Under the pieces are notes generated by a model, which saw only the letters and a list, made by a program, of their open reading frames with translations, did not search any database and was not told where the DNA came from. 64,000 nucleotides of DNA from Mytilus edulis. Lineage: Eukaryota. A program made the translations under genes and the position numbers. Shown here piece by piece: positions 1-64,000 of the stretch. Each line of letters starts with the position of its first letter. The stretch's first letter is position 1. The stretch is taken from positions 35,712,001 to 35,776,000 of the forward strand of contig NC_092346.1 of the NCBI RefSeq assembly GCF_963676685.1, given 5' to 3'.

Positions 1-151
1 TTAAATATTTAAATATTTATACAGAAATAATGATAACTTACCTTTATGAATAAATGTGATTACAGGTAACGAGAGATACGATTATTGTAATGTTGAAAAT
101 AAATACAGGTTATACAGTAGTGGGCGGTGCTCTCAAATAGTCCTTACTACA

Positions 152-648
152 TTGTATTGGTAGAAATGACTGTCGAGGGAGGCTGTATAGGACATAAACA
201 ACTATATTGTTAAATCATAGCTTCTTGTGGTATATTGAATTGGTAAAAGTTACTGTCAAGGGAGGCTAAACAACTTTAAAAAATTGTTAAATCATAGCTT
301 CTCGTGGTATATTGCATTGGTAAAAATAACTGTCAAGGTAGATTTTTTAGGACATAAACAAATTCAAATATTGTTAAATCGTAGCTTCTCTTGTTACCTT
401 GTATTGGTAGAAATAATTGTCCAGGGAGCCTGTTTTGGACATAAACAGTTTCAAATATTATGAAATAGTCGCTTCTCTTAATATATTGTATTGGTAAAAA
501 TAATTGTCATGGGAGATTTTTTAGGACATAAACAAATTCAAATATTGTTAAATCGTAGCTTCTCTTGGTACATTGTATTGGTATAATATAATTGTCAAGG
601 GAGGCTAAATTGGACATAAACAATGATCAAGTTTGTTAAATCGGTAGC
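152..648. repeat. Degenerate tandem repeat, ~85-95 bp unit, ~5.5 copies (CFAP61 intron)
   Basis: Recurrent gtattggta(g/a)aaataa(c/t)tgtc...ggacataaacaa...tgttaaatc(a/g)tagcttct motif. Confidence 0.85.
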
Positions 649-2156
649 TTGTAATAGATTATTATTGAATTTGATGCTAATAGTTTCATCAATATTTTAA
701 GTGTAATTGTCTTATTTATTTTGATATTATACTTATTGACAAATTTTAATTAACTAGGGATTCATAAGAATTTGTTTGATACAATTTTTGTTGATTTTAT
801 GGTTAAACTCTCTTCTTGCATATCTTCTGTACAAGGACTGTCAAGGTATTTTAAGTCCTTTCTCTCTAGATGTTCCTCTTTATGGTGAAATAGCACTGAA
901 CATATGATCTTTGATTGTCTCTCAGATATATTTTGTTTTTAATTTTAGGAGTTAGTTTTGATAATTTTTTTATTGACAAAAGGTGGATCAAACTTGAGGG
1001 TTCTGAATAATTGACAAAGATTCAATAACAAGAACATCCTTAACATTTCTTTATAATATAAATGTTCAGCAAAAATTGCTGGTATTTTTCTAAAACCAAG
1101 AAAAATTTAATAGAAAATGAATTATTTCCAAAAAATTGTTGCAAAACTTAGGAGTATGTTTTTGTAAAGAAGATATTCATTTTTTTTTTTACAAAAATGG
1201 GGGGGGGGGGGGGTAATCTTTTGAAGCAAAACATATGTCCCTTCAAAGAATAAAATGTCAAAGTATATGAAATTTTAGGTAAATGTCTAAAAATTTCACC
1301 TCATTTATCTATAATTTAGCACATGAGTATATATTTTCATTACATGCTTGAATTAACAAGGAGAAAAAGTGTTGATGGCAAATTTTTGTAAAAAAAAATC
1401 GCTGTTGGATCAAAACTATTGTTTGGCTTTAAGAGAGTTGTACTTAATACTTATAATTGGAATAGGAAGCAGCTTAAAACAGTTTACTCCCTCAACAAAC
1501 CAATCACCTACATAGCCCATGCAAAGTAATTCAGATGAAAAGAGTTTCAATAGAACACAATCATTGTTAATGCCTATTGAGAATTGCAACATGATTATTC
1601 ATGGAATTAAAAAATACTAGGATTGTTATTTGCTTGGAAAGAAGAAACTATGCATAAGAGTATGCGACAAATTGATTCTACATAATTGTACTTTAACGAT
1701 CGTAACACAAGAAATTATTAAACTTTTCACAACATTTATTATTCATTATATCATGATGTTTATCATAAGCTTATGAATGTAGTATACAATGAATGTATAA
1801 GATAGGTAACTGCCAGGCAAGTGGGTAATAGTTCAATATTATTCTGATTAATATCAGAAGTAGATATTCCCTGCGGTATTTTCATATCACAATGTCAAAA
1901 TGACATACCTTTATTATATAATTTATGTAACTTAAGTGATGATGTGAACTGCCTTTTTCTTTCGGGCAATGTCATGCTTGAAAAGGGGCAATGCTAAAAT
2001 ATTTTAAGATTTTATCTTTATAACCTTAAGAGTGCCATTATATATACCTGAGCAAAAGTCATTCTGTTTATAATTGCATAGATAATTTCATGTCAGGAAT
2101 CCAAGACTTAATCTTTGGCTCTTATATAAGTGATGATTATCTGCTAGTTCTTCTGA

Positions 2157-2325
2157 TGTAAAAATTTACTTGTGCAATTTTGCACCAATTGGATACTAAC
2201 TTAATTCTGATAATATTATTTTCTTTTGTAAATTCCCTTATGTAAAAATTTACTTGTGCAATTTTGCACCAATTGCATGGATACTGACTATTCAGATTAT
2301 ATTATTTTTCTTCTGTAAATGCCCC
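2157..2325. repeat. Local tandem duplication (~84 bp x2)
   Basis: atgtaaaaatttacttgtgcaattttgcaccaattg...ttgtaaat occurs at ~2157 and ~2240. Confidence 0.8.
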
Positions 2326-2467
2326 GGTAATTTATTTGTCCACTATGTGCAGGTTATTATATTAATCTTAACAGACATTATCAAAATCTTCCCAATAATT
2401 TCTGATTTTACAGTATTTATCATTATAATTTCATTATGCATGTAAAACATGTGCTTTTTTTTTGTAG

Positions 2468-5400
2468 TTGGCAACAGAAATGCTTAGATTGTTTGATCCT
2501 ACCATGGAGCCACAGACAGCACCTCCAGAAGAAACTCTTAACCTGATACCAATCTACAGGAATCCAAAGATTCAAGGAGGAGTTTTGCCAGGTAATGATC
2601 ATTCTTCGTAAAGGAGAAATATCACCATTGTTTCTCCTCTATAGGCCTTCGTAAAATTTGCACTTTTCAAAAACTTGTGCGAATTTATCTTCGTTTCAAA
2701 TAAAGAAATACTTGGCATGAGTAGAAATTTATACTCAGTACGAAATTTCACATAACATATAATTGCATAAAAGATTATAACCATCACTGGAAGTTAACCA
2801 ATCAAATGTTCACCCCATTTTGTCCTGTGTTCAAGCTTTGGTAACCATGTTACCTGAAGTTTCCAAAGTATTTTATAGAAACACCAAATAAAAAAAATAG
2901 TTCTCTGAAACAACCTAGATATATGTTTATTACTGATTTTTTTTCTGCAGTATTATGTAGGATTAATTTCCTACAACTGTTAAATTCAAAGGAATATTAT
3001 TTTTCTACAATTTTCCCCATGCAACAGGATGTGACATACAAACAGTTCCCAGGTGATTACAGTATTTTTTTAAAGTGCAAAAGATATCTCACATTTGGCA
3101 TTAACTGTGTCATTGTATACAAAATAGCAAAGTGTTTTCATTTTTACAACACCATCAGCAAACAGAACTGTTGACTTAAAGGTTGTTTGCAAATGTTGTT
3201 TTTAAATGATACTAAATTGGTCTTAAAAATTAAAAAAAAATGGAACAATATTTTCTAGGAAAACTTAGACCTAGTAAAAATTGCAAGCATTCATTTGATA
3301 GTATTTAAATATAATGTGTTTATATTTATTTGCAAAAAATAATCAGTTTGAATCTCCCTGGAAATATCAGCAAACAAAATCAGAATTGTACGATCAAATT
3401 AATCGCTTGAGATCATAGATGTTATAGAATACAAAGCATTCAACACTTTTAATGATATTGTTATTTAAACGTTGTCATAACAAACCTTTATTACTGTGGA
3501 AATATTATACTTTGGCAACGACCTTCAAAACTAAAGGATACAAACCGACCTTCAAGAAGTTATTGCTTATCTTTTTAAGTTTTGAAACTTTTTCTGGTGA
3601 TATAATAAGGTATAAAACTCTGATAAAAGAGGCTTATCATAAAATTACATTAGGGTTTATTGATAGACGTCTGATAATTCCTGCAACATCATAGAAAGGA
3701 ACATTTATAATTAATAAGATATCATCATTAATAAAAGAGTAAATCATCTTTATTATCTAACTTTTAATGAAACAGATGAGACCAGAAACAAACTACCATT
3801 TTTTGGGCTTAGTATTACCTGAATCTAGTAGCAAACGCTAAGATCAAACAAACGTGATCGGAATGAAACATCAATACCCAAAGGCTTTGCTGTAAAGATT
3901 TGTGAATAAACTTTGCTGAAGACAAATAAGAAGTAACCTAGCTTTAGATTTCATGTCAAAAGAGTTTTGATTGGCATTTCCAAAGAACTTTAAAGTTTTG
4001 TCTTACAATGAGTTCAAATTTATACAAGCTCAGCTGTTTCTAAGAACTTTTAAGTTCTGTCTTACATGAGTTCTAATTTATGATGGGTTCTTCTCTTGGT
4101 TTAAATAAATGTTCTGAATTAACTTGAAACAAATTTTAGTTTTTAGCTTTCATGTCTTCTGAATTTTAATTGATGTTTTCATAAGTTTGTCTTGCATGAA
4201 TTCCAATTGACGTAGGCACGCTCTTTTAAATAAAATGTTCAGAATTAACTTCAAATAAATTTTAGTTGTGATGATGTCTTCTGTTAGTTTGAAAAGACTG
4301 TCTTGATTTACTGTAAATTCAGAAATTGTTTTATTATATTTATTTTGTGATCAAAGTCAAATGAGTTTTTTATGTTGTTGGAAAAAAGCATTTGCAAAGT
4401 AATCAGTTCAGGTGTCACTCAATTTATGGTCGGTGACCTAATTTCCATGGTTCATTGGTCAAGTATTTGTGATATGGTCAGTTTCTGAATGCATGAAATG
4501 TGAAGTATATTGTTCTATAAAATAGACGTTAGTTTAAAATGTCAACCTCACAAGGCTAACCTGACCTTAACCTCATTTTCATGGTGCATTAGTGTGTCAA
4601 GAACTATAATAACAGTCAATCTTAGGTTTACATGGTAATGCTTATTTGAAATGCAGTTAATAGGAAGGAATCTGCTTGAGTTATTTTTATTATTTCTCTA
4701 GCAAAAAATTCCAACCAAGTTATCAGAAAATGTTAAAAACTGAAATCTTGTTTTTATTTGTCTTGTCTTTAATCTTCCATGTTGCACATTGCATGAAAAC
4801 CATTCATAACAAACATGCATGAATGAAGAAAACTGTTTTGAAACAGTTGATTTCCTTTACATTTGCATTATATTTTTTGTAATTATGTACTCAATCCAGT
4901 TTAAAGTTCTGCAACATTAGTTAGATAGATCTTTGATGAAAGATAAAAAAAAAAAAAAAAACCTGAAAATTTCAAAGACAAAAGTTTCTTTCTCTCACAT
5001 GAATTGACATACTTTCTTTTTTTTAAATTAGAGATAAAAAATAAGTTTCAATTCGAAACATATTTTCTTATTCTCATACACATTGATTGATTGATATTAT
5101 TTTTTCATCAGCTTAAATTTTATCAGATATATGAATCTAAATAATGGTATCACATGAATTTAAAATATGTATCACCAGCTATAAAGATAAGGAGATTTTA
5201 CATTTGCCAATATCCAAACTATCCACCAGAGATCATGTAAACAATCATAGGTTTCCTTCAATAATGAGTAAAATGCATACTGTATTTTTAGACTGAAAAA
5301 TGCCCATGGCAAAAGAAAACCTATACCGCACCCTCCTTTTCCCCTTAAAGTTTTTGAAATGAAATGTAAAGCAACTGTTAAATTTCTTTTTCAATATCAG

Positions 5401-8400
5401 TTCGTGAGTTGTATATATATATATATTTATTGGCATGTAGTCTATAGTTGTGGGTAAAGGATTTGTTAAAAGTTAACAAAACTATATGGTCTTCTCAGAA
5501 CCATGTAGAAGTGCCACGGGGGGGTCTCTTCCTATATAAAGGTATATACATATGTGCCACTGGAATGGGTCCCTTTTTTGATCCGTCAAATATATCAATG
5601 GGGTGCAAATTTACCGAGGAAATATATCAATAGGTAGTAATTGACCGATTGTGATATATCAATGGGGCATAAATTTCAGTTTGTTGTGCAACGATAAATA
5701 TATGAATGGGTTATGATTTCGCTGTGAAATATATGTATAGGTAGGGATTTCACAATTATTCAATATATGAATGGGGGGTGTTTTTAAAATCCCAGCTGCA
5801 CACCTGTACCCAAAATCCCATGTTGAGACCCCCCCCCCCCCCCCCATAACATAAACAGAGAGTTCAAATTGAGTGAATATAAGGTCAAATAAGGCATGTA
5901 TTGCACCCTGTCCTTTACCATTATATCAGAAATATTTTCTATTTTTAGGAGGCTACAATTACTTACACATTGCTAAACCAGGAATGGATATGCCTCTAGC
6001 TGATCAGATGGCACAACATGATTATGTAAGTTAACATTATACAGTTAAAGGCTTTATTTATGCTAACACTACCAAGTTGGATGTATGCAGTGCACTTTAC
6101 ATATTTAAAGGAACATAAGAAGGCTTTACTCAGTGAACTTCAAGTTACCTTATATGTGTATTCTAAGTGACTTAAAATAGTGCCAACTAGATCAACCTCA
6201 TGAATTGCGCTGAAGGGCAGTTTAATATGTATTTCAATAAATTTCATATCATGTACAGATATCCTAAGAAATAGAAGCCTAAGCATTTTAGATTTTTTTT
6301 AAAACATTTTTCTTTTGTCATATGTCCAGAATTTATCAAATTGACTTTCTATCTTCAGGGTAAGGAGTATATAACAGGAGCTACTGACGGAAGTCCAGAG
6401 TACTTCAGGATACATGTGAATCAGTATAACAATATAGAGACTATCACTTGTGTGTCCAAGTCGGTAAGTTGCATATAGATATCATTGATTATAATCAAAG
6501 CTCTCAGTGTATATAAAAAAGAAGATGTGGTATGATTGCAAATGAGACAACTCTTCACAAGAAACCAAATGACACAGAAATTAACAACTATAGGTCACTG
6601 TTCAGTCTTCAACAATGAGCAAAGAACATACCACATAGCCAATGTTAAACAATTCAAACAAGAAAACTAACGGCCTAATTAATGTAGTTCATTTTTAGGA
6701 AGTTGTCAATTAAACTTATTTTCTATCAGTAAATATAGTTTCTAAATTCTATATCATTTGAACTCTAGTTTAAAGTTGTCTTAATAGCAATCATACCATA
6801 TCTCCTTATTTTTAATGTGGCTGATGTGTTCATCATAATTCTAAATTAATTAGGATTGTTAGTTTTCCCCATGAAGGTCATGGTTTTCTCAAGGGAATTT
6901 GCAGCTTTTTCCACCAACAAAAACTGACTAGCCAGAATATAACAAATAGTGCTGAAATTAGGTGTTAAACACCAATAAACAATAAATCAATTAATCTATT
7001 AATGAAAATTAGCATGTATATAAATTTGTAAAAAAAATCATTTTTATTTGTAAATTAAAATAACATAAAAAAATAAATAATAACACTCCTTATGCTCAGA
7101 TTGGTTGTCATCGTGCAACACAGTTAATAACACCATATAGGAAAAACATAGAACTCCTTTTGTCATAAGACATTGTCAAACATCCAAACATACTATCCAC
7201 ACTCATCTGTGTCCACACTTGTAAATTAAAAATATACTTGTTCATTTCAGCCTATTCCATGCAGTAACTTTGTATGTTTGTATGGACTTCATGAGAGATG
7301 TCTGAATAATTTGGTGTCCAGGTTTAATGAAGGACTTATCAAGGACTTTTACACGTATGTATTGAACCTTTGTATTTTCAAATAGAGAACTTTCATTATT
7401 TAAACCACATGATCAGTTCTATTTTATCACCATACAACCTATAATAGGGAAAATTAAACAGTTATCGTAATGTTCTAAAACTTATATTGTAATTTAAACT
7501 TGAGCAAATTAGACCTTTGTGAAATAGTGCAACTAAAAGCTATACAAGAATTACAGTTTCCAAAACAACATTTACTTTTTTTTTTTTTTTTTTATAAATC
7601 AACTTAAAGTATTTTAATACATTAATGAATAATGAGAGATATTGTTGGTGCTAGAATCAGAGAAATACTGTTGGTCAGAGTATGATTTACTTACATGTTC
7701 ATATAATCATCTTGTGATTTTTTTTCATCCTCAGATATTTCTTGGAGACATGGAGTTTGGCAATGTACCATGATAGATTCACAGATTTTCGTGATGAAGT
7801 TAGAGAACTACTGAGCAATAGTCCCGTAAGTAATTTTGATTGTATTGACTTAGCTTGAAATATTTACCACTGAACATTTAGCAGCAAATAAAGCTAATAA
7901 TGGTTTAGTAGATAAATTGATATGATTGGCATGCCTTTTTTTTCACTTCATGGATTCAAAGAAAATTTGGGGGTGGTCAACAAAATTAAAATATGATTTC
8001 AATTTGTCTCATGCGTAACATCCATTATGATAAGTTAATATCAGAAGATTTTATACAATAAACTCAGCTATCTACCTGTTGAAATATTTTTTGCAACTAG
8101 ACAATTTTTCCACTTACAATAATGTAATTTGAAAAGAACAATTTTAGATTAATTAAGAATAGATAATCTGTTGTAATACCTGTCAAGGTCAGTTTTTCAT
8201 TTTCTGTTGCAAATGTCCATTTTTATGCTCAACTGTTGCTGCTATTCAACAAATTACACGCAACATGATGGGGTGACAACACCTTCAAACTAAGAACCAC
8301 TAAAAATGATGCAGTGACAAAATCTTGAAACTATTTAAATATTTTGTGGCATGTTGTTTATCACATGTTATTCTATTTTTAGTAACTCATATCAAAAACA

Positions 8401-10520
8401 TTCTAAAACACAAATGCAATTAGATTGACAGTAGTTATAATGAAAAAAATCACCAATACTGGCTTTATTGACCTATCTGGTTTAATTCTGAATTCAAAGA
8501 TCAATAAATCCTGCCAGCGGTAAATTGAATATTAATTTCCAATCATGAGAGATGAAAGGATGTTTTAACTGTCCCACAATTCCCAGGTTTATAACTAAAT
8601 AAATATAACTAGGAATAATAAAGTTTGTGAAGGAATCTAGTGAAAGGTGTATAAAATCAGTCATTTGTCTAATGATATTTTGATTAAGCTATTGTGATTC
8701 AAAGAGACTGATTAATGAAAACACTGTGATAGTTTATTTTATACATGGATTCTAACTTTGTTGTTATGGAAAAAAAAATCAGTTGTTTTGAGTTATTGTG
8801 AGTTCACTGTATACTGCAGGGAACATATCAAGTGAATAAAAGTAATATTTGGGTAATAAAATTAGTAATTTTGATTAAAAAAACAACTTAAAAATCTTCT
8901 GTGTTTAATAAGTACTCTATGATTGCCTTTTTTTCTCTATTTTTTTTTATAATTAAGCACACTGTTATTCTCAATTCCATAATTTTTAACCTATATTCTG
9001 AATATTTTTTTGTCCCATTGTTCTGCAGTAAACCCCACCCAGACCCTCTGCAAGATAACTTTTTTTGAATGATGAAAAAAGACATAAGAAAAATAAGTTT
9101 AATCTTATGTTGACTATGTAAGGTTTTCTTTTAAAGAAAGGGAACTGCGGTAAAATTTCCAAACAGTATGAAAAAAAATTGAAAGGTATATAGAGGTATA
9201 AAATGAGTTGCTTTCTGGCTTCTGAAATTATGTAAATTAAAAAAAACCATCAAACCTACTAAAATTATGCTAATTCTATTTATGAATTACTAGGCTAATA
9301 TAATCTAGATACTTTAGTTCAGAAATGTCACATGTGGTGTCACTTTTATGGCATAAAAATGTAGAAATTGACACTTTCTGTGACTAAAAATAGCCATTTT
9401 GTTCTTAGTTTTCCATAAAGTCAGAAGATAAGTGTTGGTTTAGCCCCCAGAAGATATTTTACCCTATTTGACAGATTTATAATGCCCGGTGATCTTAAAA
9501 TGCAAGAGGCAAAACAGAATCTTATAATACTCTCTTCTTTTTACAGTTTTAGTTAGATTTGGGTTGATAATGTTTTATTTTATGATTTTAACAGGAGAAA
9601 GGTATAGAAGCGGTAGAAGAGAAGGTCAGACAGATCATTGATGAGGATGTTCCGGTAAGTTAATCATAACAACTGAACATTTATTTCCGCATCCATCAAA
9701 AAAATGTTTCTACATTACACTTGTAGTTGTTCTAAGCCAGAATTTGATGCAATATTGCCTGTTACATTTCTTTTAATTTTATTAATTATTTTTGTTAATT
9801 TATATTTTCCATGGTTGAAGACATCATGTTGATATTTAGTGATATTTGGTTTTAACTTCCAGTTTATAAATTATGGTACCTTCAAAAACTAGTGTTGTAT
9901 GTTTTGTTCAAGACATTTTAGTTTTATGGTCACTCCATATTCAAATATGATTAAGCGAGTGGGGCATTGTTTCCTTTTTCATCTAGATTTAGTCTCAAAT
10001 ATTCAATATTTTTGGCTATCCAAGCTGTTGGTCTCTATTCACATATTGAAAGTATATTAGAAACCGCTTTTAAGCAAACATGAATCAGTGTCATACATTT
10101 TTATGCCCTGCATATCATAATGGGAATAATTAAGTTTTCTGCAGTGTGTTTATTCGTCTGTCCTATAAGAGATTAGTTTTGGCTCAAGGTAGTCTTCAGT
10201 GAAGTCTCAACAACTGGAAACTAAGTACACTCAATCATTTTGATGTGAACCTTTTTAAAATTATATGCTAAATCAGGTTTTTGACCAATATTTCAAAGTC
10301 ACTGAGCATTTAAATTTTTAGTGCAAGAGAGCATGGTGTCCTATTGACACATATTCTTTACTTATTTTTTTTCTTTTAGATGAATGAGTCACAGAAAGAA
10401 CAACTTTTGAAGATCTATCAAGAAACAGGAACCAAACGAGCTGTAGATACCAGATTCCTCAGTTTCTTAAGTTACAATTACTACCATCTGCCAATGTATG
10501 CTAAACCTGGAATGGTTTAG
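2468..10520 (+). CDS. CFAP61: Cilia- and flagella-associated protein 61, 3' part (last 7 coding exons; 5' exons outside window)
   Basis: AG/GT-bounded exons with consistent phases: 2468-2591, 5949-6025, 6359-6463, 7251-7354, 7735-7825, 9595-9654, 10380-10520 (TAG). Spliced protein LATEMLRLFDPTMEP...GGYNYLHIAKP...LYGLHERCLNNLVSRFNEGLIKDFYTYF...YHDRF...FLSYNYYHLPMYAKPGMV* matches the CFAP61 C-terminus as I recall it. Confidence 0.9.
5517..5846. mobile_element. MITE-like non-autonomous element with G/C-run termini
   Basis: Ends GGGGGGGTCTC / GAGACCCCCCC are inverted repeats; internal repeated tatat(c/g)aatggg motif. Confidence 0.6.
6515..6685 (+). repeat. Dispersed repeat family (other copies ~26390-26680, 31065-31152, 39870-40230)
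   Basis: Shared aaaaagaagatgtggtatgattg..aatgagacaact..cacaag..accaaatgacaca..aacaactataggtc. Confidence 0.75.
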
Positions 10521-11063
10521 GGGAGATAACTCTATTATGGTTTCTATACACACTTGAAAATTCATACTGTTTTTTCTCTCGGAGATATCTTTGAAATTTT
10601 CACTGAAGAGTTTACTTTATGAAGAAATTGTTAATTTCATACAATAAATGTGCTTTTCAAATGACTGTACATTAAAGCCTGCTATTGTAAAACCCGGAAT
10701 GGTTTAGGGGAGATAACTCTGTTATTATTTCTATTCATTTGAAAATTCATACTGTTTTTTCTCTCAATAATATATTTAAAATTTTTACTGAGAAGTATAC
10801 TTTATGAAGAAATTGTAAATCTCATACAATAAATGTGCTTTATAAATGACTGTACATAAAAACATGCTATTGTTAAACTAGGAATGGTTTATGGGAGGTA
10901 ATTCTGACTTGTTTCTATACACACTTGGAAATTCATACTGTTTTTTTTCTCTTAGTGATATTTTTGTTTTAATTTTCACTGAAAAGTATACTTTATGAAA
11001 CTGTAAATTTCATACAATGAATATGCTTTATAAATGACTGTACATAAACATATGCTATTGTTA
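10503..11063 (+). repeat. ~185-bp x3 tandem repeat covering the CFAP61 stop codon and 3' UTR
   Basis: aaacc(t/c)ggaatggttta(g/t)ggga... units at 10503, ~10690 and ~10874; the first two contain AATAAA. Confidence 0.85.
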
Positions 11064-11838
11064 ACTGTGATATATAACTATGTCCGTCCTAAACTGTGAT
11101 AGTTTCATGATTGTTTGTGAGATGATTTCTACTGGCTTATACACAGAACACTTTGTTTAATAGATGAATTATTTATATCAAGTGAAAATTTTGTTTAATA
11201 GAAGATTTTTTTTATATTTAGTGCATTGATCTGACCAATTTATGACATACGGAATATAAAAAATAAATAAAATATGACGATTTTGTGGAATACAAAAAAT
11301 GTTTATCAAACTAAGAAAGATGGACCACTCATGTCAGTTTTATAAGATCATGGTTAAAATTTTGGGAATGGTTTGATATCTTGCAAGTTATGCAAAATGA
11401 TTTGTAAGTTATTGTGGATATCATATTTATTTCTTTGTCATTTATTATTGTTTGTGTATAGTATTGAAGGATAATATAAATTCTATTTAAATCTTGATGT
11501 TTGTTTTGTTCTTGTTTGAACTATTGAAAAGATTCACTGACTGTGAAAATGTTTTACATACATGATACAATTAACAAACATACACGGTATAGTTTTATTA
11601 AGTAGCAATATCAAAGCAAAGCAGCCTTATAAGATTCTCTTTGATATTCAAAGTCATTTGACAGTAGTGGTCAATTTTTTTTTGGTTTGCTTCTATATTT
11701 GAAAAAAAACATGTTCTCTTATATTCTAATGAGGTAATATGCTAAGTATACTTGATAATATATTATGCATACAGCAATTTTTTTTTAAATATAATTAGCA
11801 TACAAGTTTCTATCCAATTAGAGTGATTTGTCTTTCAC

Positions 11839-14800
11839 TTATTCCCTTATATGAAGCTGTTTCACTTTCCCTTCCTCAATTTGGTCGAGATAGTTATACA
11901 TGTAGTCATCAGCGAAATGTAACACCTGTTGTAGGGTCAGTAGAGCTAAAATATTCACATTTTCATTCAGTTCCATCTCTGATTCATAATTCTTGATTGG
12001 TAAAATGTGTGACCTTGGAAGCCCCATTATCTGTGATACTCTATCTACAGTTTCCTGAATGACAGGACTGTAGAATACTTGGGATATATCCTCAGCTGTA
12101 GCCTCACACACTTTGTCTATCTTGGTAAGCAAAACTACTTGGGGAATTCCTGTAAAATTTAAAATAGTATTAGTTATATTTCTTTAAGGTCTAGAACATG
12201 CATACATTCCAATTTTTTTTGTTTGCATTGAATTTAGTATTTACAGAGGTGTTTACTTGTACGGATTGTCCGTATTTTACACGGATTTTTTAATAAAATT
12301 ACTCAATACGGATTTGTCATGAAAAAGTACGGATTTTCTACCAACCCGGAAAAAAATCATAATTGCTGCCGTTTACGGCGATTGGTATCTAAAAGGCGCT
12401 TTTCTGACCGGGAATCGCCACTCTTTAAAGCTCAAAATGATAGCGATCAAGTTTATTTCATGGTCGGTCTAAATCGCAGGAGGTAAGTTTTTTATTTTAT
12501 TTTCTATGTGTAGGCAGGAGATGTGAATGATCCATATCTCCCACATGTCTCTTATTTTCTTTCTAATGAAACCAAACTTTATTGGCCTGGGCATTTAGGG
12601 AGGGGGTAATGAAATGTTAAAATCCTAGGAGGGGTGCTGCCGAAATTTTTTTTAGGGTTGGACTTAGTTTTTGTGGGGGAGGGAGGTAGAAGGAGGTCTT
12701 GTACTGTAGTGTTTTGAAATGAAATATTCCAGACCTGCCTATTTGTCTGACAGAATTTGAATGAGATTTTAAATGTACATATCTTGTTTCTTTATAAGTA
12801 CACAGTGAATACCAGATTTGCATGTATTGACTTTTTTCAAACTTAAGCTCAACTTTTTTTCAAATCATGCAAATTTTAGGTTATAATCTTTGTTGCAAAA
12901 ATATCTGAATAAGACTGCAGATACTGTCAGAATGCAGGAAATTGCATCTAATTTTTCAAATTTTTTTTGAGGGGGCATGCCCCCAAACCCCCCTAGATGG
13001 TGAGTGCCGCTTCGCGGCACTCACCAAGAGTATTACTGACAACATTGCAACAACTACTGACAATACTACTGAGAGACATCATGTTGGGTAAACATGTCTG
13101 TATTTATAAACATTCATTTGCAACACCCAACATTAAAGTATGTTTTTATTTTGGTTTACCTTGCTCATCTTTTTCTACTTTGTGATGCAATGAAAGTTTG
13201 ATTTTGTGTTCACTTTGAAATGCTAGCACTCTTCTGTCTTTTTGAGAGACTTTTAAAAGAGGGACGAACTATACCAAAGGGACAGTCAAACTCGTAAATC
13301 TAAAACAAACTGACAACGCCATGGCTAAAAATGAAAAAGACAAACAAACAACAGCACACACGACACAACATAGAAAACTAAAGAATAAACAACACGAACC
13401 CAACCAAAAAACTAGGGGTGATCTCAGGTGCTCCGGAAGGGTAAGCAGATCCTGCTCCACATGTGGCACCCGTCGTGTTGCTTATGTGATAACAAATCCG
13501 GTAAATGGTCTAATTCGGTAGGTCACATTTGTAAAGGTGTAATTAGTTTGAGAATAGTTATATTAACAATTTGACCTGTTTTGTGCAACTCGTAGTAATG
13601 GCATATCCAACCGACCTCAGAAGACCATCAAAGTCACTCAAGACCTGTTGCTAAATATGATAAAGACTTGTATTCTATTTGGATATTACTTCAAGCATAC
13701 CAGATAACATAATTCCAACTACTTAGTCAATAAATGAATAGTGTCTTGACATAACTCTATCCTATATGATTTTATCACGAATTTTATTATCTTTCAACAT
13801 TATAGGTATTTTGCTATTTCTATATCAAATAGATTAACATGTTGAAGAAACATTATTTCAAACCTCTTTGATTCATACGCAGCTGTAGGTTTTTCATCCT
13901 CTCAATAACCTTCTCTGGAATAACATCAACAATGCTTCCGTCCAGTACAAATATGACACAGTGGATTTTGTCACTAAGACTAGGACTAACAACAAATCCT
14001 GGTGTATCTCCTGATATTGGTACTGAAGGATTAAACTGTGAAAAGAGATATAAGATACCAAAGGGGTTAAGGAAAATAATTAGTTCAATAAAGAAAACAT
14101 GGCATCAAATTTAAAATGACAAAAAGAGAAACGTTAATAAGAAAATATAACAACGAACAGAAATCAATAGATGAAGCAACATAGACCCAAACAACAAGCA
14201 GGAAGGAACTTAGGTGCAAGGGCATGTTGACAGCAGCACATATGACTGATTCCATAGTCTTTTCAAAGAAGTGAGTTGACAGTAATATTTTATATCAATG
14301 ATTATGTGATTTGGTTCTGAACTTACTTTTAGCTTCTTAGAACTGCTCAAAATAGTTAGATTTATTTCCCTGTAATATTCCATTAAATTGATACTTTCTC
14401 TCATTTATGTTATTCCTTGAAATGTATGCAAATCCTTTCTCAGACCTTTCAAAAAAACATTTACCAAAAAATCAGTTAAACAGTATGCAAAAAAACCCGA
14501 ATACAAACACAAATGAAAATTTTACAAAAAGACTACCAACTTAATTAAACGTTGTACATATGAGGGTATCGTCAACATGTGAGAGATAAGATAAGTCTTC
14601 AATACTCTTTTTATTAATAAAAAAAGCTTTCAAAATACCTGGTGTCTATCAGGTAAATTTCCATCAAGAAGGTAATTCATTTCATGAGAATCAATCCCTT
14701 GGTCAGCTTCAAGTCCTCTGGTGTCATGAAGTCTAAAATTCATTGGTGTCCCTGATTGCCCATTTCTGATTTGATACATTCGGTACTAAATAGAAATTGT

Positions 14801-16977
14801 AACAGTTAGATATAATGTTAAACATAGGTAACAAAATATTTACTTACTTGTAAATCAAACATCATCTTTGTACGAATAAAGTAAAATAATACAAATTGAC
14901 TTAATCATACAAGTGAGAGGTTTAGCTAGCTTTAAAAGCAATTTTAATCCACCATTTTCTACATTAGAAAATGTCTGTACCAAGTCAGGAATATGACAGT
15001 TGTTATCCATTCGTTTGATATGTGTGTTTGAGCTTTTGATTTTTGCATTTGATTATAGACTATGTGTTTTGAATTTTCCTTGGAGTTCAGTATTTTTGTG
15101 ATTCTACTTTTTATTAATACGTATAACCGATACAAGATTTTCATAAAGACCAATCTTTAACGAAAATACATCTTACCATGGTTGTTAAGCTGTGTTCTGC
15201 ATTGCCGCTGCAGGCCTGGCTGGTTATGTAACCTCGAAAGATCGAGTTAATGGTGTTAAAGAAACTAGATTTTCCCGCTCCCACTTGACCAACCAATAGA
15301 ATACGTGCCTGAGGAACTTTTAAATCCTTCAATGGCTTGTATTTTTCTACCTTTTCTTTCAATTCGTTTAGCAACTGAAATACATGTAATTACATTGGAA
15401 AGATAACTTCACAAGTACTGTGAACGCTATCCTACATTGATTGATTGTTGGTGTTTTAATATCACAACATATCCAAATTGGCACGTGTTAGGTGTACACG
15501 ACTGCACATTTACTAGGATTGTTAATTTTCTACCGAAGATCGGTGTTGTTCTCCGGGCATTACGGTTACCTCAAACATAAAATCTGACTGTCACGAAATA
15601 GCACACTCGATCATATCAAAGTTGTCAATTCAGATTTGTATACTGGTTTTATCATTCTCATTGTTTATCGGGCAAAGACTACATGAAATGCAATTATCTA
15701 TTTTCCAGGCCTTATTTCTACCTTTTAAAGAAAAATAGCATCGTGCATGTGAGGTGAACATTCTGTAGATCTTTATTTGAAACAGTACAAAATGATGTTG
15801 ATGAGTATACTCATGTTTTATTTATTTGATTGAAAGTTACATTATTGCAGTGCATGGTATATGCATATATTTTTTTATTGTGATACATGTGTTTAACTTC
15901 AATTACAAAATGTATGGACAACGTATAAATTATACACCAGTAATACGTCTGCCGAACAAAATTTCAATCCTGCTAACTATGAGTTGTTTAATAGTCATAT
16001 TGAATATCAGTCGTGCACCGAAACGTATATTATACAAAACAAGAAAAAAGAGAAGCAAAGAATCTTTGACATCGAATATTTTAAATCGTTATTTATTTTA
16101 GAAGCCGTTTTAGGCCAAATGATGTGTGTGATAATTGAGAATGAACAAAAGTGAAAACAACTACTTTTACTAACCTTGGGATTCCATTTTGCAGTCTTTC
16201 GCCATGGTTCGTCCAGTGGTGTCCCTCCACCTAGATCTAATGCAACAATGAAAATGATGATAATAACCCTAAATACCTTCATGGTGTTTGTAGTAAAACA
16301 AACAAATGCAGAAACATTTCTTTAAGATTTCAATGATGAATTTAATATTTGTTCTAGAAGCTAAAAGAGTTTTTCTAGATGAACCCAATAGATATCAAAA
16401 TTGACTAACTGAATTTTTTTATATCATTTGTTTTTATGTTTAAAAATCACAGTTTACCTTCTACCAAATAAACTTCAATGTCTTTTACTTTAAGATGACC
16501 ATTAGCAATAGAGTTGTAGTTTTCTCCATTCATAGTGTACGATACTCCAAAGCTGGCACCTCCATTCAGAGAAAAGTTTGTTCCATCGAAGTTTACTGTA
16601 TTCGAAAATGTTTGTAAATCATGCCCACCAAAGGTAGGTCCATAAGAAGCGTTATCGTATATGGCATTTTGTGCATTCATAACAGACATGCGCACTGGTT
16701 TCCAGTTACCATTCTGATAAAATCTAAAGAGGAAAGCTGAACCATCATTCTGATAGTTGCCAACACTTTTCCAATTGACTGCAGTATACCCACCATACAT
16801 AAAATTGTCTGCGTTATACAAAACTGTAACTGTTGGACCTTTATTGTTACATGTATTATGGAAAGCTGTGGAAGTACATCCATCTCGGGAAGCCTTATAC
16901 AAAAGTGTGTATTTCTTCCTCCCTCCAATCCATTTTGTGAGTTGATTTTGTTCTTTCTTTTTGAATTGGATAGTCAT
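11839..16977 (-). CDS. IFI44L: Interferon-induced protein 44-like (TLDc domain + P-loop GTPase-like domain), copy 1, intact
   Basis: Exons 16977-16458 (TLDc: LLYKASRDG, FHNTCNNKGPT, GGYT, YGPTFG, DIEVY), 16236-16175 (linker, EPWRK), 15374-15177 (RILLVGQVGAGKSSFFNTINS Walker A), 14785-14639 (LHDTRGLE), 14035-13864 (IHCVIFVLDG), 12149-11839 (GIPQVVLLTKIDK..KNYESE). All GT-AG, phases 1/0/0/0/1 are compatible. Confidence 0.92.
12244..13100. mobile_element. Non-autonomous DNA transposon (CAG termini) in last IFI44L-1 intron
   Basis: Imperfect TIR cagaggtgtttac / gtaaacatgtctg, flanked on both sides by tattta. Confidence 0.55.
13256..13530 (-). mobile_element. ~275-bp 3'-terminal fragment of the Penelope-like element at 61154-63170
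   Basis: Reverse complement matches ~62910-63168 (ccacatgtggagcaggatctgc...tttgactgtc..tttggta..gtccctctt). Confidence 0.8.
14905..15112 (+). repeat. Dispersed repeat family (other copies ~19620-19795, 20650-20840, 40795-40990, 51600-51715, 52150-52440, 54415-54585, 56655-56880)
   Basis: Shared core ccaccattttctaca..aaatg.ctgtaccaagtcaggaatatgacagttg in both orientations. Confidence 0.8.
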
Positions 16978-17297
16978 ATTGATGGCTGTAAAAGGAGAAG
17001 TGTTTAGATGTTTTTGATCAATATAAATAGTGTGACAATTTTCATGTTCTACTTGTACATTAATTTATTTTAAACAAATAATTCTTTTGGTCGTAGGCAA
17101 AATGTAATAGTTAGCCTTTTCACAATTTTAAAAGAACAATTGACTTTAAATTATCATTATTTTTTAAGTTTATATTTCTTTATACTATAAAATTTGGCGA
17201 CATATTTGTAAATCAACTTACCTTATTGTTATTTGTAAATTGAATAGTTTTTAATGAAGGTAAATAGTTATCAAAAGTACCAGGATTATAATTTAAT

Positions 17298-17341
17298 ACG
17301 CCAGACGCGCGTTTCGTCTACATAAGACTCATCAGTGACGC
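17298..17341 (-). ncRNA. Minimal type-I hammerhead ribozyme
   Basis: Minus strand: GCGUCA-CUGAUGA-GUC(UUAUGUA)GAC-GAAA-CGCGCG-UC^UGGCGU. Intact core, stem I, 3-bp stem II and palindromic stem III. Confidence 0.88.
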
Positions 17342-17653
17342 TCAGATCAAAACAGTTAAAAAGCCAAACAAATACAAAGTTGAAGAGCATTGAGGACCCA
17401 AAATTTCAAAAAGTTGTGCCAAATACGACTAAGGTAATCTACTCCTGGGCGTAAGAAAATCCTAAGATTTTCGAAAAATTAAAAGTTTTGTAAACAGAAA
17501 ATTTATAAAAATGACCATATAATTGATATTCATGTCAACACCGAAGTGCTGACTACTGGGCTGGTGATACCCTCGGGGACGAAACATCCACCAGCAGTAG
17601 CATCGACCCAGTGGTGTAAATAGTTATCAAAAGTACCAGGATTATAATTTAAT

Positions 17654-17697
17654 ACGCCAGACGGGCGTTTCGTCTACATAAGACTCATCAGTGACGC
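17654..17697 (-). ncRNA. Minimal type-I hammerhead ribozyme (second copy)
   Basis: Same intact core; stem III reads CGCCCG instead of CGCGCG. Confidence 0.82.
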
Positions 17698-18710
17698 TTA
17701 GTAAAAGGTACTTGAGATTAGCATGGTTAAGTGAAGTGGTCATAAAATTCAGATAAACGACAAGTTAAAGTAGTGTGGTACCTAAAAAAGAAATAGCTAT
17801 TCTTAGTCGTTCCAAAAAGATAACGTTTTAGTTTTATTGTAGGAAAGGTATTAAGAAAGATTAACAGAAAACGGAAGCCCAATGTACCAGTCTTATAATT
17901 TATCACCTAAACAAGTTTCAAAATAGTTGGAAGATCGAACTGAGTACGACATAATATTTTTTTACGTCTGACGAATCGTCTACATTGGACTATTCAGTGG
18001 AGCTTGAATAAAATATGAAGTTGAAAAGCACGAACACCACATTTAAAAAAAAAGACTTTGGGTCAGGTCATACTTTATAAAAAACAGAAAAAATTAAATT
18101 TTTAACGATATGAAATACAATGTTTTTACGATAAACCTGGTGTGTTGACAATAAACGCAAATCTCTTGTACGTTATCATTGAAAGTTTATAACTTTATTG
18201 GTATAACATGTAATAAATATTTGTGTCTATGAACTTTATTGTTGGACATGTTCTTAACTGTTATTAAAACAAATTGTGTAATAAAATTGAGAATGGAAAT
18301 GGGGAATGTGTAAAAGAGACAACAACCCGACCAAAGAGCACACAACAGCAAAAGGTCACCATCAGGTCTTCAATGCAGCGAGAAATACCCGCACCCGGAG
18401 GCGTCCTTCAGCTGGCCCCTAAACAAATATATATTTACCAGTTCGGCGATAATGAACGCCATACTAAACTCCAAGTATGTATTAAGTATTCAAGATCATT
18501 GTTAAACGTAAGGATAAACATGCACATGTCAATGAAAACAGGTCACGTGTTTAAATAGAATAGATGAATCACTTTAAAAAAACAAATCTAAAAATGGACA
18601 CATTTATTTTAAACTAATTACAATAAGTTTACAAAAAATGATATAAAATTCTTTAAAATGAAAGATACGCATCTGAACATGTACAATGTTTTAGAAAATC
18701 TGTTGACATT

Positions 18711-18860
18711 TAACTTACCGTTATTGTCGATCTGAAACACACAGACGTATTGATTTAGTTATTCAGTATTACATCAATCTGTATTTTCCAATTTTTAACC
18801 ACAATGTTATTTTCAGAAAATCAAAAGGGAAAGTAGAAGGAAATATATATTCCTTTCCAT
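18711..18860 (-). promoter_or_regulatory. Putative 5' non-coding exon and promoter of IFI44L-1
   Basis: Donor ACG|GTAAGT at 18719/18718 is conserved in copy 2 (52878/52877). The adjacent GAAA-rich block is also conserved (18817-18860 vs 52976-53020). The TLDc exon has an acceptor 8 nt before its ATG, so an upstream exon is required. Confidence 0.55.
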
Positions 18861-19424
18861 CAGTTAATTTACATGTTCTACCAAACTGCAATTATTTATA
18901 TTTTCTAAAAATGATAAACAACAAGAGGACAGTAACGTAGTATAAAATTCAAAATGTAGAGATCTATAGATTCACAAATTTAAGTATAACATGTATTAAT
19001 GGTCTTAGTATAAAATAGTAAACAATAATACATAATTAATTTCATTATGTAAGGACATGTATTGAGTATGATTAAAGAATTTCATAAATATATAATACAA
19101 ATAGATTTGTTCTGGCCACATGATAGTGTAATAAAAAGAAGTACTAAGACAAATTCTTAACCCCGAGGTAAAATAAAAAGGGGAAATCCATAAAAGCTGA
19201 CAAAACCGAATTGTTTCTTGTATAACTTATTTGTTGTGATTTTCAGACATAAACATTTACGAAATTCGAACAGCCGGTTATTGAACTAACTTTCAAATAT
19301 ACATATGAAGCTATACATGAGAAACTGCAGTTTTTGTCGTAAAACACCGTAGTTGACGGCCTTGTTGTTGTGTGCAATGTTTAAATTCAAGTCAGTCATG
19401 CTTTTTCAAACACAACTATGAATA

Positions 19425-19562
19425 ATTAGTTATAAACGGTTCCAGGCTTATAATTTAATACGCCAGACGCGCGTTTCGTCTACATAAGTTACATCAGTGA
19501 CGCTCAGATCAAAAAAGTTAGAAGGCCAAAGGAGTATAAAGTTGACGAGCATTGATGACCAA
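19425..19562 (-). repeat. Truncated retrozyme-family copy, hammerhead core damaged
   Basis: acgccagacgcgcgtttcgtctacataagttacatcagtgacgc; the core reads CUGAUGU. Confidence 0.75.
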
Positions 19563-21772
19563 AATAAAAAAAAAATGTTTGATGAGTATGCACGGCGAGA
19601 TGCACGGTATCTATCAACACAAAATTAAGATAACACAAATACTGAGCTCTAAGAAAAATTCAAAACGGAAAGTCCCTAGCAAATAACAAAATCAAATGCT
19701 GAAACGGATGCAACGATTGACAAACAACTGTCATATTCCAGACTTGGTTTCTTCATGTAGAAAATGATGGATTAAATCTTGTTTTAAAGCTAGCAAGTAT
19801 AATAACCAAATACAATGACTTAGAAATTTGAGGCAATACTTTTCAGTGGGGATCAGATCTCATAAATCCATGTTGAATACTGGCATACAAACGAAGTAAA
19901 ACAGCGCGAATATCATATACATGTACTGTATAATATCTAACTTGGAAGTATCCACACAGTTTTATATTGGTCTAAAAAAAAGGCTCTGAACTTATCTATC
20001 CATATCAATAATATATATATATATATGATAAACGGAATACTTTATATTAGTAAAAATCAGCTGAAAAGAATTGTATTTTGCAATAAGAAAAACAAATCGC
20101 CTTTTAAAAACATACTAATACGATAGTGTATAATTAGTACGCTATAGAATTTTAATTTTGTTATTTTCTTATCTAGTCAAATCAAGCATGGAACTTTAGT
20201 TGCGTATTTAACATTTTTATTATAATCATCTTTTGTATTTTATTCCAAAATTTTGTGTTCCTTTTTTTTAAATATACGCGCTTGAAACACTGATTATCTC
20301 AGACCACGTGACAGTGTTGATATATGTAACGAGAGAAAATGACACTGCAATATATAGCTTTTCCCAAGTGAAAATCTGTGGGTAGGTACCTATTTCTTGG
20401 CATGCTTATTTCATTTATTTAGAAGCATCAAATATCGCTGATCTAGTATCCTATTTTTCTAATTATACAATATTATCACTGCGTAAAGTTTTGTATTCTA
20501 CTTCCTTATTTGGATTAATCAATATATTCTGGCTGGTATTGAGTTTATTATTTTCCGTCAATATCGTTAAAAAAACAAACATGAGAAATATGGTATAGTG
20601 ATTAATAATAAATTGTGATTAAGATTTATAATACAAATTCTTAATGCTTTATTCCAATTTTTGACATTTTCACATATTATGTCTATTTGTTTTGTTCACA
20701 CATCGTTGTTAATATTATGGAATTGTATGCAACTGTCATAAAAGTTAGACGGTTAGTTAGCTAAAACCCAGATTTAATTTACCATTTTCTACATTAGCCA
20801 ATGTCCTGTAACAAGTCAGGAATATGGCAGTTGTGTTCTATTGGTGATGGCGATTCTGTTTCTTGCACATCGGTTTTCCTGTTTTTTGGTTTTTTTCTCT
20901 TACAGTTGATGTGTTTCACGCGGTTTTGGTTTGTAGCCCAGATTTTTTTTTTAAATTGATTTATAACTTTTGAACACCGGTAAACTACTGTTGCCTTTAT
21001 TACATGGTTCAGAGCCGTTCTGTTCGAGTAACATCAGATGGTGATATAACACCAATAATGCAAATGGATTTTGCATACCTTCGACTAAAAGCTAAATGGT
21101 TTAGTTAGATTTCGTAAAATATATTGAAATAGATTAACCAAATCCGTTTATACAGAACAGTGTCTATTATATATAAGTATTTCTAGTCAGACATTGATAA
21201 ACAGGAAATACTTATAGAATATTATAATGCTATTGCCAAATATATTTATATATGTTATACACATGATACAATAGTTTTACAATTTTTTACAGGATTTAAT
21301 TTGTAGAAATTAATGAAACACTGAAAATTTTCCAAAACAAAAAAAGTTGAAGCATTTGAAAACCTTAATGTAATTTGTTACAACAAACGTTAATGAAACG
21401 TGACTAAAAAGATTATCAATATTGAAAGATGTAATTTGTTTTAAAATATACTGAACAAATTGATTTCTTCACTTTGTCGGGTTCAAATACCTTTTATCCA
21501 TACAATTAACAAAACTGAATAATTAAGAAGTAAGCACCCATTCGTATAAGTCAATGAAAAAAGCATTTTATAATTTCGAAACTGCAAAGTGCTTCTCTGG
21601 ATTTGCCTTCAAAACTCATTCCTATCATAAGAAAGTCAGTGGTGTATAATAAGTAGGAACTTATATATTTAAACTCATTAATATTGTAATTACCTGCAAT
21701 TCCACATGAACAGATAAAAATAAAAGTAACTTTAGATTTCTTTTCTTTTTCAATTGCCAGATGTATTAAGAA

Positions 21773-23443
21773 ATGGCTTCGTCAATTCCATGTGGACCCT
21801 GTAATCATGATAGCGTAAACAAGAATGCAGAGAAATGGTGCACCGATTGCAACGAAGGGTTTTGTAATGGATGCGAAAAGGCACATAAATCAATGAAAAT
21901 GTCGAGGGACCATAATTTGATCCTCATTGAAGACTACCGCGTAATTGAAAATATGAATATTGTCTCAGAATGCCAGGATCACGGGTCAAAACTTGAGATG
22001 TATTGCAAAATACATGAAATGGCTATTTGTATTACATGCTTTCCCGCAAAGCATAAGGATTGTTCCGATGCCATCATTCCTCTTACCGAAGCTTCGAGAG
22101 ATGCGAAAACATCGACTTCTTTTACGGACTTGGAACATACTATTAACGACACATTGGAAAACATAGAAATATGTCTTCAGGATCGCGAAGCAGCTGAAGA
22201 ACGAATTGAAAAGCAAGAAATGGCAATAAAGAAAATTATCTCCAATACGCGTGAAAATATAACAAAACATCTTGATAATCTGGAAAGAAAATTATTCAAT
22301 GAGTTGTCAACAACATATTCATCTTGTAAGTCAAAATATGGAACGTTAAAGAACCAACTAAATAGACTTGAAAAGGAAATTAAACGCCTCAAGGGACAAA
22401 CAACTAATCTAAAACGGTTTGCCCCCGACCTACACGTATTCCTGAGTACACAGCAGATGACTAAAGAGGTACACGAAGAAGTAAATGTGATTAAAGAAGC
22501 CATACGATCCGTTAGAAATTATGATATAGAAATTGAAATACACCAGGGGATTACTTCATTGCTAAAAGATGTCGACTGCTTTGCAAGGATTAAAGTGGAC
22601 GAAAGTACCATCAGCTGTCCTTTTAAGGAAACAAAGATTGATCAAGCCCAAATACAAGTACAAACTAGAAAATCAGTTCATGATACAAGACTACAATTGA
22701 AAAAGAAGTTCACAATTAAGCAAACAGGAAATAAAATGTACATTTCAGGATGTATTATTTTGGCAAATGGGAACTTTTTGATTGCAGACTACGAAGGACT
22801 GAATAAATTATTGGAGTATAACGAAGACGGAAATTTTATCCGTGATATACAACTTTCTGCAAAGCCATATAATCTGACAACAATAGAAACTGATCAAATA
22901 GCAGTTTCTTACTCCACTCTATCCTACATCGAGGTTATAGATATAAAGCAAATGATCGTTCTAAAAAAAGTGAAATTCAAAAACAGTTGTTTGGGAATAT
23001 CATACAGTGAAGGAAAGATTTTTGTTGTAGTGAATAATGAAGGAATTGTGGTCTTGGATATCGAAGGAACTATGCTTAATACAGTCAAGTGTACGCCTGG
23101 TGTTTATAATATAACAACGTGCAAAACCAGAATATACTACACACAATTAAAACCGAGCACGATTTACTGTTGCAGTAGAACTGGAGAGGAAATATGGAAT
23201 TTCAATGATAATTCATTTGGATTTAGTGGAATTTCTACTGATCGTGATCAGAATGTTTTTGTAGTAGGTAATAAAATTAATAATCTTATGGTGCTACAAG
23301 ATGACGGGAAAGAAAGCAAAATCTTACTTAGTCGATCCGAAGGACTAGAAAAACCCTCACGTTTATGCTACAACAAGGAAAAGAACACCTTACTAGTGTG
23401 CAACTCCATTAATGGAAATGTGTTTTTATACAGTGTTATTTAG
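21773..23443 (+). CDS. RING-less TRIM-like protein (B-box1, B-box2, coiled coil, NHL-like beta-propeller), intact single coding exon
   Basis: 556-aa ORF: CGPC..AEKWCTDCNEGFCNGCEKAH..H, CQDH..MYCKIH..ICITC..H, heptad-rich middle, propeller repeats (NGNFLIADY, GISTDRDQNVFV). Splice acceptor at ~21760. Confidence 0.9.
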   Translation: MASSIPCGPCNHDSVNKNAEKWCTDCNEGFCNGCEKAHKSMKMSRDHNLILIEDYRVIENMNIVSECQDHGSKLEMYCKIHEMAICITCFPAKHKDCSDAIIPLTEASRDAKTSTSFTDLEHTINDTLENIEICLQDREAAEERIEKQEMAIKKIISNTRENITKHLDNLERKLFNELSTTYSSCKSKYGTLKNQLNRLEKEIKRLKGQTTNLKRFAPDLHVFLSTQQMTKEVHEEVNVIKEAIRSVRNYDIEIEIHQGITSLLKDVDCFARIKVDESTISCPFKETKIDQAQIQVQTRKSVHDTRLQLKKKFTIKQTGNKMYISGCIILANGNFLIADYEGLNKLLEYNEDGNFIRDIQLSAKPYNLTTIETDQIAVSYSTLSYIEVIDIKQMIVLKKVKFKNSCLGISYSEGKIFVVVNNEGIVVLDIEGTMLNTVKCTPGVYNITTCKTRIYYTQLKPSTIYCCSRTGEEIWNFNDNSFGFSGISTDRDQNVFVVGNKINNLMVLQDDGKESKILLSRSEGLEKPSRLCYNKEKNTLLVCNSINGNVFLYSVI

Positions 23444-25461
23444 TTTGAATGCTTTTTGTTTAGAGTCAGTATTGACAGTGTAGAGATATATTTGCTCGTA
23501 CAAACTTTTAATACATTTTATCTTTCTTATAGTTTTATATAATACTGATTCAGATTAATGCTTATGGAAATATAACTCTTCAGCGTCAACTAAATGTTCA
23601 AACGGCGGAGCACAAAAACTGTTTTGGTCCTTCCATGAATGGAACTATACAATATAAATATTATTTAACAGAGGATTTACATTGAAATTATCTGCATTAG
23701 GAATTAAATTTGAGATAAGATTTTAATGACAAAGTTAAAGCTTCAGTTTTTAGAATTTGAAAGAGTTTATCATTAGCAGACACTTGTGAAAAGAATTTCA
23801 AATTAGCTGTATTTTTCCATGGCTGCATGCATTACTTTTGTTTGTTTTTACATGTACCTTCATAATTGTTGACCTTTTAAAGTCGTCAATTACTAACAAG
23901 ATTTGATGTAACTGTTTACAACTTAGAAGTAGAAAAAGACCGATATGAAAAAAAGAAACACAACAATAATTTTTTGAGGTCTTAGTTCATGTAATTTGTG
24001 TATGTTTTTATAATATAATGTTCGTCTTTTTGATATGTTTGAAAACAATAATAATAATGTATGTTATATGAAAGGAAATTTGAGTATTTTTTAACAACTG
24101 AACCAATTTATCAATTATTATTCATATATTTCAATGATAACGAATTATGCCTGTGTAAATAAACTCATCATAGATATGTACATAATATTGAATAGAAATT
24201 TTATATTGTATTGGTTCAAGTACTCAGGTTTTGTTATAAACAATGAAGTTAGTTTTGGCAATGTATATAAACTCATCATAGTTACCAGGTTTAATCTTTT
24301 ATACGCCAGATGCGCTTTTCACGATGTCAGTCATTTTTTTCATTGGTTGGGCATTTATATTTAGCCAGTGCGACAGCGAGGGGTGAAATACGAATATAAA
24401 TGCCCAACCCATGGTTAAATGAAAACGAATCTACGGCTGCCATGTATTATTTCGATTCTAATAGTACAAATTCGGTAATTTTGTTAACCGTGAAACACTA
24501 GATACTGGTTTGGCTGTTCCGTTTTACCCCAATATGATACTATTAGTAATATTATATTCATGTAATTCAATAATACCTTTTTTTTTAAATCGCATTTTTC
24601 ACTTATACTTATGTTCTTTTAATGTAACTTCTGTGGATTCTGAGGCGTACAAGAAGCTTAAAAAACCCCGGGTGTTTTATTTTTGATTTACGGTAACATA
24701 CATATGACGTCACTTTATTTCGTTGCCATGCAAAGACGATAACATTTCCAAGAATGTTTTTGTAGGGAAATTTACCATGAAAAATAAATTGAAATGGACT
24801 ACTTTGTTTATTTTGTTTTCGAATAGATATAACAAAATTGTATCTGATTCTTGGCTTGCGTAAACTGTTAGTGTTGATGTCGAAAATTGAGAATACCTGG
24901 TAATATTTTTTAAGTTGGGCGTAATGCAGAGCAGCACGTTTTGTGTATTTATGCGCTTGCGCTAAAATAAGATAGACTGTGATTATACTGATTGATGATA
25001 AAAGGTCGTCATATCAGAATACTGTTTAACTTATCATTTAGGTATCAAAAACTCAAAGTCATTTATCATATTAATTGATTTGGATTTGTCGTCAAATATT
25101 ATAAAAAGTTACAGCTATTACATTAATGCTAGCAAGACAAAACTTTGTTTGGCTTGCTTGCTTTGCTTGTATCAATGTTTGCTCAAGCATGACAATTAAG
25201 ATAGGCGGGGCTTCAGCTTGTATACATCATACTTAAATCTTATTGGACATTACGTTTGAGGTTAAGGACACTAAATTTTAAAACATCACATGACTAATAT
25301 TATTATCACATGTTTCCTTACCTGTAAAAACAATTTGATGTAACAATAAGTGAGGTAATTCGATGATTGATATATCATGGTATTAAATGTGAACCTGTAC
25401 CAATCACACCGATTTTTTTGCTGTTTTATTAAAAAAAATAGTTTACTTTAATATATTCATT

Positions 25462-25498
25462 CTGAGACTACTATAACACTGTGTTATAGTAGTCTCAG
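25462..25498. repeat. 37-bp perfect palindrome flanked by a 7-bp direct repeat
   Basis: attcatt-CTGAGACTACTATAACAC-T-GTGTTATAGTAGTCTCAG-attcatt. Confidence 0.8.
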
Positions 25499-27589
25499 AT
25501 TCATTGATTATTTGAGGACCAATTAATGTTTTAACTGGGTGAATTTTCTGTATAAGGTCAATTATAAAGTACACCTATGATATCCACACTTTCTATAGAC
25601 TGAAATATGCAAAAGTGCGATCCGAAAACTTTACCAATAATATACAGAGAGACATTTTTTTTTTTAAATTACAGCAAAACTTTTGGTAAACAAATATTTA
25701 TTATCGTATTGGCAAAAATGATGAAAAAGGAATTTGAAATATCTGTCATTTTCCCTCCAATCTATTCCTATTACTTATTATGTCCATTGTTAATGAATAT
25801 TACGCAATTGGATTGAACTAATTTTTGCTTTTCAACCTTCAAACTGTGTTTTTTTTTACATCGACATTAAGAGTCAAGATTTGTGTTTGTTTATATTTGT
25901 TGTTTGTAAATACGCATTTACGGGACGAAGTATGGCATACCTTTGTCCGTCGGTCCTTCCGTATCTCCCTCATCAACATGTGGAATATTATCTCGAAAAC
26001 GCTTGCAACTAATAAACATGAAAATTTGATGAAATATATATCTATTGACGTGAGCGCCCTTTAGTTATTTTTTTTTTTTTTTTTTTATAAATTTGGGATC
26101 TAGAATTTTCGGCTTTTTTTCACTGTTTAAAAAAAGGGGTTGGATATTCCAGTTTTCGGACAATAACTCAAAAACGCTTTCAGCAGTTTTCATGACACTT
26201 TTGTGAAGTGCACATATCTGTTGACGCAAACTCTCTATCAATTTTGATATAAATTTAAGATTTCACGTTTCATAATTATGTTATTTCATTCATTAGAAAG
26301 TGGCGATTTTCAAGTATGTAGACACGACTTTGGACAGTTATCATGCAACTTCTGTGACCGACCTTACATGTTTAACCCCGTCACATTGTTTATGTATGTG
26401 CCTGTCTCAAGTCAGGAGCCTGTATATTCAGTGGTTGTCGTTTGTTTGTGTGTTACATAATTATATTTGTTTTTCGTTCATTTTTTTTACATAAACAAGG
26501 CCGTTAATTTTCTCGTTTGAATTGTTTTACATTGTCTTATCGGGGTCTTTTATAGGTGACTATGCGGTATGGGCTTTGCTCATTGTTGAATGCCGTACGG
26601 CGACCTATAGTTGTTAATGTGTCATTTTGGTCTTTTGTGGATAGTTGTCTAATTGGCAATCATTCCTCATCTTCTTTTTTATATTATACCTATTAATATG
26701 ATACCCCTTTAGTTTTTTCATAAATGTCAGATATATGATTGAGAAGTCATTCAATATAATTCTTTGAATAAGCGAAGGATGTGGCATACGCTCATGGTGC
26801 AGCTGTTCATTAAAATTTTACAAAAATCTCTGCTGGTGTGCACTTTGTTGTAGGTCTGGGGATGATATTAAATTATTGCAAAAATACATGCTGTATTCCT
26901 AAATAATTTAATATCGAGTCATTTTTTCGTGTATTGTTTTGTTAATTCAATACCGGAATACTTTAAAATCCTGATGTCCGACGAGAACAACCAACCTTCA
27001 AAAATGTAGCTGCAATCCTCGGCGACAAAATAAGGAATCAAACGCATTCTCAAAATATCCTAGATTAATCGGTCCTCTGACTGCTTTAAAGGACTTGTTG
27101 GAATCAGAAATCCTAATAAATTAAGGGGGCCGTCAAACAGAATAACCGCGGACTAGGATAGAACCACAGTATTAGTGATAATAGATAGAACAGTTTTCTC
27201 ATTGACAAAGTTTAACTACATTTCCCTTTTTATAGTTATATAATTACATTAGATGATGTATGTTTCATTATAATACTTTATTTTGATTGGCTGAATACAC
27301 ATCACGTGTTATTCCGTAGGCAATTGCATCACTCAATAAAACTTTTCGTTCATAACACGTGGTCCAACAAAAAAGTGCACTGGTGAATAAAATACAAAAA
27401 TTATAAAATTCTTATTTTCATGATCATAGACAAAAATTTAATTATAAGTATTGAATGCTTCTTTTTGTAACTTTATAGGGTTGTAAAAGCGTTGACTGTG
27501 CGCACATTTTAAGTATGAAGCGCTTCCGCGCTTCATACAAAATGTACTTCGGTCAACGCTTTTACACCCCAATTTATTTACAAAAAGAA

Positions 27590-27920
27590 ACAACAACAAC
27601 AAAAACAACAACATTTGTAAAACAAGACATCCCGGTGAACTAAAACAACAACAACATTTTCCAATCAAGATATCTTACTTAATGAACCATAACAACAACA
27701 AAATTTGTCAATCAATATATCATCATGAACAACAACAACATTTGTCAATCAAAATATCCTAATGAAGAACAACAACATCATTTGTAAATCAAGATATCCC
27801 CATGAACAACAACAACAACATTTGCCAGTCAAGATATCCCAATGGACAGCAGCAACAACATTTGTAAATCAAGATATCCACATAAACAACAACAACATTT
27901 GTTAATCAAGGTATCCCGAT
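27590..27920. repeat. Minisatellite, ~38-42 bp unit containing (AAC)n
   Basis: Repeated aacaacaacatttgt(c/a)aatcaagatatcc(c)atg. Confidence 0.85.
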
Positions 27921-28117
27921 GAGCTAATTAGATTGATTCTCCTCAAGTTTTTATTTCATGGTAATATTTACAGTCTAGGATATCTGTTATCCATGTTTAT
28001 CAGTACACTTAAGTTTCGACATCAAAAATCAGATTTATGTCTGCAAGTTTGAGCACATTAAAGTTACTTCATTATAGTTTTAATGTAATTGTTTTGAAGA
28101 GTTAACTTATTTACGTT

Positions 28118-28156
28118 CAAGGAGGTTATATGAGAAGGTCTCATATAACCTCCTTG
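28118..28156. repeat. 39-bp perfect hairpin
   Basis: CAAGGAGGTTATATGAGA-agg-TCTCATATAACCTCCTTG. Confidence 0.8.
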
Positions 28157-28823
28157 TTTGTATACAGTAAATATATTTCTGTTATTTAATACTTGTTGTT
28201 TGTTGTTGTCACGGTATCATATTTTTTTCTCGTTTACTCGATCTGAATATGAATCAGGCAGTTAGAGCTCTTGTTTACTCGTTTGAATTACTTTGCCGGA
28301 TGTTGAAAGCGGGAAGTTGGCCTTTTATTGCAACCTTATTAATCATTTGGTTTCTTGTGGGGTTTGCCATTATATCACATCTTCTTATTTTTATTAGTCC
28401 TTGTGTTTTTTTACTATATTTTGAATATCAATTTCTCTCAATACAGCAATTTAAGAACTAGTTGTCAAATAAACCAATGAAGTACTAAAGGTAGTTTCCA
28501 GGCCATTCTTCGTGATAATGATTCAATAAATTAATACACCGTCCATAAGTTAGACACTTAAACTTTAAGAGGACAATACAACAGAGAACAACAAAACAAC
28601 AACCGACTTTTGTGGTTTTTTTTTCTTTATTTATTGCCTGTTTTGTTTTGTTAGTATTTCATTGGGTTTTGCGCATTTGTTAGTTTTTTGTTCTGTTTAG
28701 CGCATGTGATAAAATTTTGATATGTAAACTAACATTTGCATATCATAGGTTTTTGAAAAAGTCGATTGGAACAATTACTAATGTAGAAATGACAAAAACA
28801 AAATAATTGTTATAAATGCATTA

Positions 28824-29134
28824 CAGCTTATTTCCTACAGCTTGTAGAGTACAACTTTAGCTGGCTTGCTTGCTTTGTTTGTATAAAGGTTAGCTTAAAC
28901 ATTGTAATTAAGATAAAATTGAGAATGGAAATGGGGAATGTGTCAAAGAGACAACAACCCGACCAAATAAAAAAACAACAGAACGACATCTGCAAACAAT
29001 ATAGACAGGCATTATTAAACAAGTATATATTATATTTGAATTGAATTTTAAGCGTTATCCCAATTACAATTGTCAATATACAAAACAAACAAGCTAACCA
29101 AAGTCTTACCCTGCATGCATTATGAAATTAGCTG
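28824..29134. mobile_element. Diverged inverted pair related to the host transposon TIR (MITE-like)
   Basis: ta|cagcttatttcc..actttagctggcttgcttgctttgtttgtat..aattaagat, with an inverted partner ending ..gaaattagctg; both resemble the TIR at 25112. Confidence 0.55.
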
Positions 29135-29448
29135 TTACCATGAACGAAGCTTCTCCACACTGCACAGTATGTCATGAAAAATTAAACGCGTAACTTTTCT
29201 TTTAAGTCTATCATTTGTAGAAAGAAAGTGGGTGCAGGTGAAATAAGATCTTCCACGTTACGTAAACGATAACCAAATTGAATGTTGTTATGCATTTATC
29301 TTATTCAACAAATAAGATCTCGGTTTTAAAGAAGCAATATCAAATTCTATAGAATTTAAATGGAAACTTTATTTATTAAAGGTGACAAAAAGTGTGATCA
29401 AAACTTTAATTAGCCCAAACTAAAAAAATCTGAGTATAAATATGTTTT

Positions 29449-30617
29449 TTAGTCACTTTCATCATCAGCATCACAATCAGTGTCGAAGCTCTCTATGCCG
29501 GTAGCACATTTCAAAGCTGCATCAGCAAGAAGATCCATAGACGACTTGGGATGTGTGTGGACTGGTGCTGAAGGTTCCCTTTTTACGGAAATATCGTTCC
29601 CAAAAACACTTGTAGGTGCCGGTGACGTCGGAGTACTAGTATGTGTGCTCATAGATTGAAATGGCGGTGGATATTGCCACGGATAACTTGGGAAATATGG
29701 CATCATTTGCGGATAAAATTGCTGAAATGGAAATCTCATCTGATGAATGACAGGAAACTTTTTGTCATCTTCATCTGCTTCATCTTCAACTTTTCTTTTA
29801 GTTGTAAAACAAGGGCGTACTTCCTTGGATCTATTTGCCATTTCGTCCAGTTTGTCTTTAAAATCTACATAATCGTTGCCGCGATCTTCAGGTACAACTC
29901 CATTATATCCTATCTTGAGACTGTGAAGGTCTTTCATTAGTTTTGCTCCGTCTTGATATTTTGTTGGGTTTGTCTGTCTCAGTCTGCTCCTCATTGAGGA
30001 CATAAAATCTGTTTTCTTTACACCCATGAAGGATTCAAGTTGGTTTTTTCTTCGTCAAGCTTTCGGATCTTTTGCTTTAGCTGCAAAATTTCTCTCTGTT
30101 TAGTTTTCTTTTCTTGCAGATACTCGGGATGCTTGTCTGCTTGGCCACATAGGTGAATGCTGGCACAGGGATAGTTGGTACAAGATTTGTTGTTCTTATT
30201 ATTGTCGGCTTTGTGCCCAGTTTTGTGGCAGTTGGTGCACCTCCTTCCATCCTTTTCCCTCTCAGAAAGAATAATTGTAGAGTATTCTGCCTCTGCCAAG
30301 GTTAACTTTCTCTGAATCTTTTTCACTGATTCTTTTGAGGACTCAACAATGTTGTTTAAACTTGGTTTCTGAAGCCCCATTTGAGAGTTATTCGGTGAAA
30401 TGTCCTTCAAATTTTTTAAGGCATTTTGCAGTTGCCTTCTTCTCCCAAGTAACAGTTGAATATTGGCTTGCTGGAACATTTGGTTTAGGTCTTCATCAAC
30501 ATCAATGCACCTCAAACTTCCAATTGTGTCAAAACCATTGCTTCGAAATACACTTGCAAACTCGGTAAATCCACTCCCTATTTGCATTAAAAATTCCTCG
30601 ACACTTAAATCATCCAT
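29449..30617 (-). CDS. Transposon passenger ORF2: SAM-like domain, coiled coil, CCHC-type zinc knuckle and Pro/acidic tail; one frameshift at ~30045
   Basis: ATG at 30617. SVEEFLMQIG..FTEFASVFRSNGFDTIGSLRCID..LGRRRQLQNALKNL resembles a SAM domain. CTNCHKTGH..C..YPCASIHLCGQADKH is the Cys/His region. Adding one A to the A6 run joins both ORFs (EEKNQLESFMGVKK). Confidence 0.7.
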
Positions 30618-31842
30618 TTTCAAGAAATTATTTGAAATCTAAAAACAATGTGCCTCAAAGCATGGGAAAATGTTATTTTACGTTTTAGCCAATGAAAACA
30701 CCTTTAAGAGTAAATATACTGAACAAAAGTAGAAACACAAGACTTTTTTCGTCATGATTGGTTTAGTATTAGTTGATTTAAGTCCAGTTGCAAATATTTC
30801 ATGCACGTGTCAGATGGTTACACCTTGTTATTTTATTGAAAGAACTTTCATACAACCGAAAATATTGTTTGCGTTAATTATCATCTTTCCCTCTAGTTTT
30901 GCTAAGACGACTGATGTAATGCCGAGCCCTGCAAGTTTAATACGCGAAATGAGAAATATCGATTGGAGATCCTGTCGGCGGTGTCGGCCACGGCGACAAC
31001 GGCCTTGGCGGCGCCGTCAACATTTAGAGGTTCAGTCTATGTCTAAAAGTTTTTTTTATATAAAAATGAAGATGTAGCATGATTGTCAATTAGACAACTC
31101 ACCACAAGTGACCAAAAATTGACACAGAAATTTACAACTACAGGTCACTGTACATTACTAACTTTGTCAAATCTTCATGGAATTTACATAATTAATGAAC
31201 AGAGGTTTGATTATGACAAAAGAATACAGCATCCAGAGCAAAATTAAAAAAATATGTTATTTTTTTGTATCCATTTTATATATATTGATAAATGGAGTAA
31301 GTGTTTTGGTAAAAAATATGCAGATTTGGTTTCGGGTTAAGGCTATTTTAGACACGAATAACTTGTGCCAGCCTTTGTGTACTATTATGAAATTTGAACA
31401 CAATAAAATTGAGAATTGAAATGAGGAATGTTCCAAAGAAAACATCAAACCCACCAAAGAGCAGACAACAGCGAAAGGCCACCATTTGGTCTTTAGCGCA
31501 GCTCAAGAAATTCATACACTCGGAGTTGGGCTTCGGCTGTCCCCTACAGACTTAGGACGGACACAAAAGTGCGACAGGGTTAAACATGTTTTTTTTTAAT
31601 TTATTTTTTTATTTTTTATCTCAACCCTCCCCGATGCCTTTAGCCAATATTGAAAATCAGTTCAAAGAGGTCCGAAGTTGATGTCAGAATAGGTAACAAA
31701 AGATACTAAATTAAATCAGGAACATATATATTGAAGTTAGATATACTGTTCTCAGATTAAATGACAATTGTACATAAATAAACAAAGGACTACTAGCAGT
31801 TACTGACATGCCAGCTCCAGATCCATGACTCTGAAGAAAAAA

Positions 31843-31980
31843 GAAAACGACTGCATTGTGTAATAAAAAAATGAAAATCAGGCGTCAATGTTTATTATAA
31901 TCTTATTTTACGTATCATAAGCTTATCATAAACATTGACGCCTGATTTTCATTTATTCAATATACACAATGCAGTCGTTG
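31843..31980. repeat. Long imperfect inverted repeat (hairpin) between the transposon ORFs
   Basis: aacgactgcattgtg..atgaaaatcaggcgtcaatgtttat / ataaacattgacgcctgattttcat..cacaatgcagtcgtt. Confidence 0.8.
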
Positions 31981-32671
31981 CTTTTTTTTCTTTTTTTTTT
32001 TAAATAAACTAAATTGACAAGCATCTCCATATTTGGTTTGAAAATGAACGTTATTAAATGTAATCTTTAATTAATCTGTACACATTCGGCAATGCATAAA
32101 CGATGCATGCCTAATGAAAAACAAAAACATAAAATGGCTGAAATATAATTGACAAGCACTAAAGAATGACGGTTTCAATCTTGACATTTTTAATATTAAA
32201 CTATCTGATTTCTTTCTACTATTCAGTATACTTTTGAAAAAAATACTTTTGTGTTGATAAATGTTTTAGCCAATCAAAAAAGGGCTATACCAAACAATAG
32301 AAGTTAGTTGTTTCATTTGCAGCATTAACTCATGCCATGGACTTGGCCAGTACCCAAGTTACATTTATCAACGGAGGGTAACAAAGGGGTGTATATCTAA
32401 ACCATATTATATAAGTATATATATATATATACAAGCTGTATAAGTGTATGTAATTTTAGAACTGTCTTCGGTGATGATGTATACTAATCCATACTATATA
32501 AGTTTTTCTTAAAATCAGTATTTCCATTATAAATTTGTCATGAAGATATGGAGAAATATACTAAATTGCACCTCTGAAGTTTTTAATACAGCAAGTTATA
32601 CCTGTATATCAATCAAGCAAAATCAAATTCAAAAAGTTTATTATTACATTAAAGTGAAATAAAAGTTAGAA

Positions 32672-33706
32672 ATGAAGAGGTCAAAGGCTGGACGTTTTTA
32701 CCAATCTGGAAAAAAACTACAAATTGAATTAAGACGTGCAATTGTAGATCAATATGGAGAAGGGAAAAATGTTTATACTATTGCTAATGAAACTAACTTA
32801 GATACAAGAACAGTTAAGAAAACGTTAGAAGAATACATGTCGACAGGTGACTTAGACTATTCAGGAAAAGCTCACGGTTCAAAAACGCGTATCGCAAATG
32901 AAACAGTAATACTTGCTATAGAATATTATTTACACCTAAAACCATCAATGTATCTACAGGAAATTCAAAAAAGGTTATTATCTGATGGGATCTGTCTCCA
33001 AAATAATGTTCCAAGTGTTTCGTACATTCACAAGATTATAAAAGATAGATTAGGATATACACGGAAAAAGCTTACTGTGAAAGCCAAAGAAGGATTGACA
33101 GACCAAGTTCAAGTAAAATTTGACCATTTTTTGGATAGTATTGAGGACATTAATCCATTAAAAATTCATTGCTTTGACGAATCGTCCGTCATTATGACAA
33201 CAGGTAACAGACATTACGGTTACTCGGAATTAGGCCAAAGAGCTTTCGAAATTCAAAAGTATGCTTCAAATGCAACCTTTACTGTAAATCTTCTCCAAAG
33301 TCCATTAGGTGTAGATTACTTTAATATTATAGATGGACCTTCAAATGGATTACAACTAGTTAACTTTTTTGTCGAAGCCTTAAATGAAACGGATATCTAT
33401 GGGAATAGTAAACTTAGTCCGGGAGATGTAATTGTACTGGACAATTGTGGTTTCCATCATGGTCAATTAGCAGAAACACATTTACGAAACTTGCTACAAC
33501 AATATGGAATAACACTGGCATTCCTCCCACCTTATCACCCTGAACTTAACACATGTGAACACAGTTTTTCAAAAATGAAATATTATCTCAGACGACATGA
33601 AACTTATACTACGATGTATCCTGAACTAGCAATTTGTGACGCTATAAATGAAATATCAAGAAACGAATGTTTTGGATTTGTCAAGCATTGTGGATATATA
33701 CTTTGA
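32672..33706 (+). CDS. IS630/Tc1/mariner-family transposase, paired-like HTH + DD38E, intact
   Basis: 344 aa. N-terminus GRFYQSGKKLQIELRRAIV is paired-like. Catalytic motifs CFDES, VLDNCGFH and FLPPYHPELNTCE, with 38 residues between the second D and E. Confidence 0.92.
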   Translation: MKRSKAGRFYQSGKKLQIELRRAIVDQYGEGKNVYTIANETNLDTRTVKKTLEEYMSTGDLDYSGKAHGSKTRIANETVILAIEYYLHLKPSMYLQEIQKRLLSDGICLQNNVPSVSYIHKIIKDRLGYTRKKLTVKAKEGLTDQVQVKFDHFLDSIEDINPLKIHCFDESSVIMTTGNRHYGYSELGQRAFEIQKYASNATFTVNLLQSPLGVDYFNIIDGPSNGLQLVNFFVEALNETDIYGNSKLSPGDVIVLDNCGFHHGQLAETHLRNLLQQYGITLAFLPPYHPELNTCEHSFSKMKYYLRRHETYTTMYPELAICDAINEISRNECFGFVKHCGYIL

Positions 33707-35654
33707 ACTGTACATTGACGAAACTTATTGAATTTAGGAAATTTCTTTTCACAGTAAAGAATTTTGATTATAACTTGTGTTTCATTTTAATAATTTCATG
33801 CACTTTAACTGTTGGAGATATGTCCAGTCCGGCGTTCTATAATCAATTCTTGCATCTATTAGTTGTACCATGAATTCACTTTAATTTCTTGTTAATTTTA
33901 TTTTCAAAAATATATTTAGTATTTTAGTGCTATCAAACATATGTATTCATTTATAATCAGACAACTATTATCCAAATAATTATTTTACCGAATTCGTTCT
34001 AATACGTTTAAGGTAAATATGTGAAGGGACTTTCCCTCCATTCATTTATAACTCCACAAAGATTACAAAGATTGTGTATTGTTCTAGTAGTATTTAACGA
34101 GGTCACTCAGTGTCCAATCACATCCTGTGTATACTATACACAAGCTGAAACTCCGCCCTTGTGTTGATTGCAAGGAAACTGTGAGAATAATATTAGTCAT
34201 GTGATGTTTTAAAATTGAGTGTCCTTAACGGCCAATAAGATTTAAGTATGATGTACACAAGCTGAAGCCCCGCCTATCTTAATTGTCATGCTTGAGCAAA
34301 CATTGATACAAGCAAAGCAAGCAAGCCAAACAAAGTTTTGTCTTGCTAGCATTAATGTAATAGCTATAATAGAAAAAACTCAAACAACTTAATGAAATTA
34401 CAGTAAGGCAGAAACCAAGACAATAGAAATGTCGGATATCGTGAGAAAGAGGCAAAGCAATGACAAACAAAGATAGAAGACCAATAGGAAAACATGATCA
34501 CAAAACACCACATAGAAAACTGAGTAACATGAACTCACGCAAAAAAAAAAACCAACAATATTCCCTAACATTTTGAAAAGAGAAAATAAAAACTTTCCAT
34601 ATAATATCTAACGCATATCTTATTATTATTTTTTTGCTTCCTCTATTGGTTATTTTGCCCACAATTTCTCCACAGAATACAGTGGGATAACTAATGAATC
34701 GCCTGTGATTTGATAGCGGATTTTATTCCGTGGACCTTATTCATTTAATTTGCATCTTCAAAATTAAAATAAATTAGATAAAATCACCTACCTAAATCAC
34801 TAGTTTGTGTGTGTCTATTTATCTTTAATTAAATAGATGTGTTCTACCCCTAAACTTAAACTATTTTTTTTAGAACTTTAAAAAAAATATAAAATACAAC
34901 ACATTTTTTATAGTAAAGCTGCATATTACAAGCAATTCGAAAATATCAACACAATTGTTTCAGTATCTCACATAATAAACATTTTCAATTATAGTCCTTT
35001 GTTTTCAGTTTGACTGGTAATCCATGTCAACTCTCGTTTTTAGTTAATGATAAACTCGTCATAAGCTATCTATTTTAATGGACTGGACCCACTGTTAGTA
35101 CTATCACTCTCCGAGGAGTACATTTTAAGTTATTATTTCATGATTGATGATAGGTTTAAACATCCGGTTATACTCTTGGGTATTGCGGACTGATGTACTT
35201 TAGTTACCAATTTGGAACTGTCTGTCATTTTACTTTCATTTCACTCCGACTGCGTTGTTGTGGATTATACGGAGTATTATGCCGTTTTGACATCTGGCTG
35301 CTTCTATTGTCTCTTTAGAATGAAGGTTCAAGGGCGACGTATGCGGCGGTGTTGTGAGTAGGTCAGGATCATCCATGTCAAACCATTCAACAGAGTCGAT
35401 CCTACTGTGCTTGGCTCTTTTTGTTGTTGTCGACCGTGCAAGCGCTGTATAGCCAGTCAATGTCGTTAAAAACTTCTATTTGTTGTCTTTCTGTTGTTGA
35501 CTCATAGTAAATGATGCGATGACATGCCTTATTTGGGCTGTACGCAGGCATAGATGACGTTAGTTGTATTTGGCAAAACTTTTAGGAATTTTGGTTCTAA
35601 ATGCTCTTCAACTTCGTACTTTATTTGGCCTTTTTAACTTTTTTTTGGATTCGA

Positions 35655-35698
35655 GCGTCACTGATGAGTCTTTTGTAGACGAAACGCGCGTCTGGCGT
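35655..35698 (+). ncRNA. Minimal type-I hammerhead ribozyme in a retrozyme-family fragment (~35560-35740)
   Basis: GCGTCA-CTGATGA-GTC(TTTTGTA)GAC-GAAA-CGCGCG-TC-TGGCGT. Confidence 0.85.
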
Positions 35699-36007
35699 AT
35701 ATACTAAATTTAGTTCTGGTATCTATGATGAGTTTATTTACTTTGGTTGCCTTATTGGGACAATACAAATGCCTGTGTAAAACTAGTTCTAATTTCCCGT
35801 TTTTATGAGACAAAAATAAATGATGAGAGTGTATATCATTTCATTATCAGTCTGACACTAGAATTTAGTTTCACCAAAAATTATTGATTTATTAGTTCAT
35901 TATCCAAATAAATTCAAAAGATTAATATCACCAAATATAATTAATAATTCCACGGAGATCCATTTGTAATTGTCACCACCTTGAATATGTAATTTAAATT
36001 TGTGTAT

Positions 36008-36288
36008 AAAAGAGGGACGAAAGATACCAGAGGGACAGTCAAACTCATAAATCGACAACAAACTGACAACGCCATGGTCAAAAATGAAAAAAGGACAAAC
36101 AGACAAACAATAGCACACATAACCCAACATAGAAAACTAAAGAATAAACAACACGAACCCTACCAAAAACTAGGGGTGATCTCAGGTGCTCCGGAAGGGT
36201 AAGCAGATCCTGCTTCACATGTGGCACTCGTCATGTTGCTTATGAGATAACAAATCCGGTAAATAGTCTTATTCGGTAGGTCACATTT
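36008..36288 (-). mobile_element. Second ~280-bp 3'-terminal fragment of the Penelope-like family
   Basis: Highly similar to 13256-13530 and to the reverse complement of 62910-63168. Confidence 0.8.
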
Positions 36289-37003
36289 ATAAACTCAACC
36301 TCCTGTCATACGATCAACCGATTTGAATAGACAGGCACATCTGGCATGGTGTCCCATAGCGGCCTGGCTAATTGCCAATCTGCAAATAACATTTTACCTA
36401 AATAAAGTTTTAATAGCCTTCCAGATAATAATACACACATCGTATAAACCTAGTCATAGCGTAGATAGGAAAAGGCCAATAAGCGTTCACCTATACATTG
36501 TCTTTAAAGTTCAAGTAATATACTTTAATTTGTTCACTTTATCAGTCTAAAAAAACCCAAATATTTAAAAAAAAATATAATTATAATTGTTTGTGCTGTC
36601 AACAATAATAAATTGAAATATATACGGTAACATTAAAATAATAGTAAAGACCAAGACTTCAAATGATTGTATTTCAAATCCCGGCATGCAATACAAGGAG
36701 AAAACTTCACGTACTACAAGAAGTAGTCAATAATTTGATTTATTTATAAAATTTCACATTAAACTATTACATGATTGATGTCAGTAGTCATTTCTGCACA
36801 TTAAGCGTTTTTGAATCAACCCAAATTTTTTTCAACCAAGTTCAACCCACCATTTTTTCTTGAAATGTCCTGTACCAAGTCAGAAATATGACAGTTGTTA
36901 TGTAATAGTTCGTTTCTATGTATGTTGCAGGGTTATTTGTTTTTATTGGTTTCCTCACACAGTTGACATGTTTCCCTCTGTTTTAGTTTGTAATCCAGAT
37001 TTG

Positions 37004-38092
37004 TTTTTGTCGAGCCTGCAACTTTTGTTGCAGAAAGCTCGACATAGGGATAGTGATCCGGCGGCGGCGGCGTTAGCTAACTTCTTTAAAAAAAGCTTTA
37101 TATAATAGTAGGTGGAAGACCCGGATGCTTCATACTTTGTAAATAGATGCTTCATGTTACGAAGTTTCCGTCAATCACATGTCCAATGTCCTTGACTTCA
37201 TTCTGATGGTTCAGTGACCACTTGAAAAAAAAATTCAGATTTTTTGTAATGTTGAATTCTCTCTTATTATAAGTAATAGGATAACTATATCTGGTATGTG
37301 CGTACCTTGCAGGGTCTTCATGCCCGTCAGACAGTTTTCACTTGACCTCGAGCTCATTGCATGGATCAGTGAACAAGGTTAAGTTTTGGTGGTCAAGTCC
37401 ATATCTCAGATACTATAAGCAATAGGGCTAGTGTATTCGGTGTATGGAATGACTGTAATGTGTACATGTCCAACTGACAGGTGTCATCTGACCTTGATCT
37501 CATTTTCATGGTTCAGTGGTTATAGTTAAGTTTTTGTGTTTTGGTCTCTTTTTCTCATACTTTATGCAATAGGTCTACTATATTTGTTGTAAGGAATGAT
37601 TGTAAGGTGTAAATTTCTAGCGGGCAGATGTCATCTGACCTTGACGTCATTTTCATGGTTCAGTGGTGAAAGTTAAGATTTTGAGTTTTGGTCTTTTTAT
37701 CTAATACTATATGCCATAGGTCAACTACATTTGGTGTTTGGAAATATTTTATGATCTATATGTCAGTTTTGCAGGTTTTATTTGACCATGACCTCATTTT
37801 CACGGCTCATTGCACAGTGTTAAGTTTTTGTGTTTTGGTCTATTTTTCTTAAACTATAAGTAATAGGTCAACTATATTTGATGTATGGAAGCATTGTTAG
37901 CTGTACATGTCTGCTTGGCATGGTTCATCTGACTTTGACCTCATTTTCATGGTTCGTTGGTCTTTGTTCATGGTTATCTTGGCTAATGTTAAGTTTATGT
38001 GACAGTTGTAACAAAGCTTTATAATTAGGACTATCAACATTATATCAATGATTAGTAAAGAAGGCGAGACATTTCAGCGTATGCACTCTTGT
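37004..38092 (+). mobile_element. Helentron-associated (HINE-like) non-autonomous element with internal ~148-bp tandem array, nested in another repeat
   Basis: T-run start, subterminal hairpin gtcgagc.tgcaac/gttgca..gctcgac, (GGC)n, then ~6 units anchored on tgacc(t)tgacctcattttcatgg (37190-37960). It splits the host repeat ..ccagatttgttttt|ctctcaat... Confidence 0.7.
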
Positions 38093-38154
38093 CTCTCAAT
38101 AGATTAATAACCTTTGAACAGCGGTAAACTACTGTTTCCTTTACTTGATGAAAG

Positions 38155-38432
38155 AATAGTTATCAAAGGTACCAGGGTTATAATTAAGTACGCCAGACGC
38201 GCGTTTCGTCTACAAAAGATTCATAATTGACGCTCATATCAAAATATTTATAAAGCCAAACAAGTATAAAGTTGAAGAGCATTGAGGATCCAAAATTCCA
38301 AAAAGTTGTGCCAAATACGGCTAAGGTAACCTATGCCTGTGATAAGAAAATCCTTAATTTTTCGATAAATTCAAAGTTTTCTAAACAGAATATTTATAAG
38401 AATGACAACATTAATGATATTTATGTCAACAC
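38155..38432 (-). repeat. Retrozyme-family copy, hammerhead core damaged
   Basis: Colinear with 17265-17540; the CUGAUGA core is mutated. Confidence 0.75.
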
Positions 38433-38722
38433 ACAGGAGCCACCTCGGACGTATGCAAGTGTTATGTTTAATTTGCAGGACAACCTTTCTAAATATCACA
38501 TAGCAGAAACCAATCTATCATAACAATTGAAATATACTTTGGATAGAAGCTGGCAGATATTTAGCTTTTGGAATGCATGATACTTAATCAATATACAGAA
38601 GATGTTAAACAAAATCCTCTATTTCTGTGACTTTTTCGTTCAATTGAAACGAAGTAGATGAAACATATTATACATTGTAAATTAATTTTATTCCTTTTAT
38701 ATGACTATCATTTGCCTTAGGA

Positions 38723-41140
38723 TATTGCTTCATTTGTTCCATGTGGACCCTGAGGTCACGAAAGATTAGGGAAGAGTGCAGAAAAATGATGCAAAGTAGC
38801 GACGACGGATTTTGTAATGTTTGTGAAAAGGCACATACATCGATGAATATTCGAGATATGACAACTTGATTACCATCGAGGATTACCATGAAATTGACAG
38901 TCTGATGCAAGTGTGGCTTTAACTGTGCGATTTTCAGCTGTGACAAGATAATCTTGTTGACGAATCTTTGGCAGTCCTGAAAAAAAGTCAAATCTAATTT
39001 CATTGCAATCGAATTGTTAAGTGACGCTTTTCAGTGAATTAAAATAATTTGCAGATTATGACAATTTAGCAGGTTCAATCAATCAGAATTCGTTTCTACT
39101 TATTAAACCATGGTAACGCAAAAATTTAAGTTACAATGTGAAAAGGTTATCCACTATATTGCTCGGAGAAGTTTTAAGAGCTCAGTTAAAACTAATGCGG
39201 ACATTCCGATTAACAAAGAATTTACATCTATTTGAACAGAAGAGTGTGAGAGGATCTTATGTAATAAAATCTGTCACTTGAGATATGACAAAGAGAAAAG
39301 TTAATACTTAATTGAACACCTGTTTCTTATGTCCTTAAGATGTCCTTAAGAATTTCTGAATATAGCAAAGAATAATTTAATTTTGGATGTAACCCGTCTT
39401 AAGATTGTTTTGTTAATCAGCTCATAGTCATAATTTTGTCTTGTGACCGTGACGTCATCAACGTTATTTCTTAGTTTGCTCCAGTTTAAAATGGAATGTA
39501 GAATTAATTTATAAGAAATGACTGTAATTTTTTGCTGTCTATTCGAAATAACATAAAAAATGTGGTGCACACTTTAAAATAACCCGCGTAGCGTTTTCTT
39601 CAGTGTGCACCTTATTTTTTATGTCAAATACCTAATGGCGGATTATTTTGGTAGGTTTTTTTTTTATTGTTTTTCCAAAATTGTTAAACATTTCACAGCG
39701 GTCTAATACTGTTACTTTAATTAATCATCCCTCTTTTCTTTTTTTTTTATTAATTTTGTATTTACATTGTGTCATAGATCAATTTATTCGTTCAGTGTAT
39801 GTTCACTTGTATGAATGTCTTTTAAATGAGGTAAGCCATTTTTATTGATATTTAATAATGTGTCTTTCTATGTTGTGATGTTACACTATTGTTTCACATA
39901 AGGGTGAAGGTTTGGTATTATTAAAACATTTAAATTCGCTGAAATTGTTTGCACCTGTCTTAAGTAAGGCATCTTATGTTCAGTAATTGTCGTGTGTTGA
40001 TGTGGTGTATAAGTGTTTCTCGTTTCTTGTTTTTCATATATATTAGATTGTTGGTTTTCCCGTTTGAATGGTTTAACACTATTAATGTTTTGGGTCCTTT
40101 ATAGCTTGTTTTCGGTGTGAGCAAAGCTCTGTGTTGAAGACCATTTTCTAACCTAAATTGGTTACTTTTATAAATTGTGATTTCGATGGAGAGTTGTCTT
40201 CTTGGCACTCATACCACATTTTTTTTATATCTCTCGAAGGTCTGTTCCTGATACAAGGTTACAGTTGATAAAACAAGATCTATATTAAGCAAAAAGGAAA
40301 GGAAATGTACATTTAAGGATGTACAGTTATGGCAAATGGTAACTTATTGTTTGCCGACAACGAAGAACAAAATGTACTAATGCGGTACCACATTCCTTAA
40401 CGAAGACGATTATTTTATCCATAATATACCCGTCTCAGCAACACAATATGATCTGAAAGTATTAGGTAATGATCACATTTCTGTTTCTTATAACACTCTG
40501 GAGTACATTGAGATGACAGATATTAGAAAAATTATCGTACTGAAAACAGTAAAATTCAATCAAGTGTAGCATTGGTGTGACCTATTACAACGATCGATAA
40601 AAAAATCTACTCCAGAAGAGAGACTCAGGCCCCTGTTTATTGCTGTAGAATAACTGGAGTTTAGATATGTGATCTCAATGATAAATCTCTTAGCAAACCT
40701 CACGAAATTAGTGCTTCCCATGACCAAAACGTGTTTGTTGTGGGTTATCAATCTAATAATCTTATGATGGTGCAAGACGATCGGAAAGTTAGGTTAAAAA
40801 AAAATCACAAAAATACTGAACTTAGAGGAAAATCAATTCGGAAAGTCCATAATCACATGGCAAAATCAGATAACAAAACGCATCAAAAACGAATGGACAA
40901 GAACTGTCATATTCCTGACTTGGTACAGGAATTTTCAAATGTAAAATATGGTGGATTAAACCTGGTTCTATAGCGCTAACCCTCTCACTTTAATGACAGT
41001 CTCATCAAATTCCGTTATATTTACATTGATGCGTTAAATAAACAGACACAATAAATAAAATAGTCAAAATAAAACCGATGGACTTAATCATCCCGTCAGT
41101 GTATGGTACAACAAGGAAAGGAATATCTATACTATTTAAT
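38723..41140 (+). pseudogene. Fragmented TRIM-like (B-box/NHL) pseudogene
   Basis: 38723-38900 aligns to the start of 21773 (ttccatgtggaccctg..ttttgtaatgtttgtgaaaaggcacatacatc) with stops. 40240-40790 and 41074-41140 align to the propeller region (ggcaaatggtaacttatt.., aataatcttatgatggtgcaagacga). Repeats interrupt it. Confidence 0.85.
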
Positions 41141-42737
41141 GAGAAGACCTCATTTTGTGTGTTGCTTCTTTTCTTTCTACAATACATTTATCATCATGTC
41201 TCTGTGTCCTATAGGTACCATGCATAGTTGCATTTGTCATCCTCACTTATGATTATTCTGTTTGGATTATTTTGGAAGGAAAAGCAAAATGAAGACGTCC
41301 GGATAATGTTTCCGTCATCAGACGGACTTTAAAGTCATAGAAAAGATTTCCGTTTAGGACTGTTTAAAATTACACTTACAAACATTAAAAAAGTTCATGT
41401 ATTCCATAGATTTGTTTTCATTTTCACATTGCCTGGGTTGTTATATTCGTCAATGTATCCCTTGCTTACACTCGGGATAAAATTCCAATATAACGACCGA
41501 GGACATGTAAAAATTTTCAACCAATATATGGCTTGCAACTATTTTTTAAATACAATTTAAAAACAGATTATATACCGGTTCCAGGGGTCCCAAGAAATCG
41601 CTTCCAGGGACCGAAATAATGTTCGATACCTGTTCCTGTAGCTCAGGTACCCAAAACATTTCATGTAATCAAGTGGGGAATTAAGGGTTGTTTGTATATT
41701 TACCAAAATTCTGTAAACAGTCCTAAAATAGTGCGTTCATGTTACTACAAATACTTGACATTCTTTAGATTTACATCCAATATTTTGAACAGGTGAAAAA
41801 TTCAAAATGTTAAAGATACTTTTGAAAACCTTTCCTGAAATTCTTTAGTCATAAAATATTCCACAAAACACCATCTTACAACAGTTTGAATACTTCTAAC
41901 CACGGTCTAAACGGGTGAGTTCCAGTGTTTTGGTGTGCAATCAAACAAACGGGGTTGCTGTTTTATTTAGATTTTTATAGTTACGGTATAAATGGGTTAG
42001 GCTATTTAAAAACACTGTATAATTTGTTGATCTGTACAGTGTTTTGTTGTATTTTAATTTACAAGTACTCATGCAGCCACGTCCGCTCTGTGTTTTAGAT
42101 GTTAGATGTATTTCTATTTGTACCCATCTGATGAGTTAAGCCTTTTTCAACTGATATTTATAGTTCGTTCTTAAAATGGACGAATACAAATAAAATACAT
42201 TTCACATAATAACAGAGTCATGCAATTTCAAAAGATATTTATTAAGTGGTTGCTTATGTTATTTTAAGAACGCGTCAGAGACATTAGTAATGTACTTAAT
42301 AAAATTTTAAATAAATTGTGGTCCAATTAGTTTATGTTGTCTAATAGCTATTTACTCATCTAACCGTCAACATACCTCCAAAGATATTTGACCATTTGTT
42401 TTGTTTATATATAGAGACTACTAAATACTTGCTAACAACAACGCATTCCGTTAGGGAATAAACTTAAACAAGAACAAAACAAAACACTGAGACATACACT
42501 ATATGTTATTGTAATCCTTTCTTGTATCGTGCGTCGGATCATACAAGGTTTTTACTTTCTTGCAGGTAGCGACGGAAGAAATAACGTTCTGATCATACCA
42601 TCTCATGTCTACAACGAATGGCCGGTTTTGAATGGATACAAGTTTGATCATAACTGTTTTATGATCTAGAAATTGTTTATCTTCTCTCCCCTGAAAAGCA
42701 GGGGTTGACGTGAATATGAACGACGTATATGAGGATG

Positions 42738-43170
42738 ATAGCATACCCTCTGCCCCTTCGTTTGGTGTTTATATATCACAAATGATACGTTATTCTCGTG
42801 CTTGTTCACACTACACGGACTTCATATACCGGAGTGTGCTCCTTGCACAGAAACTGCTTCAACAAAGTTATGAGGAGGACAGATTAGAATTGACACTCCG
42901 TAAATTTTATGGACACCATCACGAATTAGTTGATCCATACGATGTGTCTTTGACCAGACTAGCTAAGGACATTTTTACAACATGGTAGATTGTGGTTTGT
43001 CATTACGTCGTCTAATCTTTTAATTACTGAACGTGACTTATTCCCGATTGTGACTGTTTTGCTGAGTGTGAATTCGCATTACTATTAGACGTGTTACGGT
43101 ACTTGTCTATCCCAAATTCATGTGTTTAGTTTGATATTGTATTTGTGGTTCTCGTCGGATTTTGTCAAAT
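42738..43170 (+). mobile_element. 3' fragment of a second Penelope-like RT element
   Basis: SIPSAPSFGVYISQMIRYSRAC..LRKFYGHHHELVD parallels the RT C-terminus at 62620-62820. Confidence 0.8.
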
Positions 43171-43724
43171 TTGTTGACGTCTTTTCTATTTTATTCATGT
43201 GTTATGGTAAAGAAAATTAATCACCGCCTTCATTTATTAGATTTGATTTTGTTCAACGTAATCTGTACGATAATTTACGTTTGAAGTTGGATTCAAAACA
43301 AACTGAACATATATATATATATATATATATTATAGTTAATTGCTATCAAGAATTGCAATGTGCATTGTGTTTAAATGTAACATCAGTATTTAGTTCTATT
43401 ATAACCTTAAATCAATCCTAATTCTATCTTACTTTTGAGATATAGTTTTTTCAAATGTGACGTCATTTTTGTGTTGTTTCAGAAATTCAAATGTGACGTA
43501 TTTTTTTTTGCGTTTTCACCACTTCGTATGTGACGTCATTTTTATGATTTTTTGCGTTGAGGCCTGGACTAAGTCGGGTGTGTCAATTTTTCTGTGTTGG
43601 TCTTTGTATTATGTATTCGGGTTTTGTTTTCTGTAATTAGTTAATACTTCAGTTTCATTATGTATATCTTTTATATTATTTTATTTGATCAAATTTACTG
43701 TATGCAATAGCATAAATTGTTTTA

Positions 43725-43930
43725 AATAATAAGGATGTTCTTATCCCAAGCATAAAAACATAGCCGTATTTGACACAACCTTTTTCAAATTTTGATCTTC
43801 AGTGCTGTACAACTTTGTACCCTTTTTTTTTCACTTTCGATCTTTTATATCTGGGCGTCACTGGTGAGTCTTGTGTGGACGAGGCGCGTTTTTGGCGTAT
43901 TGAATTTTAAACCGGATTCCTTTTGTAATC
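43725..43930 (+). repeat. Retrozyme-family copy with clustered A>G changes across the hammerhead
   Basis: gggcgtcactggtgagtcttgtgtggacgaggcgcg vs gagcgtcactgatgagtcttatgtagacgaaacgcg. Confidence 0.75.
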
Positions 43931-45099
43931 TTTTAATCATGTGTTTCTTTGTCTAATACGTTCTCCTATTTATTTGTATTGCAGTCCTGTAATATAATGT
44001 TGTCATTTCAATGTTATATTTAACATTGCCATTAAAGTGCGAGGTTTGGCATGCCACAAAACCAGGTTCAACCCACCATTTTTATCTTTAAAAATGTCCT
44101 GTTCCAAGTCAGGAAAATGGCCATTGTTATATCATAGTTCGTTTCTGTGTGTGTAACATTTTAACGTTGTGTTTCCGTTGTGTAGTTTGTTTTCTCTTAT
44201 ATTTGAGTGTGAATTCACATTACTATAAGACGTGTCACGGTACTTTTCTATCCCAAATTCATGTATTTGGTTTTGATGTTATATTTGTTATTCTCATCGG
44301 ATTTTGTCTAATGCTTAGTCCGTTTCTGTGTGTTACATTTTAATGTTGTGTCGTTGTTCTCCTCTTATATTTAATGCGTTTCCCTCAGTTTTAGTTTGTT
44401 ACCCCAATTTTGATTTTTGTTCATAGATTTTCGAGTTTTGAACAGCGGTATACTACTGTTGCCTTTATATATAGCCCTCGTTTACCTTAGTAATAAACCT
44501 TTAGGAACTTGAGCATGCATTGTAACCAATGGCGCACTGACTTCGGCATTCTACTACCATGTCAGATCTCGTTAATTCGAAGAAAAGTTAGACCACTATT
44601 TTCCACATAAACTATTGGTATGCTATGCATGAAACTTAAAACTTTATTAATTAGAAAAGCTCCATACTGCAACAATAGCTAGAAAAAAAAATTGTCTTCC
44701 ATTTTTCTTAATTTTACGTATTGAATTGTGGGTAAAAATATGGTTTCATTATTTGATTTATGGCTATTTCGTTGATAACCAAAACACACATAATATGTTT
44801 AATGAATACGCTAGACTAGGACGATTTATATAAATATGTATTCTGAGAACCTTCTACCTTGTGGAAGACTCTATATGCCTTCCAGATGCCTAATTTTTTT
44901 TCAGTGTTTCAATTAAAAGCTTTTCATTTTGATTTAACCTTAATGCATTGTTTGTTTGGATGGAAGATGTTCAAATTACCATTTGATTATTCTTAGCTGG
45001 GAAGGTTAACCTAGAAGTAATTAAATACGTTTTCCCTTTCAACTTTAATAATAAAGCTAAATCTTATGATTAACCCTTTACATTGATGGAATTGTTTGG

Positions 45100-48000
45100 T
45101 TATTCTCTTATGTTTAGTTGTTGTAGTTTCCCGTCCTCAATTTGGTCAAGGTAATTAAACATGTAGTCGTCTGCCGAATTCAATATTTGCTGCAAGGTCA
45201 ACAAGGTCAAGATGTTAACATTATCCTGAAGTTCGATTTCTGATTCGTAATTCTTTACTGGTAAGATGTTAGATCTTGGCAGTCCCAGTATCTGTGACAC
45301 ACGATCTACAGTTTCTTGTACGACAGGACTGAAGAAAACTTGTGAGAGATCTTCACTTGTAGCCTCACACACTTTGTCTATTTTAGTAAGTAATACAATC
45401 TGTGGGATACCTGCAAAGATTAAAATTAGTTTTGTAAGCCATGACATTTCATTTCATTTTTGGTACTTGAATATTTTGATTTTAAAGATATTTATATGCA
45501 TCAAATAAACCCTGCGCAAATAATTATTCTTTTTTTTGTTTTATAAAAACTCGTTAAAATCAGACGGTTACTGCCCTTAAATTTGGAAACTTCTCATAAT
45601 CAGTCTCTATAGTATATCCAAAATTTTCTAGTACAATATTTATTGAGATTCTAGAAGTCTAAACAAAAATGCCAGACTTATTATTGCAATTTCAGGAAAA
45701 ATTCTATGCATTATATGTGTCCTATATCAGAATGCGAGTTCCTATTATTGCAATATTCACCCGATCGCATTATTCGCATTAATAAAAACCTCGCAATAGT
45801 TTCTGAATTTAATGTAATTCGGCTTTTCTCTATTTAACGATTATATAGAAAAAACATTCAACTCGTCAAAGCGTCCGAATTTCTAGTTATGTATTACAAC
45901 AATAATACAATGCGAATTCATGTTGCACAAGCCCGAACTCGAGACCCAAAACTGAGAAATTAGTATTTAAGCATATGTTGAACGTCTATAAATATCGATT
46001 TGTTTGTTATAAGATACACATCGGCAATATTAGATTCATTAGAGTTCATGTAATAAATGCATCATCTAAATAGATAGTAAACTCAATAAACTAAACTGAA
46101 TAAGAATACGTTTGTTTACCTCTTTGATTCATGTGGATCTGAAATCCCTTCATCTTTTCTATCACCTTCTCCGGCATAACATCTACAGTACTGCCATCAA
46201 TGACAAACACAACACAGTGTATTTTATCAGCGAATTGTGGTGTTGAAACAAATCCAGTTATATCAGGTGTAACCGGTGCAGAAGGATTGAACTAAAATGA
46301 AAATATATGTTGCTGAATATCCGGTTTAAACAATGTTATATTTTTTCAATAATTATAATATCTAAATTTGAAAAATTATCTATAAAAATACTTTTGGCAG
46401 CTTAATGTAGTTAACCGACTTCAATAAATCCCCCTTTTTTTTTGCATTTCTAAAATTCATGTTCAGATAACTACTACGAATATGTGTACCTGGAATCGAT
46501 CAGGTAAATTACCATCGAGCAGATAGCACATTCCATGGGCATCCATTCCCTGGTCAGCTTCTAGTCCTCTTGTATCATGTAGTCTTATGTTCAATGGTTT
46601 TCCGGATACACTATTTCTGATTTGGTACATTCGATACTAAAAAGATATATAATACATATGTTAAACGAAGCAACATTGATGTAGGACATAAAGTACTGAT
46701 TCCTAGAACGAACTAATCATTGGTTAAATATGCCAGAGTAAATAAAAGTCCTAGCTAATTATATATTTTTTAGAAAAGTGTCTATTTTTCAGGAGACACT
46801 ATGGCATACTTTAATATCTTACTCATGCAATCCAAAATGGTTTTTCATATTGACATTTGACAGAGAGTTGAAGAACTGAAGAAAAAGTATTGTCTCGACG
46901 TTTTTAAAATATATCAAATTTCGAATTTTGAACTCCGCAAGTAACTTGTTTAATAAGGTATATAACATGACCTGGTAATATTTATTGTATGCTACACTCA
47001 CCACAGTTGTCAAGCTATGCTCTGCATTACCGCTACACGCCTGTCTAGTTATGTAACCTCTGAAGACGGAATTAATTGTATTGAAGAAACTTGTCTTTCC
47101 AGCTCCTACTTGTCCAACTAACAAAACACGTGCTTGTGGAACATTTAATTCCTTCAAAGGTTTGTATGTTTCTACCTTCTCTTTTAGTTCTTCAAAGTAC
47201 TGATCATTGTAAAAAAAAAACGTCTTTCAATATTTGACATTGTGTAATAGCTGGTGAGTAATTTCAGTAATTCGATTATGCGTAAATTGATTCAACAATA
47301 ATCCTTTAACACAAAAACACCAAAAGACATATACATGTATTTATAGAGGTCGACAAACGATATTTAACTAAAGACATGTTTATCTATTCGATAAGTTTTA
47401 AATATCTTTAAATAAATTTAACAGGGGACATCCTAGATCTCTAATAATATCATGCATGCTTAATAATAAAAGGTGAGATATCTCAAGTAGAAAATTTGAC
47501 GAGTTCCACGGCTTAAGCAATTCAGGCAAATTGACAAGTAAGTTGGTGCATGTGTATTAATTTAGGAGAATTCTACTTTAAAATGTTAATTAAAAAACCT
47601 AACTTATGGAAAAGTGTTTGAACTGATATATAAAATGGTATTCGGTCATAGTTATACTATGATCATAATGATGCATTAAATGTTGACAACACTTAATTTT
47701 TTTTTCTCGAAAAACCAACGATTTCTGTTACCAACGGAATAAAATACCTTAGCTGTATTTGACAAAATCTTTTGGAATTTTTCGTCTTCCATGCTCTTCA
47801 GCTTTGTACTTTATTATTAATTCTTTTAATTTTTTTTTCGAGCGTCACCGATGAGTCTTTTCTAGACGGAATATCCCTCTGGCGTACAAAGTTTAAATAT
47901 TGATATATATTGCGAATTTTATTATATACCCTTTAGAGTCGGTGAATTTCCGTTTAGATAATCAGCTGTCAATTGTTGAAGACTTTGAGTTGATTTTTGC

Positions 48001-50400
48001 TATTGTGTCGCTAGAGTCAGGGTTATCTAACAAAAAGGGCAAATATAAATAAAGCGTACCGTACACATTAGCTATATAAACAGCTAAACCATTTTTTACC
48101 TTTTTATTCCAGTTGGATGTTTTCCTCCATGGTTCTTCAAGAGGGGCGTCGCCGGGTATATCTGAGAATAGGTATTATTAGTATAATACAAACTAATTGG
48201 TTACAGATATTTTTAAATCCATTATCACTGTCAGAATCGGTTTTCTATACGAAAATGATTTGTTTAGCAATTATATATCATCATTTTGATCGCTGTTTCC
48301 TGATTTATAATGATTTAGTGATGCATTTCATTTGTATTTATACTAAAAATAATTCAAACAGTCGATCACTAATAGTGAATCGATATATTATCAAGAGAAA
48401 CTGCTTTACCGTCAGTATCGTTTTTAAATTCAATATTAATGATATTTGATACAGTCCTCCGAAACTAAAAACCATATAATATTATTAGGAAGAAAGCGCT
48501 TGGATAATATTATAGTTGAAGAAAATAGTTTATAAGTGAGATAGGATAAGGTTTTTTCCCTGACCCCTGAATAGTGAATCAAGCCAATACTTTCAAAACT
48601 ATGTTAGGTTTAATTAATTATGTATATCCCTTCAACAAGGCGTCATCAATGTTTTGATAGTACATATCTTTTTTTCTTCTCCGAAATAGGTCACCAGTGA
48701 ACCTTCTACAACGAACGTATTATGTGGCGTCATTTATTCAACTGAATGTGACTTTGTGTGTATTTTTATATGTATTGGTTAATCTCCACAATGGGACCAT
48801 CGAAAGTAATCAGGGACAGTCTAGTAGAATCGTTATGTCGCAGATTAACTATATCAAAAACAATACTATCTGGTAGCTTATTTAAATAGTTTAAAATCTA
48901 AACGATCCATCTTGATGACTAGTGTTAACAATATTGCAAGTCATTAAAATTTTGGTAAGGCGAAACAATTCTTAGAATAGGTCAAGAACAAGGAAAACGT
49001 AATACATCATATTGTTCATGGATATATGTTTACACGTTTTAAATCCAAATTTTATTTACAATATTTATAGAGGTAAAGATCAAGAGTAAAATATTGAATG
49101 TCAATAAAATAATTACAAACTTGACATTATATGAAAAGTTGAAACTGATATTATGTAGAAATCATATCTCATATTGAAATATAGTCAAACCCTGTTTAAG
49201 GACAACAAAAGGAAAATAATTTTTTTTCAAAGCAGGCGTTATTTGTGAAAATGATTATTTAAAGAAGCTTTGTATATTTACCAGATATTTGTAATGTTCA
49301 CTTTATATGCCACTTTATAAATATGCAATTCATTTAGATGTGTCAATAAGGCAGGGTCTACTGTTTATTGAAATTGTGTTCTCTTATAGTCTTTTCGTCC
49401 GAACATATACTTATACTTATAATTGGATAGATCAAAGGTAACGGTGCTACTATAATACTACGCATAATTCAGATGGTGCCACCGTTCGATATAATTTATT
49501 AACACTAAGATAAACAGTATACAAAAATCGGGAGATGTGGTATGGTTTTCAATGAGACAGTGAGCTTGTTTAGTAAAATTCGTTTTCATTTATTCTTTTA
49601 TTTAGGCCAATTATACAGTGAAACCTGTTTAAACCGAACCTCTTCGGTATTTAAGATTTTATTCGGTTTTATCAGGTTCACAACGCATTCAATTGGTATA
49701 ACGATGCTTAATAACATGTTTGGTTTTATACAGGTTTTCGGTTTATGCAGGATTCGGTTTATCCAGGTTTCACTGTAGTTAGGCTACTGTCCTTTTAAGG
49801 GGTCTTTTAACACTTAATTAGTATCTACATCTCCTCTTTATTTGCTTATTTTCGGTTCTTACACATGTATGTCTTACCTTCTACTAAATAAACTTCAATG
49901 TCTTTTGCTTGTTTACTTCCACTCGTTATAGAATCTGACGTTTCTCCATTTGCAGAGTATGCACCTCCTGGAATTACATAACCGTCTAAGTCAAAATATG
50001 TACCATTCCAAGCAACAGTGCTTGTAAATGATGAAAGGTCATGGTTGGTGCCAAACGTAGGACCGTAGCCCGAATTATCATAAATAGATTGGGAAGATTC
50101 CATAACAGGCAGTTGCACTGGTTTCCAATTTCCATTTTGATAAAGCCGAAACAAAAAAGCTTGTCCATCCGTTCGCCAACCTTCAGTACTAGCCCAGCTA
50201 ACGGAGGTATATCCGCCATACACTGAGTTGTTAGTGTTGTATATAATTGTTACAGTTGGACCTTTGCTATTACACAAGGTATGGAATGTGGTAGCATTAC
50301 AGCCGTCTCTAGTTGCTCTGAACAAACATGTGTATCGTTTATTTCCATTCAACCATTTATTCATTTGCTTTTGATCACTCTTCTTGAATTTTACTGCCAT
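45100..50400 (-). CDS. IFI44L: Interferon-induced protein 44-like, copy 2, intact
   Basis: Exons 50400-49878, 48161-48100, 47199-47002, 46636-46490, 46291-46120, 45410-45100. Downstream exon lengths (62, 198, 147, 172, 311) are identical to copy 1. Walker A GQVGAGKT. Confidence 0.92.
49616..49775. mobile_element. Tc1/pogo-type MITE
   Basis: TA|CAGTGAAACCTG..TAAACCGAA / TTCGGTTTA..CAGGTTTCACTG|TA. Confidence 0.8.
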
Positions 50401-53400
50401 ATCTGAAGATATAATTGAATTACCAATGATTAATTCTTTATTCATGCAGATGATCAAAACGCTGTAGAACGAATATAAGATGAAATTATAAAAAAAGACC
50501 TGTGAACTTTTTTACTTTCCACTGGTAATGGCCGAACAAATATTTGTGCAAACAATAGTTAACATTTTATTTCTTTAAAAAAAAATGAGAATGAATATAC
50601 GAATAAATACATCGCCAAAGAAAGACTAAAGCTTTGAATCATAGCTGGTTTTTTTTCAATATCTCAGTAAAACTTACATGGACATGGTGAAACGTTTATA
50701 ACCACAACACCACCTCATATTGCTTTTGAAAATAATACTATTTCATGCCTATAGTAGATTTTCGTCAAAATAAATTTTTCACTTCAACATTTAACTGACA
50801 AGGCTATACAAAATTTTATGATTTTAAAGATTTTCTTTTGTCTCTTTGTTATTTATTTTTTTCACAACAACCTTGTTCTAAGATTACCATATGATATGAC
50901 ATATTGTTGAAACTTGGGGTTCCAATAGACATATGTTGTTCGATCACCTGGCACTTTTGCTTAAAACTGAGTATATACAACAAGACTATTTGTTCTGAGT
51001 GGAAACTTGCTATGGCCAAAATCTTGTCTTACTGATAAATTTCACTGGACAGATTTTCTGTATAGTTATGAAAATAATAGGTAAATATTGGTTAACTTCG
51101 TGATAAAGAGATAATAACACCTTGTAAGGTTACCTTGTATCAATTTATTATTATTACTAGTATACATGTATATCGAACGTACTTAAATTGTTGCACATGT
51201 GTTACTAATCAATATATCTAATATAGTTTTCAGTACATTAGATAAAACACTAAAAATAGTAATCTTAAATCGTTATTCAAAGGTAATATCTTGATTGACG
51301 TGTTTGGCAATATCTTAGTTTGCTATTATAGTGATTAAGATTATAAAACAATGTTGACTGCTCAACATTTATTTGGACATTTTTACCAATTACACCTGTT
51401 TGTTTTGTTCACACATCGTTGTCAATATAATGGGTTTTAAGACGACTGTCACACTTTTCAGTGTTTCTGTTGTTTCGTAGTTTCCGCTTATGGTTAATGT
51501 GTTTTCCTCGGCTATAGTTTAGTTTGTAACCCGGATTTGTTTTTTTCTCCCAATCGATTTATGACTTTTGTACAGCGGTATACTACTGTTGCCTACAATC
51601 AGACAAGTTAGAGGTTTATCTAGCTATAAAACCAGATTAAGTACACCATTGTCTACATTAGAAAATGTCTTTTCCAAGTCAGGAATATGACAGTTGTTAT
51701 ACATTCGTTTGATGTGTCCAAAAATTCAAACTGAAAAATCTCATACTGCCTAAATAAATGACAGAGCATTTTTTTTTATTCATTAGCAAAATATTACACA
51801 GAATATAAAATAAATGATGAAGGTCGTTTGTTTAGCCCAAATATTTGTCTTACAATACGATTTTTATGATCTATATATTTATCCATATTGTAATGCTGTG
51901 TCTTGTGTTCTGTATTTTTATTTGTTAGCCACGGCGTTGTCAGATTTTTTTCGATATATGAATCTGACTATCCCTTTGATATCTTTCGTACATCTTTCAA
52001 ACATCCCGGTATTGTGTTATTGTGACATGGTTAATGATTGTTTATAAATTTCTTTGTTTTTATAGTGTGTAAGATAATGAAAAAATGTACCTCTATTTTT
52101 GACATTTTTACCTATAACTGCTGTTTGTTTGTCAATATTTCATGCGACTGTCATACAAGTGAGAGGTTTAGCTAGCTTTTAATAATGACAACAGTAGTAT
52201 ACCGCTGTTTTAAAGTCATGAAACGAGAAAACAAGTCAGGGTTACACAATAAAACCGAGGGAAACACATCAACCAGGTTTTATCAACCACTTTCTACATA
52301 AAATTGCCTATAACAAGTTAGGAATATGACAGTTGTTGTCCATTAATTTGATGTGTTGGAGCTTTTGATTTTGCCATCTGATTAGAGACTTTCCCTATTA
52401 ATTTTCCTCGGAGTTCAATATTTTCGTGATTTTCTTTTATTCATAAAAAAGAGAAATAACGGAATTTATAATAATATGGAATAAGATGTTTTCATGATGG
52501 ACCTGGTGTTGACAATATTTCACCATTTGTACAATATCAAGGAATGTTCATAACTTTATTGATAATGCATGCAAGAAATCATTCAGCAATTGACTTTATT
52601 GTCGGATAGGTACTTATTTGTTATTGTGTCAGTATACATACATTATTCAAAATCATTATTAAACGTAAGGATATACACATACACATGTCAATGAAAACAG
52701 ATCACGTATTTAAATAGAATACTAGTAGGTGAATACCTTTATTAAAGTTTTCTAAAAATGGACACAATTCTTTTGATATTATTATGATAACACTCCAAAT
52801 AATGATATATAATTCTTTAAAATTAAAGAGACGCAACTGTACAATATTTGAGAAAATCAGTTGATATTTTTACTTACCGTTTTTGTCGATCTTAAACACA
52901 TAGACGTATTGATTTAGTTATCCTGTATTACATCAATCTGTGATTTCCAATTATTTAACCACAATGTTATTTTCAGAAAATCAAAACGGAAAGTAGAATG
53001 AAATAAATATTTCTTTCCATCAGTCAATCTACATGATCTACCAGACTGTCATTAAATATATTTTCTAAAAATGATATACATATGTATATATAAATAGGAC
53101 AGGTACGTAGTATAATATTCAAATCCAGACATCAACAGATTCGCAAAGTATAGCATGTATTAATGCTGTTAAAGTTGTAAAAATAATAAATAATTAATTT
53201 AATTATGGAAGGACATGTATTGCGATTAATATTAAAAAAATCAAAAATATAATACCAATAAATTTAGTCTGGCAAACCATATATGATAGTGTTATGAAAA
53301 GAAGTTTTGACAAAAATGCTGCACTATGAGGTAATTTTAAAAAGAGGAAATCCAAAGAGCTGACAAAACCGAATTTTCAAAAAAACGAATAAAAAATTCC

Positions 53401-53619
53401 AATAAAATGTTATCCTCTTAGTTTTTTTTCACTTTGAATTGTATGTTCTAAATGAGATTTATGATATTTCAACTACCGTAAACTACTGAATTGTTTCCCG
53501 TATAACTTGTTTTTTTCTTCAAAGAAAAGACAAAGACATGATAATTAGATGTCCAAGGTAAACGACTTAGTTATGTACATCATAATGTTAGAATTTAAAT
53601 ATACCAGCTTATTTATGTG

Positions 53620-53653
<34 letters not shown>

Positions 53654-55013
53654 CACAAAAATAATTACAAACAAAATTTAAACAGTCAAAAGAAAATGGG
53701 GAAAAACAACACCAAATGAACAAAAAAAAAAGAAATGGATTAAACAAGGATTGATCAGATATTCGAATTGATATATGGAGAAGTAGCAGCGTGTTCTATC
53801 TATAATTATAAACTACAATTTTGTCCTATAACATAATATTTCATAGAATGAATATTACAATATCTAACAAACATACAGGACAAACGTGTCACGTAGTATA
53901 CTGATATTCAGATAATATTTCATTTGACCATACATATAAATAAAGGCAACAGTAGTATACCGCTGTTCAAAATTCATAAATCGATAGAGAAAAAACAAAT
54001 CCGGGTTACAAACTAAAACTGAGGGAAACTTATCAAATATAAGAGAACTACGACACAACAGAGACACAACACCAAAACGTAACACACACAGAAACGAACT
54101 ATAATGTAACAATGGCCATTTTCCTGACTTGGTACAGGGCATTTTATGAAACAGTGACAAATGCTATTTAAGTAAAAAATGTGTTACTTTATGTTGTGAA
54201 AAATTCGAATAGTTAATTTGCAAATGAACATATGAAGTTACTTTTGATACAACTTAAGTTTTGTCATAAAACACCCGTAGTTGATGGCTTGATTATTGTT
54301 ATTTTGTGCAATATTTGAATTCAAATTTGTCATATTTTCTGAGACTAGCCATCCTAAAAACAACTATGAAAAAAATATGTTTGATTGATAAATACTATCT
54401 ATCAATTTAAAAAGTAAACAAAATACAGAACTCTAAGATTAATTCCTAACGGAAAGTCCCTTATCAAATTGCAACGTCAAAAGCTCGAACACATGAAACT
54501 AATGGAAAACAGTGTCATATTTCTGATTTGGTACAATCATTTTCTCATGTAGAAAATGGTGGATTAAACCTTGTTTTATAGCTAGCAAGTATAGTTAGTC
54601 ATTAGTCTGAATACATTGACTTAACAAATTTGAAGTAATAGTAGTCAACAATGATCAGATCCTATGAATCCATTTTGAAAATATAAACTCAGTACAAACA
54701 ACGAGTTTGACTCTCCCTTTGGTATCTTTCGTCAATCTTTTAAAAGTAAGGATCATAAGAAATGCATGTACTTCTAGATCACCGAGGTGCTGATGAAGTA
54801 GCTATATGTTTCAAATAACGATGCACCAAACTAAGCCACACATTTAATCAGTATGATGTTTAATCTATAATTTTTGAATTTTTTGAAATACTAAGGCTTT
54901 TCTACCTCAGGCATAGATTACCTTAGCTGTATTTTGCAAAACTTTTAGGAATTTTGTCCTCAGTGCTCTTCAACTTCGTACTTTATTTGGCATTTTTTTT
55001 TGGGGGGATTCGA

Positions 55014-55057
55014 GCGTCACTGATGAGTCTTTTGTAGACGAAACGCGCGTCTGGCGT
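55014..55057 (+). ncRNA. Minimal type-I hammerhead ribozyme
   Basis: Identical to 35655-35698. Confidence 0.85.
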
Positions 55058-55119
55058 ATATTCTATTATAGCTCTTCATGTTTTATATAGGCTTTGGATT
55101 GCAAATATTTTGGCCACGA

Positions 55120-55163
55120 GCATCACTGAAGAGACATGTATTGTCGAAATGCGCATCTGGTGC
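55120..55163 (+). ncRNA. Minimal type-I hammerhead ribozyme of a second sequence family
   Basis: GCATCA-CTGAAGA-GAC(ATGTATT)GTC-GAAA-TGCGCA-TC-TGGTGC; all three stems covary relative to family 1. Confidence 0.85.
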
Positions 55164-56908
55164 AAGAAAAATTAATTTAAAAAAAAGTTAATTTTATTAG
55201 TCCTGGTATTTATGATGAGTTTATCTATAAAGTATGAACAAATCCGAAAACAAAACTAATTTTCAGTGTCAAGACTATAATCGTCATTTTTTGAAAAAGC
55301 TTTCTGATTTATAAATATTTTTCTTCTATCGATATCTAATTACCAAATAAGAAACATTTAAAAAATTGCTGCCCGGAAGTAGATACTTTAAAACCAGCGA
55401 CACTTACTTATCCATAACATTAATATATCTGATAAACGGAATACTGTATTTAAAGTCATATGAAACCTCAAATTAATAGAAATGATGCATATTTGTTTTT
55501 TTTTTATAACAAAATGGATAGTAGTCATTATAAAACTTATGTACATATACTTTTTTCTGAAGAACATTCTTTAATTTGTCCACATTTAGAAGAAGTTTAC
55601 TTTTCAATTGCTTGCTTCCAGGAAGCAATTAGCCGACATATTTTCCGTATTCAAATTGACCTTAGCGTGACCCTCTCGTAAAAATCCGGTGGTCGCAATA
55701 CGCATGTATCTGTCACTGAAATAAAGTATCATCTGATTGTACATGTTATTCACGTGCTCAAAAGCCATGCTTCTTTGTTGATTGTTAACTATAAGGTGAC
55801 AATCGGTAAACTACGATTTCAAAACACAACAATGAATGAGCTGACACATTTTCACTTCATTACAGACAGTGAGAGAACAAAATAACGATAATACCATATT
55901 TTTGCGTAAAAAATGATAAAATCGTGCACAGAAGACTAAGTGTATAACACATACATGCATTGGTTCAAGAATTGGATAAACATTATTTTTCACCAGTCAC
56001 TCGTTTCATATGACTTTAAGTAAACCTCAGCTGGAAAGAATCTTTTTTTGTAATAAGAACAATAAATCGCCTTTAAAATAAACACACTAATATGATACGT
56101 ATTTATATTTAGTACGCTAAAGCAATTTTTATTTTGTTATTTTTGAATTGAAGCAAATTCAGCATTGCACTTCTTTAGCATTTTTAACATTTTGATTATG
56201 ATCAACTATTGTATTGTATTCCGAAATTTTGTATTCAGATTTGATATTGGTAAAGAATACTTATTTCTTTTTTTTTAAATAAACGCGCTAGAAACACTAT
56301 ATTAGACCACGTGACAGTTTCGGTATTTGTTATTCAACTCACGCGAGAAATGACGTTGCAGAGCAAGTCTTTTCCCAAGTGATAATCTGTTGGTAGGTGC
56401 CTCGGGTAGGTGCATATTTAATTGCATGCTTATTGTATTTATTAAGAAGCTTCAAATATCTCTGATATAGTATTATATATTTTTTTCTAATTTTACAATA
56501 TTATCACTGCTTATAAGTTTGTATTCTACTTCCTTAATTTGGATTAAACAAATATCTGCTGGCTGGTATTTAATTTGTAGTTATTTCTGTCAATATCGTT
56601 AAAAAAACCAAACATGAGAAATAGGGTATAGGAAATAATAAGAAATGGTTTGTTTTTATAGTGATTAAGATTTATAACACAATGTTGACTGCTGTATCTC
56701 TATTTTTGACATTTTGAGATATTATGTCTATTTGTTTTGTTCACACATCATTATTAATGTTATGGAATTTTATGCAAGTGTCATATAAGTTAGAGGATTA
56801 GCTAGATAAAAACCAGATTTAATACACTATTTTCTACATTGGCAAATGTCCTGTAACAAGTCAGGAATATGGCAGTTGGTATGAAATGTGTAATGGCGTT
56901 TCTGTTTG

Positions 56909-57143
56909 TTTTACAGAATAAGCATATGAGGCATTGTTTTAGTCTTTGCATGCTATAAAACGAAAGGGAGGAGTATTACCCAAAATTATTAGGCATTGTT
57001 CTTAAATTTGTTGAAAGAATTTAGTACTTTTGTACATGCTATAACTTGTGTAATGCAAAAATACAAGTTATAACATGTACAAAAGTACCTCATACATGTT
57101 ATAGCCTGTACAAAATAATGCCTCATATGCTTATTCTGTAAAA
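56909..57143. mobile_element. MITE-like element with ~32-bp inverted ends
   Basis: ttttacagaataagcatatgaggcattgtttt / aaaataatgcctcatatgcttattctgtaaaa; absent from the paralogous region near 20850. Confidence 0.7.
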
Positions 57144-57825
57144 GCAAGGGAGAGCTGATATAGTTTCCATTGGACCAAGTTTCATCATCAATATCTTTGA
57201 ATCTACTCTTCACTATTTTTGGCCTTCAGCTTGACTTATGTAAATTTATAACTCATTTAAAAAAAAAAACTATAAGATCATTGCATAAAGCGAATGTCAT
57301 TTTGATGTTTTAAATATATATTTTCTACTTTGAAAGCATGTATTTGAGGCCTTTGGATGTTGTCTGCTCCATGTGCGGGTTGTTGTCTTTTAGACACATA
57401 CCCCTTTTCCAGAATTTTACTATTGCCTTCAAAGTGGACATTCACAATTATAATTCATCAAATAAAGATATGTCCATAGATAGTCATAAGAGGATCATAA
57501 GACATGTCCTAAGAAATATCTTATGACAGGTCTTAGGAATGCTTCGTAATACCAACCTCTGGGAATTAACTGTAGCAAAACAAGACAAAACACACTAACA
57601 TGAATGAATAATGAAATAGTTATGAAAATATTATTGAGGTTTATAACTTCTGTTGCAATAATAGAATCATATCCTTATTTTTCGATTTTGTACAAGTTAA
57701 AACCATTTAAAAGCAATATTTTGTACATGTACGAGGTACTTTTGTATTATACAAGTTCTAACATGTACAATATTTGTGTACAGGTTATAACCTGTACAAA
57801 ATTGCAACTTGTACGCGACATATAT

Positions 57826-57930
57826 ACAACTCGTCTAAACATCAACCCACCAATGTTAGATCTGTAAATTTGCTTTCGTAAATTTTTGTTTCTTCCCTCG
57901 CCGGAATTCGAACCCATGCTTCTGTGACAT
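57826..57930 (-). mobile_element. tRNA-derived SINE fragment
   Basis: Minus strand has a Pol III B-box-like GGGTTCGAATTCC; no full tRNA cloverleaf. Confidence 0.45.
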
Positions 57931-58068
57931 ATATATGTATATATATATATATATATATATCTTATACAATAGTTATACAATTGTTAACAGTATTTAATTT
58001 GTAGAATTAATGAAACACAAAAAAATTCCAAAACCCAAAATTAAAATACTTATGCAATTTGTTACAAT

Positions 58069-58613
58069 TGTAATATTTTAATGTTTTGTAAATATTGACC
58101 TCTAGTTAATTTGGCTTTATAACTGTTTATTTGTGTACAGAGAAAATTAAAGACGCAAGGATAATTTGACAAATGGCTTGTTTTATTATCTGCAGTTAAA
58201 GTTGAGCTGTCAGATGTAATTAAGACAAATACTGATGTATTGGGGTGTAGGATAATAAAATTAGTTATGCCCATTTTGTTTGTCTAGAGGTGAAGTAATT
58301 AAATTTTATGATAAAGGTCAGTTGGTCAAGTAACTTGCCATGGGAGATGGTGTATCAGCTTTGATACTGTAAGGATGTGTATTTCTTGAAATCTTGAATC
58401 AGATAGATTCTGAGGGACTTGTATTTAAAGTTTGAATGTTTAATCTTTGTAGCTAACTTTGTCAATGTGTCTGATATAATGTACATTTGTGAATAAACTT
58501 GTTAATATATAACGTATTATTTAGTTACTGGGAATTTACCACAGGAAATTGTGCCATAGATGGCTATGTCCGTCTGTATGTAGCGGTGTTAACCTCCCCT
58601 CGGTCACGTTACA
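58069..58613. mobile_element. Solo LTR (545 bp)
   Basis: TGTAAT...GTTACA termini with a 4-bp target duplication CAAT (58065-58068, 58614-58617). The paralogous site at ~21380 is empty. Confidence 0.78.
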
Positions 58614-58998
58614 CAATAGATGTTAATGAAACGTGAATAAAAAGATTATCAATATTGAAAGATGCATTTTTTTTTTAAATATACTGAACACATTGATGTC
58701 TTCATTTTATTAGGTTCAAATTCCTTTTATCAAAACAATTAACAAAACTATATAACTAAGAAGCCATTAATATAAGTCAATGAAAAAAGCATTTCATAAT
58801 TTCGTAACTGCTAAGGGCTTCATTGGATTTGCCTTCATTCAAAACTCCTATCATAATAAAGTCAGTGGTGTATAAAAAGTAGGAACTTTTATATTTAAAC
58901 TCATAAGTAGTGTAATTACCTGCAATTACATATGAACAAATGAAAATAAAAATAACTTTAGATTTTTTTTCTCTTGTAAAGGTCAAATGTATTAAGAA

Positions 58999-60671
58999 AT
59001 GGCTTCGTCAATTCCATGTGGACCCTGTAATCATGATAGCGTAAACAAGAATGCAGAAAAATGGTGCACCGATTGCAACGAAGGGTTTTGTAATGTATGC
59101 GAAAAGGCACATACATCAATGAAAATATCGAGGGACCATAATTTGATCCCCATTGGAGACTACCGTGAAATTGAAAATATAAATGTTGATTTAGAGTGCC
59201 AGGAGCACGGATTAAAACTTGAGATGTATTGTACAAAACATGAAAAGGCTATTTGTATGCTTTCCAGCAATGCACAAAGGTTGTTCCGATGCCATTATTC
59301 CTCTAGCTGAAGCTGCGAAAAATGCGAAAACATCGACTGCTTTTACTGACTTGGAGCATGCTATCAACCACACATTGGATCACATAGAAATATGTGTTAG
59401 GGATCGCGAGGCAGCTGCAAAAAGAATTGAAACGCAAGAAATTGCAATAAAGAAAATTATTTCCGATACGCGGGAGAATATTGATAAACATTTAGATGAT
59501 TTGGAAAGAAAATTATTGAATGAGTTGTCAACAGCATATTCATCTTGTAAGTCAAAATATGGAAAGTTTAAAAACCAACTTGATAAACTTGAAAAAGAAA
59601 TACAACGTCTCAAGGGACAAACATCTCAACTAAAGCGTTTTGCCCCAAACCTACAGATATTCTTAAGAACACATCAGATGACTAAAGAGGTGCAAGACGA
59701 AGTAAAAGTCATACAAGAAGCCATCTGGTCCGTTAAGAATTATAATATAGAAATCCAATTACAGCAAGAGATTACTTCATTATTAAAGGATGTCAAAAGC
59801 TTTGCTACGATAGAAGTTGATGAAAGTACCATCAGTTGCCCATTTACGGATGCAAAAATTGATCAAGCCCAAATACAAGTAAAATCTAGGAGATCTTGGA
59901 CAAAGCTACAGTTGAAAAAGAAGTTCGCAATTAAGGAAGAAGCAAAAGGCATAATGATTTTAGGATGTACAATTTTGGCAAATGGTAACTTATTGATTGC
60001 AGACAATAGTGGGCAGAATGTACTAATGGAATATAACGTAGACGGACATTATATTCGTGATGTACCCGTCTCTGCATCACCATGGGATCTGACAGTAATA
60101 GATACCGACAAAATTGCCGTTTCTTATAATTCTCTTAAAAACGTCGAGGTTATAGATATGAAAAGAATGATAGTTTTGAAAAATGTGAAATTTGAAAACA
60201 ATTGTTATGGAATATCAAACAATGATGGAAAGATTTGTGTTGTCGTTGGAAATAAAGAAATAGTTGTGCTGAATATAGAAGGAACTATACTTAATACAAT
60301 CAAGTTAGAACCAAATCGGACGGTTTACGATATCGCAATGACTAAAGACAGAATCTACTACACAGACATGGCTGAGAACACTGTTTACTGTTGTAGTACA
60401 AACGAAAAGAAAGTATGGAGTTTCAGGGATACAAACTCACTTGTTGTACCATCTGGAATATCCGTTGATCGTGACCAAAACGTGATTGTTTTGGGTTTAA
60501 GCTCTTATAACCTTCTGGTGTTACAAAATGAAAGGGAAAATCAGCAAAACATTACTTAATAATACCGACGGTCTAGACCAACCCTCAAGTGTATGCTACA
60601 AGAAGGAAAATAACATGTTTCTGGTGTGCAACCAAAAGAATGAAGATGCTTTTTTATTCAATGTTATTTAG
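58999..60671 (+). pseudogene. TRIM-like (B-box/CC/NHL) copy 2 with two frameshifts
   Basis: Colinear with 21773-23443. 5-bp deletion at ~59257 (att aca tgc > a tgc) in B-box2 and a +1 insertion at ~60531; the homologous stop TAG is at 60669-60671. Confidence 0.88.
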
Positions 60672-61153
60672 TTGCAATGCCTTTTATTAAGTCTGACGAT
60701 TCAACGTTAAAATAACTGTGATCTCGAACAAAGATTTTGATAATCATTCGACTTATTTTCTAAACAGTTAGAATGTTGTAAATATAAAGGGATATGACTG
60801 ACAAAATCGCGGAAATGAATGATCGCATCGTCTTCATTGACAAATTTCATCTTGTTCACGTACAAATTTAAAGATTTCTTACCACTTTAATTCTGATTGA
60901 AAAATTAGTGTTTGAAGATGTTGAATTTAATGACAAAACGAGGGTCTGAATTTAAAGATTCTAGCGTTGTTTTTTTTCCATCTGTACAACCTTCTAAGCA
61001 TGACCTAAAACGAAAGATTGGGATAGTGTATAAAAACCTTGTACGTTTAGATTACGTTATATGGTTCAATCATGATGTTTGGTCATTCAAAACTCAATAT
61101 TTGTAAGAAATGTTAAATCATAACTTCATTGAGATAGATTACCGACATTAAAC

Positions 61154-63170
61154 TAAAACCTCCTGATTGCACTTGTGCTAGTTCCCTATTCACATATAAT
61201 CCAGCTGGCCACGTTATTACCGGTGACCTCAACATTGTTAATAACACATTTTCTACGAAATGTGTTATCGAAAGGTCCGAAATATCGTGAGCCTAAATTC
61301 ATCAATTGGAAATACAACTTTAAAATTTTGATGGATTCAGACGAGGATTATGACAGGCAATGGGCTAAGCGCGAGAAGGAAGACGTAGACACTCTTTCCG
61401 TATGGATCAAGGCAGTGAGGTCGTTTATACAAATCAGAATTAAGAAACTGAATGAGTTTATCAATGCCCATGCTACGTCAATCTTTCAAGACCCAAATGT
61501 TGCAAAACACCTATCCTACCTCCATGACAAGTATGTTGTTGTCCCGCAGATAAAGCCCCAGACAACATCGTTTTTGTGTGTAAAACTCATTACATTAACT
61601 GCTTTATCAACGAACTAGGTATTGACAATTCACTTGGAAACTCAACATATACCCTCACGACACTTACCAAAGAGGAAATCTTGGATAATCATAGGTCTGT
61701 TCTATGTTCCTTTGGAATTTCAATCAAAGATAAAGAACTGGATCTTCCATCACTGTATTGGATACCTAAACTACATAAGTGTCCTTACAAACAACGGTAT
61801 ATTGCTGGGTCTTCTAAGTGCTCCACGAAACTTCTTTCTTAATTATTAACATTTATTTTATCAGCAATCAAAGACAGGCTTCAAAGTTATTGTGAAACTG
61901 CATATTCTAGAGGTGGCGTGAATCAGATGTTGATACTTAAAAATTCCAAAGATCTTTTAGAGTACGTACAATATAACTCTCTTTCATCTTGTAACAGTAT
62001 TAAAACATTTGACTTTTCTACTCTTTACACAAGTATTCCACATTTCAAACTAAAAGACAAATTGAAAGAGTTGGAATTGCTTTGCTTCATAAAAAAGAAT
62101 GGCCGCCGTAGATACAAGTATCTTGTCTAAGGGAGGGATAAATCCTACTTTTTAAAGGACCACTTTGATTCAAACAAAAAATTCTCTGAAACTTATATTA
62201 TCAAGATGCTTGATTTCTTGATTGACAACATGTTTGTTTCGTTCGGAGGACGTGTTTTTCAACAGACTGTCGGCATTCCAATGGGAACAAACTGTGCCCC
62301 TGTACTTGCCGATTTGTTTCTTTATTATTATGACTTCATGTAGGAACTTCTTAGGAAGAAAGATAAGAATTAGCAAAATCCTTTAACTCTACTTTCCGCT
62401 ATATAGAGGATGTTCTTTCACTAAATAATTCAAAATTTGGTGACTATGTGGAACGCATCTATCCCATCGAACTAGAGATAAAGGATACTACAGATACAGT
62501 TAAGTCAGCCTCATATCTTGACTTACATCTAATTGACAATGAGGGTTGGTTGAAAACAAAACTTTACGACAAAAGAGATGATTTCAGCTTTCCAATTGAG
62601 AACTTTCCATTTCTAAGTAGCAACATCCCAGCAGCACCTGCATACGGAGTATATATCTCCCAATGGATACGATATTCCCGTGCTTGCATGTCCTATCATG
62701 ATTTTCTCGATATAGGGTTGCTGCATACAAGGAAGCTATTAAACCAAGAGTTCCAAATGGTGAAGTTGAAATTATCCATTTGTAAATTTTACGGACGCCA
62801 TCACGAGTTGGTTGACCGTTATGGAATAACCGTTTCACAAATGATATCGAATATGTTACTTACGTCGTACTACAATCCCTTTCCCTTTCATGAATGTGAA
62901 CTACCGTAATAGACTATTTACCGGATTTATTATTACATAAGCAACACGACGAGTGCCCCATGTGGAGCAGGATCTGCCTACCCTTCCGGATCACCTGAGA
63001 TCACCCTTAGTTTTTAGTGGGGTTCGTGTTGTTTATTCTTTAGTTTTCTATGTTGTGTCATGTGTACTATTATTTGTCTCTTTGTCTTTTTCATAATAAG
63101 CCATGGCGTTGTCAGTTTGTTTTAGATTTATGAGTTTGACTGTCTCTTTGGTATCTGTCGTCCCTCTTCT
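61154..63170 (+). mobile_element. 5'-truncated, decayed Penelope-like retroelement (reverse transcriptase; Naiad-like)
   Basis: Broken ORF with CTC..GHVITGDL, KGPKYREP, LYWIPKLHK, FDFSTLYT, GIPMGTNCAP, FRYIEDV, LYDKRDDF..SNIP..YGVYISQ; multiple stops and frameshifts. Confidence 0.85.
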
Positions 63171-63506
63171 GTGAAGAACGATCTAATTTCACCTTTTCAG
63201 TTGCAAACTTCAAATTTTCTCAACAGTAACAGTCCATCCGCTCCATCGTATGGCATTGCATTAATAAATATATTTGTTAATACATTAAGCCCGTACCTAT
63301 TGACATACATACATATTTTTGTTAATACGTAACGCATGTGCATGTTGATACTAAACGGACTTTATTGAATAAAGGCAACAACACCATACAGTTGTTCAAT
63401 AGTTATAAATCAATTAAGCGAAAACGAATCCGGGTTACATATTAAAAAAGAGGGAAACACACATCAACTGTTAGAGGAAAAATAACGAAACAACAGAATT
63501 GATTAA

Positions 63507-63817
63507 CTATTCTCTGATGTTCATCTTTTGAAGTTTTCCATCTTCAATTTGGTCAAGGTAATTAGACATAAAGTCGTCTGCAGAATTAAATATTTGCTGC
63601 AAGGTTAACAAGGTCAGGATATTCAATTTTTCATTAAGTTCAATTTCTGATTCGTAATTCTTAATTGGTAGGATATGAGATCTTGGCAGTCCCAATATCT
63701 GTGAAACTCCATCTACAGTTTCTTGTACAGCAGGACTGATGAAAACTTGAGATATATCCTCATGTATCGCCTCACATAGTTTGTCTATTTTAGTAAGTAA
63801 TACAATCTGTGGTATGC
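63507..63817 (-). CDS. IFI44L: Last exon of a third IFI44L-like gene (rest beyond window end)
   Basis: 311-bp exon after an AG acceptor: GIPQIVLLTKIDKLCE..GLPRSHILPIKNYESE..NIRE*. Confidence 0.88.
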
Positions 63818-64000
63818 CTGAAAAGGTTCAAAAGGATATTTTGATAGCCTCTACATCTAATTTTAGTTTACGTGCTAACCCACAACTTATACACCATGAG
63901 CTCATACATATTATAATTTAAGTAAGCATTGAACTGAACATATTCGACACAATTTAATCTAGATCTATTGCAAAACTAGGTACCAAGATTATAATTTAGT

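What the first reader, a model, noticed from the sequence alone, without database searches (positions are those of the whole stretch)
17260..17698. Tandem hammerhead (retrozyme) unit in sense orientation inside a predicted intron of an IFI44L immune gene
Seen: two intact hammerhead cores on the minus strand, with predicted GUC cleavage at 17304/17303 and 17660/17659, i.e. a 356-nt monomer. They lie between the conserved donor at 18719 and the TLDc exon acceptor at 16985, on the transcribed strand. Known: minimal type-I hammerheads with palindromic stem III work as dimers, and metazoan retrozyme repeats yield small circular RNAs. Inference: IFI44L-1 transcription could cut its own pre-mRNA and release a 356-nt circle, linking circRNA output or transcript attenuation to immune induction. 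No equivalent pair is visible in the corresponding intron of copy 2, which gives a natural control.
Basis: partly seen in the sequence, partly recalled or inferred. Interest (0 to 1): 0.75.

Follow-up and report, generated by a model that had tools for sequence, protein, structure and literature searches.

The report
Self-cutting retrozyme inside mussel immune exon
A copy of a known, very common mussel mobile repeat with two self-cutting RNA motifs sits in a non-coding exon of an immune-type gene in this genome but is missing from other mussels, and it likely just destroys that one transcript form in carriers rather than acting as an evolved immune switch.

Summary
The two minus-strand hammerhead cores, cut sites (17660/17659, 17304/17303) and 356-nt spacing are exactly as described. 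They belong to the published Mytilus non-LTR retrozyme family: 11,714 exact cores in this genome. In one RNA run, 111 molecules end at the predicted cut (family-level evidence).

Three corrections. (1) The element is a polymorphic insertion with a 5-bp target duplication: two DNA samples and one RNA sample carry the empty site. (2) It is not simply intronic. It interrupts an alternatively included 5'UTR exon (17781-17222) of an intact 469-aa TLDc/IFI44L gene; one sample includes the exon, another skips it. (3) Coupling circle output to immunity is implausible: retrozyme RNA is about 790 deep in a run where the gene's TLDc exon has zero depth. The CGCCCG variant is not locus-specific (62 copies) and breaks the palindrome.

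Best reading: a selfish insertion that likely knocks down the exon-2 isoform in carriers, by cutting off the cap and adding nine upstream ATGs. No RNA from a known carrier was seen. Family-wide, most arrays end about 41 nt past the cut site with random 5' ends, like Penelope elements.

The parts
17265..17700 (-). Retrozyme insertion, 436 bp plus one target repeat; 1.24 units, 5'-truncated just before the first core
   Evidence: empty site in DNA contigs of X15 and X16
17701..17705 (-). Target-site repeat, upstream copy (5 bp)
   Evidence: sequence; empty-site contigs join 17701 to 17259
17260..17264 (-). Target-site repeat, downstream copy; equals the element's own sequence at this point (microhomology)
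17654..17697 (-). Hammerhead 1 (type I), intact core, cut 17660/17659; loop III variant at 17664 breaks the palindrome
   Evidence: read ends pile up at 17659 in X21, family level
17298..17341 (-). Hammerhead 2 (type I), family-typical, cut 17304/17303
17304..17659 (-). 356-nt cut-to-cut monomer, potential circle
   Evidence: circularisation inferred from PMC7229834
17260..17303 (-). About 41-44-nt 3' tail, the fixed end of most family insertions
17222..17781 (-). Alternatively included 5'UTR exon 2: 119 nt empty, 560 nt filled. Donor use is shown; the acceptor is inferred
   Evidence: joint 17222-16985 and cover ending at the AG at 17783-17782 in X1
18719..18780 (-). 3' part of non-coding exon 1; 5' end not mapped, upper coordinate approximate
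   Evidence: joint 18719-16985 in X2; conserved in copy 2
16458..16985 (-). IFI44L-1 exon 3, ATG at 16977, TLDc domain
   Evidence: Pfam TLD E 8e-22; joints
11839..16236 (-). Remaining coding exons (16236-16175, 15374-15177 with P-loop, 14785-14639, 14035-13864, 12149-11839); whole ORF 469 aa, intact
   Evidence: RNA joints; translation

Best explanation
This is a polymorphic insertion of the known mussel non-LTR retrozyme into an optional 5'UTR exon of an IFI44L-like gene, and it likely acts as an accidental knock-down of the exon-including transcript in carriers. Shown: family membership, target duplication, empty allele in other animals, use of the exon-2 donor in an empty allele, exon skipping in another sample, and family-level cleavage at the predicted base. 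Inferred origin: a Penelope-type enzyme copied a circular (or uncut multimeric) retrozyme RNA from a fixed site about 41 nt past the cut, went 1.24 turns and stopped. Inferred effect: if carriers still include exon 2, hammerhead 2 (published rate about 0.1/min, half-life about 7 min) would cut the mature mRNA 319+ nt of pre-mRNA upstream of the coding exon and remove the cap; nine added upstream ATGs would also lower translation. In the skipping isoform the element is intronic and would do much less. A 356-nt circle needs both cuts and would be a negligible share of the pool.
For: 11,714 exact cores; 128 scored places, most 91-99% identical. Empty site on single DNA contigs in 2 of 3 DNA-type runs laid (X15 record 9, X16 record 16), and in X1 RNA; X18 record 30 runs 27 nt into the element. 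Flanks are single-copy in G000. Exon 2 spliced in X1, skipped in X2. 111 molecules end at 17659 at depth 467 in X21. 34 of 40 arrays end at +39 to +49, with 5' ends spread from 9 to 351; 33 of 40 less biased loci also stop after the last core. ATGs in exon 2 rise from 2 to 11. UTR ribozymes knock down more than intronic ones (PMC11856399 passages).
Against: No RNA from a known carrier was seen, so cleavage, exon-2 inclusion and knock-down of the filled allele are untested. The exon 1 to exon 2 joint was not displayed; exon 2 rests on contigs of one run. ViennaRNA puts the active folds 6.6-9.3 kcal/mol above the minimum, though typical copies are similar (medians 6.7-8.0, 30 pairs). 8 of 9 Xenopus dimers did not cut in vitro (preprint). 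X18's overlap is below the tool's 31-letter bridging rule. Intragenic copies nearby are broken on both strands (3 of 3 sense, 3 of 3 antisense), so no selection signal. The mobilising enzyme was not identified.
Confidence: 0.7

Rival explanations
1. The insertion is functionally silent. Carriers skip exon 2 anyway or the ribozymes misfold in this context, and splicing outruns a slow intronic ribozyme.
For: X2 shows a skipping isoform. Predicted active-fold probability is near 0, and hammerhead 1 has a competing fold (-12.7 vs -6.7 kcal/mol). Natural-type ribozymes in an intron gave under 3-fold knock-down. 42-44% of Xenopus copies are tolerated in introns. The ORF is intact and three paralogues lie nearby.
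Against: X1 lists the exon-2 joint and no 18719-16985 joint. Hammerhead 2 is family-typical, and the family is cut in vivo. The added ATGs act without cleavage.
Confidence: 0.22
2. One reading: the pair is a co-opted device that links IFI44L induction to circRNA output or to attenuation of the immune transcript.
For: Sense orientation and two intact cores. An IFI44 gene is induced by Vibrio in mussels (PMC6401078 passages; not shown to be this copy). Retrozymes are thought to rely on read-through transcription (PMC7761336 passage).
Against: Absent from other individuals. About 1,300 comparable tandem pairs, extrapolated from 12 of 84 loci in 12.3 Mb. Retrozyme depth about 790 against 0 on the TLDc exon in X21, and about 200 against 3-5 in X24. 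None of the three paralogues has an intact sense core within its coding span. The upstream palindrome is broken.
Confidence: 0.05
3. Exon 2 is an alternative first exon with its own start near 17780, or the empty form is a secondary deletion.
For: The 18719-17781 joint was not displayed, and contigs cannot show RNA starts.
Against: X1 cover stops at a pyrimidine tract plus AG, with none at 17820-18003. X1 covers the exon-1 bin. A single target repeat at the empty site fits insertion, not deletion. The element would be exonic and sense either way.
Confidence: 0.08

Closest known systems
Mytilus galloprovincialis non-LTR retrozyme (Cervera and de la Pena 2020, PMC7229834; parts 2-4 of 6 read, supplement unreadable)
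   Same: Type I hammerheads in ~350-390-bp tandem repeats, thousands of copies, low GC, target duplication over 4 bp, abundant RNA.
   Different: The paper treats the family, not single loci. Here one copy has an empty allele and lies in a host 5'UTR exon. I could not align to the paper's sequences.
Penelope-like elements (PMC11167929 and PMC8557442, passages read; preprint 10.64898/2026.07.22.740005, parts 1-3 of 5 read)
   Same: Fixed 3' end with a 30-40-bp tail from internal initiation, AT-rich targets, 5' truncation, partial tandems, type I hammerhead.
   Different: No ORF; non-autonomous. The partner element was not found: the window's RT fragment family showed no shared terminus that I could establish.
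Host-gene ribozymes: SmPoMuc intronic hammerheads (PMC2576457, passages); mammalian 3'UTR and amniote intronic hammerheads (mentioned in PMC7761336, passage); CPEB3 ribozyme (search listing and abstract start only)
   Same: Self-cleaving motif on the sense strand of a host gene, proposed to affect transcript processing.
   Different: Those are shared by all gene copies or conserved across species; this one is missing from other individuals and from paralogues.
Engineered UTR or intronic hammerhead knock-down (PMC11856399, passages)
   Same: A cis-cleaving ribozyme in a transcript lowers mRNA, more so in UTRs than in introns.
   Different: Natural, slow (published about 0.1/min for the family), unregulated, effect unmeasured.

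Membership tests
Metazoan non-LTR retrozyme | Type I hammerhead with intact core in each unit | tested here: met
   Both cores intact, three stems present
Metazoan non-LTR retrozyme | Tandem units of 150-450 bp (350-390 in mussel), many copies | tested here: met
   356 nt; arrays up to 13 units; 11,714 cores
Metazoan non-LTR retrozyme | No protein-coding ORF | tested here: met
   No ORF of 70 aa or more within 17260-17700
Metazoan non-LTR retrozyme | Mobile, with target duplication over 4 bp when present | tested here: met
   5-bp repeat and empty allele
Metazoan non-LTR retrozyme | Self-cleavage at the predicted base | tested here: inconclusive
   Family level: 111 molecules end at 17659. This copy: not separable; almost all reads carry the other base at 17599 (650 of 652, 141 of 145)
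Metazoan non-LTR retrozyme | Circular RNA formed from this copy | not testable with these tools
   A circle junction reads the same as a tandem genomic junction; no carrier RNA
Minimal dimer-dependent hammerheads of Penelope elements | No usable stem III; needs a palindromic dimer | tested here: not met
   2-bp stem III with 4-nt loop; family cuts as one copy; hetero-duplex -7.0 vs -13.3 kcal/mol
Penelope-type mobilisation | Fixed 3' tail, variable 5' truncation, AT-rich target | tested here: met
   34 of 40 end at +39 to +49; 33 of 40 stop after the last core
Penelope-type mobilisation | Autonomous partner sharing the terminus | tested here: inconclusive
   Penelope-type RT abundant (type recalled from motifs, no Pfam hit); retrozyme pieces in 2 of 12 RT loci, no consistent link
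Domesticated host-gene ribozyme | Fixed in the species or conserved in orthologues and paralogues | tested here: not met
   Empty in X1, X15, X16; no intact sense core in paralogue coding spans
IFI44/IFI44L-like gene | N-terminal TLDc plus P-loop domain; homology to named members | tested here: met
   TLD E 8e-22, weak P-loop hits below cut-offs; 82-83% to 469-aa Mytilus proteins named IFI44-like
IFI44/IFI44L-like gene | Immune inducibility of this copy | not tested
   Only literature on an unspecified mussel IFI44

The most novel reading that the evidence does not exclude
A segregating natural ribozyme OFF allele: the insertion removes the cap from exon-2 IFI44L mRNA in carriers and shifts output to the skipping isoform. 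With thousands of young copies, retrozyme insertions would be a general, unrecognised source of cis knock-down alleles in mussel immune genes, and each filled/empty pair would be a ready in vivo test of natural hammerhead activity.
Probability: 0.35. Interest if true: 0.55.

Novelty: new member of a known kind. Interest (0 to 1): 0.33.

Why it matters
The element family is published, and intronic copies are ordinary. What adds value is the filled/empty allele pair in a 5'UTR exon: exonic copies were only 0.24-0.32% in Xenopus and mostly 3'UTR. It allows a direct test of whether a natural retrozyme cuts a host mRNA in vivo. The fixed 3' tail and random 5' ends support Penelope-driven copying from a fixed internal site. 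I did not see either point in the texts read (searches), but the supplements of PMC7229834 and of the preprint were not seen and may show the ends.

Tried and rejected
Rfam scan: 0 matches at gathering score; TRF did not list the 1.24-unit repeat. Run search: no RNA holder listed on record; X1 and X2 are guessed RNA, accepted here because they show GT-AG joints. Paralogue origin of the empty site: both flanks match only this locus in G000, though that search can miss sequence. CGCCCG as a locus marker: rejected, 62 copies; better markers are 17464, 17599, 17428 and 17586 combined with 17664. Copy 2 as control: rejected. Selection against sense copies: no signal, both strands broken. Folding models do not separate active from inactive copies. 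Link to the window's RT family: not found. X18 has no listed cover at 17176-17221, so its right junction is unseen. Earlier scan notes: none returned. Supplement of PMC7229834 could not be read.

Full report
OBSERVATION. The minus strand has two type I hammerhead cores starting at 17691 and 17335. Predicted cuts are at 17660/17659 and 17304/17303, 356 nt apart. Each has a 6-bp stem I, a 4-bp stem II and a 2-bp stem III capped by 4 nt. The downstream core has the family's palindromic stem III. The upstream one has a substitution at 17664 that breaks it (duplex -7.0 against -13.3 kcal/mol).

WHAT THE ELEMENT IS. The genome holds 11,714 exact copies of the 32-nt core (reversed control 0) and 62 of the CGCCCG variant. 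A DNA search gave 128 places from 40 scored of 5,847 candidates, many in tandem arrays. Among the first 100 listed cores, 12 of 84 loci have two or more cores at unit spacing, which extrapolates to about 1,300 such arrays. The host protein's best named matches are Mytilus proteins. The element fits the M. galloprovincialis non-LTR retrozyme of PMC7229834 (parts 2-4 of 6 read): about 5,000 hammerheads, 350-390-bp repeats, cleavage at about 0.1/min from a single copy, abundant circles. I could not compare sequences, as the supplement was unreadable. In RNA run X21, 111 molecules end at 17659 where depth is 467, and first-mate strand bias is 666 to 125. This fits in vivo cleavage at the predicted base, but for the family only: at 17599, 650 of 652 and 141 of 145 reads carry the other base.

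THE HOST GENE. RNA joints define six coding exons that translate to an intact 469-aa protein. It has a TLDc domain (E 8e-22) and a P-loop with only weak Pfam hits, and the TLDc exon is 82-83% identical to 469-aa Mytilus proteins named IFI44-like. Four copies lie in tandem, two with their TLDc exons beyond the window. Inducibility of this copy was not tested. One paper reports a mussel IFI44 induced by Vibrio (PMC6401078, passages).

NOT SIMPLY INTRONIC. Run X1 instead splices 17222 to 16985 and lists no 18719-16985 joint. X1 cover resumes at 17728-17782, stops at a pyrimidine tract plus AG, and is zero at 17820-18003. I infer an optional UTR exon 17781-17222. The joint from 18719 to 17781 was not displayed, both runs are contigs from one study, and contigs cannot show RNA starts.

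POLYMORPHIC INSERTION. X1's spliced contig continues past 17264 directly into the flank upstream of the element (loose end). Single DNA contigs of X15 (record 9, 1,324 nt) and X16 (record 16, 1,061 nt) join 17701 to 17259; both are from one study. The empty site keeps one copy of a 5-bp sequence found at 17705-17701 and 17264-17260. X18 record 30 runs from unique flank 27 nt into the element, a hint of a second carrier haplotype, below the tool's 31-letter rule. Both flanks are single-copy in G000. So 3 of the 4 runs laid show the empty site and 1 hints at the filled one. X2, X21 and X24 could not be genotyped.

HOW IT GOT THERE (inferred). Of 40 loci from the best hits, including this one, 34 end at +39 to +49 after the cut site, while 5' ends spread from position 9 to 351 of the unit. 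Two loci were cut by my fetch limits and one pair is duplicated. For a less biased set I fetched 40 of the first 45 loci listed, leaving out five closely spaced ones. Of these, 33 do not continue into another unit; by eye most stop at about +40 to +45, four break earlier, one goes on inverted, and two share flanks. This matches the 30-40-bp tail, AT-rich targets and internal initiation of Penelope-like elements (PMC11167929, PMC8557442, passages). A 2026 preprint argues that animal retrozymes derive from them (parts 1-3 of 5). One insertion spanning two cut sites implies a circular or uncut multimeric template. The partner element was not identified.

WHAT IT LIKELY DOES (inferred). With exon 2 included, both ribozymes stay in the mature mRNA. 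A rate of 0.1/min means a half-life of about 7 min (my calculation), short against mRNA lifetimes (own knowledge), so a cut at 17304/17303 would separate the cap from the ORF. The insert also raises upstream ATGs from 2 to 11 and uncouples a 30-codon upstream ORF whose stop overlaps the main ATG in the empty form. With exon 2 skipped, the ribozymes must race splicing. Non-optimised hammerheads in an intron gave under 3-fold loss in zebrafish, and UTR placement is said to be stronger (PMC11856399, passages). Against this: no carrier RNA was seen. Active folds are predicted 8.1 (core 1), 6.6 (core 2) and 9.3 (dimer) kcal/mol above the minimum, versus medians of 7.7, 8.0 and 6.7 in 30 natural pairs, so the model does not discriminate. 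In the preprint, 8 of 9 Xenopus dimers did not cut.

IMMUNE-COUPLED CIRCLE. In X21 the repeat is about 790 deep while the TLDc exon bins are 0; in X24 it is about 200 against 3-5. These runs carry a different organism label from X1, X15 and X16. The pool is thus fed by other loci, and one polymorphic copy could add little. Of 17 hammerhead-like sites in 114 kb, 5 have intact cores: these two and three intergenic ones. The six within paralogue coding spans are broken, 3 sense and 3 antisense, which shows neither conservation nor strand-specific selection.

COMPARISON AND VERDICT. It is a member of the metazoan non-LTR retrozymes on every feature testable here. It is not a minimal dimer-dependent hammerhead and not a domesticated host ribozyme. 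It would work like an engineered UTR ribozyme knock-down. Intronic copies are common (42-44% in Xenopus) and exonic ones rare (0.24-0.32%). I saw no report of a filled/empty retrozyme allele in a host 5'UTR in searches; unseen supplements and subscription papers may hold one. New member of a known kind; interest 0.33.

Noticed in passing
window 63980-64622 (partly beyond the window, L059): A second, older tandem retrozyme on the sense strand in the last intron of IFI44L copy 3; both cores are broken.
   Followed up: partly
window 19418-19573, 24275-24320, 35545-35744, 38145-38432, 43660-43913, 47658-47886, 54873-55059: Further retrozyme fragments; intact cores only at 35661 and 55020.
   Followed up: partly
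window 55118-55160: A different hammerhead variant with an intact core, 100 nt from the copy at 55020; possibly the second mussel family.
   Followed up: no
window 17743-16974 (empty allele): A 30-codon upstream ORF starting in exon 2 whose stop overlaps the main IFI44L start codon.
   Followed up: partly
window 16950-18719, run X2: A second exon-1 joint with 35 other letters between, perhaps a diverged allele or paralogue.
   Followed up: no
window 17050, runs X15 and X16: The empty haplotype has a 27-nt insertion in the intron before exon 3 relative to the window.
   Followed up: no
window 61157-62909: Broken reverse-transcriptase fragment of a very abundant family, 50,990 candidates; Penelope/Naiad type by recalled motifs, no Pfam hit.
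   Followed up: partly
window 32663-33706: Uninterrupted 347-aa ORF with PAX-like and DDE_3 domains, a Tc1/mariner-type transposase.
   Followed up: no
window 21770-23443 and 58996-60559: Two single-exon B-box, coiled-coil, beta-propeller ORFs upstream of IFI44L copies 1 and 2; the second is frameshifted.
   Followed up: no
window 29449-30638: Two adjacent ~200-aa minus-strand ORFs with no Pfam match.
   Followed up: no
window 12998-13026: A 29-nt near-perfect GC-rich palindrome in the last IFI44L-1 intron.
   Followed up: no
window 267-650, 10503-11061, 37343-37962: Tandem arrays of 87, 185 and 147 bp.
   Followed up: no

Follow-up and report, generated by a model that had tools for sequence, protein, structure and literature searches.

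A recently transposed two-gene element of the IS630/Tc1/mariner group in Mytilus edulis, likely of the L31 type, with a second gene that may encode a self-assembling helper

Described two-gene elements and the affinity of the mussel element

Elements of the L31 type carry, besides the transposase gene, an ORF2 of unknown function, and Puzakov and Puzakova are said to have treated the L31 elements of bivalves and corals in later papers. A non-catalytic helper protein is also kept beside the transposase in the two-gene elements PIF/Harbinger and CACTA, which belong to other transposase superfamilies and have DNA-binding proteins (Myb/SANT or TnpA) as helpers. Within the IS630/Tc1/mariner (ITm) group, the labels of the L31 clade in the published tree name members of both the DD37E and the DD38E type, from anthozoans and from bivalves, Mytilus among them, the ciliate element Tec is placed as the sister of L31, and TBE is described as encoding a zinc-finger protein (accessible part of PMC7325037). 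The typical Tc1 element, according to the available portion of 10.1101/656579, measures 1-3 kb.

Here we analysed a stretch of 64,000 nucleotides from M. edulis (hereafter the window; contig NC_092346.1, positions 35,712,001 to 35,776,000 of the forward strand), for which a preliminary description had claimed a 9.25-kb two-gene ITm unit. This claim proved correct, as positions 25112-34366 of the window are a single cut-and-paste element. Taken as a whole, our reading, which we consider fairly probable, is that of a recently transposed two-gene ITm element, which likely falls in the L31 group and whose ORF2 likely encodes a self-assembling helper.

The transposase gene (32672..33706, + strand) is uninterrupted, as had been stated, and encodes 344 amino acids with a paired-type DNA-binding domain (residues about 6-127) and a DD38E catalytic domain (D169-D257-E296, with 38 residues between the second D and the E). 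The catalytic domain of the ITm DDE/D kind was recognized by Pfam DDE_3 (67.8 bits, cut-off 28.6), and the N-terminal bipartite helix-turn-helix (paired-like) domain of the group by Pfam PAX (54.2 bits) and by matches to Pax structures in the PDB. The spacing of 38 residues recurs in 22 of the 23 database homologues with both motifs, and is 37 in the sister clade. The prokaryote and viral collections yielded only distant IS630-type catalytic matches, except for one contig (46%) within a MAG (L184), which is likely host DNA.

Like L31 (DD37E(L31); accessible part of PMC7325037), the element has a DDE_3 transposase of a clade in which D2 and E are separated by 37 or 38 residues and whose hosts are bivalves and anthozoans. 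The named homologues of the transposase are from Mytilus, Montipora, Orbicella, Xenia, Dendronephthya and Paramuricea, plus Saccoglossus, and the named homologue of ORF2 is from Mercenaria. A second ORF within the terminal inverted repeats (TIRs), a further mark of L31, is also present. The earlier guess of an L31 affinity thus fits, and the element very probably belongs to this group, a placement that draws on spacing, hosts and ORF2 rather than on L31 reference sequences. With Tc1-like elements, including DD38E/IT (accessible part of PMC10379824), it has in common the TIRs, the TA duplication and the DDE_3 domain, and its DD38E spacing matches IT by name; it differs in having two conserved genes in 9.25 kb instead of a single ORF in 1-3 kb, in its strict TTAA target, and in giving no match to HTH_Tnp_Tc3_2. 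In a tree built without IT references, the transposase clade of the element was separated with full support from six Tc1-like transposases of its own genome. The possession of a second, non-catalytic gene recalls PIF/Harbinger and CACTA, from which the element differs in that its presumed helper is a SAM- or PB1-headed coiled coil. The ciliate elements Tec and TBE are likewise multi-ORF members of ITm, but they have a DD34E triad and three ORFs, and their products were compared with ORF2 by description only (accessible part of PMC7325037). A literature search, outside which the main L31 papers lay, returned no description of an L31 ORF2, of a SAM/PB1 accessory protein in Tc1/mariner, or of a TTAA preference.

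Ends, target site and mobility

The TIRs, previously given as near-identical and about 200 bp long, are 208 bp on the left (25112..25319, + strand) and 195 bp on the right (34172..34366, - strand), and were found identical at 190 of 195 aligned bases, with 13 gap bases. In the window copy the right TIR terminates in A, instead of the G found in a second copy (the C1 copy, see below) and in four MITEs. The flanks, TTA at 25109..25111 (a T and the duplicated TA of a TTAA target) and TAA at 34367..34369, bear out the TA duplication noted before, which together with TIRs is a mark of ITm elements. The duplication was also seen at an empty and filled TTAA site of a related MITE, though not for the present insertion: the empty site at 26255..26258 is filled in the C1 copy by a 243-bp related MITE with a duplicated TA. 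The target is refined from TA to strict TTAA, of which the TA is duplicated; TTA precedes 44 of 44 TIR ends at the 24 loci examined. Families that duplicate TA do not usually have so strict a target. The best-supported joints of runs X15, X18, X19 and X21 (450 further joints lay beyond these) were checked, as proposed, for an empty-site allele of the element, and none was found; a search of the assembly with both flanks gave a second copy of neither.

The second full copy (G000:C1:48283849-48293398; 9,550 bp) lies on another contig within unrelated flanks, and has an intact ORF2, intact ends and the same cargo. It differs from the window copy by 36 substitutions in 9,251 columns (0.39%; 99.6% identity). 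Because a copy so similar, with the same cargo, lies in other flanks, the 9-kb unit must have moved whole, and the recent mobility suggested earlier is shown for the entire unit. In a sister family, 9.3-9.6-kb copies are 99.5% identical and differ in their flanks. We regard the identity and the recent mobility of the element as practically certain.

The C1 copy also refutes the reading of the 9.25-kb span as a chance composite, in which unrelated genes would be enclosed by two independent insertions of the common, approximately 1-kb MITE ends, or ORF2 would be a captured host gene. Although TIR-like ends are plentiful (720 first-look candidates) and a third TIR-like copy lies inside the element, diagnostic bases separate the TIRs of the element from those of the MITE, the inner TIR is part of a small nested MITE, and ORF2 is associated with transposases of 30-62% identity and with metagenome elements; we therefore give this reading hardly any credence. 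The inner copy was also considered as the true left end and rejected, being one end of the 311-bp nested MITE.

The preliminary description had further mentioned about 4 kb of repeat-filled cargo. In the 4.1-kb left arm (25320..29351), this holds for about a quarter (approximately 1.1 kb in four blocks of short dispersed or tandem repeats), whereas the remainder is low-copy DNA common to other copies of the element; the arm occurs also in the C1 copy and in runs of other organisms. Nested in it are a high-copy dispersed repeat (26363..26687), a high-copy hairpin repeat (27456..27592), a tandem array of about eight copies of a 37-40-bp unit (27598..27922), and a degenerate MITE (28824..29134), which is interrupted by a 69-bp repeat (28913-28981) and whose TIRs, about 72-81% related to those of the element, provide the third TIR-like copy mentioned above. 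Short nested repeats also occur in the 2.05-kb spacer between the divergent genes (30618..32671), which includes a 130-bp hairpin (31837-31988). The nested repeats predate the last jump and were carried along with the element.

ORF2: architecture, head exchange and possible role

The second gene is divergently oriented, as had been noticed: ORF2 (29449..30617) lies on the - strand, head-to-head with the transposase gene. Its product consists of a SAM head (residues 1-73), a coiled coil (87-216) whose tip bears a zinc module, a helical domain (224-266) and a P/Q/Y-rich tail. In the window copy one base is missing in a T-run (30044-30049), which is intact in the C1 copy, and the product has 199 amino acids against 389 in the unshifted frame. 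The coiled coil is predicted to be antiparallel and tipped by an eight-ligand zinc module, and the eight C/H ligands are kept in at least 96% of 140 ORF2 cores. In the AlphaFold model (pLDDT 91.8), the head has a predicted five-helix SAM fold that matches many SAM structures, among them Eph SAM domains in Foldseek (probability 1.0, rmsd 1.3-1.9 A, with E-values above 0.04) and SAM structures in VIA (Z 9.6, rmsd 1.5, 62 aligned residues). At the sequence level, Pfam SAM gave only E=0.099 for the window ORF2 and no match for the full-length copy, and 3 of the 102 relatives scanned passed the cut-offs. The closest structural matches of the head are Eph-type SAMs; its conserved acidic and basic positions are common to SAM domains generally. 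For the helical domain (residues 195-275, model pLDDT 83.5), no clear fold match was obtained with Foldseek (best E 3.0) or VIA (best Z 5.8, rmsd 3.5, 71 aligned), which shows neither novelty nor difference; the VIA matches of the whole model were generic coiled coils, and the search of the ESM Atlas gave no usable match.

ORF2 belongs to a large, conserved family (677 clusters). Of 20 other loci of the clade examined in the genome, 19 have the gene or a fragment of it in head-to-head arrangement with the transposase, and the ORF2 core was found in 28 of the 43 metagenome loci of at least 3 kb (80 loci fetched), in 0 of 44 Tc1-like loci, for which the flanks covered 1.5 kb only, and without a match in 65 prokaryote or viral loci. 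The dN/dS values between copies were 0.007/0.057, 0.033/0.204 and 0.027/0.097. ORF2 is under purifying selection, and its linkage to the transposase holds in many families. Selection, proposed earlier as an explanation for the state of the element, therefore holds for the family and not for this insertion, since the window copy is the damaged one, with its frameshifted ORF2 and altered terminal base.

The head of ORF2 varies among the 156 members of the family: 46 have SAM, 24 PB1, 8 another head and none both, the remaining 78 (short or truncated models) having no classifiable head. PB1 scored above the Pfam cut-off in L026, P0074 and P0121, and the SAM and PB1 forms were each seen in raw DNA as single ORFs beside transposases. 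On the tree of the ORF2 core (176 columns), the two heads are interleaved, PB1 monophyly was rejected (p-AU 1e-29), and 10 changes are needed for PB1, at least 8 of them forced by strong branches; recombination between families could be an alternative source of the interleaving. On the transposase tree (15 rows) head type needs 3 changes, at least 2 of them forced, which is not fewer than in shuffles (53-73 of 500). Should the two unrelated polymer folds indeed have been exchanged repeatedly on a single core, this would offer a clear example, in nature, of functionally equivalent folds.

SAM and DIX/PB1 are folds that polymerise head-to-tail (accessible part of PMC7614096). Since both heads are thus known polymer modules, ORF2 is likely a self-assembling cofactor, and by this analogy we consider its self-assembly moderately probable. 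That it works on the transposition complex, and not on host silencing, is a more tentative suggestion. Many SAM and PB1 domains form dimers only. In the mechanism that we propose, the 200-bp ends would be bound by the paired-type transposase, which would insert the element at TTAA sites; the head would be retained for generic head-to-tail polymerisation, and the coiled coil might expose its zinc module for contact with nucleic acid or a partner. The ORF2 polymer could then gather the transposase and the element ends in trans, aiding the end pairing of long elements. A role for long elements in particular is weakened by the metagenome relatives, which are 2.8-3.9 kb in size and yet retain ORF2. 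ORF2 is dispensable in cis, as seen from the approximately 1-kb MITEs and the frameshifted window copy. With its broken ORF2 and altered terminal base, the window copy would need its sister copies to supply ORF2 and could have a reduced mobility, although its intact transposase could still mobilise the approximately 1-kb MITEs. The anatomy of ORF2 provides a concrete prediction, namely self-assembly via an exchangeable SAM/PB1 head, that is open to simple mutational tests.

Alternatively, ORF2 might be a counter-defence or anti-silencing factor, whose head co-polymerises with or caps host SAM/PB1 polymers (Polycomb-type SAM, p62-type PB1), shielding chromatin, RNA or the transposase. In run X1, which is RNA by guess only and of unknown strand convention, a contig (29352..30671, - strand, unshifted frame) spans only ORF2 with short margins, and ORF2 (depth 54) is apparently far above the transposase (depth about 6); the raw-read depth is at most 2, and none of the listed runs holding the element is on record as RNA. 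The acidic, low-complexity tail, the action of ORF2 in trans and the use of SAM polymers in Polycomb silencing (accessible part of PMC7614096) would agree with such a factor, and the repeated head swaps could mirror a conflict with the host. However, interchangeable unrelated heads fit generic assembly better than one specific host target, and the heads are conserved, not fast-evolving (dN between sister families: SAM 0.24, core 0.50), so that we regard anti-silencing as rather unlikely. Still more improbable in our view is that ORF2 is the element's own repressor, whose zinc module binds the element or RNA, dampens transposase expression and limits harm to the host. The head-to-head genes around one spacer at 19 of 19 linked mussel loci, the scarcity of transposase reads and a short helical motif near the ORF2 C-terminus, which we take to resemble Sin3-binding motifs, would be expected of a repressor, but only 8 of the 156 family members have this motif, the genes of the metagenome relatives are convergent or tandem and not head-to-head, and a pure repressor would be hard to maintain by selection across so many lineages.

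Relation to the Pax paired domain

The transposase's N-terminal end was the most Pax-like among the ITm proteins tested. It aligned with the Pax PAIRED domain (PDB 6PAX, 2K27, 1PDN and 1K78) across the full PAI+RED (E of about 5e-13) and is 31-33% identical to mussel Pax, with relatives reaching 39%. Oyster and acorn-worm transposases have already served as an outgroup for PAIRED (accessible part of PMC4901127). In contrast to Pax genes, the element has a complete transposase with the catalytic triad inside TIRs; a Pax transcription factor gene is ruled out by the full DDE domain and the TIRs.

Phylogenetic trees were reconstructed with three Pax and six Tc1-like rows, and without mariner, pogo, Tec or TBE. 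The best trees (LG+G4) grouped Pax with the DD38E clade (85/82 support). Three alternatives to the nesting of Pax in this clade were not rejected (p-AU 0.064, 0.10 and 0.082), and under a mixture model the DD37E group shifted beside Pax with weak support. From these sequences, the nesting of Pax within the DD38E clade is favoured but not proven. The wider proposal, that ORF2 is a polymer- or condensate-forming cofactor with a head repeatedly swapped between SAM and PB1, and that the DD38E TTAA clade is the living source lineage of the Pax paired domain, seems to us doubtful at present; no report of such a transposition cofactor was found for the Tc1/mariner group.

Although the element probably falls in a described group, it makes two questions testable, the role of ORF2 and the origin of the Pax paired domain. 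Being young and intact, with a full PAI+RED-like domain and 200-bp ends that are known, it would allow ancestral-type DNA recognition to be compared directly with that of Pax, and if the reading as Pax source is true, the lineage is still mobile in mussels and hence open to direct assay. The family also accounts for database entries named Pax-like in corals and mussels.

Structure and mobility of the element

The element (window 25112-34366, 9,255 bp) sits between a TTA (left) and a TAA (right), and its TIRs of 208 and 195 bp are identical at 190 of 195 aligned bases, with gaps of 12 bp and 1 bp. They enclose an unbroken transposase ORF (32672-33706, + strand, 344 aa; Pfam PAX 54 bits, DDE_3 68 bits) with the DD38E triad D169-D257-E296, and the second gene, ORF2 (30617-29449, - strand). 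The TIR-bounded unit with an intact DD38E transposase and a divergent second gene, as given in the preliminary description, is real and had been read correctly. The window copy is partly damaged: ORF2 is divided between two frames by the loss of one base from a T-run (30044-30049), and the right TIR terminates in A (G in the other copies). The host is a mussel, since the closest named proteins come from Mytilus.

Bivalve and coral L31 elements bear an ORF2 of unassigned function, and the present element has a second ORF. In a catalytic-domain tree, the two-gene DD37E and DD38E group was separated from the Tc1-like elements of the genome with full support. The L31 clade, as outlined in PMC7325037, includes DD37E as well as DD38E elements of bivalves and anthozoans, matching the DD38E spacing and mussel host found here, and the element is likely a new L31 member, as had been guessed. 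The element is of an already known kind, made notable by its link to Pax and by an ORF2 whose putative polymer-forming head can be exchanged.

Four near-identical transposase copies were present among 63 genome matches. One belongs to a complete element of 9,550 bp on another contig (G000:C1:48283849-48293398), with both ends intact and an ORF2 of 389 aa. Aligned with the window copy over 9,251 columns, this element shows 36 substitutions, as well as 10 indels. Because this near-identical copy lies in flanks unrelated to those of the window, the cargo was in place before the last transposition and was carried along in it, and the claim of recent mobility was borne out, the element being young. 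Two copies on contig C11 are truncated or deleted. Contigs from sequencing runs X18 and X19 (two other organisms) cover the element interior including the cargo, with ORF2 unshifted and little of the window's flanks covered. Run X15, which matches these flanks exactly and contains ORF2 in both shifted and unshifted forms, may be the source of the window. An empty allele of the insertion was not found among the best-supported joints of runs X15, X18, X19 and X21 or in the assembly.

The cargo had been described as repeat-filled, which holds in part: repeats make up about 1.1 kb of a left arm 4.1 kb long, and the remainder is low-copy. They comprise a block of high copy number, a hairpin, a tandem array with a 37-40-bp unit and a degenerate MITE, whose ends are related to those of the element and therefore account for a third TIR-like copy; no coding function was seen in this cargo. 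Lengths are 2.8-3.9 kb among metagenome relatives and 5.7-9.6 kb in the other mussel families, so that the size of the element reflects insertions built up over time.

A sister family with 62% transposase identity (L007-L010; G000:C1 105.94 Mb, C6 39.53 Mb) carries intact forms of both genes, with three identical transposase matches, 85-bp TIRs and 9.3-9.6-kb copies that are 99.5% identical, and would be the best candidate for an element active at present. In a DD37E SAM-type family (L023, L024, G000:C8:29896102), three transposase matches have equal scores, and two copies are 99.8% identical across at least 6.6 kb.

MITE relatives and the TTAA target

The element-type ends define a MITE family with 720 first-look candidates in the genome. 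Both ends, 943-1,076 bp apart, were present in 20 of 24 fetched loci, which have nothing but the TIRs in common with the element. TTA precedes all TIR ends examined (44/44), with variable positions farther out. TTA|C ends also occur in three other DD38E families of the genome and at 12 of the 15 inverted-repeat pairs listed among metagenome loci; a sister copy of DD37E type has ATA at one of its ends. TTAA at window 26255-26258 is empty, and the C1 copy holds a 243-bp related MITE plus TA there. The simplest reading of the ends and of this empty/filled site would be that TA is duplicated inside a required TTAA. We infer that the empty TTAA is the pre-insertion state rather than the result of clean loss.

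ORF2 and the exchange of its head

At 19 of the 20 other genome loci examined (transposases 30-99% identical), the transposase is accompanied head-to-head by ORF2 or a part of it. Of 80 metagenome loci fetched, 43 measured at least 3 kb, and 28 of these had the ORF2 core, convergent or in tandem with the transposase within the TIRs. The core was absent from 65 prokaryote/viral loci and from 44 Tc1-like loci, the latter covered with short flanks. ORF2 is a fixed component of the element family, and a profile search gave 677 clusters at E<=0.001. Between copies, dN was well under dS in both genes (ORF2 dN/dS pairs 0.007/0.057, with few changes, 0.033/0.204 and 0.027/0.097). A 1,321-nt contig (depth 54) from a probably-RNA run covers 29352-30671, including ORF2, and the transposase has almost no coverage in this run; few raw RNA reads fell on either gene, and their strand sense was not assignable.

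The predicted structure of residues 1-275 (built on 86 sequences; pLDDT 91.8, pTM 0.64) has a five-helix head that matches SAM domains, two long helices that flank a Cys/His region and can be superposed on antiparallel coiled coils, and a further, small helical domain, for which fold searches gave no clear match. C127, C130, H131, H135, C146, C151, C157 and H163 are kept in 96% or more of the 140 cores, and these eight ligands should suffice for two zinc ions. The tail is rich in P/Q/Y and acidic at its end. A conserved short helical motif in this disordered tail (aa 361-368), shared with 7 relatives (8/156), presumably resembles Sin3-interaction motifs.

A Pfam scan of 102 of the 147 new ORF2 hits found SAM in nine (three above the cut-off) and PB1 in five (two above). 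PB1 also exceeded the cut-off in an element of the mussel's own genome. Using head HMMs seeded from these proteins, we classified 156 proteins as SAM (46), PB1 (24), other (8) and short or none (78), and none had both. On a core-only tree of the 69 of 140 cores with a head, PB1 needed 10 changes, at least eight of them forced by strong branches, and its monophyly was rejected (p-AU 1e-29). Gene-model chimeras were rejected as the cause of this pattern, because the SAM and PB1 forms each occur as a single open frame adjoining the transposase, in the DD37E and DD38E clades alike. SAM and DIX/PB1 are described in PMC7614096 as distinct structural folds and known head-to-tail polymerisers. The exchange suggests that selection retains the self-assembly of ORF2, not one particular head. 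Of three possible roles for this assembly, that of a transposition cofactor is ranked first, host counter-defence second and self-repression third.

A well-supported subgroup (P0188, P0189, P0207) has a third head, neither SAM nor PB1 by the head HMMs, which by eye resembles another beta-grasp domain. In L011-L012 (G000:C13:31034249-31035056), ORF2 of the 46% family is interrupted by ~580 bp, either an intron or an insertion, that part the SAM head from the core.

Link to Pax and other features

In a PDB sequence search with the transposase, four paired domains were the sole matches at E<=0.01, and no Tc1/mariner structure was found at this threshold. An HMM made from three mussel Pax domains gave 42-100 bits for 31 of 35 DD38E-clade transposases (61 for the window transposase), 15-26 for three DD37E transposases, at most 23 for six Tc1-like ones and at most 21 for prokaryote loci, except one likely host contig. 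The best trees grouped Pax with the clade of the element, and alternative placements were not rejected. It is already established that the paired domain derives from a transposase (PMC4901127, PMC13548663), and transposases of oyster and acorn worm have been used before as the PAIRED outgroup (PMC4901127); the element adds a named, still-mobile candidate lineage for this origin.

Two coral proteins, P0062 ("Paired box Pax-2a, partial") and P0066 ("Pax-8-like"), match ~41% over 62% of the transposase, past the paired domain, and from this extent of similarity are likely truncated transposases of the element's family mislabelled as Pax, or domesticated copies. L184, a MAG contig in a bacterial bin, carries a transposase 46% identical with a Pax-like N-terminus; it is likely animal host DNA, and a product of transfer is possible.

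Window ORFs with B-box/coiled-coil/beta-propeller features (21770-23443, 38668-39030 and 59216-60559), which we take to be TRIM-like from their motifs, are duplicated along the window, and the insertion lies 1.7 kb from an ORF assumed to be of this kind on the same grounds. Exons in tandem gene copies (11839-17064 and 45100-50511, - strand) presumably resemble TLDc plus GTPase IFI44-like genes, and tandem arrays occur at 37343-37962 (147 bp), 10503-11061 (185 bp) and 267-650 (87 bp). A relative of the element is interrupted by an insert of 3.4 kb that has inverted repeats of 657 bp (L030:1902-5302, G000:C1 about 55.09 Mb); the insert's ORF fragments presumably resemble a Polinton-type packaging ATPase. 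Near an ORF2 copy, a 310-codon open frame (L029:7878-8810, - strand) is presumably similar to a PIF/Harbinger-type transposase.
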